A program made the position numbers and the translations under genes. Shown one piece after another: positions 1-64,000 of a stretch of 64,000 nucleotides of DNA (positions are counted from its first letter, which is position 1; each line of letters begins with the position of its first letter). The notes below the pieces were generated by a model. It made no database searches. It worked only from the letters and a program-made list of their open reading frames with translations, and was not told the origin of the DNA. Source of the stretch: Schmidtea polychroa (taxonomy: Eukaryota). The stretch is taken from positions 24,058,001-24,122,000 of the forward strand of contig CM097885.1 of the NCBI GenBank assembly GCA_044892525.1, given 5' to 3'.

Positions 1-297
1 TAAGTAAATTAAGAGTCTAAAAATTGATCAAATTAAATTATGGGCTTTTATTTTTAAAAAAAAGTAATCATTGTTCAAAGATTTTAAAAATTTAAGTAAT
101 ATTTTTAAATTAAGTAAAATAAATAAAAATTTTAAATTAAAGTAAATTTTTAAATAAGTTAATTAAAGTAATAATTTTAATTTTATAATCAAAAAGTTTG
201 AATGATAGGCAGCTTTTGAGAAATGAAAATCTTTAATGAAAGTTTTTATGAAATTATTTTTAAAGAAAATTTAGATGCAAATTTCGCAAGTAATAAT

Positions 298-330
<33 letters not shown>

Positions 331-929
331 TCAATCAAATACTTAACAACTAAAGACTTTATTAACAACACATAAAAAATAACTATAATAATAAATAAAA
401 ATTAACAAGACAGTGATAAAGATACAAAATTTATTCATCATCATATATTTGCTTATAAGAAGCTTTTCCTAATTCAGGAAGAAGAATGTTTCTTAAATTC
501 TTGTCAAAATCTAAAATTCAACCAGATACCTACAACCAAAATACTAACAAATATGTACTATCTAGGTATTATTTACATTCAGATAATAAATACCAACTAT
601 CAGCTGCTAAGGATTTTTAACTAGGTACTAACAAATAAGTACCAAATACTTACAACTAAGAACTTACAACCAGATAGCTGCTACCATGTATTAACAACCA
701 ACAAACAACTAGCTACTAACAGATTAGTTTCAAAGATTATTTACTAACAATCAACAACAACCAACTAACTAGGTACCAGATACCAAATACTAAGTAACTC
801 TCAAACAACCAGATACTAAAGACTTACAACCAGGTATTTACAATCAACTAAATATTCTTCATTGTATTTTATCAAATTGTATTTTATATAAATGAGACAT
901 GATAAATTGACAAAGATGATTTACAATTA

Positions 930-1122
930 CAACCAATTACAATTGGTAAATAAATTGGTGAGTGAATTTACACGCCAACCACCACTATAGAGAACGTATC
1001 TCAGTGGTGTTTGGTGTATATGTGATGTATTTGTGTGTTAATTTTATTTTTCTACCACTTTCTCACCTTCTATATAAATGATTTTATTCATTAAAACATT
1101 AAAATTTAAAGCGCAGGTAAGT
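930..1122 (+). promoter_or_regulatory. Putative Pol II promoter plus first-exon splice donor (the Polinton target site)
   Basis: CCAAT/ATTGG boxes ~931-959, TATATAAA ~1071-1078, CAG|GTAAGT at 1114-1122; repeated at ~29250-29445, ~30750-30941 and inverted at ~55262-55450. Confidence 0.4.
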
Positions 1123-2063
1123 AGTGTGGTTATATACCCAACCAAAACAGCCCCCTAACAAAAACATGCCTCCAAATCACTTAAGCTATTAGAAAAACAA
1201 CCTAAAACTTATACTTTTATAGTATTTTAACCCTATATTTTGAAAACAACCACCCTTAATGACTCTAACTGTTTTAATCTTTAAAGCCTCAAACTCAAAA
1301 GCTTCAAACTAAAAAGAGAATAGAAAAGAAAATGGCATTATGAAAAAGTTAGAGGGCTATTTGATCTTAATCAGATTATTGATTTTAAATTATATAAATT
1401 AAAAAATAAATGAAAAATAGTAAAACTGCTCTGAGGGGACAGTGGTATTTTTTTTTTTTTTCACTGTCCCCTCAACAGTTTTTTTTGATCCGGATCATTT
1501 TTTTTATTTATCAACCTCTTTCGTTTATCGAATCTCTTCCAATATACAAGCTGGCCAGACTCATACATCATTATCAATCCGATAATAGCAGCACACCTTA
1601 TTATTCGCTTCTCGCTCAAATACGATTTCATCGGCGTTTTAAGTGTGCTGCTCGAAAGTACAAATGAATTCGAAAGCTAATTCGAAAGAGGTCCGAAAAC
1701 AACTGAGAAATAAATGTGCACATTAAAGAATCGATCCGGGGGTGTTCGAAAGACAGGTGGCGATAATTACCGGTTCGCCACCATCACCCGTTTCAATATT
1801 TTTTTTTTCATATTTATGTTTAAAAAATAATTAATTAATAAAAAAATAAAATAAAATAAAATAAATAAAATAAAATATACAAGTACTTTATAAATATAAG
1901 ATACCCACACTATTTTCAATATTATTTTCAAAGTTTTAATATTATTTTATGTTGAAAAAAAAACTAACCTCAGATGTGATTTGAACCGCTAGCATTTTGA
2001 ACCACTGTGTCAGTCTAGACCACTGCGCCATCAAGGTTTGGATTTTTTGTCATTTTTTTAAAT
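1120..2063 (+). repeat. Left terminal inverted repeat of Polinton copy 1
   Basis: Near-perfect reverse complement of 14814-15748. Confidence 0.95.
1966..2037 (-). ncRNA. tRNA-like Pol III cassette 1 (left TIR, copy 1)
   Basis: Reverse complement of 14839-14910: A-box TGGCGCAGTGG, B-box GGTTCAAATC, then a T9 run. Confidence 0.6.
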
Positions 2064-2279
2064 AATCGATTCAAGTTCTTTTATTCTTTCCTGTAATTGT
2101 TTTATTTTATCTAATCTTTTCTCAGCTACTTCTACTGCATTCATGTAAAAATGTCGATACTTTTCATTCTCTACCGCCAACTCTTTAATGTATTCTAATG
2201 GTTCTTCTTCTCTTCTTTTTATTCTCTTAAGTTTAACTTCATTCAATTCATTTCTCATTCTTTCAATAAAGTCAATCAT
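2058..2279 (-). CDS. Small charged coiled-coil protein (73 aa), Polinton accessory
   Basis: AAAATG start context like the other element genes; E/K/R-rich helical sequence; stop at the inner TIR edge; identical in copy 2. Confidence 0.55.
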   Translation of the reverse strand: MIDFIERMRNELNEVKLKRIKRREEEPLEYIKELAVENEKYRHFYMNAVEVAEKRLDKIKQLQERIKELESII

Positions 2280-2365
2280 TTTTATAAATTATTTTTTTAT
2301 TGAATTCCCTTTTATTTTTATTTTTATTTTTCAACTTTTATTTTTATCAACTTTTATATATAAAA

Positions 2366-3658
2366 ATGAATAATATAAATCTTAAAATTCAAGAAAAAAA
2401 TAAATTAAATCTTGATTATAATAAAGAATTTACTCATGAAATTAAAAAAAATGATATTTTAAAAATCTCGCCAACTTCAGGATCTATTGCAAATTTAAAT
2501 CGTAGGGGTGATATAGTTTTTCAATCTCTTCAAACATCAAACCCAATAGATATTTGTATTGCCAAATTATATTACAAAGTAGAATTAGAAATTGAAGCAA
2601 ACAAAGATATAACCCTAGAAAATAATTTCTTTCCAAATTTATTCTCCAACATGAGATTAAAACTAGGATCATCAGAAATTGAAACTGTTTTGCACCCGGG
2701 AGTATATTCTACAATGTTAAATTTTATTTTGACTGGTTGTGATTATAAAAACGAATATGGTGAATTAACATGTTGGATTCCTGATGTTAATAAAGGGGAT
2801 TTAGATAAAGATGGTTTAGATGTAAACCATGGTTACCATAAAAGAGCTGAACTTTATAAATCTAAAAAATTTGAAGGTTATTTTGAAATAAAACACTTGT
2901 TTGGATTCCTTCAAAACTATAATCGTATACTTCATAATGTTTTTATAGAATTCATCTGTAATAGAGTAGAAGGTGATAAAAGATTGTTCTATGGAGCTGT
3001 AGATACAAAAGCTAAATTAAAATTATCAACACTTGAATTACATATACCTGAATGGACATTAAACCCACATTCTGAGATTAAACTCCTTGAAAGATTAAAT
3101 TCCAACAAGTCTATAAATGTAAATTATTTAAATAGAATCTGTAGTGAATTTAGTATGACAGAGGGTTCAACATATTCTATAAAGGTAGCAAATTTAGCAT
3201 ACCGACCAAGATATATCTTGATTGGATTCAAAGAAACAGATTCATCTTTCCAAAAAAATAACAATCTATTTATTCAAAAGATTGGAGATGATAATTTAAA
3301 AACAATCCAAATTCAATTAAATAGTTCTTATTATCCAATAAATAGAATGGAATTTAATATTGAAAATAATGAAAACATATTCCCATATCTAAATTATATT
3401 GAAAAATGTTATGATTTCAAAGTTGAACCGCAATTAAGTTTAGAAGATTTCAAAAATTTATATTCTATATTTTGTATAAATGTATCAGACCAAGATGATC
3501 GATTAGCCATAAATAATGTTGATGTTACACTTCATGTAACAAAGGATTCTAATTTTAAAGCTAAAGTATATACATTAATATTAGAAGAAAAGAAAATAGA
3601 AATGAAATTATATGGTGGAAAGATTTCAATTATTGAAAATGTTAGGGGAGATTCTTAA
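2366..3658 (+). CDS. Major capsid protein (double jelly-roll, Polinton PY/hexon-like)
   Basis: 430 aa from ATG 2366 (the ORF track starts at an upstream TTG); motifs NNFFPNLFSNMRLKLG..EIE, PRYILIGF, QIQLNSSYYP, YSIFCINVS resemble Polinton MCPs. Confidence 0.85.
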   Translation: MNNINLKIQEKNKLNLDYNKEFTHEIKKNDILKISPTSGSIANLNRRGDIVFQSLQTSNPIDICIAKLYYKVELEIEANKDITLENNFFPNLFSNMRLKLGSSEIETVLHPGVYSTMLNFILTGCDYKNEYGELTCWIPDVNKGDLDKDGLDVNHGYHKRAELYKSKKFEGYFEIKHLFGFLQNYNRILHNVFIEFICNRVEGDKRLFYGAVDTKAKLKLSTLELHIPEWTLNPHSEIKLLERLNSNKSINVNYLNRICSEFSMTEGSTYSIKVANLAYRPRYILIGFKETDSSFQKNNNLFIQKIGDDNLKTIQIQLNSSYYPINRMEFNIENNENIFPYLNYIEKCYDFKVEPQLSLEDFKNLYSIFCINVSDQDDRLAINNVDVTLHVTKDSNFKAKVYTLILEEKKIEMKLYGGKISIIENVRGDS

Positions 3659-3675
3659 TATTTTAACATTTTAAA

Positions 3676-5088
3676 ATGTCTTTAAATAAACCCTATTGGA
3701 GATGTGAAACTTGTAATTGTCAAGTTACAAGACATCATAAAGCAAGTCATCTTAAAACTAAAAAACATACAGTAGGTGATCTAATTCCACGAGCTGGAGG
3801 CGATTTGCAATCTTCAAAAACAACATCTTCAATATTAAAACCTTTTACTACAGAAAAATATCCAGGTGAAAGACATTTATTTAAACACAACTATACTGGA
3901 CCAGGAACACGTCTAGATATTAGATTAGATGAAAATAATAATCCCAAACAAGGAGAAGAACCAATAAATAGAATTGATCAAGCAGCTTTAAAACATGACA
4001 TTGCATACAATTCAACAAATCTTAGAGATAGACATGTTGCAGATGTGAATTTAATACATGATTTAAATAGTATCCAAAATCCATCAACCCAAGAAAAGAT
4101 TCAAAGAGCCCTAGTTAAATTAGCAATGAAAGGTAAGATTTTCATAGGCTTAGGACACAGTCCGATCACCATGGGTGCAAGACTTCCTTGGAAAGCAAAA
4201 GATGTTGCTTATAAAAAGATTATCGAACAAGCAGAGATTGAAAGATCCCTCGAGAGTACAGCCAAGACTAGTTTACAAACCCCAACAGAATCAGAAATAA
4301 AATATGCAAAGGAATTACACCATGAATTTAGAAAAAATAAAAAATATTTAAAAGTTCAAGTACATGAAAAAGATCAAACATGGTCTGCAGATTTAGTCTT
4401 TATGCCCAAATCATCAGACCCTGAAAAATATAAAATAATTTTAACTGTAATAGATTTATATACAAGATTTGCTTTTGCAAGATGTTTAGAAAATAAAACA
4501 AGATATTCTATTACAGAAGCATTTGAAAATATATTTGAAGAAAATCAAAGAATCCCAAAATATTTATGGTGTGATAAAGGAACAGAATTTTATAACAAAG
4601 TTTTTACAAAGTTTTTAAATGAAAATGATATTAAATTATATTCAACAGAAAACGAAGGAAAAGCAGTCGTAGTTGAAAGATTAAATAGAACATTAAAAAA
4701 TAAAATGTGGAAATATTTTACTGCTATTGGAAAACAAAAATGGAACAATGAATTGTTACAAAAGATTGTAAATGAATATAATAATGATGTACATAGTTCT
4801 ATAAAATTAACACCTTTCAATGCTTCCATGAAGCCTGAAACCATTAAAGTGGTAAATATTGAAAATGATGTTATTGAAAAACCAAAGTTTAAAATTGGTG
4901 ACCGAGTAAGAATATTTAAATATAAAAATAAATTTGAAAAAGGATTCACAGCAAAATGGACAAATGAAATTTTTATTATAAATAAAATACATTATACAAC
5001 TCCAATAACATATAGCATCTTTGATTTAAATAATGAAAAAATATTAGGTAGATTTTATAATAATGAACTACAGAAAACAGATTTTTAA
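3676..5088 (+). CDS. Fusion protein: N-terminal Zn finger + parvovirus-type phospholipase A2 (PLA2X) + retroviral-like DDE integrase
   Basis: CETC..H..TKKH finger; HNYTGPGT Ca-binding loop and DQAALKHDIAY catalytic HD; integrase WSADLVFM, LWCDKGTEFYN, VERLNRTLK; C-terminal KFKIGDRVRI module. Confidence 0.92.
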   Translation: MSLNKPYWRCETCNCQVTRHHKASHLKTKKHTVGDLIPRAGGDLQSSKTTSSILKPFTTEKYPGERHLFKHNYTGPGTRLDIRLDENNNPKQGEEPINRIDQAALKHDIAYNSTNLRDRHVADVNLIHDLNSIQNPSTQEKIQRALVKLAMKGKIFIGLGHSPITMGARLPWKAKDVAYKKIIEQAEIERSLESTAKTSLQTPTESEIKYAKELHHEFRKNKKYLKVQVHEKDQTWSADLVFMPKSSDPEKYKIILTVIDLYTRFAFARCLENKTRYSITEAFENIFEENQRIPKYLWCDKGTEFYNKVFTKFLNENDIKLYSTENEGKAVVVERLNRTLKNKMWKYFTAIGKQKWNNELLQKIVNEYNNDVHSSIKLTPFNASMKPETIKVVNIENDVIEKPKFKIGDRVRIFKYKNKFEKGFTAKWTNEIFIINKIHYTTPITYSIFDLNNEKILGRFYNNELQKTDF

Positions 5089-5099
5089 GTCGACAAGCC

Positions 5100-5906
5100 C
5101 TAAAACAAACTTTTCCATATTTCAGCTTCTTCTCTATCCAAATAAATATAATTATATTTTTCTTTCCAATGATTATCAACAAACATATCAAACATATTCT
5201 TATCAGGTTCAACATTTGAAAATAAATCATTATAAATCATATTCTTATCACGGCGATCTAATTTAAAAAATATAAAACAATTGGAATTATTTCTTATTGA
5301 ATTTTTATCTAAAGCATAATATGTTTGAGATATATAAATAACATTACAATTATTATGTCGACCTCGTGTAAAGTAACTCTTTTGAATCTCTTGATTTTTC
5401 ATATTAACAACATCATCAAATATAACTAGATTCTTTTTATCTTTAGGAAGTAAATCACAATGTAAAACATCTTCAGGTTTATTAGAGAATAAAACTTGAA
5501 TTGCCTCCTGCCCTTCTTCACAAATATAATCATTTTTATTACTAATATCTGATTCTAAAATCTTTTCCTTATACCAATCAACCATATCACAAGGTTGAAA
5601 AACTTCTTCAGGACACCTATGTTGATTTTTAAAAATATCAATTATTGCTTTTTTAGTTAATTTATTTTCAAATCCACATTTCAAAAGTTGTAATTCTGGT
5701 TGATTTATGGTTGTAGAATAAAAGATTAAATTATTATAATCTAAAAAATCATCTTCAAGTAACATTCTCAAAACAAGTACATTCTTTCCACATCCAGAAG
5801 AACCAACAATTAATAATCTAAAATTATCAGGAAATACTTTATTATTAAATTTACTCTTATGTCTATTTAAAATTGGTTTCCAAATTATTGGACTTCGTAC
5901 ATCCAT
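5100..5906 (-). CDS. A32/FtsK-like DNA packaging ATPase
   Basis: Walker A LLIVGSSGCGKN, Walker B LVIFDD, FTRGRHNN, YISQTYY, IRNN; first ATG at 5906. Confidence 0.92.
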   Translation of the reverse strand: MDVRSPIIWKPILNRHKSKFNNKVFPDNFRLLIVGSSGCGKNVLVLRMLLEDDFLDYNNLIFYSTTINQPELQLLKCGFENKLTKKAIIDIFKNQHRCPEEVFQPCDMVDWYKEKILESDISNKNDYICEEGQEAIQVLFSNKPEDVLHCDLLPKDKKNLVIFDDVVNMKNQEIQKSYFTRGRHNNCNVIYISQTYYALDKNSIRNNSNCFIFFKLDRRDKNMIYNDLFSNVEPDKNMFDMFVDNHWKEKYNYIYLDREEAEIWKSLF

Positions 5907-5921
5907 TTTGTTTATTATAAA

Positions 5922-6515
5922 ATGACAACTGAAGAATCTTTGCAAGAATTAATAAATTCAAATAAAAATAAATCAGTAGTAATTGATGGTAAAAAATATT
6001 TTATTGGAAAACATGTAAAAGAACAAGTTAGAGCGAAGCTCCACGAAGCTAAAGAAGGTGGCATTCTTCCATTAGCTCCTTTAATACCTGCAATCATTGC
6101 TGGTTTATCAGGTGCTGCTGGAATAGCTGGAGGAATTGCAACTACAGTTCAAAAAGCTAAAGAATCTCAAAAGACAGACCTAGAAAAAGAAAAACTACAA
6201 ACTGAAATCGATTCAATGAAGAAGGTAGGGCAAGCTAAAGGGGGAGTGTCCGTTGGAAAGGGTCTCTATCTTAATCCATATGAGGGGAGTCGGCAAAAGT
6301 CTCAGGGGACTCTGTCCAAGGGAAAGGGTCTCTATCTTGATCCTTATAAAGGTAGAGGTTTAAATGATTTTTTAAAAAATCAAATTTCTACATCTGAATC
6401 TTTATCTTCAAAAGATAAAGAAGATTTAAAAAAAATATGTAAATCTTTAAAGAATGGATGCCTATGTAAAACTCAAAATGGTAAAGGATTATACTTGAAG
6501 CCCTTCGAACTATGA
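5922..6515 (+). CDS. Adenovirus pX/mu-like core or membrane-active precursor with GKGLYL repeats
   Basis: EGG-ILPLAPLIPAIIAGL..AAGIA resembles the adenovirus pX C-terminus (GG-ILPLLIPLIAAAIG..PGIA); three GKGLYLxP[YF] repeats. Confidence 0.65.
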   Translation: MTTEESLQELINSNKNKSVVIDGKKYFIGKHVKEQVRAKLHEAKEGGILPLAPLIPAIIAGLSGAAGIAGGIATTVQKAKESQKTDLEKEKLQTEIDSMKKVGQAKGGVSVGKGLYLNPYEGSRQKSQGTLSKGKGLYLDPYKGRGLNDFLKNQISTSESLSSKDKEDLKKICKSLKNGCLCKTQNGKGLYLKPFEL

Positions 6516-6537
6516 TACCATTTTTGATACCATTAAA

Positions 6538-7419
6538 ATGGTATATGAAGAAAGATTAGCACTTTTAAAAAAATTACAATCAGAACAAGATAAATATAAT
6601 AAAAAAGATACAACTCAACATGCTGAATCTATAATATTAAATGAGGTAATAACACAACAACAGGGGCCAACAATTAAAGCTATAAAAGAGTTGGAAGATT
6701 TCAATGAGCAAGCAAAATTTAAAGAGTTAGAAGATAAAAAACAAAAAATAAAAGAACTAGAGTGGCAGGATAAAGAAAAAGAATCCAGTGAAAACCATCC
6801 TGAAAGAAATCAAAGAAAACGCAGAAGAATTACTAATGTGGAAGAAGAAGAAATGTTTTTAAAAACAAAACCTCTTAAAGTTGATCCTAAAATTAGAGAT
6901 GATTTACCTCCTTCAATTAGACCCACATTTAATACTAATACTGAAGGATATCAAATAATAACAATTAATAAACAAAACTTTACTTTATATTCAAATTCAG
7001 AAAATAAATCACGTATTCATTCACAAAATGTTTATAATAATGAATATTTAGACTTTGAATTTACAGATGATTTTTATAGATTACTTTGTGGATATTCTTC
7101 AGATGATGTTGAAGAAATTAAAAAATATTTAAATTTAATAAGATTAATAAGAGCTAGTTCTAAAGCAAAATATATTCAAGATTTAAAGAATTATTTAAAT
7201 AAAAATGAAAAGGGTTATGTTGTTACAGAGGGAGAGGGATTATTTATTGAAGGTGGTAAACCAAATCCCATCAATCTTTTTATTGAATTAAGAAAACTAT
7301 TAGCTGCAAGGAAAGCAGGACATAATAATTTAGATTCTGATATTTTAAAGATTTCTAAAGATTTGTTAAAACAAGGAATAATTTCAAAAGATAAATTTAA
7401 TAAGTATACGAAGTTATAA
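6538..7419 (+). CDS. Conserved Polinton hypothetical protein (293 aa)
   Basis: Coiled-coil N-terminus; C-terminal GEGL...LRKLLAARKAGHNN...LLKQGII motif of the kind I recall from animal Maverick ORFs. Confidence 0.7.
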   Translation: MVYEERLALLKKLQSEQDKYNKKDTTQHAESIILNEVITQQQGPTIKAIKELEDFNEQAKFKELEDKKQKIKELEWQDKEKESSENHPERNQRKRRRITNVEEEEMFLKTKPLKVDPKIRDDLPPSIRPTFNTNTEGYQIITINKQNFTLYSNSENKSRIHSQNVYNNEYLDFEFTDDFYRLLCGYSSDDVEEIKKYLNLIRLIRASSKAKYIQDLKNYLNKNEKGYVVTEGEGLFIEGGKPNPINLFIELRKLLAARKAGHNNLDSDILKISKDLLKQGIISKDKFNKYTKL

Positions 7420-7441
7420 ATACGAAGTTTTAAAATACAAA

Positions 7442-7906
7442 ATGACTCCTTCAATATTAGATTTTTTAAAAACATTTGGAATAAATGCAAAAACAAATTT
7501 TGATTTAAAAGATTATGCAAATTATTTAAATTTAAAAATTAAAATATTAATGAATGATGAATTATCAAGTCTGGAGAGTCCCCTGAATATAATAATCAAT
7601 TATCAAAATTCAAATGAAAAAGGATCTCATTGGGTTTGTATATATAAGAAATCTATCTACTTTGATTCTTTTGGGATTAAACCTACTAAAGAAGTTGAAG
7701 ATTATCTCTTGAGGGGTTCTCCGATTGATTCCCCAAATGGTTATACTTTTAACTCTTTACAAGTTCAACCTTTGAATACTAAAATATGTGGTATTTTAAG
7801 TTTATATGTTTTGTATAGATTGAATAAGGAAGAGGGAAAGGGGCATACGCATGATTTTGAATCTATAATTCAAGAAATTTATAATGATCTAGAATCTCTA
7901 CTATAA
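7442..7906 (+). CDS. Adenain-like cysteine maturation protease
   Basis: GSHWV (His), YFDSFG (Asp), QVQPLNTKICG (oxyanion Gln and catalytic Cys). Confidence 0.92.
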   Translation: MTPSILDFLKTFGINAKTNFDLKDYANYLNLKIKILMNDELSSLESPLNIIINYQNSNEKGSHWVCIYKKSIYFDSFGIKPTKEVEDYLLRGSPIDSPNGYTFNSLQVQPLNTKICGILSLYVLYRLNKEEGKGHTHDFESIIQEIYNDLESLL

Positions 7907-7992
7907 GGATTTTTACTATAAGGATTTTTACTATATGAATTTACTACTAAAGAAATGGAGCTTCACAACCCTCCGGAAGATAATTTAAAAAA

Positions 7993-8718
7993 ATGGTAAA
8001 CATAATGTCAGATAAATATTCAAGAACTTTATCTATAAATTCAAAAGAATCAGAGTTTACTATAAACTTTCAAGATTCAATTAAATTAGATCAAAATTTA
8101 AATTATGAATTGGGGCTATTATGGTTTTGTGCTTATAATACTATTTTTAATATAACTAAAGATAATAATAAATTTACTATTCGAACTCGTGATGGGCATA
8201 AACCAGAAATTATAACAATAGAACCTAGGGCATATGAGATAAAAGATTTAAATGATATACTTTCTAAAAAAACAAATGAAGGTATTAAAATTAAAATGGA
8301 TATACCAACTTCAAAATGTGTAATGACTTTGAAGAATATAAAAATTAGTTTTTTAGATAATTGTTTCTTTCACACAGTTTTAGGATTTAAACCTATGGAT
8401 ATAACAATAAAAGAAGATAAAATAATAACATCAGAACATATTATAAAAATAATAAATACAAACACAATAAATATTCATTGCGATTGTATAACAGGTTCTT
8501 ATAATAATGGTAAACAAACAAATGTTTTATATTCCTTTCCCTCAAACACAGTTCCTATGGGATATAAAATAGTTGAAAGAATGAATCCTCCAAATTATTT
8601 ACCTTTATGTAGAAAATATATAATGGATATTAATTTTAAAATTCTTAATCAAGAAGGAGAATTGATTGATTTTAATGGAGAAGAGATTTCAATGTATTTA
8701 CATTTGAAACAGGTTTGA
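7993..8718 (+). CDS. Minor capsid protein / penton (single jelly-roll)
   Basis: FTINFQDSIKLD...YELGL, NIHCDCITGSYNNG, LYSF, YLPL, LNQEGELIDFNGE..SMYLHL; start may be 8005. Confidence 0.85.
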   Translation: MVNIMSDKYSRTLSINSKESEFTINFQDSIKLDQNLNYELGLLWFCAYNTIFNITKDNNKFTIRTRDGHKPEIITIEPRAYEIKDLNDILSKKTNEGIKIKMDIPTSKCVMTLKNIKISFLDNCFFHTVLGFKPMDITIKEDKIITSEHIIKIINTNTINIHCDCITGSYNNGKQTNVLYSFPSNTVPMGYKIVERMNPPNYLPLCRKYIMDINFKILNQEGELIDFNGEEISMYLHLKQV

Positions 8719-8742
8719 AGATTCATTTTAAATTATTAATAA

Positions 8743-9753
8743 ATGAGTTCTTATATTCCATGTAATAGAGGTGGTGGAACAATAAAAACAGGGTTTAATA
8801 CAGAAGAAATATTAACTTTAACAGAAAATAAATATATTAATGAAAGAGGTGATTCAATGAAGGGTGATTTAATTTTAAATGGACACAAGATAAAAGAATT
8901 ATCTTTTCCAACTGATGAAGCTGATGCAGTTAATAAGAAATATGTAGATGGTGTTAAAAAATATACTGATTTAACAACAACAAGAATTGAAAGTTCATTA
9001 ACAACAAAAATTGATTCAATGGAATCAAAGCTTAATAATATCGAACAACGATTTAATGATAAATTTGACAAGTTACAAAGTCTGTTAACTGAACAAGTTG
9101 TAAAGTTAAATACTGCTATATTAAATTCTAAAGATAAACAAATTATGAATACTAAATTTAATAAAATATATAATATAATAAATGAGATGATTACATCATT
9201 TAATAAAAGAATTTCAAATTTAGAGTCTCATGGAACACACATTAACACCACACATAGTATTAGAAAAAGAGCTGCTGAATTAGAACAGAATAAAACATTA
9301 TTACCCCATACATATAAACATTTTATAGAACCAAGTTTAATAACAACAAACCGTAAAGAATGGGGTGTTTTTATGGTTGTAAAAATTATTGATCCTTATT
9401 TCTTTTTGTTTGATGATGATAATGAAAGAATGAAATGGTTTGTGAAATGTGATTATAATAGTAAGCTTGAAAAGGGTGATGTTATAATGACTAGTTATGA
9501 TTTACCACACGGAGATTGGTATGTTAATACTCATTCACATGGACTACATAAAGTTAAAAGTAAGAATATTCATTTTTCTAGTTCACTTGTACAATATATA
9601 GATTTAATATTTTATGAAAAAAAGGTTGATGTTGATGAAGTTCGTAAAGCATTGAGAGAATTGTATAAAGATATCCTCTCAACAAGAGTTTCTTTTGATA
9701 TCCGAGTATTGGTGCCAGATGGTGCTCAGAAGAATAAAGTCTTATTTTTTTAA
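8743..9753 (+). CDS. Fibre-like protein (tail-fibre base motif, coiled-coil stalk, unknown head)
   Basis: GDSMKGDLILNGHKIKELSFPTDEADAVNKKYVD motif, then heptad-rich residues ~75-165. Confidence 0.65.
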   Translation: MSSYIPCNRGGGTIKTGFNTEEILTLTENKYINERGDSMKGDLILNGHKIKELSFPTDEADAVNKKYVDGVKKYTDLTTTRIESSLTTKIDSMESKLNNIEQRFNDKFDKLQSLLTEQVVKLNTAILNSKDKQIMNTKFNKIYNIINEMITSFNKRISNLESHGTHINTTHSIRKRAAELEQNKTLLPHTYKHFIEPSLITTNRKEWGVFMVVKIIDPYFFLFDDDNERMKWFVKCDYNSKLEKGDVIMTSYDLPHGDWYVNTHSHGLHKVKSKNIHFSSSLVQYIDLIFYEKKVDVDEVRKALRELYKDILSTRVSFDIRVLVPDGAQKNKVLFF

Positions 9754-9761
9754 TTATTAAA

Positions 9762-10358
9762 ATGGAAGAAGTAAGAGAAGAAAAAATTTACCCAGAATTG
9801 AGATCATCAGGATATTATTCTTCCAAGGCCTCGGCTCCCACAGAACTTGAAATTATGAGAGTAAAAGAATTTAAATCAGAAACCTTACATTTACAAAATT
9901 TATTAAAGCATTATAAAAAAATTAAAAATAGATGGAATAAAGGGAATACAGTTTTAAAAGTTATAGGTTATTCTTTAGGATTTGCATCTGCAATATTAAC
10001 AGTTATTTTACCCATAACTTTACCAGTTGTTACTCTTGCACCTGTAATACTTGGAAGTATTTCTGTGGCTGATGGTTTCTTAACTGAAATAGTTTCATTA
10101 TCTTATACTTCTAAAAAGAAATGTTTATATAGAGAAGTTTGTTTATCAATAGAATTAGGAATCTCTAAATTATTTTTATTTCAATTAAAAGCTTTGGAAG
10201 ATGGAATCCTGACAGACGAAGAAATAATGAAATCAAATCAAATAATACAAGATATAAAGAATGAGGTTATAAGATTAAAAAGGGAGGGCATGGTGGCTAA
10301 TGTTATAAGTAATAAAAAAACATCTCGAGAAAAATGGTTAAAGAATTCTTACTTATAA
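9762..10358 (+). CDS. Polinton membrane protein (hydrophobic hairpin; possibly the adintovirus 'GasderminX' class)
   Basis: IYPEL..SAP N-terminus, basic helix, long hydrophobic segment VIGYSLGFASAILTVILPITLPVVTLAPVILGSISVA, KALEDGILTDEE. Confidence 0.6.
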   Translation: MEEVREEKIYPELRSSGYYSSKASAPTELEIMRVKEFKSETLHLQNLLKHYKKIKNRWNKGNTVLKVIGYSLGFASAILTVILPITLPVVTLAPVILGSISVADGFLTEIVSLSYTSKKKCLYREVCLSIELGISKLFLFQLKALEDGILTDEEIMKSNQIIQDIKNEVIRLKREGMVANVISNKKTSREKWLKNSYL

Positions 10359-10451
10359 AATGGGTGTATTTTTAAAAAGTAGATCAGGTTGCTATAGTTG
10401 CTTAAATTAATTGTCGACATTTTATTATTAAAAAATTAAATATCGTTGGTT

Positions 10452-13400
10452 TCAGTTATGGTTGAAAGCCAACCTATGAATCATTAATTTATGATCTTTA
10501 AATTCTTTATCACTTAGACCTTTTATATATTCAGGATCAGTATTAAAATATTTAAGTTCTAAACATATAGGATTAAAAACTTGAGAATATAAAGGTTTCT
10601 CGATTTCTCTCTCGGGATAAATAATTTCAACATTATAAATATCAAGATCAGTAATCTTTGTATCATATAACTTATTCAACTTTTCTAGATTTTTTATTAT
10701 AGGGATTAAATTATTTCCAATAGGTAGAGTTGTCTTTAAATCACTTAGTATGAATCTCTTATCATCATAATTTGATAATGATACTTTTTGAGATTCTATC
10801 AAGTGAATATCATGGTTTTCACTTTTAAGTTGATGTATTTCATCAATTTTATCTTTATGATTTGGATTCAATGTATCTATATAATCTTGATGAGAAAGAT
10901 TCTTTGCCACCACTCTCTGTATTCCTTTACATCTGTTATCCTTTACAGGTTTTTCTTCTTTAGGAAATATAGGATATCTATGTGTAATGGTTTCTTCTGT
11001 TTCTGGAGTTTTAAATATAAATGATCTAGTTATAAATTCAGGGTTTCTAAATGTTTCGTATGAATATTGTTTAGCACGAATAAATATTCCATTTTCTATA
11101 GGAGTAAAAGGTTTTTCATCTTTAAACGAAAATAGTTCTCCAGATGAATTTATTAAATTTGAAAGTATAGGATTTTCTTTCATATCTTTTTGTAAATCAT
11201 GAGTTCTTATTGTTAAAAACATTGAATCTGTATCCATTGCATGCATTGATATATTTGCTCCGTATATAGGTTGTAAGATGTTATAATATGTTTCATACAT
11301 TTGTAATTTTGAAAGTTCTAAAATTGTAAACCCTATAAATATTGGTTTGTTATATGTTTTCTCATAATTTTTTAATTCGACTGCAGTAAGATTTTCAGAA
11401 AATACTTGTGCGTTTTTAAATGTAGGCTTTCCTAGCATGCGATTATAACGCTTAATATCTTTGGTAGTATTTGTTAGGAGTTCAATATGAGTATATTTAT
11501 CAACATTCTCCATTGTTTTCCCAAAGACTGAATTGTTTAAAATTTTATAATTATTATCTTTAAAAAGATTACCTTCTCTTTTTGCAATGTTTCGGCACCT
11601 AATGTTCTCCTCGATAAAAGCTTTCATGAATGGAGCTTGTTTAAATCTTATGACACTATGAACTTTTTTTAATATCATTCCTCGTGAAAGATAAAATTGG
11701 AGGAGTCTATAGTGACAAAGATAAAACCTTCGATCTGTTTGATCACAAAGAAGTTTCATTGTTGGAGGTTTATCTTGTGAGATTTGCCATTCAGAAAGTT
11801 CGTTGATATCAATCTTTCTTCTTATGGGAGCTAAAGGAAAATATCTTGTTCCTGATTTTATATCATCTGGATAGTCGAGGTCGCATTCTATAAAGTAACC
11901 TATTGGAGAATCTTTCGATGTTGAAAGTATTTCTTTCATAAGGTCATCTGTTGGGTTCTCTATTTCAGTGAAATCACCCATTGGTAAAAATTGAGTCATA
12001 ATTCCTGAATATAAAGCTGTTGCATCTATATAAAGTATAAATATAGGATTTTTCATTGTTTCTAATAATTCTTTTAATTCCTCATTGTTAATTTTCATAT
12101 ATGGATCATCAGGGTGTTTAGATAGTCTTCGGCTAGTAGTTATTGCATTTCTAGCTTTTATTTCTCTATTCCCCATTACTGAAGAGACTCCTCCTCTAAT
12201 GTTTGTTTTAATTTGGTTAAACATATCGAGGTTAGTTAAAAGATCTATAATTTTATCACCTTCTTCTATATTTGAAGTCCAAATGGTATATAACATAGTA
12301 TCCCAAGCTAAAGAGGGTGCAGTTATATAATTATAAGGTTTAAGAACAAAAGATTTTGTAAATTCTTCAAAGCAATCTGCTAGAATATAAACATCCAAGG
12401 ATAAATACATACTTGTATATTCTCCTAAAGTTTTACACTTGAATAATTCCCACATTTTATTTGCTCGAGAATATTCTTGATTTGTAATATGATTTTTTTG
12501 AAGTTGTGAATAGAAATCTTCTTGGCTAGGAAGACATGTTTCATTATATCTTTCAAACGAGTCAACATAGTCATAAGGATATATTCCTTTTGCTAAACAT
12601 GTAGGATATTCTTCTAGAGGAATATTATTTTTTTCCAAGAATTCTCGAGTGATTTTAAAATTTTCTGGTTTCATTGTTTTTGCTACTGCATCTAAAGACA
12701 TTTGGAGAAAGTTTAACGAGTCTATAAATTTTAATTTTCCATATTCAATTGATTTATATTTTTCCTTTGTTAAGCCGATAACTTTGAAAGAGTTTTTAGC
12801 ATTTGCTGCGAGGTGTTTAATAAATAGATGTATGTCATATCCAAAAAGATTATTAAATATAACAGGTATAAATTTAGGAGTATGGCAATTAAGATTGCAA
12901 TTTTTATGAGCTGCTCCTCGATAATTATTTTCCTTTTTTAAATGATCATGATCTATAACTTTTTCATCAGGAAGAATATTCTGTTTACACATCCAACAGT
13001 TGGAAGTATTTTCATATTCTTGTTGTTGTTGATTAGAAATATTTTGAGGATACTTTGTTTTTAATATTTTAAATATTTCATGTTCTAGATCATTTATATT
13101 TTTAGTAAAATGATTCAAGACTTCTTCAGGGGTACCTCCTAGAATTGAATATTCTCTAGATTCTATGAGTTCAGGATAATTACTTTTAAATAATAATTTA
13201 TAAGCAGATGGTAATTGTTTAGTTTTTTTAACACTATTAGGTTTATTTCTTTTTCTTAGAAAGGCTTTCATCCTCTCTGGTTTCATCTTCTCTCCTGAGG
13301 AGTTCCATAAATCCATGAGTTTATTTTTTTCTATTATTTTTAAATATTGATAAACCAAATCTTGTTTATGGTTTATAGATTCAAAGTCACCATAAAGAAC

Positions 13401-14732
13401 TCCAACTGTTTGTAGTAAATTTGAAAAGTTTTTAAAATACATCTTGGGATTATTAGGCATTTTAATTAAAGCTGGATCATCTTTTTCACAAAATCTTGTA
13501 TGTTTAATCATAGAGATTTTAGTTGTTGAATAATGAAGACATCTTTTACATGTTCCTCCTCCACTAGTTGGATTCTCTGGAGATGTAAAAGCTTGAAAGT
13601 TTTTTATTAAAACATAATGTTGATTATTTTCTTGTTCCAAGATTAAAAGATATATCTCGTTGTCCTGTGCTCCGTTATCCTTGGTTCCACTATCTGAAAT
13701 ATAAATTGGAATAATTTCTTTCCCTATAACATGTTCATAAATATTAAGTTTAAGATTATTTAATTTTTCAAATTCTGGAATGTCTTCTAGTTTCATTGGG
13801 TGTTTGAATCCTTTGGGAAATATTAATTCATTTTCATATTGTTTGTATTTTGAAACTCTTTGGGGATTTGTTGCTTGAGGATGTAAATGTGCAAGTATTG
13901 ACCAGATGAAACATTTGTTATCATTATTCTGTACATTTATAACATTTTTAGATTTAAAGGGTGTAGGAATATAAGATTTAGGATTGGGTGGTAATCCTCT
14001 CCAATAATCAATCACTAAAGTTTGGAAAGAGTTGAATACTAAGTTTGAATCTCCTAATTCATTTTCTACTTCCTCTTGTTTTGCTTCTGCTGCTTTAATT
14101 ATTTCTTTGATGGTTTTATCAAATCCTTTAATTGAAAATAAATATTTAAAAGGTATTCCAATTTCAACATCTAAGGGTGTTGTCTTTTCTTCTGCTCCTC
14201 GCCAGTATTTTGCTTTGATTATAATTTTATATTTTATAACATTATACCTTGTCGGTTTATAAATTTTTAAAGCTTCAGTGAAAGAATTTTTAATATTTTT
14301 TTTATTTTTATTTATATATTCTCCAGGAGTTGCAGGCCCATTAATTTTTAATTGAAATTCATCTATATGATTAAAATTATCCCAGTTATACTTTTCTCTT
14401 TCAACATGATCAGGCTCTCCTTCTGAATGACATTCCTCATCGTCAGAATTTTGTTTTTTATTTTTACATTCTTTTATATGTTCTAAATAATAGAAATTTA
14501 GTTTTGTTGAAAAGTTACAATGAGGACATGTAAATATTTCTCTATTTTTCCCGATACAATTTTCAAAATGTTTATTATATCCAGAATGTAGAAATCTTCC
14601 TTTACATTTAAGACAAAGTTTTGAATTTGTATCATTAAGATTATTTTCTTTTAATAAATGAGCTTTCGATTTTAAGTGAGAAATTAATCCAGTTTTATTT
14701 TTAAAAACTTTATTGCAAATATTACAATTCAT
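10452..14732 (-). CDS. polB: Protein-primed family B DNA polymerase with N-terminal Zn fingers and an inserted endonuclease VII domain
   Basis: DNKCFIWSILA; ExoI YGDFES; EndoVII CWMC..DHDHL..YRGAAHKNCN; ExoII F(N/H)NLFGYD; KGIYPYDY; motif A YIDATALY, motif B KILNNSVFGKT, motif C MDTDS; start 14732 preferred because copy 2 lacks the upstream ATG. Confidence 0.96.
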   Translation of the reverse strand: MNCNICNKVFKNKTGLISHLKSKAHLLKENNLNDTNSKLCLKCKGRFLHSGYNKHFENCIGKNREIFTCPHCNFSTKLNFYYLEHIKECKNKKQNSDDEECHSEGEPDHVEREKYNWDNFNHIDEFQLKINGPATPGEYINKNKKNIKNSFTEALKIYKPTRYNVIKYKIIIKAKYWRGAEEKTTPLDVEIGIPFKYLFSIKGFDKTIKEIIKAAEAKQEEVENELGDSNLVFNSFQTLVIDYWRGLPPNPKSYIPTPFKSKNVINVQNNDNKCFIWSILAHLHPQATNPQRVSKYKQYENELIFPKGFKHPMKLEDIPEFEKLNNLKLNIYEHVIGKEIIPIYISDSGTKDNGAQDNEIYLLILEQENNQHYVLIKNFQAFTSPENPTSGGGTCKRCLHYSTTKISMIKHTRFCEKDDPALIKMPNNPKMYFKNFSNLLQTVGVLYGDFESINHKQDLVYQYLKIIEKNKLMDLWNSSGEKMKPERMKAFLRKRNKPNSVKKTKQLPSAYKLLFKSNYPELIESREYSILGGTPEEVLNHFTKNINDLEHEIFKILKTKYPQNISNQQQQEYENTSNCWMCKQNILPDEKVIDHDHLKKENNYRGAAHKNCNLNCHTPKFIPVIFNNLFGYDIHLFIKHLAANAKNSFKVIGLTKEKYKSIEYGKLKFIDSLNFLQMSLDAVAKTMKPENFKITREFLEKNNIPLEEYPTCLAKGIYPYDYVDSFERYNETCLPSQEDFYSQLQKNHITNQEYSRANKMWELFKCKTLGEYTSMYLSLDVYILADCFEEFTKSFVLKPYNYITAPSLAWDTMLYTIWTSNIEEGDKIIDLLTNLDMFNQIKTNIRGGVSSVMGNREIKARNAITTSRRLSKHPDDPYMKINNEELKELLETMKNPIFILYIDATALYSGIMTQFLPMGDFTEIENPTDDLMKEILSTSKDSPIGYFIECDLDYPDDIKSGTRYFPLAPIRRKIDINELSEWQISQDKPPTMKLLCDQTDRRFYLCHYRLLQFYLSRGMILKKVHSVIRFKQAPFMKAFIEENIRCRNIAKREGNLFKDNNYKILNNSVFGKTMENVDKYTHIELLTNTTKDIKRYNRMLGKPTFKNAQVFSENLTAVELKNYEKTYNKPIFIGFTILELSKLQMYETYYNILQPIYGANISMHAMDTDSMFLTIRTHDLQKDMKENPILSNLINSSGELFSFKDEKPFTPIENGIFIRAKQYSYETFRNPEFITRSFIFKTPETEETITHRYPIFPKEEKPVKDNRCKGIQRVVAKNLSHQDYIDTLNPNHKDKIDEIHQLKSENHDIHLIESQKVSLSNYDDKRFILSDLKTTLPIGNNLIPIIKNLEKLNKLYDTKITDLDIYNVEIIYPEREIEKPLYSQVFNPICLELKYFNTDPEYIKGLSDKEFKDHKLMIHRLAFNHN

Positions 14733-14838
14733 TTTTAGAAAAAAATTTTTTATTGGATACCCTGTTTTCATTTTATTTTTTAAGATTTATATTATTCATT
14801 TTTTATAATAAAAATTTAAAAAATGACAAAAAATCCAA

Positions 14839-14910
14839 ACCTTGATGGCGCAGTGGGCTAGACTGACACAGTGGTTCAAAATGCTAGCGGTTCAAATCAC
14901 ATCTGAGGTT
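14839..14910 (+). ncRNA. tRNA-like Pol III cassette 1 (right TIR, copy 1)
   Basis: A-box TGGCGCAGTGG 14846-14856, B-box GGTTCAAATC 14889-14898, acceptor-like stem ACCTTG/TGAGGT, 72 nt, T9 terminator at 14913-14921. Confidence 0.62.
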
Positions 14911-15088
14911 AGTTTTTTTTTCAACATAAAATAATATTAAAAATTTGAAAATAATATTGAAAATAGTGTGGGTATCTTATATTTATAAAGTACTTGTATA
15001 TTTTATTTTATTTATTTTATTTTATTTTATTTTTTTATTAATTAATTATTTTTTAAACATAAATATGAAAAAAAAAATATTGAAACGG

Positions 15089-15161
15089 GTGATGGTGGCG
15101 AACCGGTAATTATCGCCACCTGTCTTTCGAACACCCCCGGATCGATTCTTTAATGTGCACA
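15089..15161 (+). ncRNA. tRNA-like cassette 2 (right TIR, copy 1; mirrored in every TIR)
   Basis: A-box TGGCGAACCGG, D-stem GGTGGCGA/TCGCCACC, TGT-CTTTCGA-ACA anticodon-like arm, B-box-like GGATCGATTC. Confidence 0.45.
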
Positions 15162-17594
15162 TTTATTTCTCAGTTGTTTTCGGACCTCTTTCGAATTCGC
15201 TTTCGAATTCATTTGTACTTTCGAGCAGCACACTTAAAACGCCGATGAAATCGTATTCGAGCGAATAATAAGGTGTGCTGCTATTATCGGATTGATTCTG
15301 ATGTATGAGTCTGGCCAGCTTGTATATTGGAAGAGATTCGATAAACGAAAGAGATTGATAAATAAAAAAAATGATCCGGATCAAAAAAAACTGTTGAGGG
15401 GACAGTGAAAAAAAAAAAAATACCACTGTCCCCTCAGAGCAGTTTTACTATTTTTCATTTATTTTTTAATTTATATAATTTAAAATCAATAATCTGATAA
15501 AGATCAAATAGCCCTCTAACTTTTTCATAATGCCATTTTCTTTTCTCTTCTCTTTTTAGTTTGAAGCTTTTGAGTTTGAGGCTTTAAAGATTAAAACAGT
15601 TAGAGTCATTAAGGGTGGTTGTTTTCAAAATATAGGGTTAAAATACTATAAAAGTATAAGTTTTAGGTTGTTTTTCTAATAGCTTAAGTGATTTGGAGGC
15701 ATGTTTTTGTTGGGGGGCTGTTTTGGTTGGGTATATAACCACACTACTCAGGTAAGTTTGTGTGTTTCCATAATACAGTCAGTCTATTGAATTTCTTTGT
15801 ATAATATAACTTCTTATATATTGAAAGTAAATAAAAGAAAGAATTTTAAATTTATTATGACAAAGTTTGAATAATTGCAAGCTGTTGAGAAATGAAATTT
15901 TTTATGAAATAATTTTGTAAGATAATTTTAAATAGAAAGTTTTATGAAATAATTTTCAAAGGCAAAATTTAATACAAATTTTTATTAAATTAATTTCAAA
16001 GATCAATTTCAATTAATTTCTTCTACTAAAAATATTAGTAAACAAGGGTTATATTTGGTAAATAAGTAAATGAAGGGCTAAATTTTAAAAACTAGTAATA
16101 AACTTTGAAAGATAATGAGAATAATTTAATTTTAAGTAAATTAAGAGTCTAAAAATTGATCAAATTAAATTATGGGCTTTTATTTTTAAAAAAAAGTAAT
16201 CATTGTTCAAAGATTTTAAAAATTTAAGTAATATTTTTAAATTAAGTAAAATAAATAAAAATTTTAAATTAAAGTAAATTTTTAAATAAGTTAATTAAAG
16301 TAATAATTTTAATTTTATAATCAAAAAGTTTGAATGATAGGCAGCTTTTGAGAAATGAAAATCTTTAATGAAAGGTTTTATGAAATAATTTTTAAAGAAA
16401 ATTTAGATGCAAATTTCGCAAATAATAATTATAATAATAATAATAATAATAATAATAACTCAATCAAATACTTAACAACTAAAGACTTTATTAACAACAC
16501 ATAAAAAATAACTATAATAATAAATAAAAATTAACAAGACAGTGATAAAGATACAAAATTTATTCATCATTATATATTTGCTTATAATAAGCTTTTCTTA
16601 ATTCAGGAAGAAGAATATTTCTTAAATTCTTGTCAAAATCTAAAATTCAACCAGATACCTACAACCAAAATACTAACAAATATGTACTATCTAGGTATTA
16701 TTTACATTCAGATAATAAATACCAACTATCAGCTGCTAAGGATTTTTAACTAGGTACTAACAAATAAGTACCAAATACTTACAACTAAGAACTTACAACC
16801 AGATAGCTGCTACCATGTATTAACAACCAACAAACAACTAGCTACTAACAGATTAGTTTCAAAGATTATTTACTAACAATCAACAACAACCAACTAACTA
16901 GGTACCAGATACCAAATACTAAGTAACTCTCAAACAACCAGATACTAAAGACTTACAACCAGGTATTTACAATCAACTAAATATTCTTCATTGTATTTTA
17001 TCAAATGCTTTTTAAATAAATTAACCTTTTATATGTATTAAATTCAAAAATATATTTAATTACAATCAGTAGAAAAACATTTTCTGTCTAAGTCTAAATT
17101 TAACAAAAATATTGATTTTCGTCAAAAATGAATAATTATCAACTCAAACACTTTAAAACACCACGTTAAATTGAAAATAATTCAAATATTTTAAAATAAC
17201 AACGAAAGACTATAGAATTCTAATTTTTATTCACAAAAGATCTGCTCAACTTTTAATTGATTACTAATATTCGTACTGCCTTAAAACATTTATTAATGAA
17301 ATGTAATAAGATTATATTAATTGAAAATAGTCAATAATTTGCAATTTGTCATTAATCAGTTGTTGAAATCTAATTTTATGTTAACATGAAGAAAAAATCT
17401 TTGCCTATTTCACAAAGTAATTATAGCCTCTTGACATGAGTAAACTTTCTTATTAGGAATTCATTAACAAGTCATCTATATAGGGAAGAAGGCTTTCTAC
17501 ATTCATTCAATAACAGACAAATGTGAAATATAAACAGTAATATTAAATATAATAATGAATATTGGAACTCCATGTCGATTCCAATGCTGACACT

Positions 17595-17812
17595 TTACCA
17601 AAGACAATGACTTATCGATGACTCATCGTTTAAATGTGGGTACTGTTTTATTTTTTTGCACATCCCCCTTTCTGTATGACTCATCGATGACTTATCCTTT
17701 TTAGAACAAAGACAATGCATCATTTATTTTTAGAACAAAGACTCGTCAAACGATTCATCATCTATATTTTAGAACAGACTCATAAAACAGGACTCCACTA
17801 GAACAAAGATCT
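17595..17812. repeat. Cluster of short repeats with TGACTCA and TAGAACAAAGAC units
   Basis: Several GATGACTCATCG and TTTAGAACAAAGAC units; inverted paralogs at ~45355-45490 and ~53150-53370. Confidence 0.55.
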
Positions 17813-20800
17813 TATTACTATTATTATTATTATTATTAATATTATTGTTATTATTACTATTATTATTATTATTTTCAAAATATTATTTAAAACAATAAAG
17901 TGATAATTTAAACCTTTAGCTGTAAATAATGTATTTAATGAAAAAACATTTTCGACTATAAGATAGTCTTTGTCAATCTCCTGGAACTTTGCAATCTTCT
18001 TCCCGAAAATACATTTCTTTCTTTCTTTTATTTCCTTTTTCTTAATTCTCATTGAGAATTAATTCTTATTGAGACCAATTACTGAGTTATTCTAAAATAT
18101 ATTTAAAATTATCTAGAAATATATTTAAAAATTATCTAACAATATATTTAAAATTATCTAACAATATAAATTTTTTCAATGACATTTTTACATGAAAATT
18201 ATGGTCTAAAATTTTCAATTAAGTAAATTAAGGTCTAAAATTTTCAATTTGGAAATTAATGGCTAAATTTTAAATTAAAGTAAATTTAAAAAAGTCTATA
18301 TTTTTTAACTTAAATAAAGTAAGGATAGATAAGCAAATTAAGGTCTAATATTTTCAATTAAATTAAATTAAGGGTCTAAATTTTTATATTGAATTAATCA
18401 AGGATCAAAAATTAAACTAAAGTAAATTAATGATAAATAGGTAAATTGTGGTCGAAAATTTTAAATTAAGTTCTAAATTTTTAAACTTAAGTAAAATATG
18501 GGTTCAAATTAGTAATTTAAGGACCAAATTTTAAAATTAAGTAAATTAAAATAAATAGGTGAATTAAGGTTAAGTTTTAAATTAAAGTAATTTAGTTCAA
18601 AATTTTAAATTAAAGTAAATTAATGTAAAATTTTAAATTAAATTAATAATTTATTGTCAGATATTTTGAATAACTATCATCTGATAAGAAATGAAAATTT
18701 AAAATGAAAACTTTTATAAAATATTTTTCTATGACAATTTTATATAAATATTTTTATGAATAAATTTTAGATGGAAATTATGTAAATTAAGGGATACATT
18801 TTTCAATTAAAGTAATCAATGGTCTATATTTTAAACTTCTATATTTGGTAAACAAGGGCTAAATTAAGTAAATAAAGGGGTAAATTAAAGTAAATTAATG
18901 ATAAATAGGTAAATTAAGGTTTAAAATTTTATACTTGAGTAATCAATGGTCTAGAATTTAATTAAAATTAAAATTTTTAATTTATAGTAATACTTTTAAA
19001 TTAAGTAAATTAAAGTAAAAATTTTAAAATTACAGTAATAATTTATTGTCAGATATTTTAAAAAACTATCAACGATGAGAATTGACAATTTCAGATGCAA
19101 ATCTTTTTGAAATAATTTTCAATGATAAATTTAAATAGATTTTTTATGAAATAATAATAAGAGATATATTTAAAAAAAGTAATTAAATGCTAAAATTTAA
19201 AATTAAGAAAATTAAAGGATGCAATTTTAAATTAAGTAATAAATTTTGAAAGATGATGAGAATTAGTAGTAATAATTAAAGAAAATTATGACTAAGTTAA
19301 TTAGATTTAAAGAACACTACAGTGTTAATTCTAACCATTTTACAATAATATTTTTTATCAAAGTTCATATCTTGATTTAGTTAATTTTAATTGAATGTAA
19401 TGACAAATTCCAGCGTGTTGTCTTCAATTTTAATGAATTATTTTGAAAGATTATTTAGATAAATTTTGGTGTCTATTCATTAGTAATTTTTTTAGAGTTG
19501 ATGGTTTTTGAGAATTTTTATCATTTTCGTAAATTTCATGTGGATTGAATGAATATTTAAAAATTTAAAGTTAGTTCTAAGATAAATTTAATTAATTTCT
19601 TGATAATTGGATGCATTTTTATTGATTGATTTTTAATTTTAAATAAAAATTATTTTTAATGACAGTTAGGTTAATTATCAAGTGATAGGATATGACTTTG
19701 TAATGTAATTGAATTTGACTAAGTAGTTTTTTGTATATTTTCTAAGAATTTCATGTTGATTGATTAAATATTTAAAGTTTTAATGGTGATTTTAATTGAA
19801 TTTCTTGATAATTTGCTAAATTTTAAAAAAAAATTAATTTTTTTAATGACTGTTAGGTTAATAATCAAGTAATAGGTTTAATTTTAGATGACTTTGTATT
19901 GCACTTGACTCAATAATCTTTTCAATACTTTTCTAAGAATATTTTCATTTACACATTGATGAACTTTTAAAAATACATAAGCTAAGAAACCAGTTAACTT
20001 TATCAAGGACTTCAAATTTACTTGAAAATTATTGTAAGATATACTGAAATTTGTGATTTAGTTTGCTATTATGATCAATCAATATATATCATCTCTAGGT
20101 AGGTATTTGATGGGTGAAATATTTGTAGGAAATAATGAGTATATTATGTCTTTGTTATATAAATCGACTTTAGCGTCAAAATGGATTTTTAAAATAAATT
20201 TAAATTTTAAAATACCGCAACGTAATATATATATATATATACATATTTTTCCTACCTTTCCTTGATTTTGATTGGTTAGAATTTGTTCCTGTTTATTATC
20301 TTCAGTCTATAAACAATAATCTATCATTAGTCACATTTTACAAATATTTAACTTTAAAAATGAATTCTCTAATAGAAAACGTTATGAATGTCCGAGAAAA
20401 AAATTCAGAAATTTGGTAAATTTTAATTTATTGATTAATTAAATAATTTATTTAGTTACATAATATTAATGAAGACAATTTGAAATCGAAGATTAAAGGA
20501 AATTTGAAAAGAAAAAGTAAACATAATTTTTAATTTATTGATTTAATTAATTGATAATTTAGGTAATACGAATGAAGAGAAAAATTATGTCAATAAATCG
20601 AAATAAAAATTTACAATGTAAGTATTGATTCCTTTTTATAATTTAAAGGAAATTTAATATAATTTTTTATTTAAGTAAATGTTAATAATTTTAATTTAGT
20701 AAATTTTTATTTTTTAGTAAATTAAATTTTGAAAATATTCATTGTAATAAATAATAATGATTTGCAAATTTTTGCGTAAACATTTATTAAAATATATCAT

Positions 20801-20927
20801 TTAAATTATAATATTTTTTTATTAAATTTTTATTTTATAGGTATACTTTACCCGAATTGAAATATCTTTTATTAAATAAAATTCATGGAATTATTTAGTG
20901 ATTTAAAAACGGATGAGAATCCTAATA

Positions 20928-22010
20928 TGGTGGCAGCGGTAAACACCGACGCGATTACCGAAAGATTATTGCCAAAAGTGTTCTATCAAGGTGATGACTT
21001 GGAAAAATTCATCAGAAGATCCGAGATCTATTTCGATGCTAAAGGCATCAATAAAAAAGAACAAGAAAGATTGACCGTATGAGTAAGTTTTATGATCAAG
21101 AAATTTTTAAATTGAAAATTTTAAAAATTAATTTTTAGATTAATTTTTAAAAAAATAATAAAAAGATATTTTAATTAAAAATATCTTCGTAGAAAATTTG
21201 TTAAAATAAGAAAGTTTAAAGAAGAGATAATTGGATTCTGATATTTACTGAAATAAAATTTATGGAAAAAAAACTGATTTTAATGTTTTACAGGATGAAC
21301 ATCCTAATATGGTGGCAGCGGTAAACACTGACGCAATCACCGAAAGATTGCTACCAAATTTATTTCGACGCCAAGGGAATCACGCAGAAGAAAGATCAGG
21401 AAAGATTAACATCTTGCATGATTGATGAGGATCTCCTGGAAGTGTATGCCAAAACACTGAAAAAAGCCGAAGGATTCCAGGCTAGGTTGCGATTGGCATT
21501 CGATCGCGAAAGAGATGTTTTAAAGGATCTACAAAACTTGTTGAATTACAAGCGGATAGGTGAAGAAATAGAAACGTATTTTAAAATGGTGGAGGACCTT
21601 GTTGATAGGTTGTTTGAAAATAAAGAATTTACCAAAGAGAAATTAACAGCAAGGATGTTAATAGTATGTGCGGAGAATAAAGAAGTTGAGAAAGAAGTGA
21701 TACTACGGAAAATAAAAAGCACAGAAGAAATAAAGGAAACACTAATTCTGATGGACAAAGTAGACCAGCAAAGAGATCAGATAAACAGTATGAAAAATTA
21801 CGCCAGAGTGGTCTATAAAATTAGGAAAAAATATGGAAAGTTTATTGAATTATAAAAGAAGAGGCGAAGAGATTGAAATATATTTTTAAAAAGTGGAGGA
21901 CCTTGTTGACAGGTTGTTTGAGAATAAAGAATTCACCAAAGAGAAAATAACAGCAAAGATGTTGATAGTATGTGCTGAGAATAAATAAGTTGAGAAAGAA
22001 GTAATATTGC
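20928..22010 (+). pseudogene. Ty3/Gypsy gag fragments (tandem, degenerate) starting at a tRNA-Leu PBS
   Basis: TGGTGGCAGCGGT at 20928 and 21310 is complementary to the tRNA-Leu 3' end; followed by LPKVF..GDDLEKFI..CEIYF gag-like peptide; stops and deletions. Confidence 0.6.
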
Positions 22011-22259
22011 GGAATAATATCGCAATATTAGACAATTAACCGAAAATTATGTATAAAAACATTCACATTTGGATATTATACTAATATATTATTTTTATAT
22101 TATATTATTTTTTTATAAAGTTTCTATAATTAGCTTAGCAAATATTTAGCTAGAATCAACGAAATCAAGAAACCTTATTTGAATAACCATCCAAAAGAAT
22201 TGATTTAATAGGTACAAAGACAATCTTTCATGACAGCAGAAGCACATTATTCCCTGTGA

Positions 22260-23230
22260 TTAGACAAAAGGATCAAACAATGAAACACTGGATAGAAACA
22301 TTACATTGAACAAAAAATCGGTAACCGACCTCACAAATTGTCTATCTGAAGGTGCAAAAGGATTACTTTCACTAGGACCAAAGTTCAGTATAAACAGAAA
22401 AATAGATGAAGCAGCCATCCTCAATTTCAAAACAGCTTTTTGTCGCATTGCGTACCAGATCAAATGGAACAATACAATACCTCATGAAAATGAAAATAGC
22501 GAAGAAAAGCTCCCAGTATACATAAACGCAGATAAACTCTATCAACTAAATCCTGATGCAGAATTAGATTCAACACTCTCAAAGGTCTGTCACAAAATTA
22601 TGGAGATAGTTGAGAAGGAAAAAAGAAAACCATAACTCTCAAACCTATCGAAAGATGAACAAGCAATATTAAAATCCCTCGAAAAGAAACCATACGTTTA
22701 CTTACCAAGTGACAAGGGGGAGAATTTTGCATTATAGAGAAGAATCGGTACTTTGAAGCTGGTTACGAACACCTCGGCAATATCGAAACATACAAGAAAG
22801 TCAGCCGCATGTCACCAAACAATATCGAAATGAAGATCAACAAAGTATGGAAAGCCATAGCTTTGGAAATGAAGCTCAACAACAGAATAACCAACAGCTT
22901 CGTCACAAAAAATTCTGATCTTCCAAACTTCTACCACCTAATTAAAACTCACAAAGAGGATTCCGTTATCAAAAATAGGCCTATAGTGTTCAACAAAAAT
23001 GGACCAACAACTAAAACAAGTTGGCTCCTTGCAAAGATCTTGAAACCTTTATTGGACCACACCATCTTTAAAGCAGCGACTGCCTCATGACAAGATTAAA
23101 TAATAACAAAACTTCTCATAGAGAATTCAAATACCCATTCAGTCTTGATGTCTTATCACTATACACATCTATCGAACCAAAAGAGGCTATTCAATGTTTA
23201 AAAAAGAAATTAAGAGAAAGAGCAATTTCG
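22260..23230 (+). pseudogene. Penelope-like element reverse transcriptase fragment
   Basis: LLSLGPKF, YLPSDKG, FYHLIKTHK..RPIV, FSLDVLSLYTSI spread over disrupted frames. Confidence 0.85.
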
Positions 23231-23254
23231 ATTGATTTAGTTTGAATTTTAATT

Positions 23255-23295
23255 CTACCTGAAGACCACAGTGATTTTGTCGAAATATATTGTAG
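23255..23295 (+). ncRNA. Minimal type-I hammerhead ribozyme motif (Penelope pLTR)
   Basis: CTAC-CTGAAGA-cc-ACAG-tgatt-TTGT-c-GAA-ATATAT-T-GTAG: stem I CTAC/GTAG, core boxes, palindromic stem III. Confidence 0.65.
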
Positions 23296-23563
23296 TAAAA
23301 TATATATATATTAGATTTAGTGCTTTTCGTTATATCTAAATCAATGCCATTAAATAGTGATTGTTATAATAAATTTGAAAGTGACACTTTGTTTTTTTTC
23401 TATTACTCAATAGAAGCTCTTTGGAATTGATGAAGAGATGTAGAATGTTAATGAAAGAATAACTATCAATGATTAAATTGGATATATGTGATAAAAATTA
23501 TGAATTTAGTCTATTTCTGTTCTTGCTTAGAAGATGTTCAGATGTTGATTTTGAATTTCAATT

Positions 23564-23604
23564 CTTCCTGAAGATCACAGTGATTCTGTCGAAATATATT
23601 GTAG
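23564..23604 (+). ncRNA. Second minimal hammerhead motif, 309 bp downstream
   Basis: CTTC-CTGAAGA-tc-ACAG-tgatt-CTGT-c-GAA-ATATAT-T-GTAG. Confidence 0.55.
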
Positions 23605-24070
23605 TAAAAAATACATAAATACAAGGAGCCCAAAAATTATTTGACGATTATAGAAGAGTTAGTTGATAAAATATTGGGACATGAATTAAACAAGGAAATA
23701 TTAATAAATACTTGGAATTGTGACCTTATCTTTTGAATCTGATTAAAAACGATAATTTACAAGATGTTCTAGGAAATTCGAAAACGGTGACCAAATATAT
23801 GATTTCTTTATAAAGAAGCTATTTCAGAACGATTACCATAAAGGATATGGTGTAGAGATATTCATTATAGAATGTGTTAATTATGAGGAAGAGAAAAGAT
23901 TCTCAATGTTTTATCCAAAAATATTTTAAAAAAAGATTGAAATTAGTTTAAATAAAAAACTAAAGAAAAGATAAGTTTTTAGTGCTTAATTTATAAAATG
24001 AAATTTATGGAGTTATCTAATAATTTGCAAACCAATATTAATGTTTTAACGAATGAGAATCCTTATATAG

Positions 24071-26038
24071 CAACGGTGGGCAAATGCGGCTCTTCGTTGA
24101 GTAAACTGCGGCTCATTGATAATTGAATTCTTGATAATCGAATTCGATTTTTTATTTTGAAATTTTTCACTAAATGTTTTGAGAAAAAATTTTTTGTTGC
24201 AATTGTTGTTTCATAAATGTCAAAAAATAACGAAACATAGTTTTTCACATTTTACTGCTTTTTAAAATTATTTTGTAGTAGGCGGCGCTTTGTTATAACA
24301 ACGAGAGAGAAGCATCAAAAATAAATTTAGTGAATTTTGATTGGTTATTATTTTGTTTGTACAAGATTGCGGTCGTTTGTATATTTTAGTATAGTTTTCT
24401 ATTCGTGTTTTTTGAAAAATTTGGTAAGAAGATTTTTTTATGAAGCATTTTAAAATTTTAAACTAACTAAATTAAATTAATGTCTTTTTATTATTTTGTT
24501 TAAATTTCAGCCATATAGTTATTTAAATTTATTATTATAATGACATCAGAAAACATCAAAAAACGAAAATACAGACAAGAAAATAGAACTTCTCAAGAAG
24601 AATGGACAGAAAAGTTTTTTTTATTGACAATAATGGTAAATCGTTGTGTCTTATTTGTAAAGGTACAATTTCCAACTACAAAGTAACCAATTTACGTCGA
24701 CACTATGAAGTAAGTCATCCACACTTATCAATTCAATATCCACTCAATTCAAACTTGCGGACAGAAAAACTTAAGTCATTGCAATCAGGGCTTCAAGCCC
24801 AACAAGGACTATTATCTACTTTTAGTCGAGAAGATGACAGTGCCAACGAAGCTAGTTTTTTGATAGCTTGGAATATAGCTCGTGCTAAACGTCCATATGG
24901 AGAAGGTGAATTTATTCAGAGAAACTTGGAAGAAGTGATTAAAGTTTTGGATCCGGACAACTCAAAACTACATAAATTGATCTCACGTATTCCTATTTCA
25001 CGTCGTACAACTGAGCGTCGAATTGGCCAAATTAGCGAAAATGTTGAAAATAATTTGATGTGTGATTTAAAAAATTGTACAGCATTCAGTTTAGCTCTCG
25101 ACGAGTCTACTGACATTCAGGATGTTCCACAATTAGCCGTTTTTGTCCGCTTTGTATCTTCTGACGTAAAAGTGAAGGAAGAAATGTTAGACCTAGTAGC
25201 TCTTCTCGAAACAACTCGCGGTATCGATGTCAAAATTTAGTTTTGAAGCTAAACTTCGGCTTTTTGTGAACGATCTTAGGTCGAAAATATTTAATCATTT
25301 TCCACGAATAAAAGCTAATATAATTGATATTACAGAAGAAAAAGTAAACGAATACAGTGAAAAATTGGAAGAATTGCAAGAATTGCAAGCGGATTTCAAA
25401 TGTAGGTTTGAAGATTTGAAAAGTTATAAATCTACATTTGCATTTTTTGTGAACCCATTTATTTGTGATATTATTGAAGATGGATTTCCAATTTCTGAAG
25501 TAATACTTGTTAAAAAAGCGGTTGGGGAATTGGAGTTATTAGATATGAAAGAGGACCAGGCTTTGCAAATGCACCATAAATCTACTTCTATAGTTGAATT
25601 TTGGAAACTCGTACCAGAGGCAAAATATCCACACTTAAAACAAGCTGCTTGCCGTCTAATTTCAATTTTTGGTACAACATATTGTTGTGAATCTTTGTAC
25701 TCCACAATGAAGTTCGTAAAGTCGAAATATCGTTCACAGTTGACCTATCAGCATCTTACAGAATTGCTGCGAACAGCTTTAACAAAGTATACACCAAATT
25801 TCAAAGATTTGACCAAAAGTCTTCGTTAATTCAAGAAATTTTATTACTTTTTATTAATGGATTTTTATGTTTGTTACTTAATGTTTGAAATAATTATTTT
25901 GTTTTTTTTAATAGCGTTTAAGTCTCTTTAATCAATTTAATGAAATAAAAAAAATATGTACTTTACTATGGTGGCTCTATGGTAAAAAATAAATTTTCGG
26001 AAAATGGCTCTTATTGAACCCATGCGTGCCCACCCTTG
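24071..26038 (+). mobile_element. hAT transposon, Buster/SPIN/Charlie (GTF2IRD2-like) type, internally deleted
   Basis: TIRs CAACGGTGGGCA / TGCCCACCCTTG; 8-bp TSD TTATATAG (24063-24070, 26039-26046) with central TA. Confidence 0.93.
24540..25829 (+). pseudogene. hAT transposase pseudogene
   Basis: MTSENIKKRKY..W start frameshifted in a T-run; BED finger CLICK..NLRRHY..H; FSLALDESTD; jumps from TTRGIDVK to the C-terminal FGTTYCCESLYSTMK dimerisation region, so the catalytic middle is missing; possible 5'UTR intron 24424-24510. Confidence 0.88.
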
Positions 26039-26224
26039 TTATATAGTGTCAGCAGTTTACACCGATAAGATCACCAAAAGATTGTTGCCAAAGGTCGTTT
26101 GTTAAATTGATGACTCGGAGAAGTTCATTAGAAGATGCGAGATTTATTTCGATGATAAAGGTATAAAAAAGAAATAAAATGAACAGAAAAGATTCTCTGC
26201 ATGCATGATTGACGAGGATCAATT

Positions 26225-26650
26225 GGAGAAGAAAAAGAAGAAGCAATATTTCTATCTTAATATCCCATTCATCAGTGACTTACTGGATTTCGAGATCTTT
26301 AAAGAACTTAAACGCATCGGTCGTTCGATTCAGATAGCACATAAATCTTGGACATTGAGTAAAACTCTGGCAAACAACACAAATAAAGAAAACAATTGCA
26401 CAATGGAAAACTGCCAGACACCGAAAGATATGTGCTTTAGAAAAAAACTATGTTTATTGCATCACGTGCAATTTATGCAAGGAAATATACATTGTAAGTA
26501 CACTCAGGACCTTGCACCAAAGAGTTAAAGAACATCTAGATCCTGGTGGGAAATCTTCGGTGAACATACATCTCCAACATTGTCAACCAAAAAAAGAAAG
26601 AAAAAATATTTCAATCAAAATCGTAGCCAATGGAAACAATCAAAAAAAGT
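26225..26650 (+). pseudogene. Penelope GIY-YIG endonuclease fragment
   Basis: YLNIPFISD...CTMENCQT..MC, then in a shifted frame VYCITCNLCKEIYIVSTLRTLHQRVKEHL. Confidence 0.8.
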
Positions 26651-26937
26651 GCTGGAACCTGACATTGTCGTCTGAATGAAAGACTTAATAATCATAAGAG
26701 ATATTATGAGGAAGTTTTATGATGAAGAAATTTTTAAATATAAAATTTTAAAAATAAAATTTTAGATTAATTTTTAAAAAAATAATAAAAAGATATTTTA
26801 ATTAAAAATATCTTCGTAGAAAATTTGTTTAAATAAGAAAGTTTAAAGAAGATATAATTTGATACTGATATTTACTGAAATAAAATTTATGGAAACAAAC
26901 ACTGATTTTAATGTTTTACAGGATGAACATCCTAATA

Positions 26938-27210
26938 TGGTGGCAGCGGTAAACACTGACGCAATCACCGAAAGATTGCTACCAAAGGTATTCTGCCAAG
27001 GTGACGACTTGGAAAAGTTCATTAAAAGATGCGAAATTTATTTCGACGCCAAGGGAATCACGCAGAAGAAAGATCATGAAAGATTAACATCTTGCATGAT
27101 TGATGAGGATCTCCTGGAAGTGTACGCCAAAACACTGAAAAAAGCCGAAGGATTCCAGGCTAGGTTGCGATTGGCATTCGATCGCGAAACAGATGTTTTA
27201 AAGGATCTAC
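26938..27210 (+). pseudogene. Gypsy PBS and gag N-terminal fragment
   Basis: Paralog of 21310-21530. Confidence 0.6.
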
Positions 27211-28488
27211 TTTGTTTTTGCACATTTTTCTTTAATTAATATCTCAATTACTCCACAATGACCTTCCTGATAAATATTCGTTATTTCAAACATCAATGGT
27301 TATTTTACATCATAACCCGAATAGAATTTCATTAAACTCTGTTACAAAAATATTTTCCTTCCATTTCTGGTATTTTCTGTTATATTCTCTTTGTCATTCA
27401 ATGTAAAACATTCAGAACTGAACTCGAAATCTTTTCTGAATCAAAACATTTATTTGGTTTTTGGATTAGTTTATATATTATATAATTTAGATAAATTTAA
27501 ACAAATTAATTATTAACTTAAATGATATTCAAATTTATAATATTTTCCAAAAAAATATATAAAATTTATAAAGTTTAAAAATAAATTGTAAAAAATATTT
27601 TATTCTTTTGAAATATTTGGTCGCAAATATCAGAATATGACAAATTTTGTTTTTTTAAAATATATTTTTATACTAAATTCACTTTTTCTTATTTATAATA
27701 CAACACCAATTATATCTAAATTACTAATAAATTATTTTTTAAACGCTTTATTAAACTTAATACTAAATATGTATTTAATAATTTATAGCATAAGCAAAAT
27801 AAATAATTTTAAATGACTATTAAAATAAAAATAATAATATTTTACAATTTAAAAATTATTATTTATTTTAAATAATATTTAATTTTATTGATATATATTT
27901 TAAATAAATTATCATTTTAAAATTCTTTGACTTAAACGAAGAGTGTTCATTAAAAATATTTTTTTACAAAGTTTATTTCAATACAAATTTAATAAATTAT
28001 TTTAAAATCTTTATATATTTCAAATTTTAAAAATATTGAAAAATATATTGTTCGATTTTAAAAATTTATATATAATTTTTTTCTGATTTCAGGTGTCTTT
28101 AAAAAAATTAACAATTACAACTTTCAACAAGTTATATGAAAAATTGTATTTTAAAATACGGAAATGTTTAAACATGCTTTACACAAACTTTAATTTAAAG
28201 CTTCACAAACTCGTTAAATATTAAATTGTATTCTCAAGTTATAAAAATTTATCTAATTCCCCAAAATATTAATTTCAAATTTTCATTACAATAACCTATA
28301 AACGGCATTCATTGGCTTTCCTAATTTATATTTTAAAATATTTATATTAAATAAAAAAGAAAATAAGTCAATTAAATACACATGATTAATCGTTTAAAAT
28401 TTCTGTTAATATTAAAATTAATAAAAAGCGCAATTGACTGGATTTTATTTAATGTCCATTTAGTCATTATCAATTGCGCTTTGGTTTA

Positions 28489-29339
28489 CACCAAACACCA
28501 CTGAGAACCGTTTCCTATAATATAACAAAAAAATCAATAATCTTACATTATAGAAACATACATACTTACTTTGATTTCACGCTGATGTTCTAAAGTGGAA
28601 GGAAAATTAAAAACTGCACACAAACGCAACACATACTAAAAAGCACATACAAATTTTTGATTCGTATAAATGTAACGATGAGATACGTTTCTATAATAAA
28701 CTTTATTTTTGACAATTTTTAGAAAAAAAAGATCGTTGAAAATTTTTAAAATTATATTTTTAATGAAAATATTAAGAGCAGATGAATTTGGTTCAATATC
28801 ATTTCAATCCAGATTTGATTTCCTGAAAGAAGCTCCTCATATTGAGCTCAGAAAAAAAATTACAAAAATTATTTTAATCATCGATTTTCCCCAAAATGTT
28901 TTAAAAAAATAAATATTTTAGGTGATTGATTTATTTATTTCATTAACTATAATTAAAAATATATCGGACTCACATTTTTTTTGAAATAATTCTAAAATAA
29001 ATAGAGCTAAATATCATAAAATTCCTAGAAACCCTGAAAATTAATTAAAATAATATATAATTATACTGTTGATTAAAAGTAATATTTAAGAACTTGAATA
29101 ATGATCTCATATCTCATATGGATCAGAATTCAAGTCTTAAAATTTACTTTAAATAAAAAAAATTACTTGAAAGCCATTTGTAAAATGGCTAAAATAAATT
29201 TCCAAAATATATAAATGAGACATGATAAATTGACAAAGATGATTTACAATTACAACCAATTACAATTGGTAAATAAATTGGTGAGTGAATTTACACGCCA
29301 ACCACCACTATAGAGAACGTATCTCAGTGGTGTTTGGTG
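28489..29339. mobile_element. Non-autonomous TIR element (MITE) with TA flanks
   Basis: TA|CACCAAACACCACTGAGAaccGTTTcCTATA ... TATAGagAACGtaTCTCAGTGGTGTTTGGTG|TA, ~31-bp imperfect TIRs; no coding capacity. Confidence 0.6.
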
Positions 29340-30116
29340 TATATGTGCTGTATTTGTGTGTTAATTTTATTTTTCTACCACTTTCTCACCTTCTATATAA
29401 AAGATTTTATTCATTAAAACATTAAAATTTAAAGCGCAGGTAAGTTTGTGTGTTTCCATAATACAGTCAGTCTATTGAATTTCTTTGTATAATATAACTT
29501 CTTATATATTGAAAGTAAATAAAAGAAAGAATTTTAAATTTATTATGACAAAGTTTGAATAATTGCAAGCTGTTGAGAAATGAAATTTTTTATGAAATAA
29601 TTTTGTAAGATAATTTTAAATAGAAAGTTTTATGAAATAATTTTCAAAGGCAAAATTTAATACAAATTTTTATTAAATTAATTTCAAAGATCGATTTCAA
29701 TTAATTTCTTCTACTAAAAATATTAGTAAACAAGGGTTATATTTGGTAAATAAGTAAATGAAGGGCTAAATTTTAAAAACTAGTAATAAACTTTGAAAGA
29801 TAATGAGAATAATTTAATTTTAAGTAAATTAAGAGTCTAAAAATTGATCAAATTAAATTATGGGCTTTTATTTTTAAAAAAAGTAATCATTGTTCAAAGA
29901 TTTTAAAAATTTAAGTAATATTTTTAAATTAAGTAAAATAAATAAAAATTTTAAATTAAAGTAAATTTTTAAATAAGTTAATTAAAGTAATAATTTTAAT
30001 TTTATAATCAAAAAGTTTGAATGATAGGCAGCTTTTGAGAAATGAAAATCTTTAATGAAAGTTTTTATGAAATAATTTTTAAAGAAAATTTAGATGCAAA
30101 TTTCGCAAGTAATAAT

Positions 30117-30149
<33 letters not shown>

Positions 30150-30706
30150 TCAATCAAATACTTAACAACTAAAGACTTTATTAACAACACATAAAAAATA
30201 ACTATAATAATAAATAAAAATTAACAAGACAGTGATAAAGATACAAAATTTATTCATCATCATATATTTGCTTATAAGAAGCTTTTCCTAATTCAGGAAG
30301 AAGAATATTTCTTAAATTCTTGTCAAAATCTAAAATTCAACCAGATACCTACAACCAAAATACTAACAAATATGTACTATCTAGGTATTATTTACATTCA
30401 GATAATAAATACCAACTATCAGCTGCTAAGGATTTTTAACTAGGTACTAACAAATAAGTACCAAATACTTACAACTAAGAACTTACAACCAGATAGCTGC
30501 TACCATGTATTAACAACCAACAAACAACTAGCTACTAACAGATTAGTTTCAAAGATTATTTACTAACAATCAACAACAACCAACTAACTAGGTACCAGAT
30601 ACCAAATACTAAGTAACTCTCAAACAACCAGATACTAAAGACTTACAACCAGGTATTTACAATCAACTAAATATTCTTCATTGTATTTTATCAAATTGTA
30701 TTTTAT
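29208..30706 (+). repeat. ~1.5-kb host repeat unit containing the empty Polinton target; tandemly repeated
   Basis: The unit restarts at ~30707 (and ~888), where the Polinton is inserted; its 3' part matches 15749-17005 and 1-875. Confidence 0.85.
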
Positions 30707-30938
30707 ATAAATGAGACATGATAAATTGACAAAGATGATTTACAATTACAACCAATTACAATTGGTAAATAAATTGGTGAGTGAATTTACACGCCAACCA
30801 CCACTATAGAGAACGTATCTCAGTGGTGTTTGGTGTATATGTGATGTATTTGTGTGTTAATTTTATTTTTCTACCACTTTCTCACCTTCTATATAAATGA
30901 TTTTATTCATTAAAACATTAAAATTTAAAGCGCAGGTA

Positions 30939-31864
30939 AGTAGTGTGGTTATATACCCAACCAAAACAGCCCCCTAACAAAAACATGCCTCCAAATCACT
31001 TAAGCTATTAGAAAAACAACCTAAAACTTATACTTTTATAGTATTTTAACCCTATATTTTGAAAACAACCACCCTTAATGACTCTAACTGTTTTAATCTT
31101 TAAAGCCTCAAACTCAAAAGCTTCAAACTAAAAAGAGAATAGAAAAGAAAATGGCATTATGAAAAAGTTAGAGGGCTATTTGATCTTAATCAGATTATTG
31201 ATTTTAAATTATATAAATTAAAAAATAAATGAAAAATAGTAAAACTGCTCTGAGGGGACAGTGGTATTTTTTTTTTCACTGTCCCCTCAACAGTTTTTTT
31301 TGATCCGGATCATTTTTTTTATTTATCAACCTCTTTCGTTTATCGAATCTCTTCCAATATACAAGCTGGCCAGACTCATACATCATTATCAATCCGATAA
31401 TAGCAGCACACCTTATTATTCGCTTCTCGCTCGAATACGATTTCATCGGCGTTTTAAGTGTGCTGCTCGAAAGTACAAATGAATTCGAAAGCTAATTCGA
31501 AAGAGGTCCGAAAACAACTGAGAAATAAATGTGCACATTAAAGAATCGATCCGGGGGTGTTCGAAAGACAGGTGGCGATAATTACCGGTTCGCCACCATC
31601 ACCCGTTTCAATATTTTTTTTTTCATATTTATGTTTAAAAAATAATTAATTAATAAAAAAATAAAATAAAATAAAATATACAAGTACTTTATAAATATAA
31701 GATACCCACACTATTTTCAATATTATTTTCAAATTTTTAATATTATTTTATGTTGAAAAAAAAACTAACCTCAGATGTGATTTGAACCGCTAGCATTTTG
31801 AACCACTGTGTCAGTCTAGCCCACTGCGCCATCAAGGTTTGGATTTTTTGTCATTTTTTTAAAT
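30939..31864 (+). repeat. Left TIR of Polinton copy 2
   Basis: Near-identical to 1120-2063. Confidence 0.93.
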
Positions 31865-32080
31865 AATCGATTCAAGTTCTTTTATTCTTTCCTGTAATTG
31901 TTTTATTTTATCTAATCTTTTCTCAGCTACTTCTACTGCATTCATGTAAAAATGTCGATACTTTTCATTCTCTACCGCCAACTCTTTAATGTATTCTAAT
32001 GGTTCTTCTTCTCTTCTTTTTATTCTCTTAAGTTTAACTTCATTCAATTCATTTCTCATTCTTTCAATAAAGTCAATCAT
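31859..32080 (-). CDS. Small coiled-coil protein (copy 2)
   Basis: Identical to 2058-2279. Confidence 0.55.
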   Translation of the reverse strand: MIDFIERMRNELNEVKLKRIKRREEEPLEYIKELAVENEKYRHFYMNAVEVAEKRLDKIKQLQERIKELESII

Positions 32081-32166
32081 TTTTATAAATTATTTTTTTA
32101 TTGAATTCCCTTTTATTTTTATTTTTATTTTTCAACTTTTATTTTTATCAACTTTTATATATAAAA

Positions 32167-33459
32167 ATGAATAATATAAATCTTAAAATTCAAGAAAAAA
32201 ATAAATTAAATCTTGATTATAATAAAGAATTTACTCATGAAATTAAAAAAAATGATATTTTAAAAATCTCGCCAACTTCAGGATCTATTGCAAACTTAAA
32301 TCGTAGGGGTGATATAGTTTTTCAATCTCTTCAAACATCAAACCCAATAGATATTTGTATTGCCAAATTATATTACAAAGTAGAATTAGAAATTGAAGCA
32401 AACAAAGATATAACCCTAGAAAATAATTTCTTTCCAAATTTATTCTCCAACATGAGATTAAAACTAGGATCATCAGAAATTGAAACTGTTTTGCACCCGG
32501 GAGTATATTCTACAATGTTAAATTTTATTTTGACTGGTTGTGATTATAAAAACGAATATGGTGAATTAACATGTTGGATTCCTGATGTTAATAAAGGGGA
32601 TTTAGATAAAGATGGTTTAGATGTAAACCATGGTTACCATAAAAGAGCTGAACTTTATAAATCTAAAAAATTTGAAGGTTATTTTGAAATAAAACACTTG
32701 TTTGGATTCCTTCAAAACTATAATCGTATACTTCATAATGTTTTTATAGAATTCATCTGTAATAGAGTAGAAGGTGATAAAAGATTGTTCTATGGAGCTG
32801 TAGATACAAAAGCTAAATTAAAATTATCAACACTTGAATTACATATACCTGAATGGACATTAAACCCACATTCTGAGATTAAACTCCTTGAAAGATTAAA
32901 TTCCAACAAGTCTATAAATGTAAATTATTTAAATAGAATCTGTAGTGAATTTAGTATGACAGAGGGTTCAACATATTCTATAAAGGTAGCAAATTTAGCA
33001 TACCGACCAAGATATATCTTGATTGGATTCAAAGAAACAGATTCATCTTTCCAAAAAAATAACAATCTATTTATTCAAAAGATTGGAGATGATAATTTAA
33101 AAACAATCCAAATTCAATTAAATAGTTCTTATTATCCAATAAATAGAATGGAATTTAATATTGAAAATAATGAAAACATATTCCCATATCTAAATTATAT
33201 TGAAAAATGTTATGATTTCAAAGTTGAACCGCAATTAAGTTTAGAAGATTTCAAAAATTTATATTCTATATTTTGTATAAATGTATCAGACCAAGATGAT
33301 CGATTAGCCATAAATAATGTTGATGTTACACTTCATGTAACAAAGGATTCTAATTTTAAAGCTAAAGTATATACATTAATATTAGAAGAAAAGAAAATAG
33401 AAATGAAATTATATGGTGGAAAGATTTCAATTATTGAAAATGTTAGGGGAGATTCTTAA
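32167..33459 (+). CDS. Major capsid protein (copy 2)
   Basis: Protein identical to copy 1. Confidence 0.85.
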   Translation: MNNINLKIQEKNKLNLDYNKEFTHEIKKNDILKISPTSGSIANLNRRGDIVFQSLQTSNPIDICIAKLYYKVELEIEANKDITLENNFFPNLFSNMRLKLGSSEIETVLHPGVYSTMLNFILTGCDYKNEYGELTCWIPDVNKGDLDKDGLDVNHGYHKRAELYKSKKFEGYFEIKHLFGFLQNYNRILHNVFIEFICNRVEGDKRLFYGAVDTKAKLKLSTLELHIPEWTLNPHSEIKLLERLNSNKSINVNYLNRICSEFSMTEGSTYSIKVANLAYRPRYILIGFKETDSSFQKNNNLFIQKIGDDNLKTIQIQLNSSYYPINRMEFNIENNENIFPYLNYIEKCYDFKVEPQLSLEDFKNLYSIFCINVSDQDDRLAINNVDVTLHVTKDSNFKAKVYTLILEEKKIEMKLYGGKISIIENVRGDS

Positions 33460-33476
33460 TATTTTAACATTTTAAA

Positions 33477-34889
33477 ATGTCTTTAAATAAACCCTATTGG
33501 AGATGTGAAACTTGTAATTGTCAAGTTACAAGACATCATAAAGCAAGTCATCTTAAAACTAAAAAACATACAGTAGGTGATCTAATTCCACGAGCTGGAG
33601 GCGATTTGCAATCTTCAAAAACAACATCTTCAATATTAAAACCTTTTACTACAGAAAAATATCCAGGTGAAAGACATTTATTTAAACACAACTATACTGG
33701 ACCAGGAACACGTCTAGATATTAGATTAGATGAAAATAATAATCCCAAACAAGGAGAAGAACCAATAAATAGAATTGATCAAGCAGCTTTAAAACATGAC
33801 ATTGCATACAATTCAACAAATCTTAGAGATAGACATGTTGCAGATGTGAATTTAATACATGATTTAAATAGTATCCAAAATCCATCAACCCAAGAAAAGA
33901 TTCAAAGAGCTCTAGTTAAATTAGCAATGAACGGTAAGATTTTCATAGGCTTAGGACACAGTCCGATCACCATGGGTGCAAGACTTCCTTGGAAAGCAAA
34001 AGATGTTGCTTATAAAAAGATTATCGAACAAGCAGAGATTGAAAGATCCCTCGAGAGTACAGCCAAGACTAGTTTACAAACCCCAACAGAATCAGAAATA
34101 AAATATGCAAAGGAATTACACCATGAATTTAGAAAAAATAAAAAATATTTAAAAGTTCAAGTACATGAAAAAGATCAAACATGGTCTGCAGATTTAGTTT
34201 TTATGCCCAAATCATCAGACCCTGAAAAATATAAAATAATTTTAACTGTAATAGATTTATATACAAGATTTGCTTTTGCAAGATGTTTAGAAAATAAAAC
34301 AGGATATTCTATTACAGAAGCATTTGAAAATATATTTGAAGAAAATCAAAGAATCCCAAAATATTTATGGTGTGATAAAGGAACAGAATTTTATAACAAA
34401 GTTTTTACAAAGTTTTTAAATGAAAATGATATTAAATTATATTCAACAGAAAACGAAGGAAAAGCAGTCGTAGTTGAAAGATTAAATAGAACATTAAAAA
34501 ATAAAATGTGGAAATATTTTACTGCTATTGGAAAACAAAAATGGAACAATGAATTGTTACAAAAGATTGTAAATGAATATAATAATGATGTACATAGTTC
34601 TATAAAATTAACACCTTTAAATGCTTCCATGAAGCCTGAAACCATTAAAGTGGTAAATATTGAAAATGATGTTATTGAAAAACCAAAGTTTAAAATTGGT
34701 GACCGAGTAAGAATATTTAAATATAAAAATAAATTTGAAAAAGGATTCACAGCAAAATGGACAAATGAAATTTTTATTATAAATAAAATACATTATACAA
34801 CTCCAATAACATATAGCATCTTTGATTTAAATAATGAAAAAATATTAGGTAGATTTTATAATAATGAACTACAGAAAACAGATTTTTAA
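33477..34889 (+). CDS. Zn finger-PLA2-integrase fusion (copy 2)
   Basis: As copy 1, with substitutions MKG>MNG, KTR>KTG, TPF>TPL. Confidence 0.92.
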   Translation: MSLNKPYWRCETCNCQVTRHHKASHLKTKKHTVGDLIPRAGGDLQSSKTTSSILKPFTTEKYPGERHLFKHNYTGPGTRLDIRLDENNNPKQGEEPINRIDQAALKHDIAYNSTNLRDRHVADVNLIHDLNSIQNPSTQEKIQRALVKLAMNGKIFIGLGHSPITMGARLPWKAKDVAYKKIIEQAEIERSLESTAKTSLQTPTESEIKYAKELHHEFRKNKKYLKVQVHEKDQTWSADLVFMPKSSDPEKYKIILTVIDLYTRFAFARCLENKTGYSITEAFENIFEENQRIPKYLWCDKGTEFYNKVFTKFLNENDIKLYSTENEGKAVVVERLNRTLKNKMWKYFTAIGKQKWNNELLQKIVNEYNNDVHSSIKLTPLNASMKPETIKVVNIENDVIEKPKFKIGDRVRIFKYKNKFEKGFTAKWTNEIFIINKIHYTTPITYSIFDLNNEKILGRFYNNELQKTDF

Positions 34890-34900
34890 GTCGACAAGCC

Positions 34901-35707
34901 CTAAAACAAACTTTTCCATATTTCAGCTTCTTCTCTATCCAAATAAATATAATTATATTTTTCTTTCCAATGATTATCAACAAACATATCAAACATATTC
35001 TTATCAGGTTCAACATTTGAAAATAAATCATTATAAATCATATTCTTATCACGGCGATCTAATTTAAAAAATATAAAACAATTGGAATTATTTCTTATTG
35101 AATTTTTATCTAAAGCATAATATGTTTGAGATATATAAATAACATTACAATTATTATGTCGACCTCGTGTAAAGTAACTCTTTTGAATCTCTTGATTTTT
35201 CATATTAACAACATCATCAAATATAACTAGATTCTTTTTATCTTTAGGAAGTAAATCACAATGTAAAACATCTTCAGGTTTATTAGAGAATAAAACTTGA
35301 ATTGCCTCCTGCCCTTCTTCACAAATATAATCATTTTTATTACTAATATCTGATTCTAAAATCTTTTCCTTATACCAATCAACCATATCACAAGGTTGAA
35401 AAACTTCTTCAGGACACCTATGTTGATTTTTAAAAATATCAATTATTGCTTTTTTAGTTAATTTATTTTCAAATCCACATTTCAAAAGTTGTAATTCTGG
35501 TTGATTTATGGTTGTAGAATAAAAGATTAAATTATTATAATCTAAAAAATCATCTTCAAGTAACATTCTCAAAACAAGTACATTCTTTCCACATCCAGAA
35601 GAACCAACAATTAATAATCTAAAATTATCAGGAAATACTTTATTATTAAATTTACTCTTATGTCTATTTAAAATTGGTTTCCAAATTATTGGACTTCGTA
35701 CATCCAT
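34901..35707 (-). CDS. Packaging ATPase (copy 2)
   Basis: Identical to copy 1. Confidence 0.92.
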   Translation of the reverse strand: MDVRSPIIWKPILNRHKSKFNNKVFPDNFRLLIVGSSGCGKNVLVLRMLLEDDFLDYNNLIFYSTTINQPELQLLKCGFENKLTKKAIIDIFKNQHRCPEEVFQPCDMVDWYKEKILESDISNKNDYICEEGQEAIQVLFSNKPEDVLHCDLLPKDKKNLVIFDDVVNMKNQEIQKSYFTRGRHNNCNVIYISQTYYALDKNSIRNNSNCFIFFKLDRRDKNMIYNDLFSNVEPDKNMFDMFVDNHWKEKYNYIYLDREEAEIWKSLF

Positions 35708-35722
35708 TTTGTTTATTATAAA

Positions 35723-36316
35723 ATGACAACTGAAGAATCTTTGCAAGAATTAATAAATTCAAATAAAAATAAATCAGTAGTAATTGATGGTAAAAAATAT
35801 TTTATTGGAAAACATGTAAAAGAACAAGTTAGAGCGAAGCTCCACGAAGCTAAAGAAGGTGGCATTCTTCCATTAGCTCCTTTAATACCTGCAATCATTG
35901 CTGGTTTATCAGGTGCTGCTGGAATAGCTGGAGGAATTGCAACTACAGTTCAAAAAGCTAAAGAATCTCAAAAGACAGACCTAGAAAAAGAAAAACTACA
36001 AACTGAAATCGATTCAATGAAGAAGGTAGGGCAAGCTAAAGGGGGAGTGTCCGTTGGAAAGGGTCTCTATCTTAATCCATATGAGGGGAGTCGGCAAAAG
36101 TCTCAGGGGACTCTGTCCAAGGGAAAGGGTCTCTATCTTGATCCTTATAAAGGTAGAGGTTTAAATGATTTTTTAAAAAATCAAATTTCTACATCTGAAT
36201 CTTTATCTTCAAAAGATAAAGAAGATTTAAAAAAAATATGTAAATCTTTAAAGAATGGATGCCTATGTAAAACTCAAAATGGTAAAGGATTATACTTGAA
36301 GCCCTTCGAACTATGA
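35723..36316 (+). CDS. pX-like core protein (copy 2)
   Basis: Identical to copy 1. Confidence 0.65.
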   Translation: MTTEESLQELINSNKNKSVVIDGKKYFIGKHVKEQVRAKLHEAKEGGILPLAPLIPAIIAGLSGAAGIAGGIATTVQKAKESQKTDLEKEKLQTEIDSMKKVGQAKGGVSVGKGLYLNPYEGSRQKSQGTLSKGKGLYLDPYKGRGLNDFLKNQISTSESLSSKDKEDLKKICKSLKNGCLCKTQNGKGLYLKPFEL

Positions 36317-36338
36317 TACCATTTTTGATACCATTAAA

Positions 36339-37220
36339 ATGGTATATGAAGAAAGATTAGCACTTTTAAAAAAATTACAATCAGAACAAGATAAATATAA
36401 TAAAAAAGATACAACTCAACATGCTGAATCTATAATATTAAATGAGGTAATAACACAACAACAGGGGCCAACAATTAAAGCTATAAAAGAGTTGGAAGAT
36501 TTCAATGAGCAAGCAAAATTTAAAGAGTTAGAAGATAAAAAACAAAAAATAAAAGAACTAGAGTGGCAGGATAAAGAAAAAGAATCCAGTGAAAACCATC
36601 CTGAAAGAAATCAAAGAAAACGCAGAAGAATTACTAATGTGGAAGAAGAAGAAATGTTTTTAAAAACAAAACCTCTTAAAGTTGATCCTAAAATTAGAGA
36701 TGATTTACCTCCTTCAATTAGACCCACATTTAATACTAATACTGAAGGATATCAAATAATAACAATTAATAAACAAAACTTTACTTTATATTCAAATTCA
36801 GAAAATAAATCACGTATTCATTCACAAAATGTTTATAATAATGAATATTTAGACTTTGAATTTACAGATGATTTTTATAGATTACTTTGTGGATATTCTT
36901 CAGATGATGTTGAAGAAATTAAAAAATATTTAAATTTAATAAGATTAATAAGAGCTAGTTCTAAAGCAAAATATATTCAAGATTTAAAGAATTATTTAAA
37001 TAAAAATGAAAAGGGTTATGTTGTTACAGAGGGAGAGGGATTATTTATTGAAGGTGGTAAACCAAATCCCATCAATCTTTTTATTGAATTAAGAAAACTA
37101 TTAGCTGCAAGGAAAGCAGGACATAATAATTTAGATTCTGATATTTTAAAGATTTCTAAAGATTTGTTAAAACAAGGAATAATTTCAAAAGATAAATTTA
37201 ATAAGTATACGAAGTTATAA
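36339..37220 (+). CDS. Conserved Polinton hypothetical protein (copy 2)
   Basis: Identical to copy 1. Confidence 0.7.
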   Translation: MVYEERLALLKKLQSEQDKYNKKDTTQHAESIILNEVITQQQGPTIKAIKELEDFNEQAKFKELEDKKQKIKELEWQDKEKESSENHPERNQRKRRRITNVEEEEMFLKTKPLKVDPKIRDDLPPSIRPTFNTNTEGYQIITINKQNFTLYSNSENKSRIHSQNVYNNEYLDFEFTDDFYRLLCGYSSDDVEEIKKYLNLIRLIRASSKAKYIQDLKNYLNKNEKGYVVTEGEGLFIEGGKPNPINLFIELRKLLAARKAGHNNLDSDILKISKDLLKQGIISKDKFNKYTKL

Positions 37221-37242
37221 ATACGAAGTTTTAAAATACAAA

Positions 37243-37707
37243 ATGACTCCTTCAATATTAGATTTTTTAAAAACATTTGGAATAAATGCAAAAACAAATT
37301 TTGATTTAAAAGATTATGCAAATTATTTAAATTTAAAAATTAAAATATTAATGAATGATGAATTATCAAGTCTGGAGAGTCCCCTGAATATAATAATCAA
37401 TTATCAAAATTCAAATGAAAAAGGATCTCATTGGGTTTGTATATATAAGAAATCTATCTACTTTGATTCTTTTGGGATTAAACCTACTAAAGAAGTTGAA
37501 GATTATCTCTTGAGGGGTTCTCCGATTGATTCCCCAAATGGTTATACTTTTAACTCTTTACAAGTTCAACCTTTGAATACTAAAATATGTGGTATTTTAA
37601 GTTTATATGTTTTGTATAGATTGAATAAGGAAGAGGGAAAGGGGCATACGCATGATTTTGAATCTATAATTCAAGAAATTTATAATGATCTAGAATCTCT
37701 ACTATAA
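37243..37707 (+). CDS. Adenain-like protease (copy 2)
   Basis: Identical to copy 1. Confidence 0.92.
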   Translation: MTPSILDFLKTFGINAKTNFDLKDYANYLNLKIKILMNDELSSLESPLNIIINYQNSNEKGSHWVCIYKKSIYFDSFGIKPTKEVEDYLLRGSPIDSPNGYTFNSLQVQPLNTKICGILSLYVLYRLNKEEGKGHTHDFESIIQEIYNDLESLL

Positions 37708-37794
37708 GGATTTTTACTATAAGGATTTTTACTATATGAATTTACTACTAAAGAAATGGAGCTTCACAACCCTCCGGAAGATAATTTTAAAAAA

Positions 37795-38520
37795 ATGGTA
37801 AACATAATGTCAGATAAATATTCAAGAACTTTATCTATAAATTCAAAAGAATCAGACTTTACTATAAACTTTCAAGATTCAATTAAATTAGATCAAAATT
37901 TAAATTATGAATTGGGGCTATTATGGTTTTGTGCTTATAATACTATTTTTAATATAACTAAAGATAATAATAAATTTACTATTCAAACTCGTGATGGGCA
38001 TAAACCAGAAATTATAACAATAGAACCTAGGGCATATGAGATAAAAGATTTAAATGATATACTTTCTAAAAAAACAAATGAAGGTATTAAAATTAAAATG
38101 GATATACCAACTTCAAAATGTGTAATGACTTTGAAGAATATAAAAATTAGTTTTTTAGATAATTGTTTCTTTCACACAGTTTTAGGATTTAAACCTATGG
38201 ATATAACAATAAAAGAAGATAAAATAATAACATCAGAACATATTATAAAAATAATAAATACAAACACAATAAATATTCATTGCGATTGTATAACAGGTTC
38301 TTATAATAATGGTAAACAAACAAATGTTTTATATTCCTTTCCCTCAAACACAGTTCCTATGGGATATAAAATAGTTGAAAGAATGAATCCTCCAAATTAT
38401 TTACCTTTATGTAGAAAATATATAATGGATATTAATTTTAAAATTCTTAATCAAGAAGGAGAATTGATTGATTTTAATGGAGAAGAGATTTCAATGTATT
38501 TACATTTGAAACAGGTTTGA
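37795..38520 (+). CDS. Penton/minor capsid protein (copy 2)
   Basis: As copy 1 with E>D and R>Q; a 1-bp indel upstream extends the ORF to 37756. Confidence 0.85.
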   Translation: MVNIMSDKYSRTLSINSKESDFTINFQDSIKLDQNLNYELGLLWFCAYNTIFNITKDNNKFTIQTRDGHKPEIITIEPRAYEIKDLNDILSKKTNEGIKIKMDIPTSKCVMTLKNIKISFLDNCFFHTVLGFKPMDITIKEDKIITSEHIIKIINTNTINIHCDCITGSYNNGKQTNVLYSFPSNTVPMGYKIVERMNPPNYLPLCRKYIMDINFKILNQEGELIDFNGEEISMYLHLKQV

Positions 38521-38544
38521 AGATTCATTTTAAATTATTAATAA

Positions 38545-39555
38545 ATGAGTTCTTATATTCCATGTAATAGAGGTGGTGGAACAATAAAAACAGGGTTTAA
38601 TACAGAAGAAATATTAACTTTAACAGAAAATAAATATATTAATGAAAGAGGTGATTCAATGAAGGGTGATTTAATTTTAAATGGACACAAGATAAAAGAA
38701 TTATCTTTTCCAACTGATGAAGCTGATGCAGTTAATAAGAAATATGTAGATGGTGTTAAAAAATATACTGATTTAACAACAACAAGAATTGAAAGTTCAT
38801 TAACAACAAAAATTGATTCAATGGAATCAAAGCTTAATAATATCGAACAACGATTTAATGATAAATTTGACAAGTTACAAAGTCTGTTAACTGAACAAGT
38901 TGTAAAGTTAAATACTGCTATATTAAATTCTAAAGATAAACAAATTATGAATACTAAATTTAATAAAATATATAATATAATAAATGAGATGATTACATCA
39001 TTTAATAAAAGAATTTCAAATTTAGAGTCTCATGGAACACACATTAACACCACACATAGTATTAGAAAAAGAGCTGCTGAATTAGAACAGAATAAAACAT
39101 TATTACCCCATACATATAAACATTTTATAGAACCAAGTTTAATAACAACAAACCGTAAAGAATGGGGTGTTTTTATGGTTGTAAAAATTATTGATCCTTA
39201 TTTCTTTTTGTTTGATGATGATAATGAAAGAATGAAATGGTTTGTGAAATGTGATTATAATAGTAAGCTTGAAAAGGGTGATGTTATAATGACTAGTTAT
39301 GATTTACCACACGGAGATTGGTATGTTAATACTCATTCACATGGACTACATAAAGTTAAAAGTAAGAATATTCATTTTTCTAGTTCACTTGTACAATATA
39401 TAGATTTAATATTTTATGAAAAAAAGGTTGATGTTGATGAAGTTCGTAAAGCATTGAGAGAATTGTATAAAGATATCCTCTCAACAAGAGTTTCTTTTGA
39501 TATCCGAGTATTGGTGCCAGATGGTGCTCAGAAGAATAAAGTCTTATTTTTTTAA
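38545..39555 (+). CDS. Fibre-like protein (copy 2)
   Basis: Identical to copy 1. Confidence 0.65.
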   Translation: MSSYIPCNRGGGTIKTGFNTEEILTLTENKYINERGDSMKGDLILNGHKIKELSFPTDEADAVNKKYVDGVKKYTDLTTTRIESSLTTKIDSMESKLNNIEQRFNDKFDKLQSLLTEQVVKLNTAILNSKDKQIMNTKFNKIYNIINEMITSFNKRISNLESHGTHINTTHSIRKRAAELEQNKTLLPHTYKHFIEPSLITTNRKEWGVFMVVKIIDPYFFLFDDDNERMKWFVKCDYNSKLEKGDVIMTSYDLPHGDWYVNTHSHGLHKVKSKNIHFSSSLVQYIDLIFYEKKVDVDEVRKALRELYKDILSTRVSFDIRVLVPDGAQKNKVLFF

Positions 39556-39563
39556 TTATTAAA

Positions 39564-40160
39564 ATGGAAGAAGTAAGAGAAGAAAAAATTTACCCAGAAT
39601 TGAGATCATCAGGATATTATTCTTCCAAGGCCTCGGCTCCCACAGAACTTGAAATTATGAGAGTAAAAGAATTTAAATCAGAAACCTTACATTTACAAAA
39701 TTTATTAAAGCATTATAAAAAAATTAAAAATAGATGGAATAAAGGGAATACAGTTTTAAAAGTTATAGGTTATTCTTTAGGATTTGCATCTGCAATATTA
39801 ACAGTTATTTTACCCATAACTTTACCAGTTGTTACTCTTGCACCTGTAATACTTGGAAGTATTTCTGTGGCTGATGGTTTCTTAACTGAAATAGTTTCAT
39901 TATCTTATACTTCTAAAAAGAAATGTTTATATAGAGAAGTTTGTTTATCAATAGAATTAGGAATCTCTAAATTATTTTTATTTCAATTAAAAGCTTTGGA
40001 AGATGGAATCCTGACAGACGAAGAAATAATGAAATCAAATCAAATAATACAAGATATAAAGAATGAGGTTATAAGATTAAAAAGGGAGGGCATGGTGGCT
40101 AATGTTATAAGTAATAAAAAAACATCTCGAGAAAAATGGTTAAAGAATTCTTACTTATAA
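39564..40160 (+). CDS. Membrane protein (copy 2)
   Basis: Identical to copy 1. Confidence 0.6.
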   Translation: MEEVREEKIYPELRSSGYYSSKASAPTELEIMRVKEFKSETLHLQNLLKHYKKIKNRWNKGNTVLKVIGYSLGFASAILTVILPITLPVVTLAPVILGSISVADGFLTEIVSLSYTSKKKCLYREVCLSIELGISKLFLFQLKALEDGILTDEEIMKSNQIIQDIKNEVIRLKREGMVANVISNKKTSREKWLKNSYL

Positions 40161-40253
40161 AATGGGTGTATTTTTAAAAAGTAGATCAGGTTGCTATAGT
40201 TGCTTAAATTAATTGTCGACATTTTATTATTAAAAAATTAAATATCGTTGGTT

Positions 40254-43200
40254 TCAGTTATGGTTGAAAGCCAACCTATGAATCATTAATTTATGATCTT
40301 TAAATTCTTTATCACTTAGACCTTTTATATATTCAGGATCAGTATTAAAATATTTAAGTTCTAAACATATAGGATTAAAAACTTGAGAATATAAAGGTTT
40401 CTCGATTTCTCTCTCGGGATAAATAATTTCAACATTATAAATATCAAGATCAGTAATCTTTGTATCATATAACTTATTCAACTTTTCTAGATTTTTTATT
40501 ATAGGGATTAAATTATTTCCAATAGGTAGAGTTGTCTTTAAATCACCTAATACTTAGCACGAATAAATATTCCATTTTCTATAGGAGTAAAAGGTTTTTC
40601 ATCTTTAAACGAAAATAGTTCTCCAGATGAATTTATTAAATTTGAAAGTATAGGATTTTCTTTCATATCTTTTTGTAAATCATGAGTTCTTATTGTTAAA
40701 AACATTGAATCTGTATCCATTGCATGCATTGATATATTTGCTCCGTATATAGGTTGTAAGATGTTATAATATGTTTCATACATTTGTAATTTTGAAAGTT
40801 CTAAAATTGTAAACCCTATAAATATTGGTTTGTTATATGTTTTCTCATAATTTTTTAATTCGACTGCAGTAAGATTTTCAGAAAATACTTGTGCGTTTTT
40901 AAATGTAGGCTTTCCTAGCATGCGATTATAACGCTTAATATCTTTGGTAGTATTTGTTAGGAGTTCAATATGAGTATATTTATCAACATTCTCCATTGTT
41001 TTCCCAAAGACTGAATTGTTTAAAATTTTATAATTATTATCTTTAAAAAGATTACCTTCTCTTTTTGCAATGTTTCGGCACCTAATGTTCTCCTCGATAA
41101 AAGCTTTCATGAATGGAGCTTGTTTAAATCTTATGACACTATGAACTTTTTTTAATATCATTCCTCGTGAAAGATAAAATTGGAGGAGTCTATAGTGACA
41201 AAGATAAAACCTTCGATCTGTTTGATCACAAAGAAGTTTCATTGTTGGAGGTTTATCTTGTGAGATTTGCCATTCAGAAAGTTCGTTGATATCAATCTTT
41301 CTTCTTATGGGAGCTAAAGGAAAATATCTTGTTCCTGATTTTATATCATCTGGATAGTCGAGGTCGCATTCTATAAAGTAACCTATTGGAGAATCTTTCG
41401 ATGTTGAAAGTATTTCTTTCATAAGGTCATCTGTTGGGTTCTCTATTTCAGTGAAATCACCCATTGGTAAAAATTGAGTCATAATTCCTGAATATAAAGC
41501 TGTTGCATCTATATAAAGTATAAATATAGGATTTTTCATTGTTTCTAATAATTCTTTTAATTCCTCATTGTTAATTTTCATATATGGATCATCAGGGTGT
41601 TTAGATAGTCTTCGGCTAGTAGTTATTGCATTTCTAGCTTTTATTTCTCTATTCCCCATTACTGAAGAGACTCCTCCTCTAATGTTTGTTTTAATTTGGT
41701 TAAACATATCGAGGTTAGTTAAAAGATCTATAATTTTATCACCTTCTTCTATATTTGAAGTCCAAATGGTATATAACATAGTATCCCAAGCTAAAGAGGG
41801 TGCAGTTATATAATTATAAGGTTTAAGAACAAAAGATTTTGTAAATTCTTCAAAGCAATCTGCTAGAATATAAACATCCAAGGATAAATACATACTTGTA
41901 TATTCTCCTAAAGTTTTACACTTGAATAATTCCCACATTTTATTTGCTCGAGAATATTCTTGATTTGTAATATGATTTTTTTGAAGTTGTGAATAGAAAT
42001 CTTCTTGGCTAGGAAGACATGTTTCATTATATCTTTCAAACGAGTCAACATAGTCATAAGGATATATTCCTTTTGCTAAACATGTAGGATATTCTTCTAG
42101 AGGAATATTATTTTTTTCCAAGAATTCTCGAGTGATTTTAAAATTTTCTGGTTTCATTGTTTTTGCTACTGCATCTAAAGACATTTGGAGAAAGTTTAAC
42201 GAGTCTATAAATTTTAATTTTCCATATTCAATTGATTTATATTTTTCCTTTGTTAAGCCGATAACTTTGAAAGAGTTTTTAGCATTTGCTGCGAGGTGTT
42301 TAATAAATAGATGTATGTCATATCCAAAAAGATTATGAAATATAACAGGTATAAATTTAGGAGTATGGCAATTAAGATTGCAATTTTTATGAGCTGCTCC
42401 TCGATAATTATTTTCCTTTTTTAAATGATCATGATCTATAACTTTTTCATCAGGAAGAATATTCTGTTTACACATCCAACAGTTGGAAGTATTTTCATAT
42501 TCTTGTTGTTGTTGATTAGAAATATTTTGAGGATACTTTGTTTTTAATATTTTAAATATTTCATGTTCTAGATCATTTATATTTTTAGTAAAATGATTCA
42601 AGACTTCTTCAGGGGTACCTCCTAGAATTGAATATTCTCTAGATTCTATGAGTTCAGGATAATTACTTTTAAATAATAATTTATAAGCAGATGGTAATTG
42701 TTTAGTTTTTTTAACACTATTAGGTTTATTTCTTTTTCTTAGAAAGGCTTTCATCCTCTCTGGTTTCATCTTCTCTCCTGAGGAGTTCCATAAATCCATG
42801 AGTTTATTTTTTTCTATTATTTTTAAATATTGATAAACCAAATCTTGTTTATGGTTTATAGATTCAAAGTCACCATAAAGAACTCCAACTGTTTGTAGTA
42901 AATTTGAAAAGTTTTTACAATACATCTTGGGATTATTAGGCATTTTAATTAAAGCTGGATCATCTTTTTCACAAAATCTTGTATGTTTAATCATAGAGTT
43001 TTTAGTTGTTGAATAATGAAGACATCTTTTACATGTTCCTCCTCCACTAGTTGGATTCTCTGGAGATGTAAAAGCTTGAAAGTTTTTTATTAAAACATAA
43101 TGTTGATTATTTTCTTGTTCCAAGATTAAAAGATATATCTCGTTGTCCTGTGCTCCGTTATCCTTGGTTCCACTATCTGAAATATAAATTGGAATAATTT

Positions 43201-44215
43201 CTTTCCCTATAACATGTTCATAAATATTAAGTTTAAGATTATTTAATTTTTCAAATTCTGGAATGTCTTCTAGTTTCATTGGGTGTTTGAATCCTTTGGG
43301 AAATATTAATTCATTTTCATATTGTTTGTATTTTGAAACTCTTTGGGGATTTGTTGCTTGAGGATGTAAATGTGCAAGTATTGACCAGATGAAACATTTG
43401 TTATCATTATTCTGTACATTTATAACATTTTTAGATTTAAAGGGTGTAGGAATATAAGATTTAGGATTGGGTGGTAATCCTCTCCAATAATCAATCACTA
43501 AAGTTTGGAAAGAGTTGAATACTAAGTTTGAATCTCCTAATTCATTTTCTACTTCCTCTTGTTTTGCTTCTGCTGCTTTAATTATTTCTTTGATGGTTTT
43601 ATCAAATCCTTTAATTGAAAATAAATATTTAAAAGGTATTCCAATTTCAACATCTAAGGGTGTTGTCTTTTCTTCTGCTCCTCGCCAGTATTTTGCTTTG
43701 ATTATAATTTTATATTTTATAACATTATACCTTGTCGGTTTATAATTTTTTAAAGCTTCAGTGAAAGAATTTTTAATATTTTTTTTATTTTTATTTATAT
43801 ATTCTCCAGGAGTTGCAGGCCCATTAATTTTTAATTGAAATTCATCTATATGATTAAAATTATCCTAGTTATATTTTTCTCTTTCAACATGATCAGGTTC
43901 TCCTTCTGAATGACATTCCTCATCGTCAGAATTTTGTTTTTTATTTTTACATTCTTTTATATGTTCTAAATAATAGAAATTTAGTTTTGTTGAAAAGTTA
44001 CAATGAGGACATGTAAATATTTCTCTATTTTTCCCGATACAATTTTCAAAATGTTTATTATATCCAGAATGTAGAAATCTTCCTTTACATTTAGGACAAA
44101 CTTTTGAATTTGTATCATTAAGATTGTTTTCTTTTAATAAATGAGCTTTCGATTTTAAGTGAGAAATTAATCCAGTTTTATTTTTATAAACTTTATTACA
44201 AATATTACAATTCAT
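40254..44215 (-). pseudogene. polB: pPolB pseudogene (copy 2)
   Basis: TGG>TAG nonsense at 43865-43867; 326-bp deletion (copy-1 10745-11070) replaced by the 7-bp filler CTAATAC at 40547-40553. Confidence 0.93.
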
Positions 44216-44293
44216 TTTTAGAAAAAAATTTTTTATTGGATATCCTGTTTTGATTTTTTATGTTTTTATATTTATTTTCATAATGTGACAGTA

Positions 44294-45232
44294 TAAAAAA
44301 TGACAAAAATCCAATCCTAGATAGCGCAGTGGGCTAGACCGGCACCGTGGTTCAAATGGATAGCGGTTCAAATCACATCTGAGGTTAGTTTTTTTTCAAC
44401 ATAAAATAATATTAAAAATTTGAAAATAATATTGAAAATAGTGTGGGTATCTTATATTTATATTTTATTTTATTTATTTTTATTTTATTTTATTTTATTT
44501 TATTTATTTTATTTATTATTTTATTTTTTAAACATAAATATGAAAAAAAAAATATTGAAACGGGTGATGGTGGCGAACCGGTAATTATCGCCACCTGTCT
44601 TTCGAACACCCCCGGATCGATCCCGGTAATGTGCACATTTATTTCTCAGTTGTTTTCGGACCTCTTTCGGATTCGCTTTCGAATTCATTTGTACTTTCGA
44701 GCAGCACGCTTAAAACGCCGTTGAAATCGACTTCGTGAGCGAGAAGCGAATAATAAGGCGTGCTGCTATTATCGGATTGATTCTGATGTATGAGTCTGGC
44801 CAGCTTGTATATTGGAAGAGATTTGATAAACGAAAGAGGTTGAAATAAAAAAAAAATGATCCGGATCAAAAAAACTGTTGAGGGGACAGTGAAAAAAAAA
44901 AAAATACCACTGTCCCCTCAGAGCAGTTTTACTATTTTTCATTTATTTTTTAATTTATATAATTTAAAATCAATAATCTGATAAAGATCAAATAGCCCTC
45001 TAACTTTTTCATAATGCCATTTTCTTTTCTATTCTCTTTTTAGTTTGAAGCTTTTGAGTTTGAGGCTTTAAAGATTAAAACAGTTAGAGTCATTAAGGGT
45101 GGTTGTTTTCAAAATATAGGGTTAAAATACCATAAAAGTATAAGTTTTAGGTTGTTTTTCTAATAGCTTAAGTGATTTGGAGGCATGTTATTGTTGGGGG
45201 GCTGTTTTGGTTGGGTATATAACCACACTACT
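44294..45232 (-). repeat. Right TIR of copy 2 (variant sequence)
   Basis: Homologous to the other TIRs but with many substitutions in the inner ~500 bp. Confidence 0.9.
44315..44386 (+). ncRNA. Variant tRNA-like Pol III cassette 1
   Basis: A-box TAGCGCAGTGG, B-box GGTTCAAATC and T-run retained; middle diverged. Confidence 0.6.
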
Positions 45233-45723
45233 TATAGTCGAAAATGTTTTTTCATTAAATACATTATTTACAGCTAAAGGTTTAAATTATCACTTTATTG
45301 TTTTAAATAATATTTTGAAAATAATAATAATAACAGTAATAATAATAGTAAAAAGGTCTTTGTTCTATTGGAGTCCTGTTTTATGAGTCATTGTCTTTGT
45401 TCTAAAAAAGATGAGTCATCGATGAGTCATTGTCTTTGGTAAAGTGTCTATATGTCTTTGTTTAAAAATGATGAGTCATTGACTTTGTTTTGGAGCGTTT
45501 AACTAGTACTTTATATTGTTTTAGAAGTATTGTCCCTTTTTTTTGCATTCCTGTGGATTCTGATGTGTGAGTTGTATGACTTAAATTGACAATAAATTGA
45601 TTTGAACTGCTATATTCCAAATTATCAGTCGACAAACCTGCACCGCTTCACCATGCGCAGTGCTTGTGTAGAAATATATTTGCCATTTCAGGAGACCAAT
45701 CGAAATCAAGGAAAGAATAGGAA

Positions 45724-45728
45724 ATATA

Positions 45729-45817
<89 letters not shown>
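45724..45817. repeat. (AT)n microsatellite
   Basis: Direct reading. Confidence 0.97.
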
Positions 45818-45820
<3 letters not shown>

Positions 45821-47570
45821 GTCTTTTAAAACTTAAATATATTTTACAAACACATTTTAAACGTTAATGTTGACTTATTTAACAAAGACATAATAAAACT
45901 AAAATTATTAAATTAAAGATGCAATAATTAAACCAAAATACATGACATACAGAATACATTAGATATTTGATGGACAAATCTTCTAGAAAATTATAATTAT
46001 TCATTGATGTAGTAATCAACAAAAAAACAAAATAGAGAAAAATTCAATAATTAAAATAAAACAAGAGTGCAAATAAAATTATATATTGGATTTTTTGGAC
46101 CGACTTTTATTTTAGATTTTTAAGGAAGGTGGAGGAAATTGCTACCACAGTTGTGATTTCTAGTCACTATTCTAGTCTGCGGTACAGAAATCACCTGATT
46201 TGTATGATGTTCGGTGGTTTATGGATGTCCCAGGTAATTTAAACCCCTTTGCTTTAACTGTTTCCTTACTGCCTAAAAGACTATAACATTTCGGGCGTAA
46301 GAAAACCCATTCAGAATATCCTAATCCATTTCACTCATCTTTAAACTTCCCGATGACTGAGTCAAGGTTCCTATTATACAAGGGGTGTGTTGGATCATAG
46401 TTCGATGTAACCAATAAATAATCTGAGATCGTCTGAGGTAATAATATTGATAATTTAAGATTTTTAATTTCGAGAAATGCTAAATATTTTACTCAATTAC
46501 CTTTTGCTAAATATTATTTTAAATGACTAAAAATGACAAAGTTAACCAATAAATTAGTCGCTCGAAATAAGAATAATAACTAAATATATTACATAAATGG
46601 AAATATTTCTCACTAAATTACCTAAGAATTTCTAACTAATATATATGTGCCTTAATTAATATACCGTTGCGACCAATACCTTTACGACAAATACCGATAG
46701 GGGGACAAAATATCTTTGCGGATAAATATATATATAAAAGAACTTACAATATGCTATGATCTTTATTGATTAATTTGTTATATATATCAAGAGACTGATA
46801 TTCATAAATTAACTAAAATTACTCAAATATATTATATTACCTAAATGTTTTTACTTAATGATACATTAAATGATCTTGTTTTTTTAATATACCTATGAGT
46901 TAATTTCTAAAATTATCATGTTTTTTTATCATGCATTATTTGAATATAAATTTGCTGAATGTGAAATGAACAAGTTTCTTGTTAAATTTCGTAAGAATTT
47001 AATAATTAATGATATTTTGCAGAAAGGTATATAAAATCTCTATGAATGTTTTCGTCAAAATAAATTAGTTCCTAAAAAACTCACAAAGAATTGCCCTATA
47101 AATTTTATTCGAAACTACCCCCAATTAAATGTTTTGTTGTTTTATTATTTTCACAAGTTTATTATTATTATTTTTTTAAATCGGCATTAATTGAGAAGGA
47201 GATTTCGATTTCCACTTGTCTCATTGGAAAACCTTAAAAAAAACTAGAACAAAGATGTTATTATGATTAATATTATTAATATTATTGTTATTATTACTAT
47301 AATTATTATTATTTTCAAGATATTATTTATCAAAATAATATTATCAATATTAATATTATTATTATTATTACTATTATTATTATAAAGTGATGATTTCTTG
47401 GTAGGAGCATTTATTATTTAAAACAATCATTTAAGCGTTTTGGTGCAAATAATGTATTTAATGAAAAAGATTTTCGACTTGTAGTCCTTGTCAACCTCTT
47501 GGAATTTTCTTACCGAAAATACATTTCTATCTTTCTTTTATTTTCTTTTTCCTAATTCTCATTGAGACCA

Positions 47571-47752
<182 letters not shown>

Positions 47753-47922
47753 CACAAAGGTACTTTTCACACCCAACATGCCTGAAAGGGTATATTATTA
47801 CAAAGTATTATTAAATTCTGACCAATTAAAATCAATGAAGTGGAAGGACAAAAATAAATTACGTTGCGGTGTTTTAAAACTTAAATATATTATTAAAACA
47901 TATTTTGACGCCATTTGCATCA

Positions 47923-47994
<72 letters not shown>

Positions 47995-48449
47995 CCGAAT
48001 TTTATGTCTGGTACAAATATTGTGGATTAAATTTATTTTAAAAATTGAGACATCCGAACTCAGATATAAGAGAAGTAAAAATTAAAAAAAATATAAAACA
48101 AAAATAAAATAATATTCAGAGTAAATATAAAAGTCAAATTAAAAATCTAAATTTAATATAATTTATAACAATTAAAATTTTGGTAAAATAGTTTTGACAT
48201 TTTTGTGCAGAATCTAAGTAGAAATTATATGAATTAAAATATAACAATATAAACTTTCAATTATTTATCGTTAAAACAAATTAAATAAAATTAAATCTGT
48301 GGCTGTTTTTTATGGGAAGTAATGAAGAAGTAATTAAAATTTTGTATTCTTAGTATAAATAAATAAAATAGCAGGAAACAAATAAAATAATAATCAATGT
48401 AAATATAAAAGTCAAATTATAAATCTAAATTTATTACATTTTATAAATA

Positions 48450-49355
48450 TTAATATTTTGGTAAAATAATTTTGACATTTTTGTGCAGAATCTTAGAAAA
48501 GGAGGCGATATTCGATTTTGACAATCCAATTGAATCTGCTAGCAATTTTGCGTCTACGTCGACATTTTTTAAGTCACAGACCAATTGAATGCAACATACC
48601 GCAATCAAAACGCTTCCTTTAATGCGAAATTCACTAATTTCACTTACATTTTTTACTGCTTCTTTTACAAGCTTTTCTATTTTGAAATCCGTCACGTCTA
48701 AATAATATAAAAATCTGCCAACGAGTAAATCTGGCTTGATTTCACGCGTTGGTCGTTTCAATGCAGTTTGGATAAGTTTTAATAACTTTTTGAATTTCTT
48801 TTCATCAACCAGTGGACATTCGTTTAATATTTCTTTCGGCAGTCTCGGAACTTCATTGTCTACGCAAGCCAAATATAGACATACGCAATTCAAGGTCGCT
48901 TTGTTTCGCTTGACACAGGCCTCTGATTTTGTAATTTCATGGAGTAGAGATACAGCTCGCGAATAAACATTTCTATCTACTTTTATTCTTTCACACAAAT
49001 CTGCGATTTGTCGTTTCTGGGACGCCAATGACACTTCTTTGCTACTCTTAGTTGAAAGGAATTTAAATTTCGAATTTCCATTTTCATCTAGAAATCTGAG
49101 GTTAAAACCTGTTTGAACGGCAGTCGATGTTTGTCCATCTGTTTCTGACGTTTCCACCTCTCCGACTCGACAAGCGTCATGTCCATCCGTTCCATCGGAT
49201 GCGAATGTTCTCCATTCACTAGAAGGATCAATCGCCCGTTCAACTACAACCAGACCACAAGCGGAACATATCATATCTCCAGTTCGACAATCAGTTATTA
49301 GAACTCTATTTGGATGATATTTACAATGAACCATTTTCATATTGTCATTATTCAT
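48450..49355 (-). CDS. GTF2B: Transcription initiation factor IIB-like protein, intronless and divergent
   Basis: Zn ribbon CKYHP...GDMICSACGLVV, B-reader IDPSSEWRTF..DACRVG, cyclin folds with CLYLAC...VPRLPKEI; uninterrupted 301-aa ORF. Confidence 0.9.
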   Translation of the reverse strand: MNNDNMKMVHCKYHPNRVLITDCRTGDMICSACGLVVVERAIDPSSEWRTFASDGTDGHDACRVGEVETSETDGQTSTAVQTGFNLRFLDENGNSKFKFLSTKSSKEVSLASQKRQIADLCERIKVDRNVYSRAVSLLHEITKSEACVKRNKATLNCVCLYLACVDNEVPRLPKEILNECPLVDEKKFKKLLKLIQTALKRPTREIKPDLLVGRFLYYLDVTDFKIEKLVKEAVKNVSEISEFRIKGSVLIAVCCIQLVCDLKNVDVDAKLLADSIGLSKSNIASFSKILHKNVKIILPKY

Positions 49356-52300
49356 TTTATTTGTTTAATAATTATATAAATTAATTAATTAATTAAGCAA
49401 ATTATTTATATATTATTATTTATTTAATTCTTCATTGGTTAAAAGTAATTGTTAATCTAAAAAATGCTAAAATATTTTTATATTTAATGTTTTGTGTAAG
49501 GTTTTCCGATGAGACAAATGAAAATCGAAACCTCCCTCTCAATTAATGCACATCTGTAATCAGCAAATGTAATAATTGTAATAATAAATTCGAAATTATT
49601 TCGCTGTTTTTTCAAATATGTAAAACTATTTTCTTCTGATTTAAATTTTATTTGAATTTGGACAGTTTCATATTTGTGAAAAATAGGGCTGGAATAGCTG
49701 TACTGACCTCATGGAAATGTATTTTCCTTATAATTTCGTTTATAAAGTTAATTATCATAGGAATCTATGTAATGTATTGACAAAAAAAGATTTTGAAAGT
49801 AATTAAATGATAAATTATTATATTTTTACATAAATTTATGTAATTAAATTTTCTTTAGTTTGTTTTATTTTTTTATTTATTATTTTAAAATTCTTTAATT
49901 AATCTTACTCGAGGAAAATTCTCAGCACATACTATCAACATCTTTGCTGTTATTTTCTCTTTGGTGAATTCTTTATTCTCAAACAACCTGTCAACAAGGT
50001 CCTACACTTTTTTAAAATATGTTTCAATCTCTTCGCCTCTTCTTTTATAATTCAATAAACTTTCCATATCCTTTATTACGTCCCTTTCGTAATCAAATGC
50101 CATTCGTAACCTGGCTTGAAATCCTTCTGCTTTTTTAACTGTTTTCGCATATTTCTCCAATAGATCCTCGTCGATCATGCATGCGGTGAATCTTTCTTGT
50201 TCTTTTTTATTGATGCCTTTAGCATCGAATTAGATCTTGGATCTTCTGATGAATTTTTCCAAGTCATCACCTTGACAGAACACTTTTGGCAATAATCTTT
50301 CGTTAATCGCGTCGGTGTTTACCGCTGCCACCATATCAGGATTCTCATCCGTTTTTAAATCACTAAATAATTCCATAAATTTTATTTAATAAAAGATATT
50401 TCAATTCGGGTAAAGTATACCTATAAAATAAAAATTTAATAAAAAAATATTATAATTTAAATGATATATTTTAATAAATGTTTACGCAAAAATTTGCAAA
50501 TCATTATTATTTATTACAATGAATATTTTCAAAATTTTATTTACTAAAAAATAAAAATTTACTAAATTAAAAGTATTAACATTTACTTAAATAAAAAATT
50601 ATATTAAATTTCCTTTAAATTATAAAAAGGAATCAATACTTACATTGTAAATTTTTATTTCGATTAATTGACATAATTTTTCTCTTTATTCGTATTACCT
50701 AAATTATCAATTAATTAAATCAATAAATTAAAAATTATGTTTACTTTTTCTTTTCAAATTTCCTTTAATCTTCGATTTCAAATTGTCTTCATTAATATTA
50801 TGTAACTAAATAAATTATTTAATTAATCAATAAATTAAAATTTACCAAATTTCTGAATTTTTTTCTCGGACATTCATAACGTTTTCTATTAGAGAATTCA
50901 TTTTTAAAGTTAAATATTTGTAAAATGTGACTAATGATAGATTATTGTTTATAGACTGAAGATAATAAACAGGAACAAATTCTAACCAATCAAAATCAAG
51001 GAAAGGTAGGAAAAATATGTATATATATATATATTACGTTGCGGTATTTTAAAATTTAAATTTATTTTAAAAATCCATTTTGACGCTAAAGTCGATTTAT
51101 ATAACAAAGACATAATAAACTCATTATTTCCTACAAATATTTCACCCATCAAATACCTACCTAGAGATGATATATATTGATTGATCATAATAGCAAACTA
51201 AATCACAAATTTCAGTATATCTTACAATAATTTTCAAGTAAATTTGAAGTCCTTGATAAAGTTAACTGGTTTCTTAGCTTATGTATTTTTAAAAGTTCAT
51301 CAATGTGTAAATGAAAATATTCATAGAAAAGTATTGAAAAGATTATTGAGTCAAGTGCAATACAAAGTCATCTAAAATTAAACCTATTACTTGATTATTA
51401 ACCTAACAGTCATTAAAAAATTAATTTTTTTTTAAAATTTAGCAAATTATCAAGAAATTTAATTAAAATCACGATTAAAACTTTAAATATTTAATCAATC
51501 AACATGAAATTATTAGAAAAAATTTACAAAAAACTACTTAGTCAAATTCAATTACATTACAAAGTCATATCCTATCACTTGATAATTAACCTAACTGTAA
51601 TTAAAAATAATTTTTATTTAAAATTAAAAATCAATCAATAAAAATGCATCCAATTATCAAGAAATTAATTAAATTTATCTTAGAACTAACTTTAAATTTT
51701 TAAATATTCATTCAATCCACATGAAATTCACGAAAATGATAAAAATTCTCAAAAACCATCAACTCTAAAAAAATTACTAATGAATAGACACCAAAATATA
51801 TTAATTTAATTTTCTTATATCTCTTATTATTATTTCATAAAAAATCTATTTAAATTTATCATTGAAAATTATTTCAAAAAGATTTGCATCTGAAATTGTC
51901 AATTCTCATCGTTGATAGTTTTTCAAAATATCTGACAATAAATTATTACTGTAATTTTAAAATTTTTACTTTAATTTACTTAATTTAAAAGTATTACTAT
52001 AATTTAAAAATTTTAATTTAATTCTAGACCTTTGAATACTCAAGTAAAAAAAATTTTAAACCTTAATTTACCTATTTATCATTAATTTACTTTAATTTAA
52101 CCCTTGTTTACCAAATATAGAAGTTTAAAATATAGACCATTGATTACTTTAATTTAAAAATGTATCCCTTAATTTACATTATTTCCATCTAAAATTTATT
52201 CATAAAAATATTTATATAAAATTGTCATAGAAAAATATTTTATAAAAGTTTTCATTTTAAATTTTTATTTCTCATCAGATGATAGTTATTCAAAATATCT

Positions 52301-54505
52301 GACAATAAATTATTAATTTAATTTAAAATTTTACATTAATTTACTTTAATTTAAAATTTTGAACTAAATTACTTTAATTTAAAACTTAACCTTAAATCAA
52401 CTATTTATTTTAATTTACTTAATTTTAAAATTTGGTCCTTAAATTACTAATTTGAACCCTTAATTTACTTAAGTTTAAAAATTTAGAACTTAATTTAAAA
52501 TTTTCGACCATAATTAACCTATTTATCATTAATTTACTTTAGTTTAATTTTTGATCCTTGATTAATTCAATATAAAAATTTAGACCCTTAATTTAATTTA
52601 ATTGAAAATATTAGACCTTAATTTGCTTATTTATCCTTAATTTATTTAAGTTTAAAAATATAGACTTTTTTAAATTTACTTTAATTTAAAATTTAACCAT
52701 TAATTTACAAATTGAAAATTTTAGACCTTAATTTACTTAATTGAAAATTTTAGACCATAATTTTCATGTAAAAATGTCATTGAAAAAATTTATATTGTTA
52801 GATAATTTTAAATATATTGTTAGATAATTTTTAAATATATTTCTAGATAATTTTAAATATATTTTAGAATAACTCAGTAATTGGTCTCAATAAGAATTAA
52901 TTCTCAATGAGAATTAAGAAAAAGGAAATAAAAGAAAGAAAGAAATGTATTTTCGGGAAGAAGATTGCAAAGTTCCAGGAGATTGACAAAGACTATCTTA
53001 TAGTCGAAAATGTTTTTTCATTAAATACATTATTTACAGCTAAAGGTTTAAATTATCACTTTATTGTTTTAAATAATATTTTGAAAATAATAATAATAAT
53101 AGTAATAATAACAATAATATTAATAATAATAATAATAATAATAGTAATAAGATCTTTGTTCTAGTGGAGTCCTGTTTTATGAGTCTTTGTTCTAAAAAAA
53201 TAGATGATGAATCGTTTGACGAGTCTTTGTTCTAAAAATAAATGATGCATTGTCTTTGTTCTAAAAAGGATAAGTCATCGATGAGTCATACAGAAAGGGG
53301 GATGTGCAAAAAAATAAAACAGTACCCACATTTAAACGATGAGTCATCGATAAGTCATTGTCTTTGGTAAAGTGTCAGCATTGGAATCGACATGGAGTTC
53401 CAATATTCATTATTATATTTAATATTACTGTTTATATTTCACATTTGTCTGTTATTGAATGAATGTAGAAAGCCTTCTTCCCTATATAGATGACTTGTTA
53501 ATGAATTCCTAATTAGAAAGTTTACTCATGTCAAGAGGCTATAATTACTTTGTGAAATAGGCAAAGATTTTTTCTTCATGTTAACATAAAATTAGATTTC
53601 AACAACTGATTAATGACAAATTGCAAATTATTGACTATTTTCAATTAATATAATCTTATTACATTTCATTAATAAATGTTTTAAGGCAGTACGAATATTA
53701 GTAATCAATTAAAAGTTGAGCAGATCTTTTGTGAATAAAAATTAAAATTCTATAGTCTTTCGTTGTTATTTTAAAATATTTGAATTATTTTCAATTTCAC
53801 GTGGTGTTTTAAAGTGTTTGAGTTGATAATTATTCATTTTTGACGAAAATCAATATTTTTGTTAAATTTAGACTTAGAGAGAAAATGTTTTTCTACTGAT
53901 TGTAATTAAATATATTTTTGAATTTAATACATATAAAAGGTTAATTTATTTAAAAAGCATTTGATAAAATACAATGAAGAATATTTAGTTGATTGTAAAT
54001 ACCTGGTTGTAAGTCTTTAGTATCTGGTTGTTTGAGAGTTACTTAGTATTTGGTATCTGGTACCTAGTTAGTTGGTTGTTGTTGATTGTTAGTAAATAAT
54101 CTTTGAAACTAATCTGTTAGTAGCTAGTTGTTTGTTGGTTGTTAATACATGGTAGCAGCTATCTGGTTGTAAGTTCTTAGTTGTAAGTATTTGGTACTTA
54201 TTTGTTAGTACCTAGTTAAAAATCCTTAGCAGCTGATAGTTGGTATTTATTATCTGAATGTAAATAATACCTAGATAGTACATATTTGTTAGTATTTTGG
54301 TTGTAGGTATCTGGTTGAATTTTAGATTTTGACAAGAATTTAAGAAATATTCTTCTTCCTGAATTAGGAAAAGCTTCTTATAAGCAAATATATGATGATG
54401 AATAAATTTTGTATCTTTATCACTGTCTTGTTAATTTTTATTTATTATTATAGTTATTTTTTATGTGTTGTTAATAAAGTCTTTAGTTGTTAAGTATTTG
54501 GTTGA

Positions 54506-54589
<84 letters not shown>

Positions 54590-56208
54590 ATTATTACTTG
54601 CGAAATTTGCATCTAAATTTTCTTTAAAAATTATTTCATAAAAACGTTCATTAAAGATTTTCATTTCTCAAAAGCTGCCTATCATTCAAACTTTTTGATT
54701 ATAAAATTAAAATTATTACTTTAATTAACTTATTTAAAAATTTACTTTAATTTAAAATTTTTATTTATTTTACTTAATTTAAAAATATTACTTAAATTTT
54801 TAAAATCTTTGAACAATGATTACTTTTTTTTAAAAATAAAAGCCCATAATTTAATTTGATCAATTTTTAGACTCTTAATTTACTTAAAATTAAATTATTC
54901 TCATCATATTTCAAAGTTTATTACTAGTTTTCAAAATTTAGCCCTTCATTTACTTATTTACCAAATATAACCCTTGTTTACTAATATTTTTAGTAGAAGA
55001 AATTAATTGAAATCGATCTTTGAAATTAATTTAATAAAAATTTGTATTAAATTTTGCCTTTGAAAATTATTTCATAAAACTTTCTATTTAAAATTATCTT
55101 ACAAAATTATTTCATGAAAAATTTCATTTCTCAACAGCTTGCAATTATTCAAACTTTGTCATAATAAATTTAAAATTCTTTCTTTTATTTACTTTCAATA
55201 TATAAGAAGTTATATTATACAAAGAAATTCAATAGACTGACTGTATTATGGAAACACACAAACTTACCTGCGCTTTAAATTTTAATGTTTTAATGAATAA
55301 AATCTTTTATATAGAAGGTGAGAAAGTGGTAGAAAAATAAAATTAACACACAAATACAGCACATATACACCAAACACCACTGAGATACGTTCTCTATAGT
55401 GGTGGTTGGCGTGTAAATTCACTCACCAATTTATTTACCAATTGTAATTGGTTGTAATTGTAAATCATCTTTGTCAATTTATCATGTCTCATTTATATAT
55501 TTTGGAAATTTATTTTAGCCATTTTACAAATGGCTTTCAAGTAATTTTTTTTATTTAAAGTAAATTTTAAGACTTGAATTCTGATCCATATGAGATATGA
55601 GATCATTATTCAAGTTCTTAAATATTACTTTTAATCAACAGTATAATTATATATTATTTTAATTAATTTTCAGGGTTTCTAGGAATTTTATGATATTTAG
55701 CTCTATTTATTTTAGAATTATTTCAAAAAAATGTGAGTCCGATATATTTTTAATTATAGTTAATGAAATAAATAAATCAATCACCTAAAATATTTATTTT
55801 TTTAAAACATTTTGGGGAAAATCGATGATTAAAATAATTTTTGTAATTTTTTTTCTGAGCTCAATATGAGGAGCTTCTTTCAGGAAATCAAATCTGGATT
55901 GAAATGATATTGAACCAAATTCATCTGCTCTTAATATTTTCATTAAAAATATAATTTTAAAAATTTTCAACGATCTTTTTTTTCTAAAAATTGTCAAAAA
56001 TAAAGTTTATTATAGAAACGTATCTCATCGTTACATTTATACGAATCAAAAATTTGTATGTGCTTTTTAGTATGTGTTGCGTTTGTGTGCAGTTTTTAAT
56101 TTTCCTTCCACTTTTCAGTTTTCTATAATATAAGATGTATCTCACTGAGCTATAAATTAGAACACCATGTTAGTAATTATTATATTATATTTTTACATAA
56201 ATTTATTT

Positions 56209-56382
<174 letters not shown>

Positions 56383-58345
56383 TGCAATAACTTAGGGGAA
56401 ATAGTCAGTATTCATTATTAGTTGATTGAATGTGTTGGAATATTATTAGTGTTGGTTTTGAATCCTCGTGCTCTTCTTCAATTTTCAAAATAAGGCTCAA
56501 AACATTTTATTAAAGAGGTTTTATACAATAATTTTTATTTAAAATAAAAAAACCAATCAAGAAAAATGCATCCAATTATCAAGAAATTAATTAAATTTAT
56601 CTTAGAACTAACTTTAAATTTTTAAATATTCATTCAATCCACATGAAATTCACGAAAATTATAAAAATTCTCAAAAACCATCAACTCTAAAAAAAATTAC
56701 TAATGAATAGACACCAAAATTTATCTAAATAATCTTTTAAATTATTTCATTAAAATTGAAGACAACACGCTGGAATTGATCATTACATTCAATTAAAATT
56801 AACTAAATCAAGATATGAACTTTGATAAAAAAATATTTTTGTAAAATGATTAGAATTAACACTAGTGTTCTTTAAATCTAATTAACTTAGTCATAATTTT
56901 CTTTAATTATTACTGCGAATTCTTATCATCTTTCAAAATTTCTTACTTAATTTAAAATTGCATCCTTTAATTTACCAAAAATAGCATTTAATTACTTTTT
57001 TTTAAATATATCTCTTATTATTATTTCATAAAAAATCTATTTAAATTTATCATTTAAAATTATTTCAAAATATTTTGCATCTCAAATTGTCAATTCTCAT
57101 CGTTGATAGTAAATTGTTGACAATAAAATATTACTGTAATTTTAAAATTTTTACTTTAATTTACTTAATTTAAAAGTATTACTATAATTTAAAAATTTTA
57201 ATTTTAATTAAATTCTAGACCATTGATTACTCAAGTATAAAATTTTAAACCTTAATTTACCTATTTATCATTAATTTACTTTAATTTAACCCTTTATTTA
57301 ATTAATTTAGCCCTTGTTTACCAAATATAGAAGTTTTAAATATAGACCATTGATTACTTTAATTTAAAAATGTATCCCTTAATTTACATAATTTCCATCT
57401 AAAATTTATTCATAAAAATATTTATATAAAATTGTCATAGAAAAATATTTTATAAGTTTTCATTTTAAAAATTCATTTCTCATCAGATGATAGTTATTCA
57501 AAATATCTGACAATAAATTATTAATTTAATTTAAAATTTTACATTAATTTACTTTACTTTAAAATTTTGAACTTAATTACTTTAATTTAAAACTTAACCT
57601 TAATTCACCAATTTAATTTAATTTACTTAATTTTAAAATTTGGTCCTTAAATTACTAATTTGAACCCTTAATTTACTTAAGTTTAAAAATTTAGAACTTA
57701 ATTCAAAATTTTCGACCATAATTTAACTATTTATCATTAATTTACTTTAGTTAATTTTAGATCCTTGATTAATTCAATTTAAAAATTTAGACCCTTTATT
57801 TAATTTAATTGAAAATTTTAGACTTTAATTTGCTTATTTATGCTTAGTTTATTTAAGTTTAAAAATATTGACTTTTTTTAATTTACTTATAATGTATATT
57901 TCCTTGCATAAATTGCACGTGATGCAATAAACATAGTTTTTTTCTAAAGCACACATCTTTCGGTGTCTGGCAGTTTTCCATTGTGCAATTGTTTTCTTTA
58001 TTTGTGTTGTTTGCCAGAGTTTTACTCAATGTCCAAGATTTATGTGCTATCTGAATCGAACGACCGATGCGTTTAAGTTCTTTAAAGATCTCGAAATCCA
58101 GTAAGTCACTGATGAATGGGATATTAAGATAGAAATATTGCTTCTTCTTTTTCTTCTCCAATTGATCCTCGTCAATCATGCATGCAGAGAATCTTTTCTG
58201 TTCATTTTATTTCTTTTTTATACCTTTATCATCGAAATAAATCTCGCATCTTCTAATGAACTTCTCCGAGTCATCAATTTAACAAACGACCTTTGGCAAC
58301 AATCTTTTGGTGATCTTATCGGTGTAAACTGCTGACACTATATAA

Positions 58346-60310
58346 CAAGGGTGGGCACGCATGGGTTCAATAAGAGCCATTTTCCGAAAATTTATTTTTT
58401 ACAGAGCCACCATAGTAAAGTACATATTTTTTTTATTTCATTAATTTGATTAAAGAGACTTAAACGCTATTAAAAAAAACAAAATAATTATTTCAAACAT
58501 TAAGTAACAAACATAAAAATCCATTAATAAAAAGTAATAAAATTTCTTGAATTAACGAAGACTTTTGGTCAAATCTTTGAAATTTGGTGTATACTTTGTT
58601 AAAGCTGTTCGCAGCAATTCTGTAAGATGCTGATAGGTCAACTGTGAACGATATTTCGACTTTACGAACTTCATTGTGGAGTACAAAGATTCACAACAAT
58701 ATGTTGTACCAAAAATTGAAATTAGACGGCAAGCAGCTTGTTTTAAGTGTGGATATTTTGCCTCTGGTACGAGTTTCCAAAATTCAACTATAGAAGTAGA
58801 TTTATGGTGCATTTGCAAAGCCTGGTCCTCTTTCATATCTAATAACTCCAATTCCCCAACCGCTTTTTTAACAAGTATTACTTCAGAAATTGGAAATCCA
58901 TCTTCAATAATATCACAAATAAATGGGTTCACAAAAAATGCAAATGTAGATTTATAACTTTTCAAATCTTCAAACCTACATTTGAAATCCGCTTGCAATT
59001 CTTGCAATTCTTCCAATTTTTCACTGTATTCGTTTACTTTTTCTTCTGTAATATCAATTATATTAGCTTTTATTCGTGGAAAATGATTAAATATTTTCGA
59101 CCTAAGATCGTTCACAAAAAGCCGAAGTTTAGCTTCAAAACTAAATTTTGACATCGATACCGTGAGTTGTTTCGAGAAGAGCTACTAGGTCTAACATTTC
59201 TTCCTTCACTTTTACGTCAGAAGATACAAAGCGGACAAAAACGGCTAATTGTGGAACATCCTGAATGTCAGTAGACTCGTCGAGAGCTAAACTGAATGCT
59301 GTACAATTTTTTAAATCACACATCAAATTATTTTCAACATTTTCGCTAATTTGGCCAATTCGACGCTCAGTTGTACGACGTGAAATAGGAATACGTGAGA
59401 TCAATTTATGTAGTTTTGAGTTGTCCGGATCCAAAACTTTAATCACTTCTTCCAAGTTTCTCTGAATAAATTCACCTTCTCCATATGGACGTTTAGCACG
59501 AGCTATATTCCAAGCTATCAAAAAACTAGCTTCGTTGGCACTGTCATCTTCTCGACTAAAAGTAGATAATAGTCCTTGTTGGGCTTCAAGCCCTGATTGC
59601 AATGACTTAAGTTTTTCTGTCCGCAAGTTTGAATTGAGTGGATATTGAATTGATAAGTGTGGATGACTTACTTCATAGTGTCGACGTAAATTGGTTACTT
59701 TGTAGTTGGAAATTGTACCTTTACAAATAAGACACAACGATTTACCATTATTGTCAATAAAAAAAACTTTTCTGTCCATTCTTCTTGAAAAGTTCTATTT
59801 TCTTGTCTGTATTGTCGTTTTTTGATGTTTTCTTATGTCATTATAATAATAAATTTAAATAACTATATGGCTGAAATTTAAACAAAATAATAAAAAGACA
59901 TTAATTTAATTTAGTTAGTTTAAAATTTTAAAATGCTTCATAAAAAAATCTTCTTACCAAATTTTTCAAAAAACACGAATAGAAAACTATACTAAAATAT
60001 ACAAACGACCGCAATCTTGTACAAACAAAATAATAACCAATCAAAATTCACTAAATTTATTTTTGATGCTTCTCTCTCGTTGTTATAACAAAGCGCCGCC
60101 TACTACAAAATAATTTTAAAAAGCAGTAAAATGTGAAAAACAATGTTTCGTTATTTTTTGACATTTATGAAACAACAATTGCAACAAAAAATTTTTTCTC
60201 AAAACATTTAGTGAAAAATTTCAAAATAAAAAATCGAATTCGATTATCAAGAATTCAATTATCAATGAGCCGCAGTTTACTCAACGAAGAGCCGCATTTG
60301 CCCACCGTTG
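58346..60310 (-). mobile_element. hAT (Buster-type) element, inverted duplicate
   Basis: TSD CTATATAA at 58338-58345 and 60311-60318; same internal deletion and flanks as 24071-26038. Confidence 0.93.
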
Positions 60311-60710
60311 CTATATAAGGATTCTCATTCGTTAAAACATTAATATTGGTTTGCAAATTATTAGATAACTCCATAAATTTCATTTTATAAATTAAGCACT
60401 AAAAACTTATCTTTTCTTTAGTTTTTTATTTAAACTAATTTCAATCTTTTTTTAAAATATTTTTGGATAAAACATTGAGAATCTTTTCTCTTCCTCATAA
60501 TTAACACATTCTATAATGAATATCTCTACACCATATCCTTTATGGTAATCGTTCTGAAATAGCTTCTTTATAAAGAAATCATATATTTGGTCACCATTTT
60601 CGAATTTCCTAGAATATTTCCTTGTTTAATTCATGTCCCAATATTTTATCAACTAACTCTTCTATAATCGTGAAATAATTTTTGGGCTCCTTGTATTTAT
60701 GTATTTTTTA

Positions 60711-60751
60711 CTACAATATATTTCGACAAAATCACTGTGGTCTTCAGGTAG
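60711..60751 (-). ncRNA. Minimal hammerhead motif (single copy in the inverted block)
   Basis: Reverse complement of 23255-23295. Confidence 0.6.
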
Positions 60752-60779
60752 AATTAAAATTCAAACTAAATCAATCGAA

Positions 60780-61750
60780 ATTGCTCTTTCTCTTAATTTC
60801 TTTTTTAAACATTGAATAGCCTCTTTTGGTTCGATAGATGTGTATAGTGATAAGACATCAAAACTGAATGGGTATTTGAATTCTCTATGAGAAGTTTTGT
60901 TATTATTTAATCTTGTCATGAGACAGTCGCTGCTTTAAAGATGGTGTGCTCCAATAAAGGTTTCAAGATCTTTGCAAGGAGCCAACTTGTTTTAGTTGTT
61001 GGTCCATTTTTGTTGAACACTATAGGCCTATTTTTGATAACAGAATCCTCTTTGTGAGTTTTAATTAGGTGGTAGAAGTTGGGAAGATCAGAATTTTTTG
61101 TGACGAAGCTGTTGGTTATTCTGTTGTTGAGCTTCATTTCCAAAGCTATGGCTTTCCATACTTTGTTGATCTTCATTTCGATATTGTTTGGTGACATGCG
61201 GCTGACTTTCTTGTATGTTTCGATATTGCCGAGGTGTTCGTAACCAGCTTCAAAGTACCGATTCTTCTCTATAATGCAAAATTCTCCCCCTTGTCACTTG
61301 GTAAGTAAACATATGGTTTCTTTTCGAGGGATTTTAATATTGCTTGTTCATCTTTCGATAGGTTTGAGAGTTATGGTTTTCTTTTTTCCTTCTCAACTAT
61401 CTCCATAATTTTGTGACAGACCTTTGAGAGTGTTGAATCTAATTCTGCATCAGGATTTAGTTGATAGAGTTTATCTGCGTTTATGTATACTGGGAGCTTT
61501 TCTTCGCTATTTTCATTTTCATGAGATATTGTATTGTTCCATTTGATCTGGTACGCAATGCGACAAAGAGCTGTTTTGAAATTGAGGATGGCTGCTTCAT
61601 CTATTTTTCTGTTTATACTGAACATTGGTCCTAGTGAAAGTAATCCTTTTGTACCTTCAGATAGACAATTTGTGAGGTCGGTTACCGATTTTTTGTTCAA
61701 TGTAATGCTGTTGTTTCTATCCAGTGTTTCATTGTTTGATCCTTTTGTCT
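60780..61750 (-). pseudogene. Penelope RT fragment, inverted duplicate
   Basis: Mirrors 22260-23230. Confidence 0.85.
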
Positions 61751-62013
61751 AATCACAGGGAATAATGTGCTTCTGCTGTCATGAAAGATTGTCTTTGTAC
61801 CTATTAAATCAATTCTTTTGGGTGGTTATTCAAATAAGGTTTCTTGATTTCGTTGATTCTAGCTAAATATTTGCTAAGCTAATTATAGAAACTTTATAAA
61901 AATATAATATAATATAAAAATAATATATTAGTATAATATCCAAATGTGAATGTTTTTATACATAATTTTCGGTTAATTGTCTAATATTGCGATATTATTC
62001 CGCAATATTACTT

Positions 62014-62068
62014 CTTTTACCGAAGGTACGGATCTAATTTGCCGACTTCCCTTACCTACATTGTTCTA
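62014..62068 (-). pseudogene. ~55-bp fragment of large-subunit (28S) rRNA
   Basis: The reverse complement reads TAGAACAATGTAGGTAAGGGAAGTCGGCAAATTAGATCCGTACCTTCGG, a conserved eukaryotic LSU segment. Confidence 0.9.
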
Positions 62069-62189
62069 AGGCTTTATAAAAAAATAATATAATATAAAAA
62101 TAATATATTAGTATAATATCCAAATGTGGATGTTTTTATACATAATTTTCGGTTAATTGTCTAATATTGCGATATTATTCCGCAATATT

Positions 62190-62933
62190 ACTTCTTTCTC
62201 AACTTATTTATTCTCAGCACATACTATCAACATCTTTGTTGTTATTTTCTCTTTGGTGAATTCTTTATTCTCAAACAACCTGTCAACAAGGTCCTCCACT
62301 TTTTAAAAATATATTTCAATCTCTTCGCCTCTTCTTTTATAATTCAATAAACTTTCCATATTTTTTCCTAATTTTATAGACCACTCTGGAGTAGTTTTTC
62401 ATACTGTTTATCTGATCTCTTTGCTTGTCTACTTTGTCCATCAGAATTAGTGTTTCCTTTATTTCCTCTGTGCTTTTTATTTTCCGTAGTATCACTTCTT
62501 TCTAAACTTCTTTATTCTCCGCACATACTATTAACATCCTTGCTGTTAATTTCTCTTTGGTAAATTCTTTATTTTCAAACAACCTATCAACTAGGTCCTC
62601 CAACTTTTTAAAATAACGTTTCTATTTCTTCACCCTTCCGCTTGTAATTCAACAAGTTTCGTATATCCTTTAAAACATCTCCTTCGCGATCGAATGCCAA
62701 TCGCAACCTAGCCAGGAATCCTTCTGCTTTTTTATGTGTTTTGGCATACACTTCCAGGAGATCCTCATCAATCATGCAAGATGTTAGTCTTTCCTGATCT
62801 TTCTTATGCGTGATTCCCTTGGCGTCGAAATAAATTTCGCATCTCTTAATGAACTATACCAAGTCCTCACCTTGCCAGAATACCTTTGGTAGCAATCTTT
62901 CGGTGATTGCGTCAGTGTTTACCGCTGCCACCA
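62190..62933 (-). pseudogene. Gypsy PBS and gag fragments (another at ~49920-50333)
   Basis: ACCGCTGCCACCA at 62921-62933 and 50321-50333; homologous to 21310-22010. Confidence 0.6.
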
Positions 62934-63174
62934 TATTAGGATGTTCATCCTGTAAAACATTAAAATCAGTGTTTGTTTCCATAAATTTTATTTCAGTAAA
63001 TATCAGTATCAAATTATATCTTCTTTAAACTTTCTTATTTAAACAAATTTTCTACGAAGATATTTTTAATTAAAATATCTTAATATATATCTTAATAATA
63101 ATAATATATATCTTAATAATAATATATATCTTAATATATATCTTAATAATATCTTAATATCTTTTTAATTAAAA

Positions 63175-64000
63175 TACCAAGTACTCACAACCGACAACAA
63201 CCAGTTACTAAGCATTATTAACCAACTACTAAGTACCTACAACCAACTAGCTACAATCTACCATGTACTAACAACCGACAACAACCAGGTACTAAGCATT
63301 AATTACCTACAACTGGTACTAACAACCAACCAACTAGGTACTAGCTACCAAGTACTCACAAGCGACAACAACCAAGTACTAAGCATTATTAACCAACTAC
63401 TAAGTACCTACAACCAACTACTAAGTACCTACAACCAACATCAACCAGATACCTACAACTAGATACTAACAACCAGTTACCTGCTACCAAGTACTTACAA
63501 CTAGATACCACGTACTAACTAACTCTCAACCCCCACCTACCCATTAACTAGCTACTAAGTACTAACAACCAGCTAACAACTAGATACCAAGTACTTACAA
63601 CCAACATCAACCAGGTACTAAGCATTATCAACCAACTAAATACTAAGTACTAACAACCAACCAACTAGGTACTAGATACCAAGTACTTACAACCAACATC
63701 AACCAGGCACTAAACATTATCAACCAACTACTAAGTACCTACAACCACCTATCAAGTACTAACAATCAAAAGCAACAACTAGATTCTAACAACCAAAAAC
63801 ATGCAACCAACTAGCTACAACCAGCACTCAACTAGATACCAACTACTAAGTACCTACAACCAACTAGCTACCACCTACCAAGTACTAACAACCAGTTACC
63901 AACTACTAAGCATTAATTACCTACAACTAGTTACTAACAACTAGATACCAAGTACATACAACCAACAACTAAGCATTATCAACCATGTACTAACAACCAA
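63175..64000. repeat. Degenerate AC-rich minisatellite (ACAACC / ACTAAGTACC units)
   Basis: Strongly G-poor strand with shuffled short units; related tracts at ~520-850, 16650-16980, 30340-30670 and, inverted, 53985-54320. Confidence 0.8.

Follow-up and report, generated by a model that had tools for sequence, protein, structure and literature searches.

A degenerate tRNA-like unit with RNA polymerase III promoter boxes in the terminal inverted repeats of a planarian Polinton: a possible docking unit beside a candidate RNA gene with a strong predicted fold

Two copies of one Polinton

The window, that is, the entire 64,000-nt stretch of DNA analyzed here, contains two copies of one Polinton and comes from an AT-rich genome of 781 Mb. 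The two elements and the genes identified in element 1 are listed below (C1 denotes the tRNA-like unit described in the next section).

1120..15748: Polinton element 1, bounded by AGTAGT termini; its terminal inverted repeats (TIRs) measure about 940 bp, and a 6-bp target duplication, CAGGTA, flanks it on either side
2058..2279, minus strand: ORF of 73 aa without a known family, its end 20 bp ahead of the left C1
2366..3658, plus strand: double jelly-roll capsid gene (Pfam PF21738), head-to-head with the left C1 at a distance of about 330 bp
3676..5088, plus strand: rve integrase (Pfam), with a PLA2-like N-terminal domain, PF08398
5100..5906, minus strand: A32-like packaging ATPase (Pfam)
7442..7906, plus strand: 154-aa ORF, adenain-like protease candidate (atlas look-alikes with Peptidase_C5, score 0.96-0.97)
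10452..14771, minus strand: protein-primed DNA polymerase B gene (pPolB; Pfam DNA_pol_B_2), its ATG 67 bp from C1, head-to-head
30939..45232: Polinton element 2, with the left flank of element 1, a different right flank, a variant right TIR and a split polymerase frame

Long TIRs, AG termini and a 6-bp target duplication are hallmarks of Polintons/Mavericks, and element 1 displays all three along with the characteristic gene set, that is, pPolB, integrase, packaging ATPase, capsid and protease, identified with Pfam or, for the protease, through look-alikes; among the other unnamed ORFs of the element, no Pfam match to TBP was detected at E 0.1. Element 2 lacks a matching target duplication. 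Because it shares 10.7 kb with element 1 at 99.7% identity, left flank included (1-10750 against 29821-40552), and differs on the right side, element 2 is a local duplicate or recombinant rather than an independent insertion, so that the four TIRs in the window do not represent four independent cases. A first look at the genome yielded 3249 candidates for the capsid, 1472 for the cassette and 1114 for the terminus, which are rough figures rather than copy numbers; the family is very young and abundant.

Several other features of the window lie outside the elements. Element 2 is surrounded by a large interrupted inverted repeat (15749-26500 and 50180-63117) that includes split hAT-like ORFs (24602-25829 and 58552-59779). 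An intronless gene for a 301-aa TFIIB-family protein is located amid repeats (48450-49355, minus strand); its identification as Brf was rejected, the closest solved structure being TFIIB (E 7e-34). A 63-bp fragment at 62014-62076 matches the gene for the host large-subunit rRNA at 97% identity.

A tRNA-like cassette in the TIRs

14839..14921, plus strand: C1 in the right-hand TIR of element 1, with its A-box at 14846-14856, the inner A/B-like repeat at 14864-14880, the B-box at 14889-14898 and the T9 run at 14913-14921
1955..2037, minus strand: C1 in the left TIR of element 1, one substitution
31756..31838, minus strand: C1 in the left TIR of element 2, with no difference from 14839-14921
44315..44396, plus strand: C1 variant in the right TIR of element 2

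The A-box of C1, T(G/A)GCGCAGTGG, begins at unit position 8, and the B-box, GGTTCAAATC, at position 51, followed by a T8-9 run at position 75. With an A-box near +8, a B-box about 44 nt further on and an oligo-T end, C1 has the layout of a type-2 RNA polymerase III (Pol III) gene. The window has 4 matches to the generic pattern of A-box, B-box and T-run, whereas 200 dinucleotide shuffles averaged 0.005, one of them having a single match; this bears out the four 72-nt units with both boxes and a T8-9 run that the initial annotation had reported, as does their orientation, which is outward in all four.

The middle of the unit, previously taken for diverging spacer, does vary but is not free: an additional copy resembling the A-box and another resembling the B-box form an internal repeat there, and this repeat slips, having been gained in loci L017 and L101 and lost in L095, L104 and L129. 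The variant at 44315 had been said to change the A-box only at its degenerate purine R, and this change, as well as the preserved B-box and T-run, is indeed seen; the 5' end of this variant is, however, also altered. The paired ends ascribed to every unit are missing from it too; the most frequent form, which accounts for 72 of the 116 copies, has six end pairs. The conclusion that C1 is not a working tRNA holds: ARAGORN reported 0 tRNAs (its output at a lowered threshold was noise), Rfam yielded no family at threshold over 14600-15800, and the stems are mostly unpaired.

Conservation of the boxes and loss of the tRNA fold

All 30 genomic loci picked with the cassette are inside Polinton TIRs, and not the free host tRNA-SINE outside Polintons that the initial annotation had set against its own reading. 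Among 30 TIRs picked by the terminus, that is, loci not chosen for the cassette, C1 was present in each, once in 19 and twice in tandem in 11; the tandem units are 208-233 bp long, and their inner and outer copies often differ in variant. The sample of older copies consisted of the 20 most distinct capsid matches fetched, with capsids 91-96% identical; C1 was found in 13 of these and U2, the neighboring unit described below, in 12, whereas the 7 copies without C1 showed no TIR match beside the capsid. In several older copies that keep C1 and U2, unrelated sequence stands in place of the outer terminal module.

Beyond this family, the search gave little. Capsids 74% and 49% identical, used as queries for diverged Polinton families in the same genome, returned the same family and were discarded; 39 metagenome loci (98.7 kb), most of which stop short of the element ends, contained 0 A/B/T units and 0 tRNAs; and viral contigs yielded no capsid relative and no match to one 22-letter motif, which fits only the longer-loop form of C1.

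The alignment of TIR copies that had been suggested as a check comprised 137 copies of C1, 116 of them with distinct surroundings; 30 loci in the sample had been chosen as exact matches, and three further matches (two repeat deletions and one truncation) were left out. Among the 29 box columns, 1 has an allele shared by 3 or more of the 116 copies, compared with 23 among the 45 columns elsewhere in the unit (Fisher p 9e-6), a comparison within one young family whose columns are not independent events, variants being shared by descent, recombined and inherited in blocks. The only variable box column is the degenerate purine R of the A-box (1/11 columns); the inner B-like box (0/8) and the B-box (0/10) have none, and the latter shows zero variants in 116 copies. 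Low variation is not unique to the boxes because the 27 AT-rich bases past the T-run vary as little (2/27 columns, p 0.60). Taken together, the TIR context of all 30 loci and the boxes that vary less than the rest of the unit support the earlier view of a tRNA-derived, type-2 Pol III cassette forming part of the TIR.

The RNA shape fared differently. The fold z-scores of three C1 variants against shuffles are +0.75, +0.45 and +0.92; the paired cells number 609/812 in the acceptor, 231/580 in the T-stem, 117/464 in the D-stem and 104/580 in the anticodon stem, so that no cloverleaf with D, anticodon and T stems is formed, and the 5' and 3' ends combine freely and vary without compensation. What C1 has conserved is its DNA signals, not the shape of its RNA.

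The ends of the older copies (L092, L095, L097-L099, L101, L103, L108-L110) include several unrelated terminal modules that occupy the terminal 210-310 bp. An inverted copy of the terminal 25-29 bases is located 210-310 bp inward in 14 of 17 non-dominant ends and in none of the first 6 of the 54 dominant ends listed; this arrangement suggests possible terminal panhandles and swapping of ends.

U2, a neighboring unit with a strong predicted fold

15086..15470, plus strand: U2, predicted Pol III-type RNA gene; A-box-like motif 15096-15106, B-box 15139-15148, T-rich end at about 15445-15466
1398..1790, minus strand: U2 copy in the left TIR of element 1
31220..31605, minus strand: U2 copy in the left-hand TIR of element 2, limits approximate, with its A-box at 31595
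44561..44950, plus strand: U2 copy in the right-hand TIR of element 2, limits approximate, with its A-box at 44571

With a length of about 370-385 nt, U2 lies 170 bp outward of C1 on the same strand; the two occur together in 60/60 loci picked by the cassette or by the terminus. The predicted fold of 15086-15470 has an energy of -132 kcal/mol, with z -10.33 for the outward strand and -6.27 for the inward one. A diverse selection of 40 among the 80 distinct forms shows pairing in 98.9% of 3917 cells and a change on both sides in 2 of 99 pairs, the common one-sided changes being between G-U and Watson-Crick pairs; the shuffle control of these counts is inflated by the relatedness of the copies, and the strand-neutral count of G-U against A-C is 8 to 2 (p 0.11). 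The B-box follows the A-box-like motif by 43-44 nt and, across 101 copies, varies only at free or degenerate positions. A relaxed box pattern, the A-box part of which was fixed only once U2 had been seen, has 8 matches in the window, all of them C1 or U2 (shuffle mean 0.1), and matches 11 of 5000 shuffles of U2.

The genome contains 1087 U2 candidates; the possibility that U2 is a separate high-copy repeat was considered and rejected, given the 1114 candidates for the terminus and flat cover in sequencing run X4. The VA-like RNA that had been proposed for C1 fits U2 better, and on its predicted fold and boxes U2 appears to be the likelier viral-type RNA gene.

Sequencing-run contigs over the TIR

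Runs X1-X3 and X8-X10 come from two studies, with X3, X8 and X9 from one sample; their RNA type is a guess, and their contigs carry neither strand nor ends. Contigs of X1, X2 and X3 cover pPolB, C1 and U2, and their figures peak on U2, although contig depth cannot rank the parts of a stretch. X8 and X9 provided one contig each, both inside U2 only (15141-15420 and 15080-15253), and X10, also guessed to be RNA, none over the region; the absence of C1 cover in X8 and X9 is not evidence because short RNAs are lost from contigs. Since X4 is flat, with the TIR only about 2x the gene, U2 is not over-represented in that run. Relative to X4 and compared with pPolB, X6, a run of unrecorded type, is raised about 15-fold on C1, 10-fold on U2 and 5-fold on the terminus; a loose end in X6 is presumably the Tn5 adapter. 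The contig cover and the X6/X4 profile are a weak hint of expression or open ends.

Related tRNA-like units and the host rDNA spacer

A second tRNA-like unit, T2, first found in the older copy L103, passes the Rfam tRNA cut-off (32.4 bits) and has 746 candidates in the genome; a third, T3, lies beside T2 in 28 of 30 loci picked by T2. In the terminus-picked TIRs, T2 is present in 11/30 and T3 in 2/30. Both share the box spacing and T-run of C1, with unrelated middles. The segment of about 490 bp that carries T3 and T2 is optional, located either between the capsid gene and C1 or beyond U2, and is absent from both elements in the window.

This segment and an array of 243-bp subrepeats in the spacer of the host rDNA are 92-97% identical. 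An antisense array, T4-T3-T2-T2-T2, was found in the rDNA intergenic spacer of two of the three units examined (L145:4842-5890 and L147:5970-7140), and all 12 of the 12 T4 loci fetched are rDNA spacer; C1 and U2 had no match in the three rDNA units, and an rDNA origin of U2 was rejected for this reason. The third unit, L144, is without a 2.6-kb segment, the edge of which is the edge of the piece shared with the Polinton. The rDNA spacer is tentatively favored as the source of T2 and T3 because it has the longer array. Just outside element 2 (45488-45691, minus strand), a T4-like copy has decayed to 82% and has a changed B-box.

Common descent of C1 with T2 and T3 is unsupported because their likeness scores (41-62) do not rise above the level reached by two real host tRNAs (61). 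All tRNA genes in the 30 loci fetched through the own-genome tRNA search were for Lys or Arg, and no donor was identified; the tRNA-Lys genes form a 424-bp tandem array (G000:C4:76658343-76669437, L031-L053), and the tRNA-Arg genes form 278-bp arrays on small contigs. Judging from the tandem C1 copies and the T2 and T3 units of the terminus-picked TIRs, the number of C1-type units seems to matter more than unit sequence.

A putative Pol III docking unit and the alternatives

The reading of C1 that we favor, at about even probability, is that of a worn-down tRNA gene in the TIRs that likely serves as a docking unit for TFIIIC, TFIIIB and Pol III and keeps the ends of the element open. A tRNA gene would have become fixed in the TIRs and retained its A-box, B-box, spacing and T-run while losing the tRNA fold; it would then act as a DNA docking site and, when occupied, would hold the ends open beside the divergent pPolB and capsid promoters. 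The TFIIIC/insulator idea of the initial annotation fits the anatomy of C1, and the kept terminator also fits an RNA product; factor binding, transcription of C1 or U2 and the barrier effect are what we infer from this anatomy. Planarian Polintons are subject to PIWI-dependent silencing, according to the part of PMC8532177 covered here, so that a barrier or decoy would have something to oppose.

C1 would thereby be the first half of an outward-facing, two-part Pol III module, with U2 as the second half, predicted to produce, from its own boxes, a long, strongly paired Pol III RNA. The broadest version, a Pol III programme at both Polinton ends in which docking units, some of them traded with the rDNA spacer, drive an abundant, dsRNA-rich RNA of 370-385 nt that blunts host small-RNA/dsRNA defences, is tentative and, as a whole, rather doubtful; if true, the element would be an integrated Polinton with an RNA of the VA/EBER kind, and this could account in part for the burst of the family.

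Alternatively, C1 might mainly serve U2, the tandem upstream Pol III units concentrating polymerase and raising the output of a U2 RNA that is the functional product, either a dsRNA-rich decoy or a small-RNA precursor. The invariable co-occurrence of the two units on one strand, the strong outward fold and pair-preserving variation of U2, its B-box that varies only where it can, and the X8 and X9 contigs inside U2 are compatible with such a role, and help would be plausible given that the A-box of U2 departs from the usual pattern. We nevertheless consider this unlikely: the T8-9 run between C1 and U2 means that no joint transcript is expected, X3, X8 and X9 are one sample of guessed RNA, the strand-neutral pair count is small, and the A-box pattern by which U2 was found had been relaxed to suit it.

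It is also rather improbable that C1 is a functionless passenger, a degenerate tRNA-like repeat of host origin, as T2 and T3 seem to be, that is simply copied with the TIR. The optional segment nearly identical to the rDNA-spacer array shows the kind of traffic that this would involve, the family is very young, and the downstream flank of C1 is as conserved as the boxes; yet C1 itself has no match in the three rDNA units, the spreading variants avoid the boxes inside it, and the T4-like piece outside the Polinton, a single case, has decayed, B-box included.

That the C1 transcript, of about 75 nt, is a VA-like or tRNA-mimic decoy is improbable. The promoter and terminator are complete, the commonest form has its six end pairs, and contigs of X1, X2 and X3 cover the unit, but there is no fold above shuffles, the ends vary without compensation, with at least 9 copies losing most of the end pairs, there is no Rfam match, and C1 is less than half the size of VA RNA, with none of its domains. 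Finally, a host tRNA-SINE inserted by chance into the TIR is very improbable despite the tRNA-type head and the 1472 first-look candidates: the 30 fetched loci, which are the best matches only and leave room for a few free copies, are all in TIR context, 1087 U2 candidates at 41 C1 per 30 TIRs would roughly give about 1490 copies, near 1472, and neither a target duplication nor a tail was seen.

Comparison with known systems

The docking unit favored here, and U2 beside it, resemble several known systems in part. The initial annotation had considered Pol III units in Polintons to be undescribed. For degenerate units in Polinton TIRs this stands, none having been found in the literature searched (supplementary tables S11-S12 of PMC12220804, which may include ncRNA matches from animal elements, lay outside the search); neither was a Polinton Pol III RNA gene, VA RNA or Pol III-based insulation, nor anything on point regarding the rDNA-spacer link. 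The claim does not extend to tRNA genes as such: Polinton-like viruses carry them (PMC12220804), and tRNA-type sequences have been flagged in MELD viruses (PMC8502044). In the parts of these sources covered here, such tRNAs were identified with Rfam or ARAGORN and interpreted as functional, whereas C1 is invisible to both, stemless and located in the TIR.

VA RNA I and II of adenoviruses have intragenic A- and B-boxes, an oligo-T end and a proposed tRNA origin, and VA RNA is about 160 nt long, with a terminal stem, an apical stem and a central domain with GGGU-ACCC (PMC7589676, in the portion consulted). C1 shares with these the promoter type, the oligo-T end and a related virus lineage, but is 72 nt long and unfolded; because it shows no fold (z +0.45 to +0.92) and no kept stems, it is a poor VA-RNA analogue, and the VA-like RNA initially proposed for it was not borne out, given also the largely unpaired D, T and anticodon stems and the uncompensated ends. 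U2, at about 370-385 nt, has both the intragenic A/B boxes and a long paired fold. Unlike the VA genes, C1 and U2 sit in TIRs, two or more per element, and neither matched a VA family in Rfam at E up to 10 over 14600-15800; U2 resembles VA RNA in build and is not a member of the VA family.

Among cellular systems, tDNAs are Pol III-dependent heterochromatin barriers, as described for the fission yeast cen1 tDNA-Ala, where, in the part of the source covered here, occupancy matters rather than the RNA (PMC2040200). Like that tDNA, C1 is a type-2 Pol III unit at a domain border; it differs in coding for no tRNA and in riding a mobile element at both ends, and its barrier role is putative.

The TMERs of Gammaherpesvirus 68 and the EBERs of EBV are viral Pol III units in which a tRNA-like part stands beside hairpins or Pol III genes occur in tandem, a layout similar to that of C1 and U2; a TMER is, however, one transcript with a folded tRNA head, whereas C1 is unfolded and separated from U2 by a T8-9 run. 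Cassandra retrotransposons, which carry 5S sequence in their LTRs, are similar in that a piece of a host Pol III gene has become a fixed part of a mobile element's terminal repeats and is linked to rDNA; Cassandra is a retroelement with a type-1 promoter, whereas the present element is DNA virus-like and has type-2 units.

A Pol III module in the TIR, if real, would show how an element keeps its ends active in a silencing host, and the tRNA-like units common to the Polinton and the rDNA spacer would provide a traceable source of viral Pol III genes. A position near the root of the adenoviruses has been proposed for Polintons, and the module would bear on whether VA-like RNAs predate or parallel the adenoviruses.
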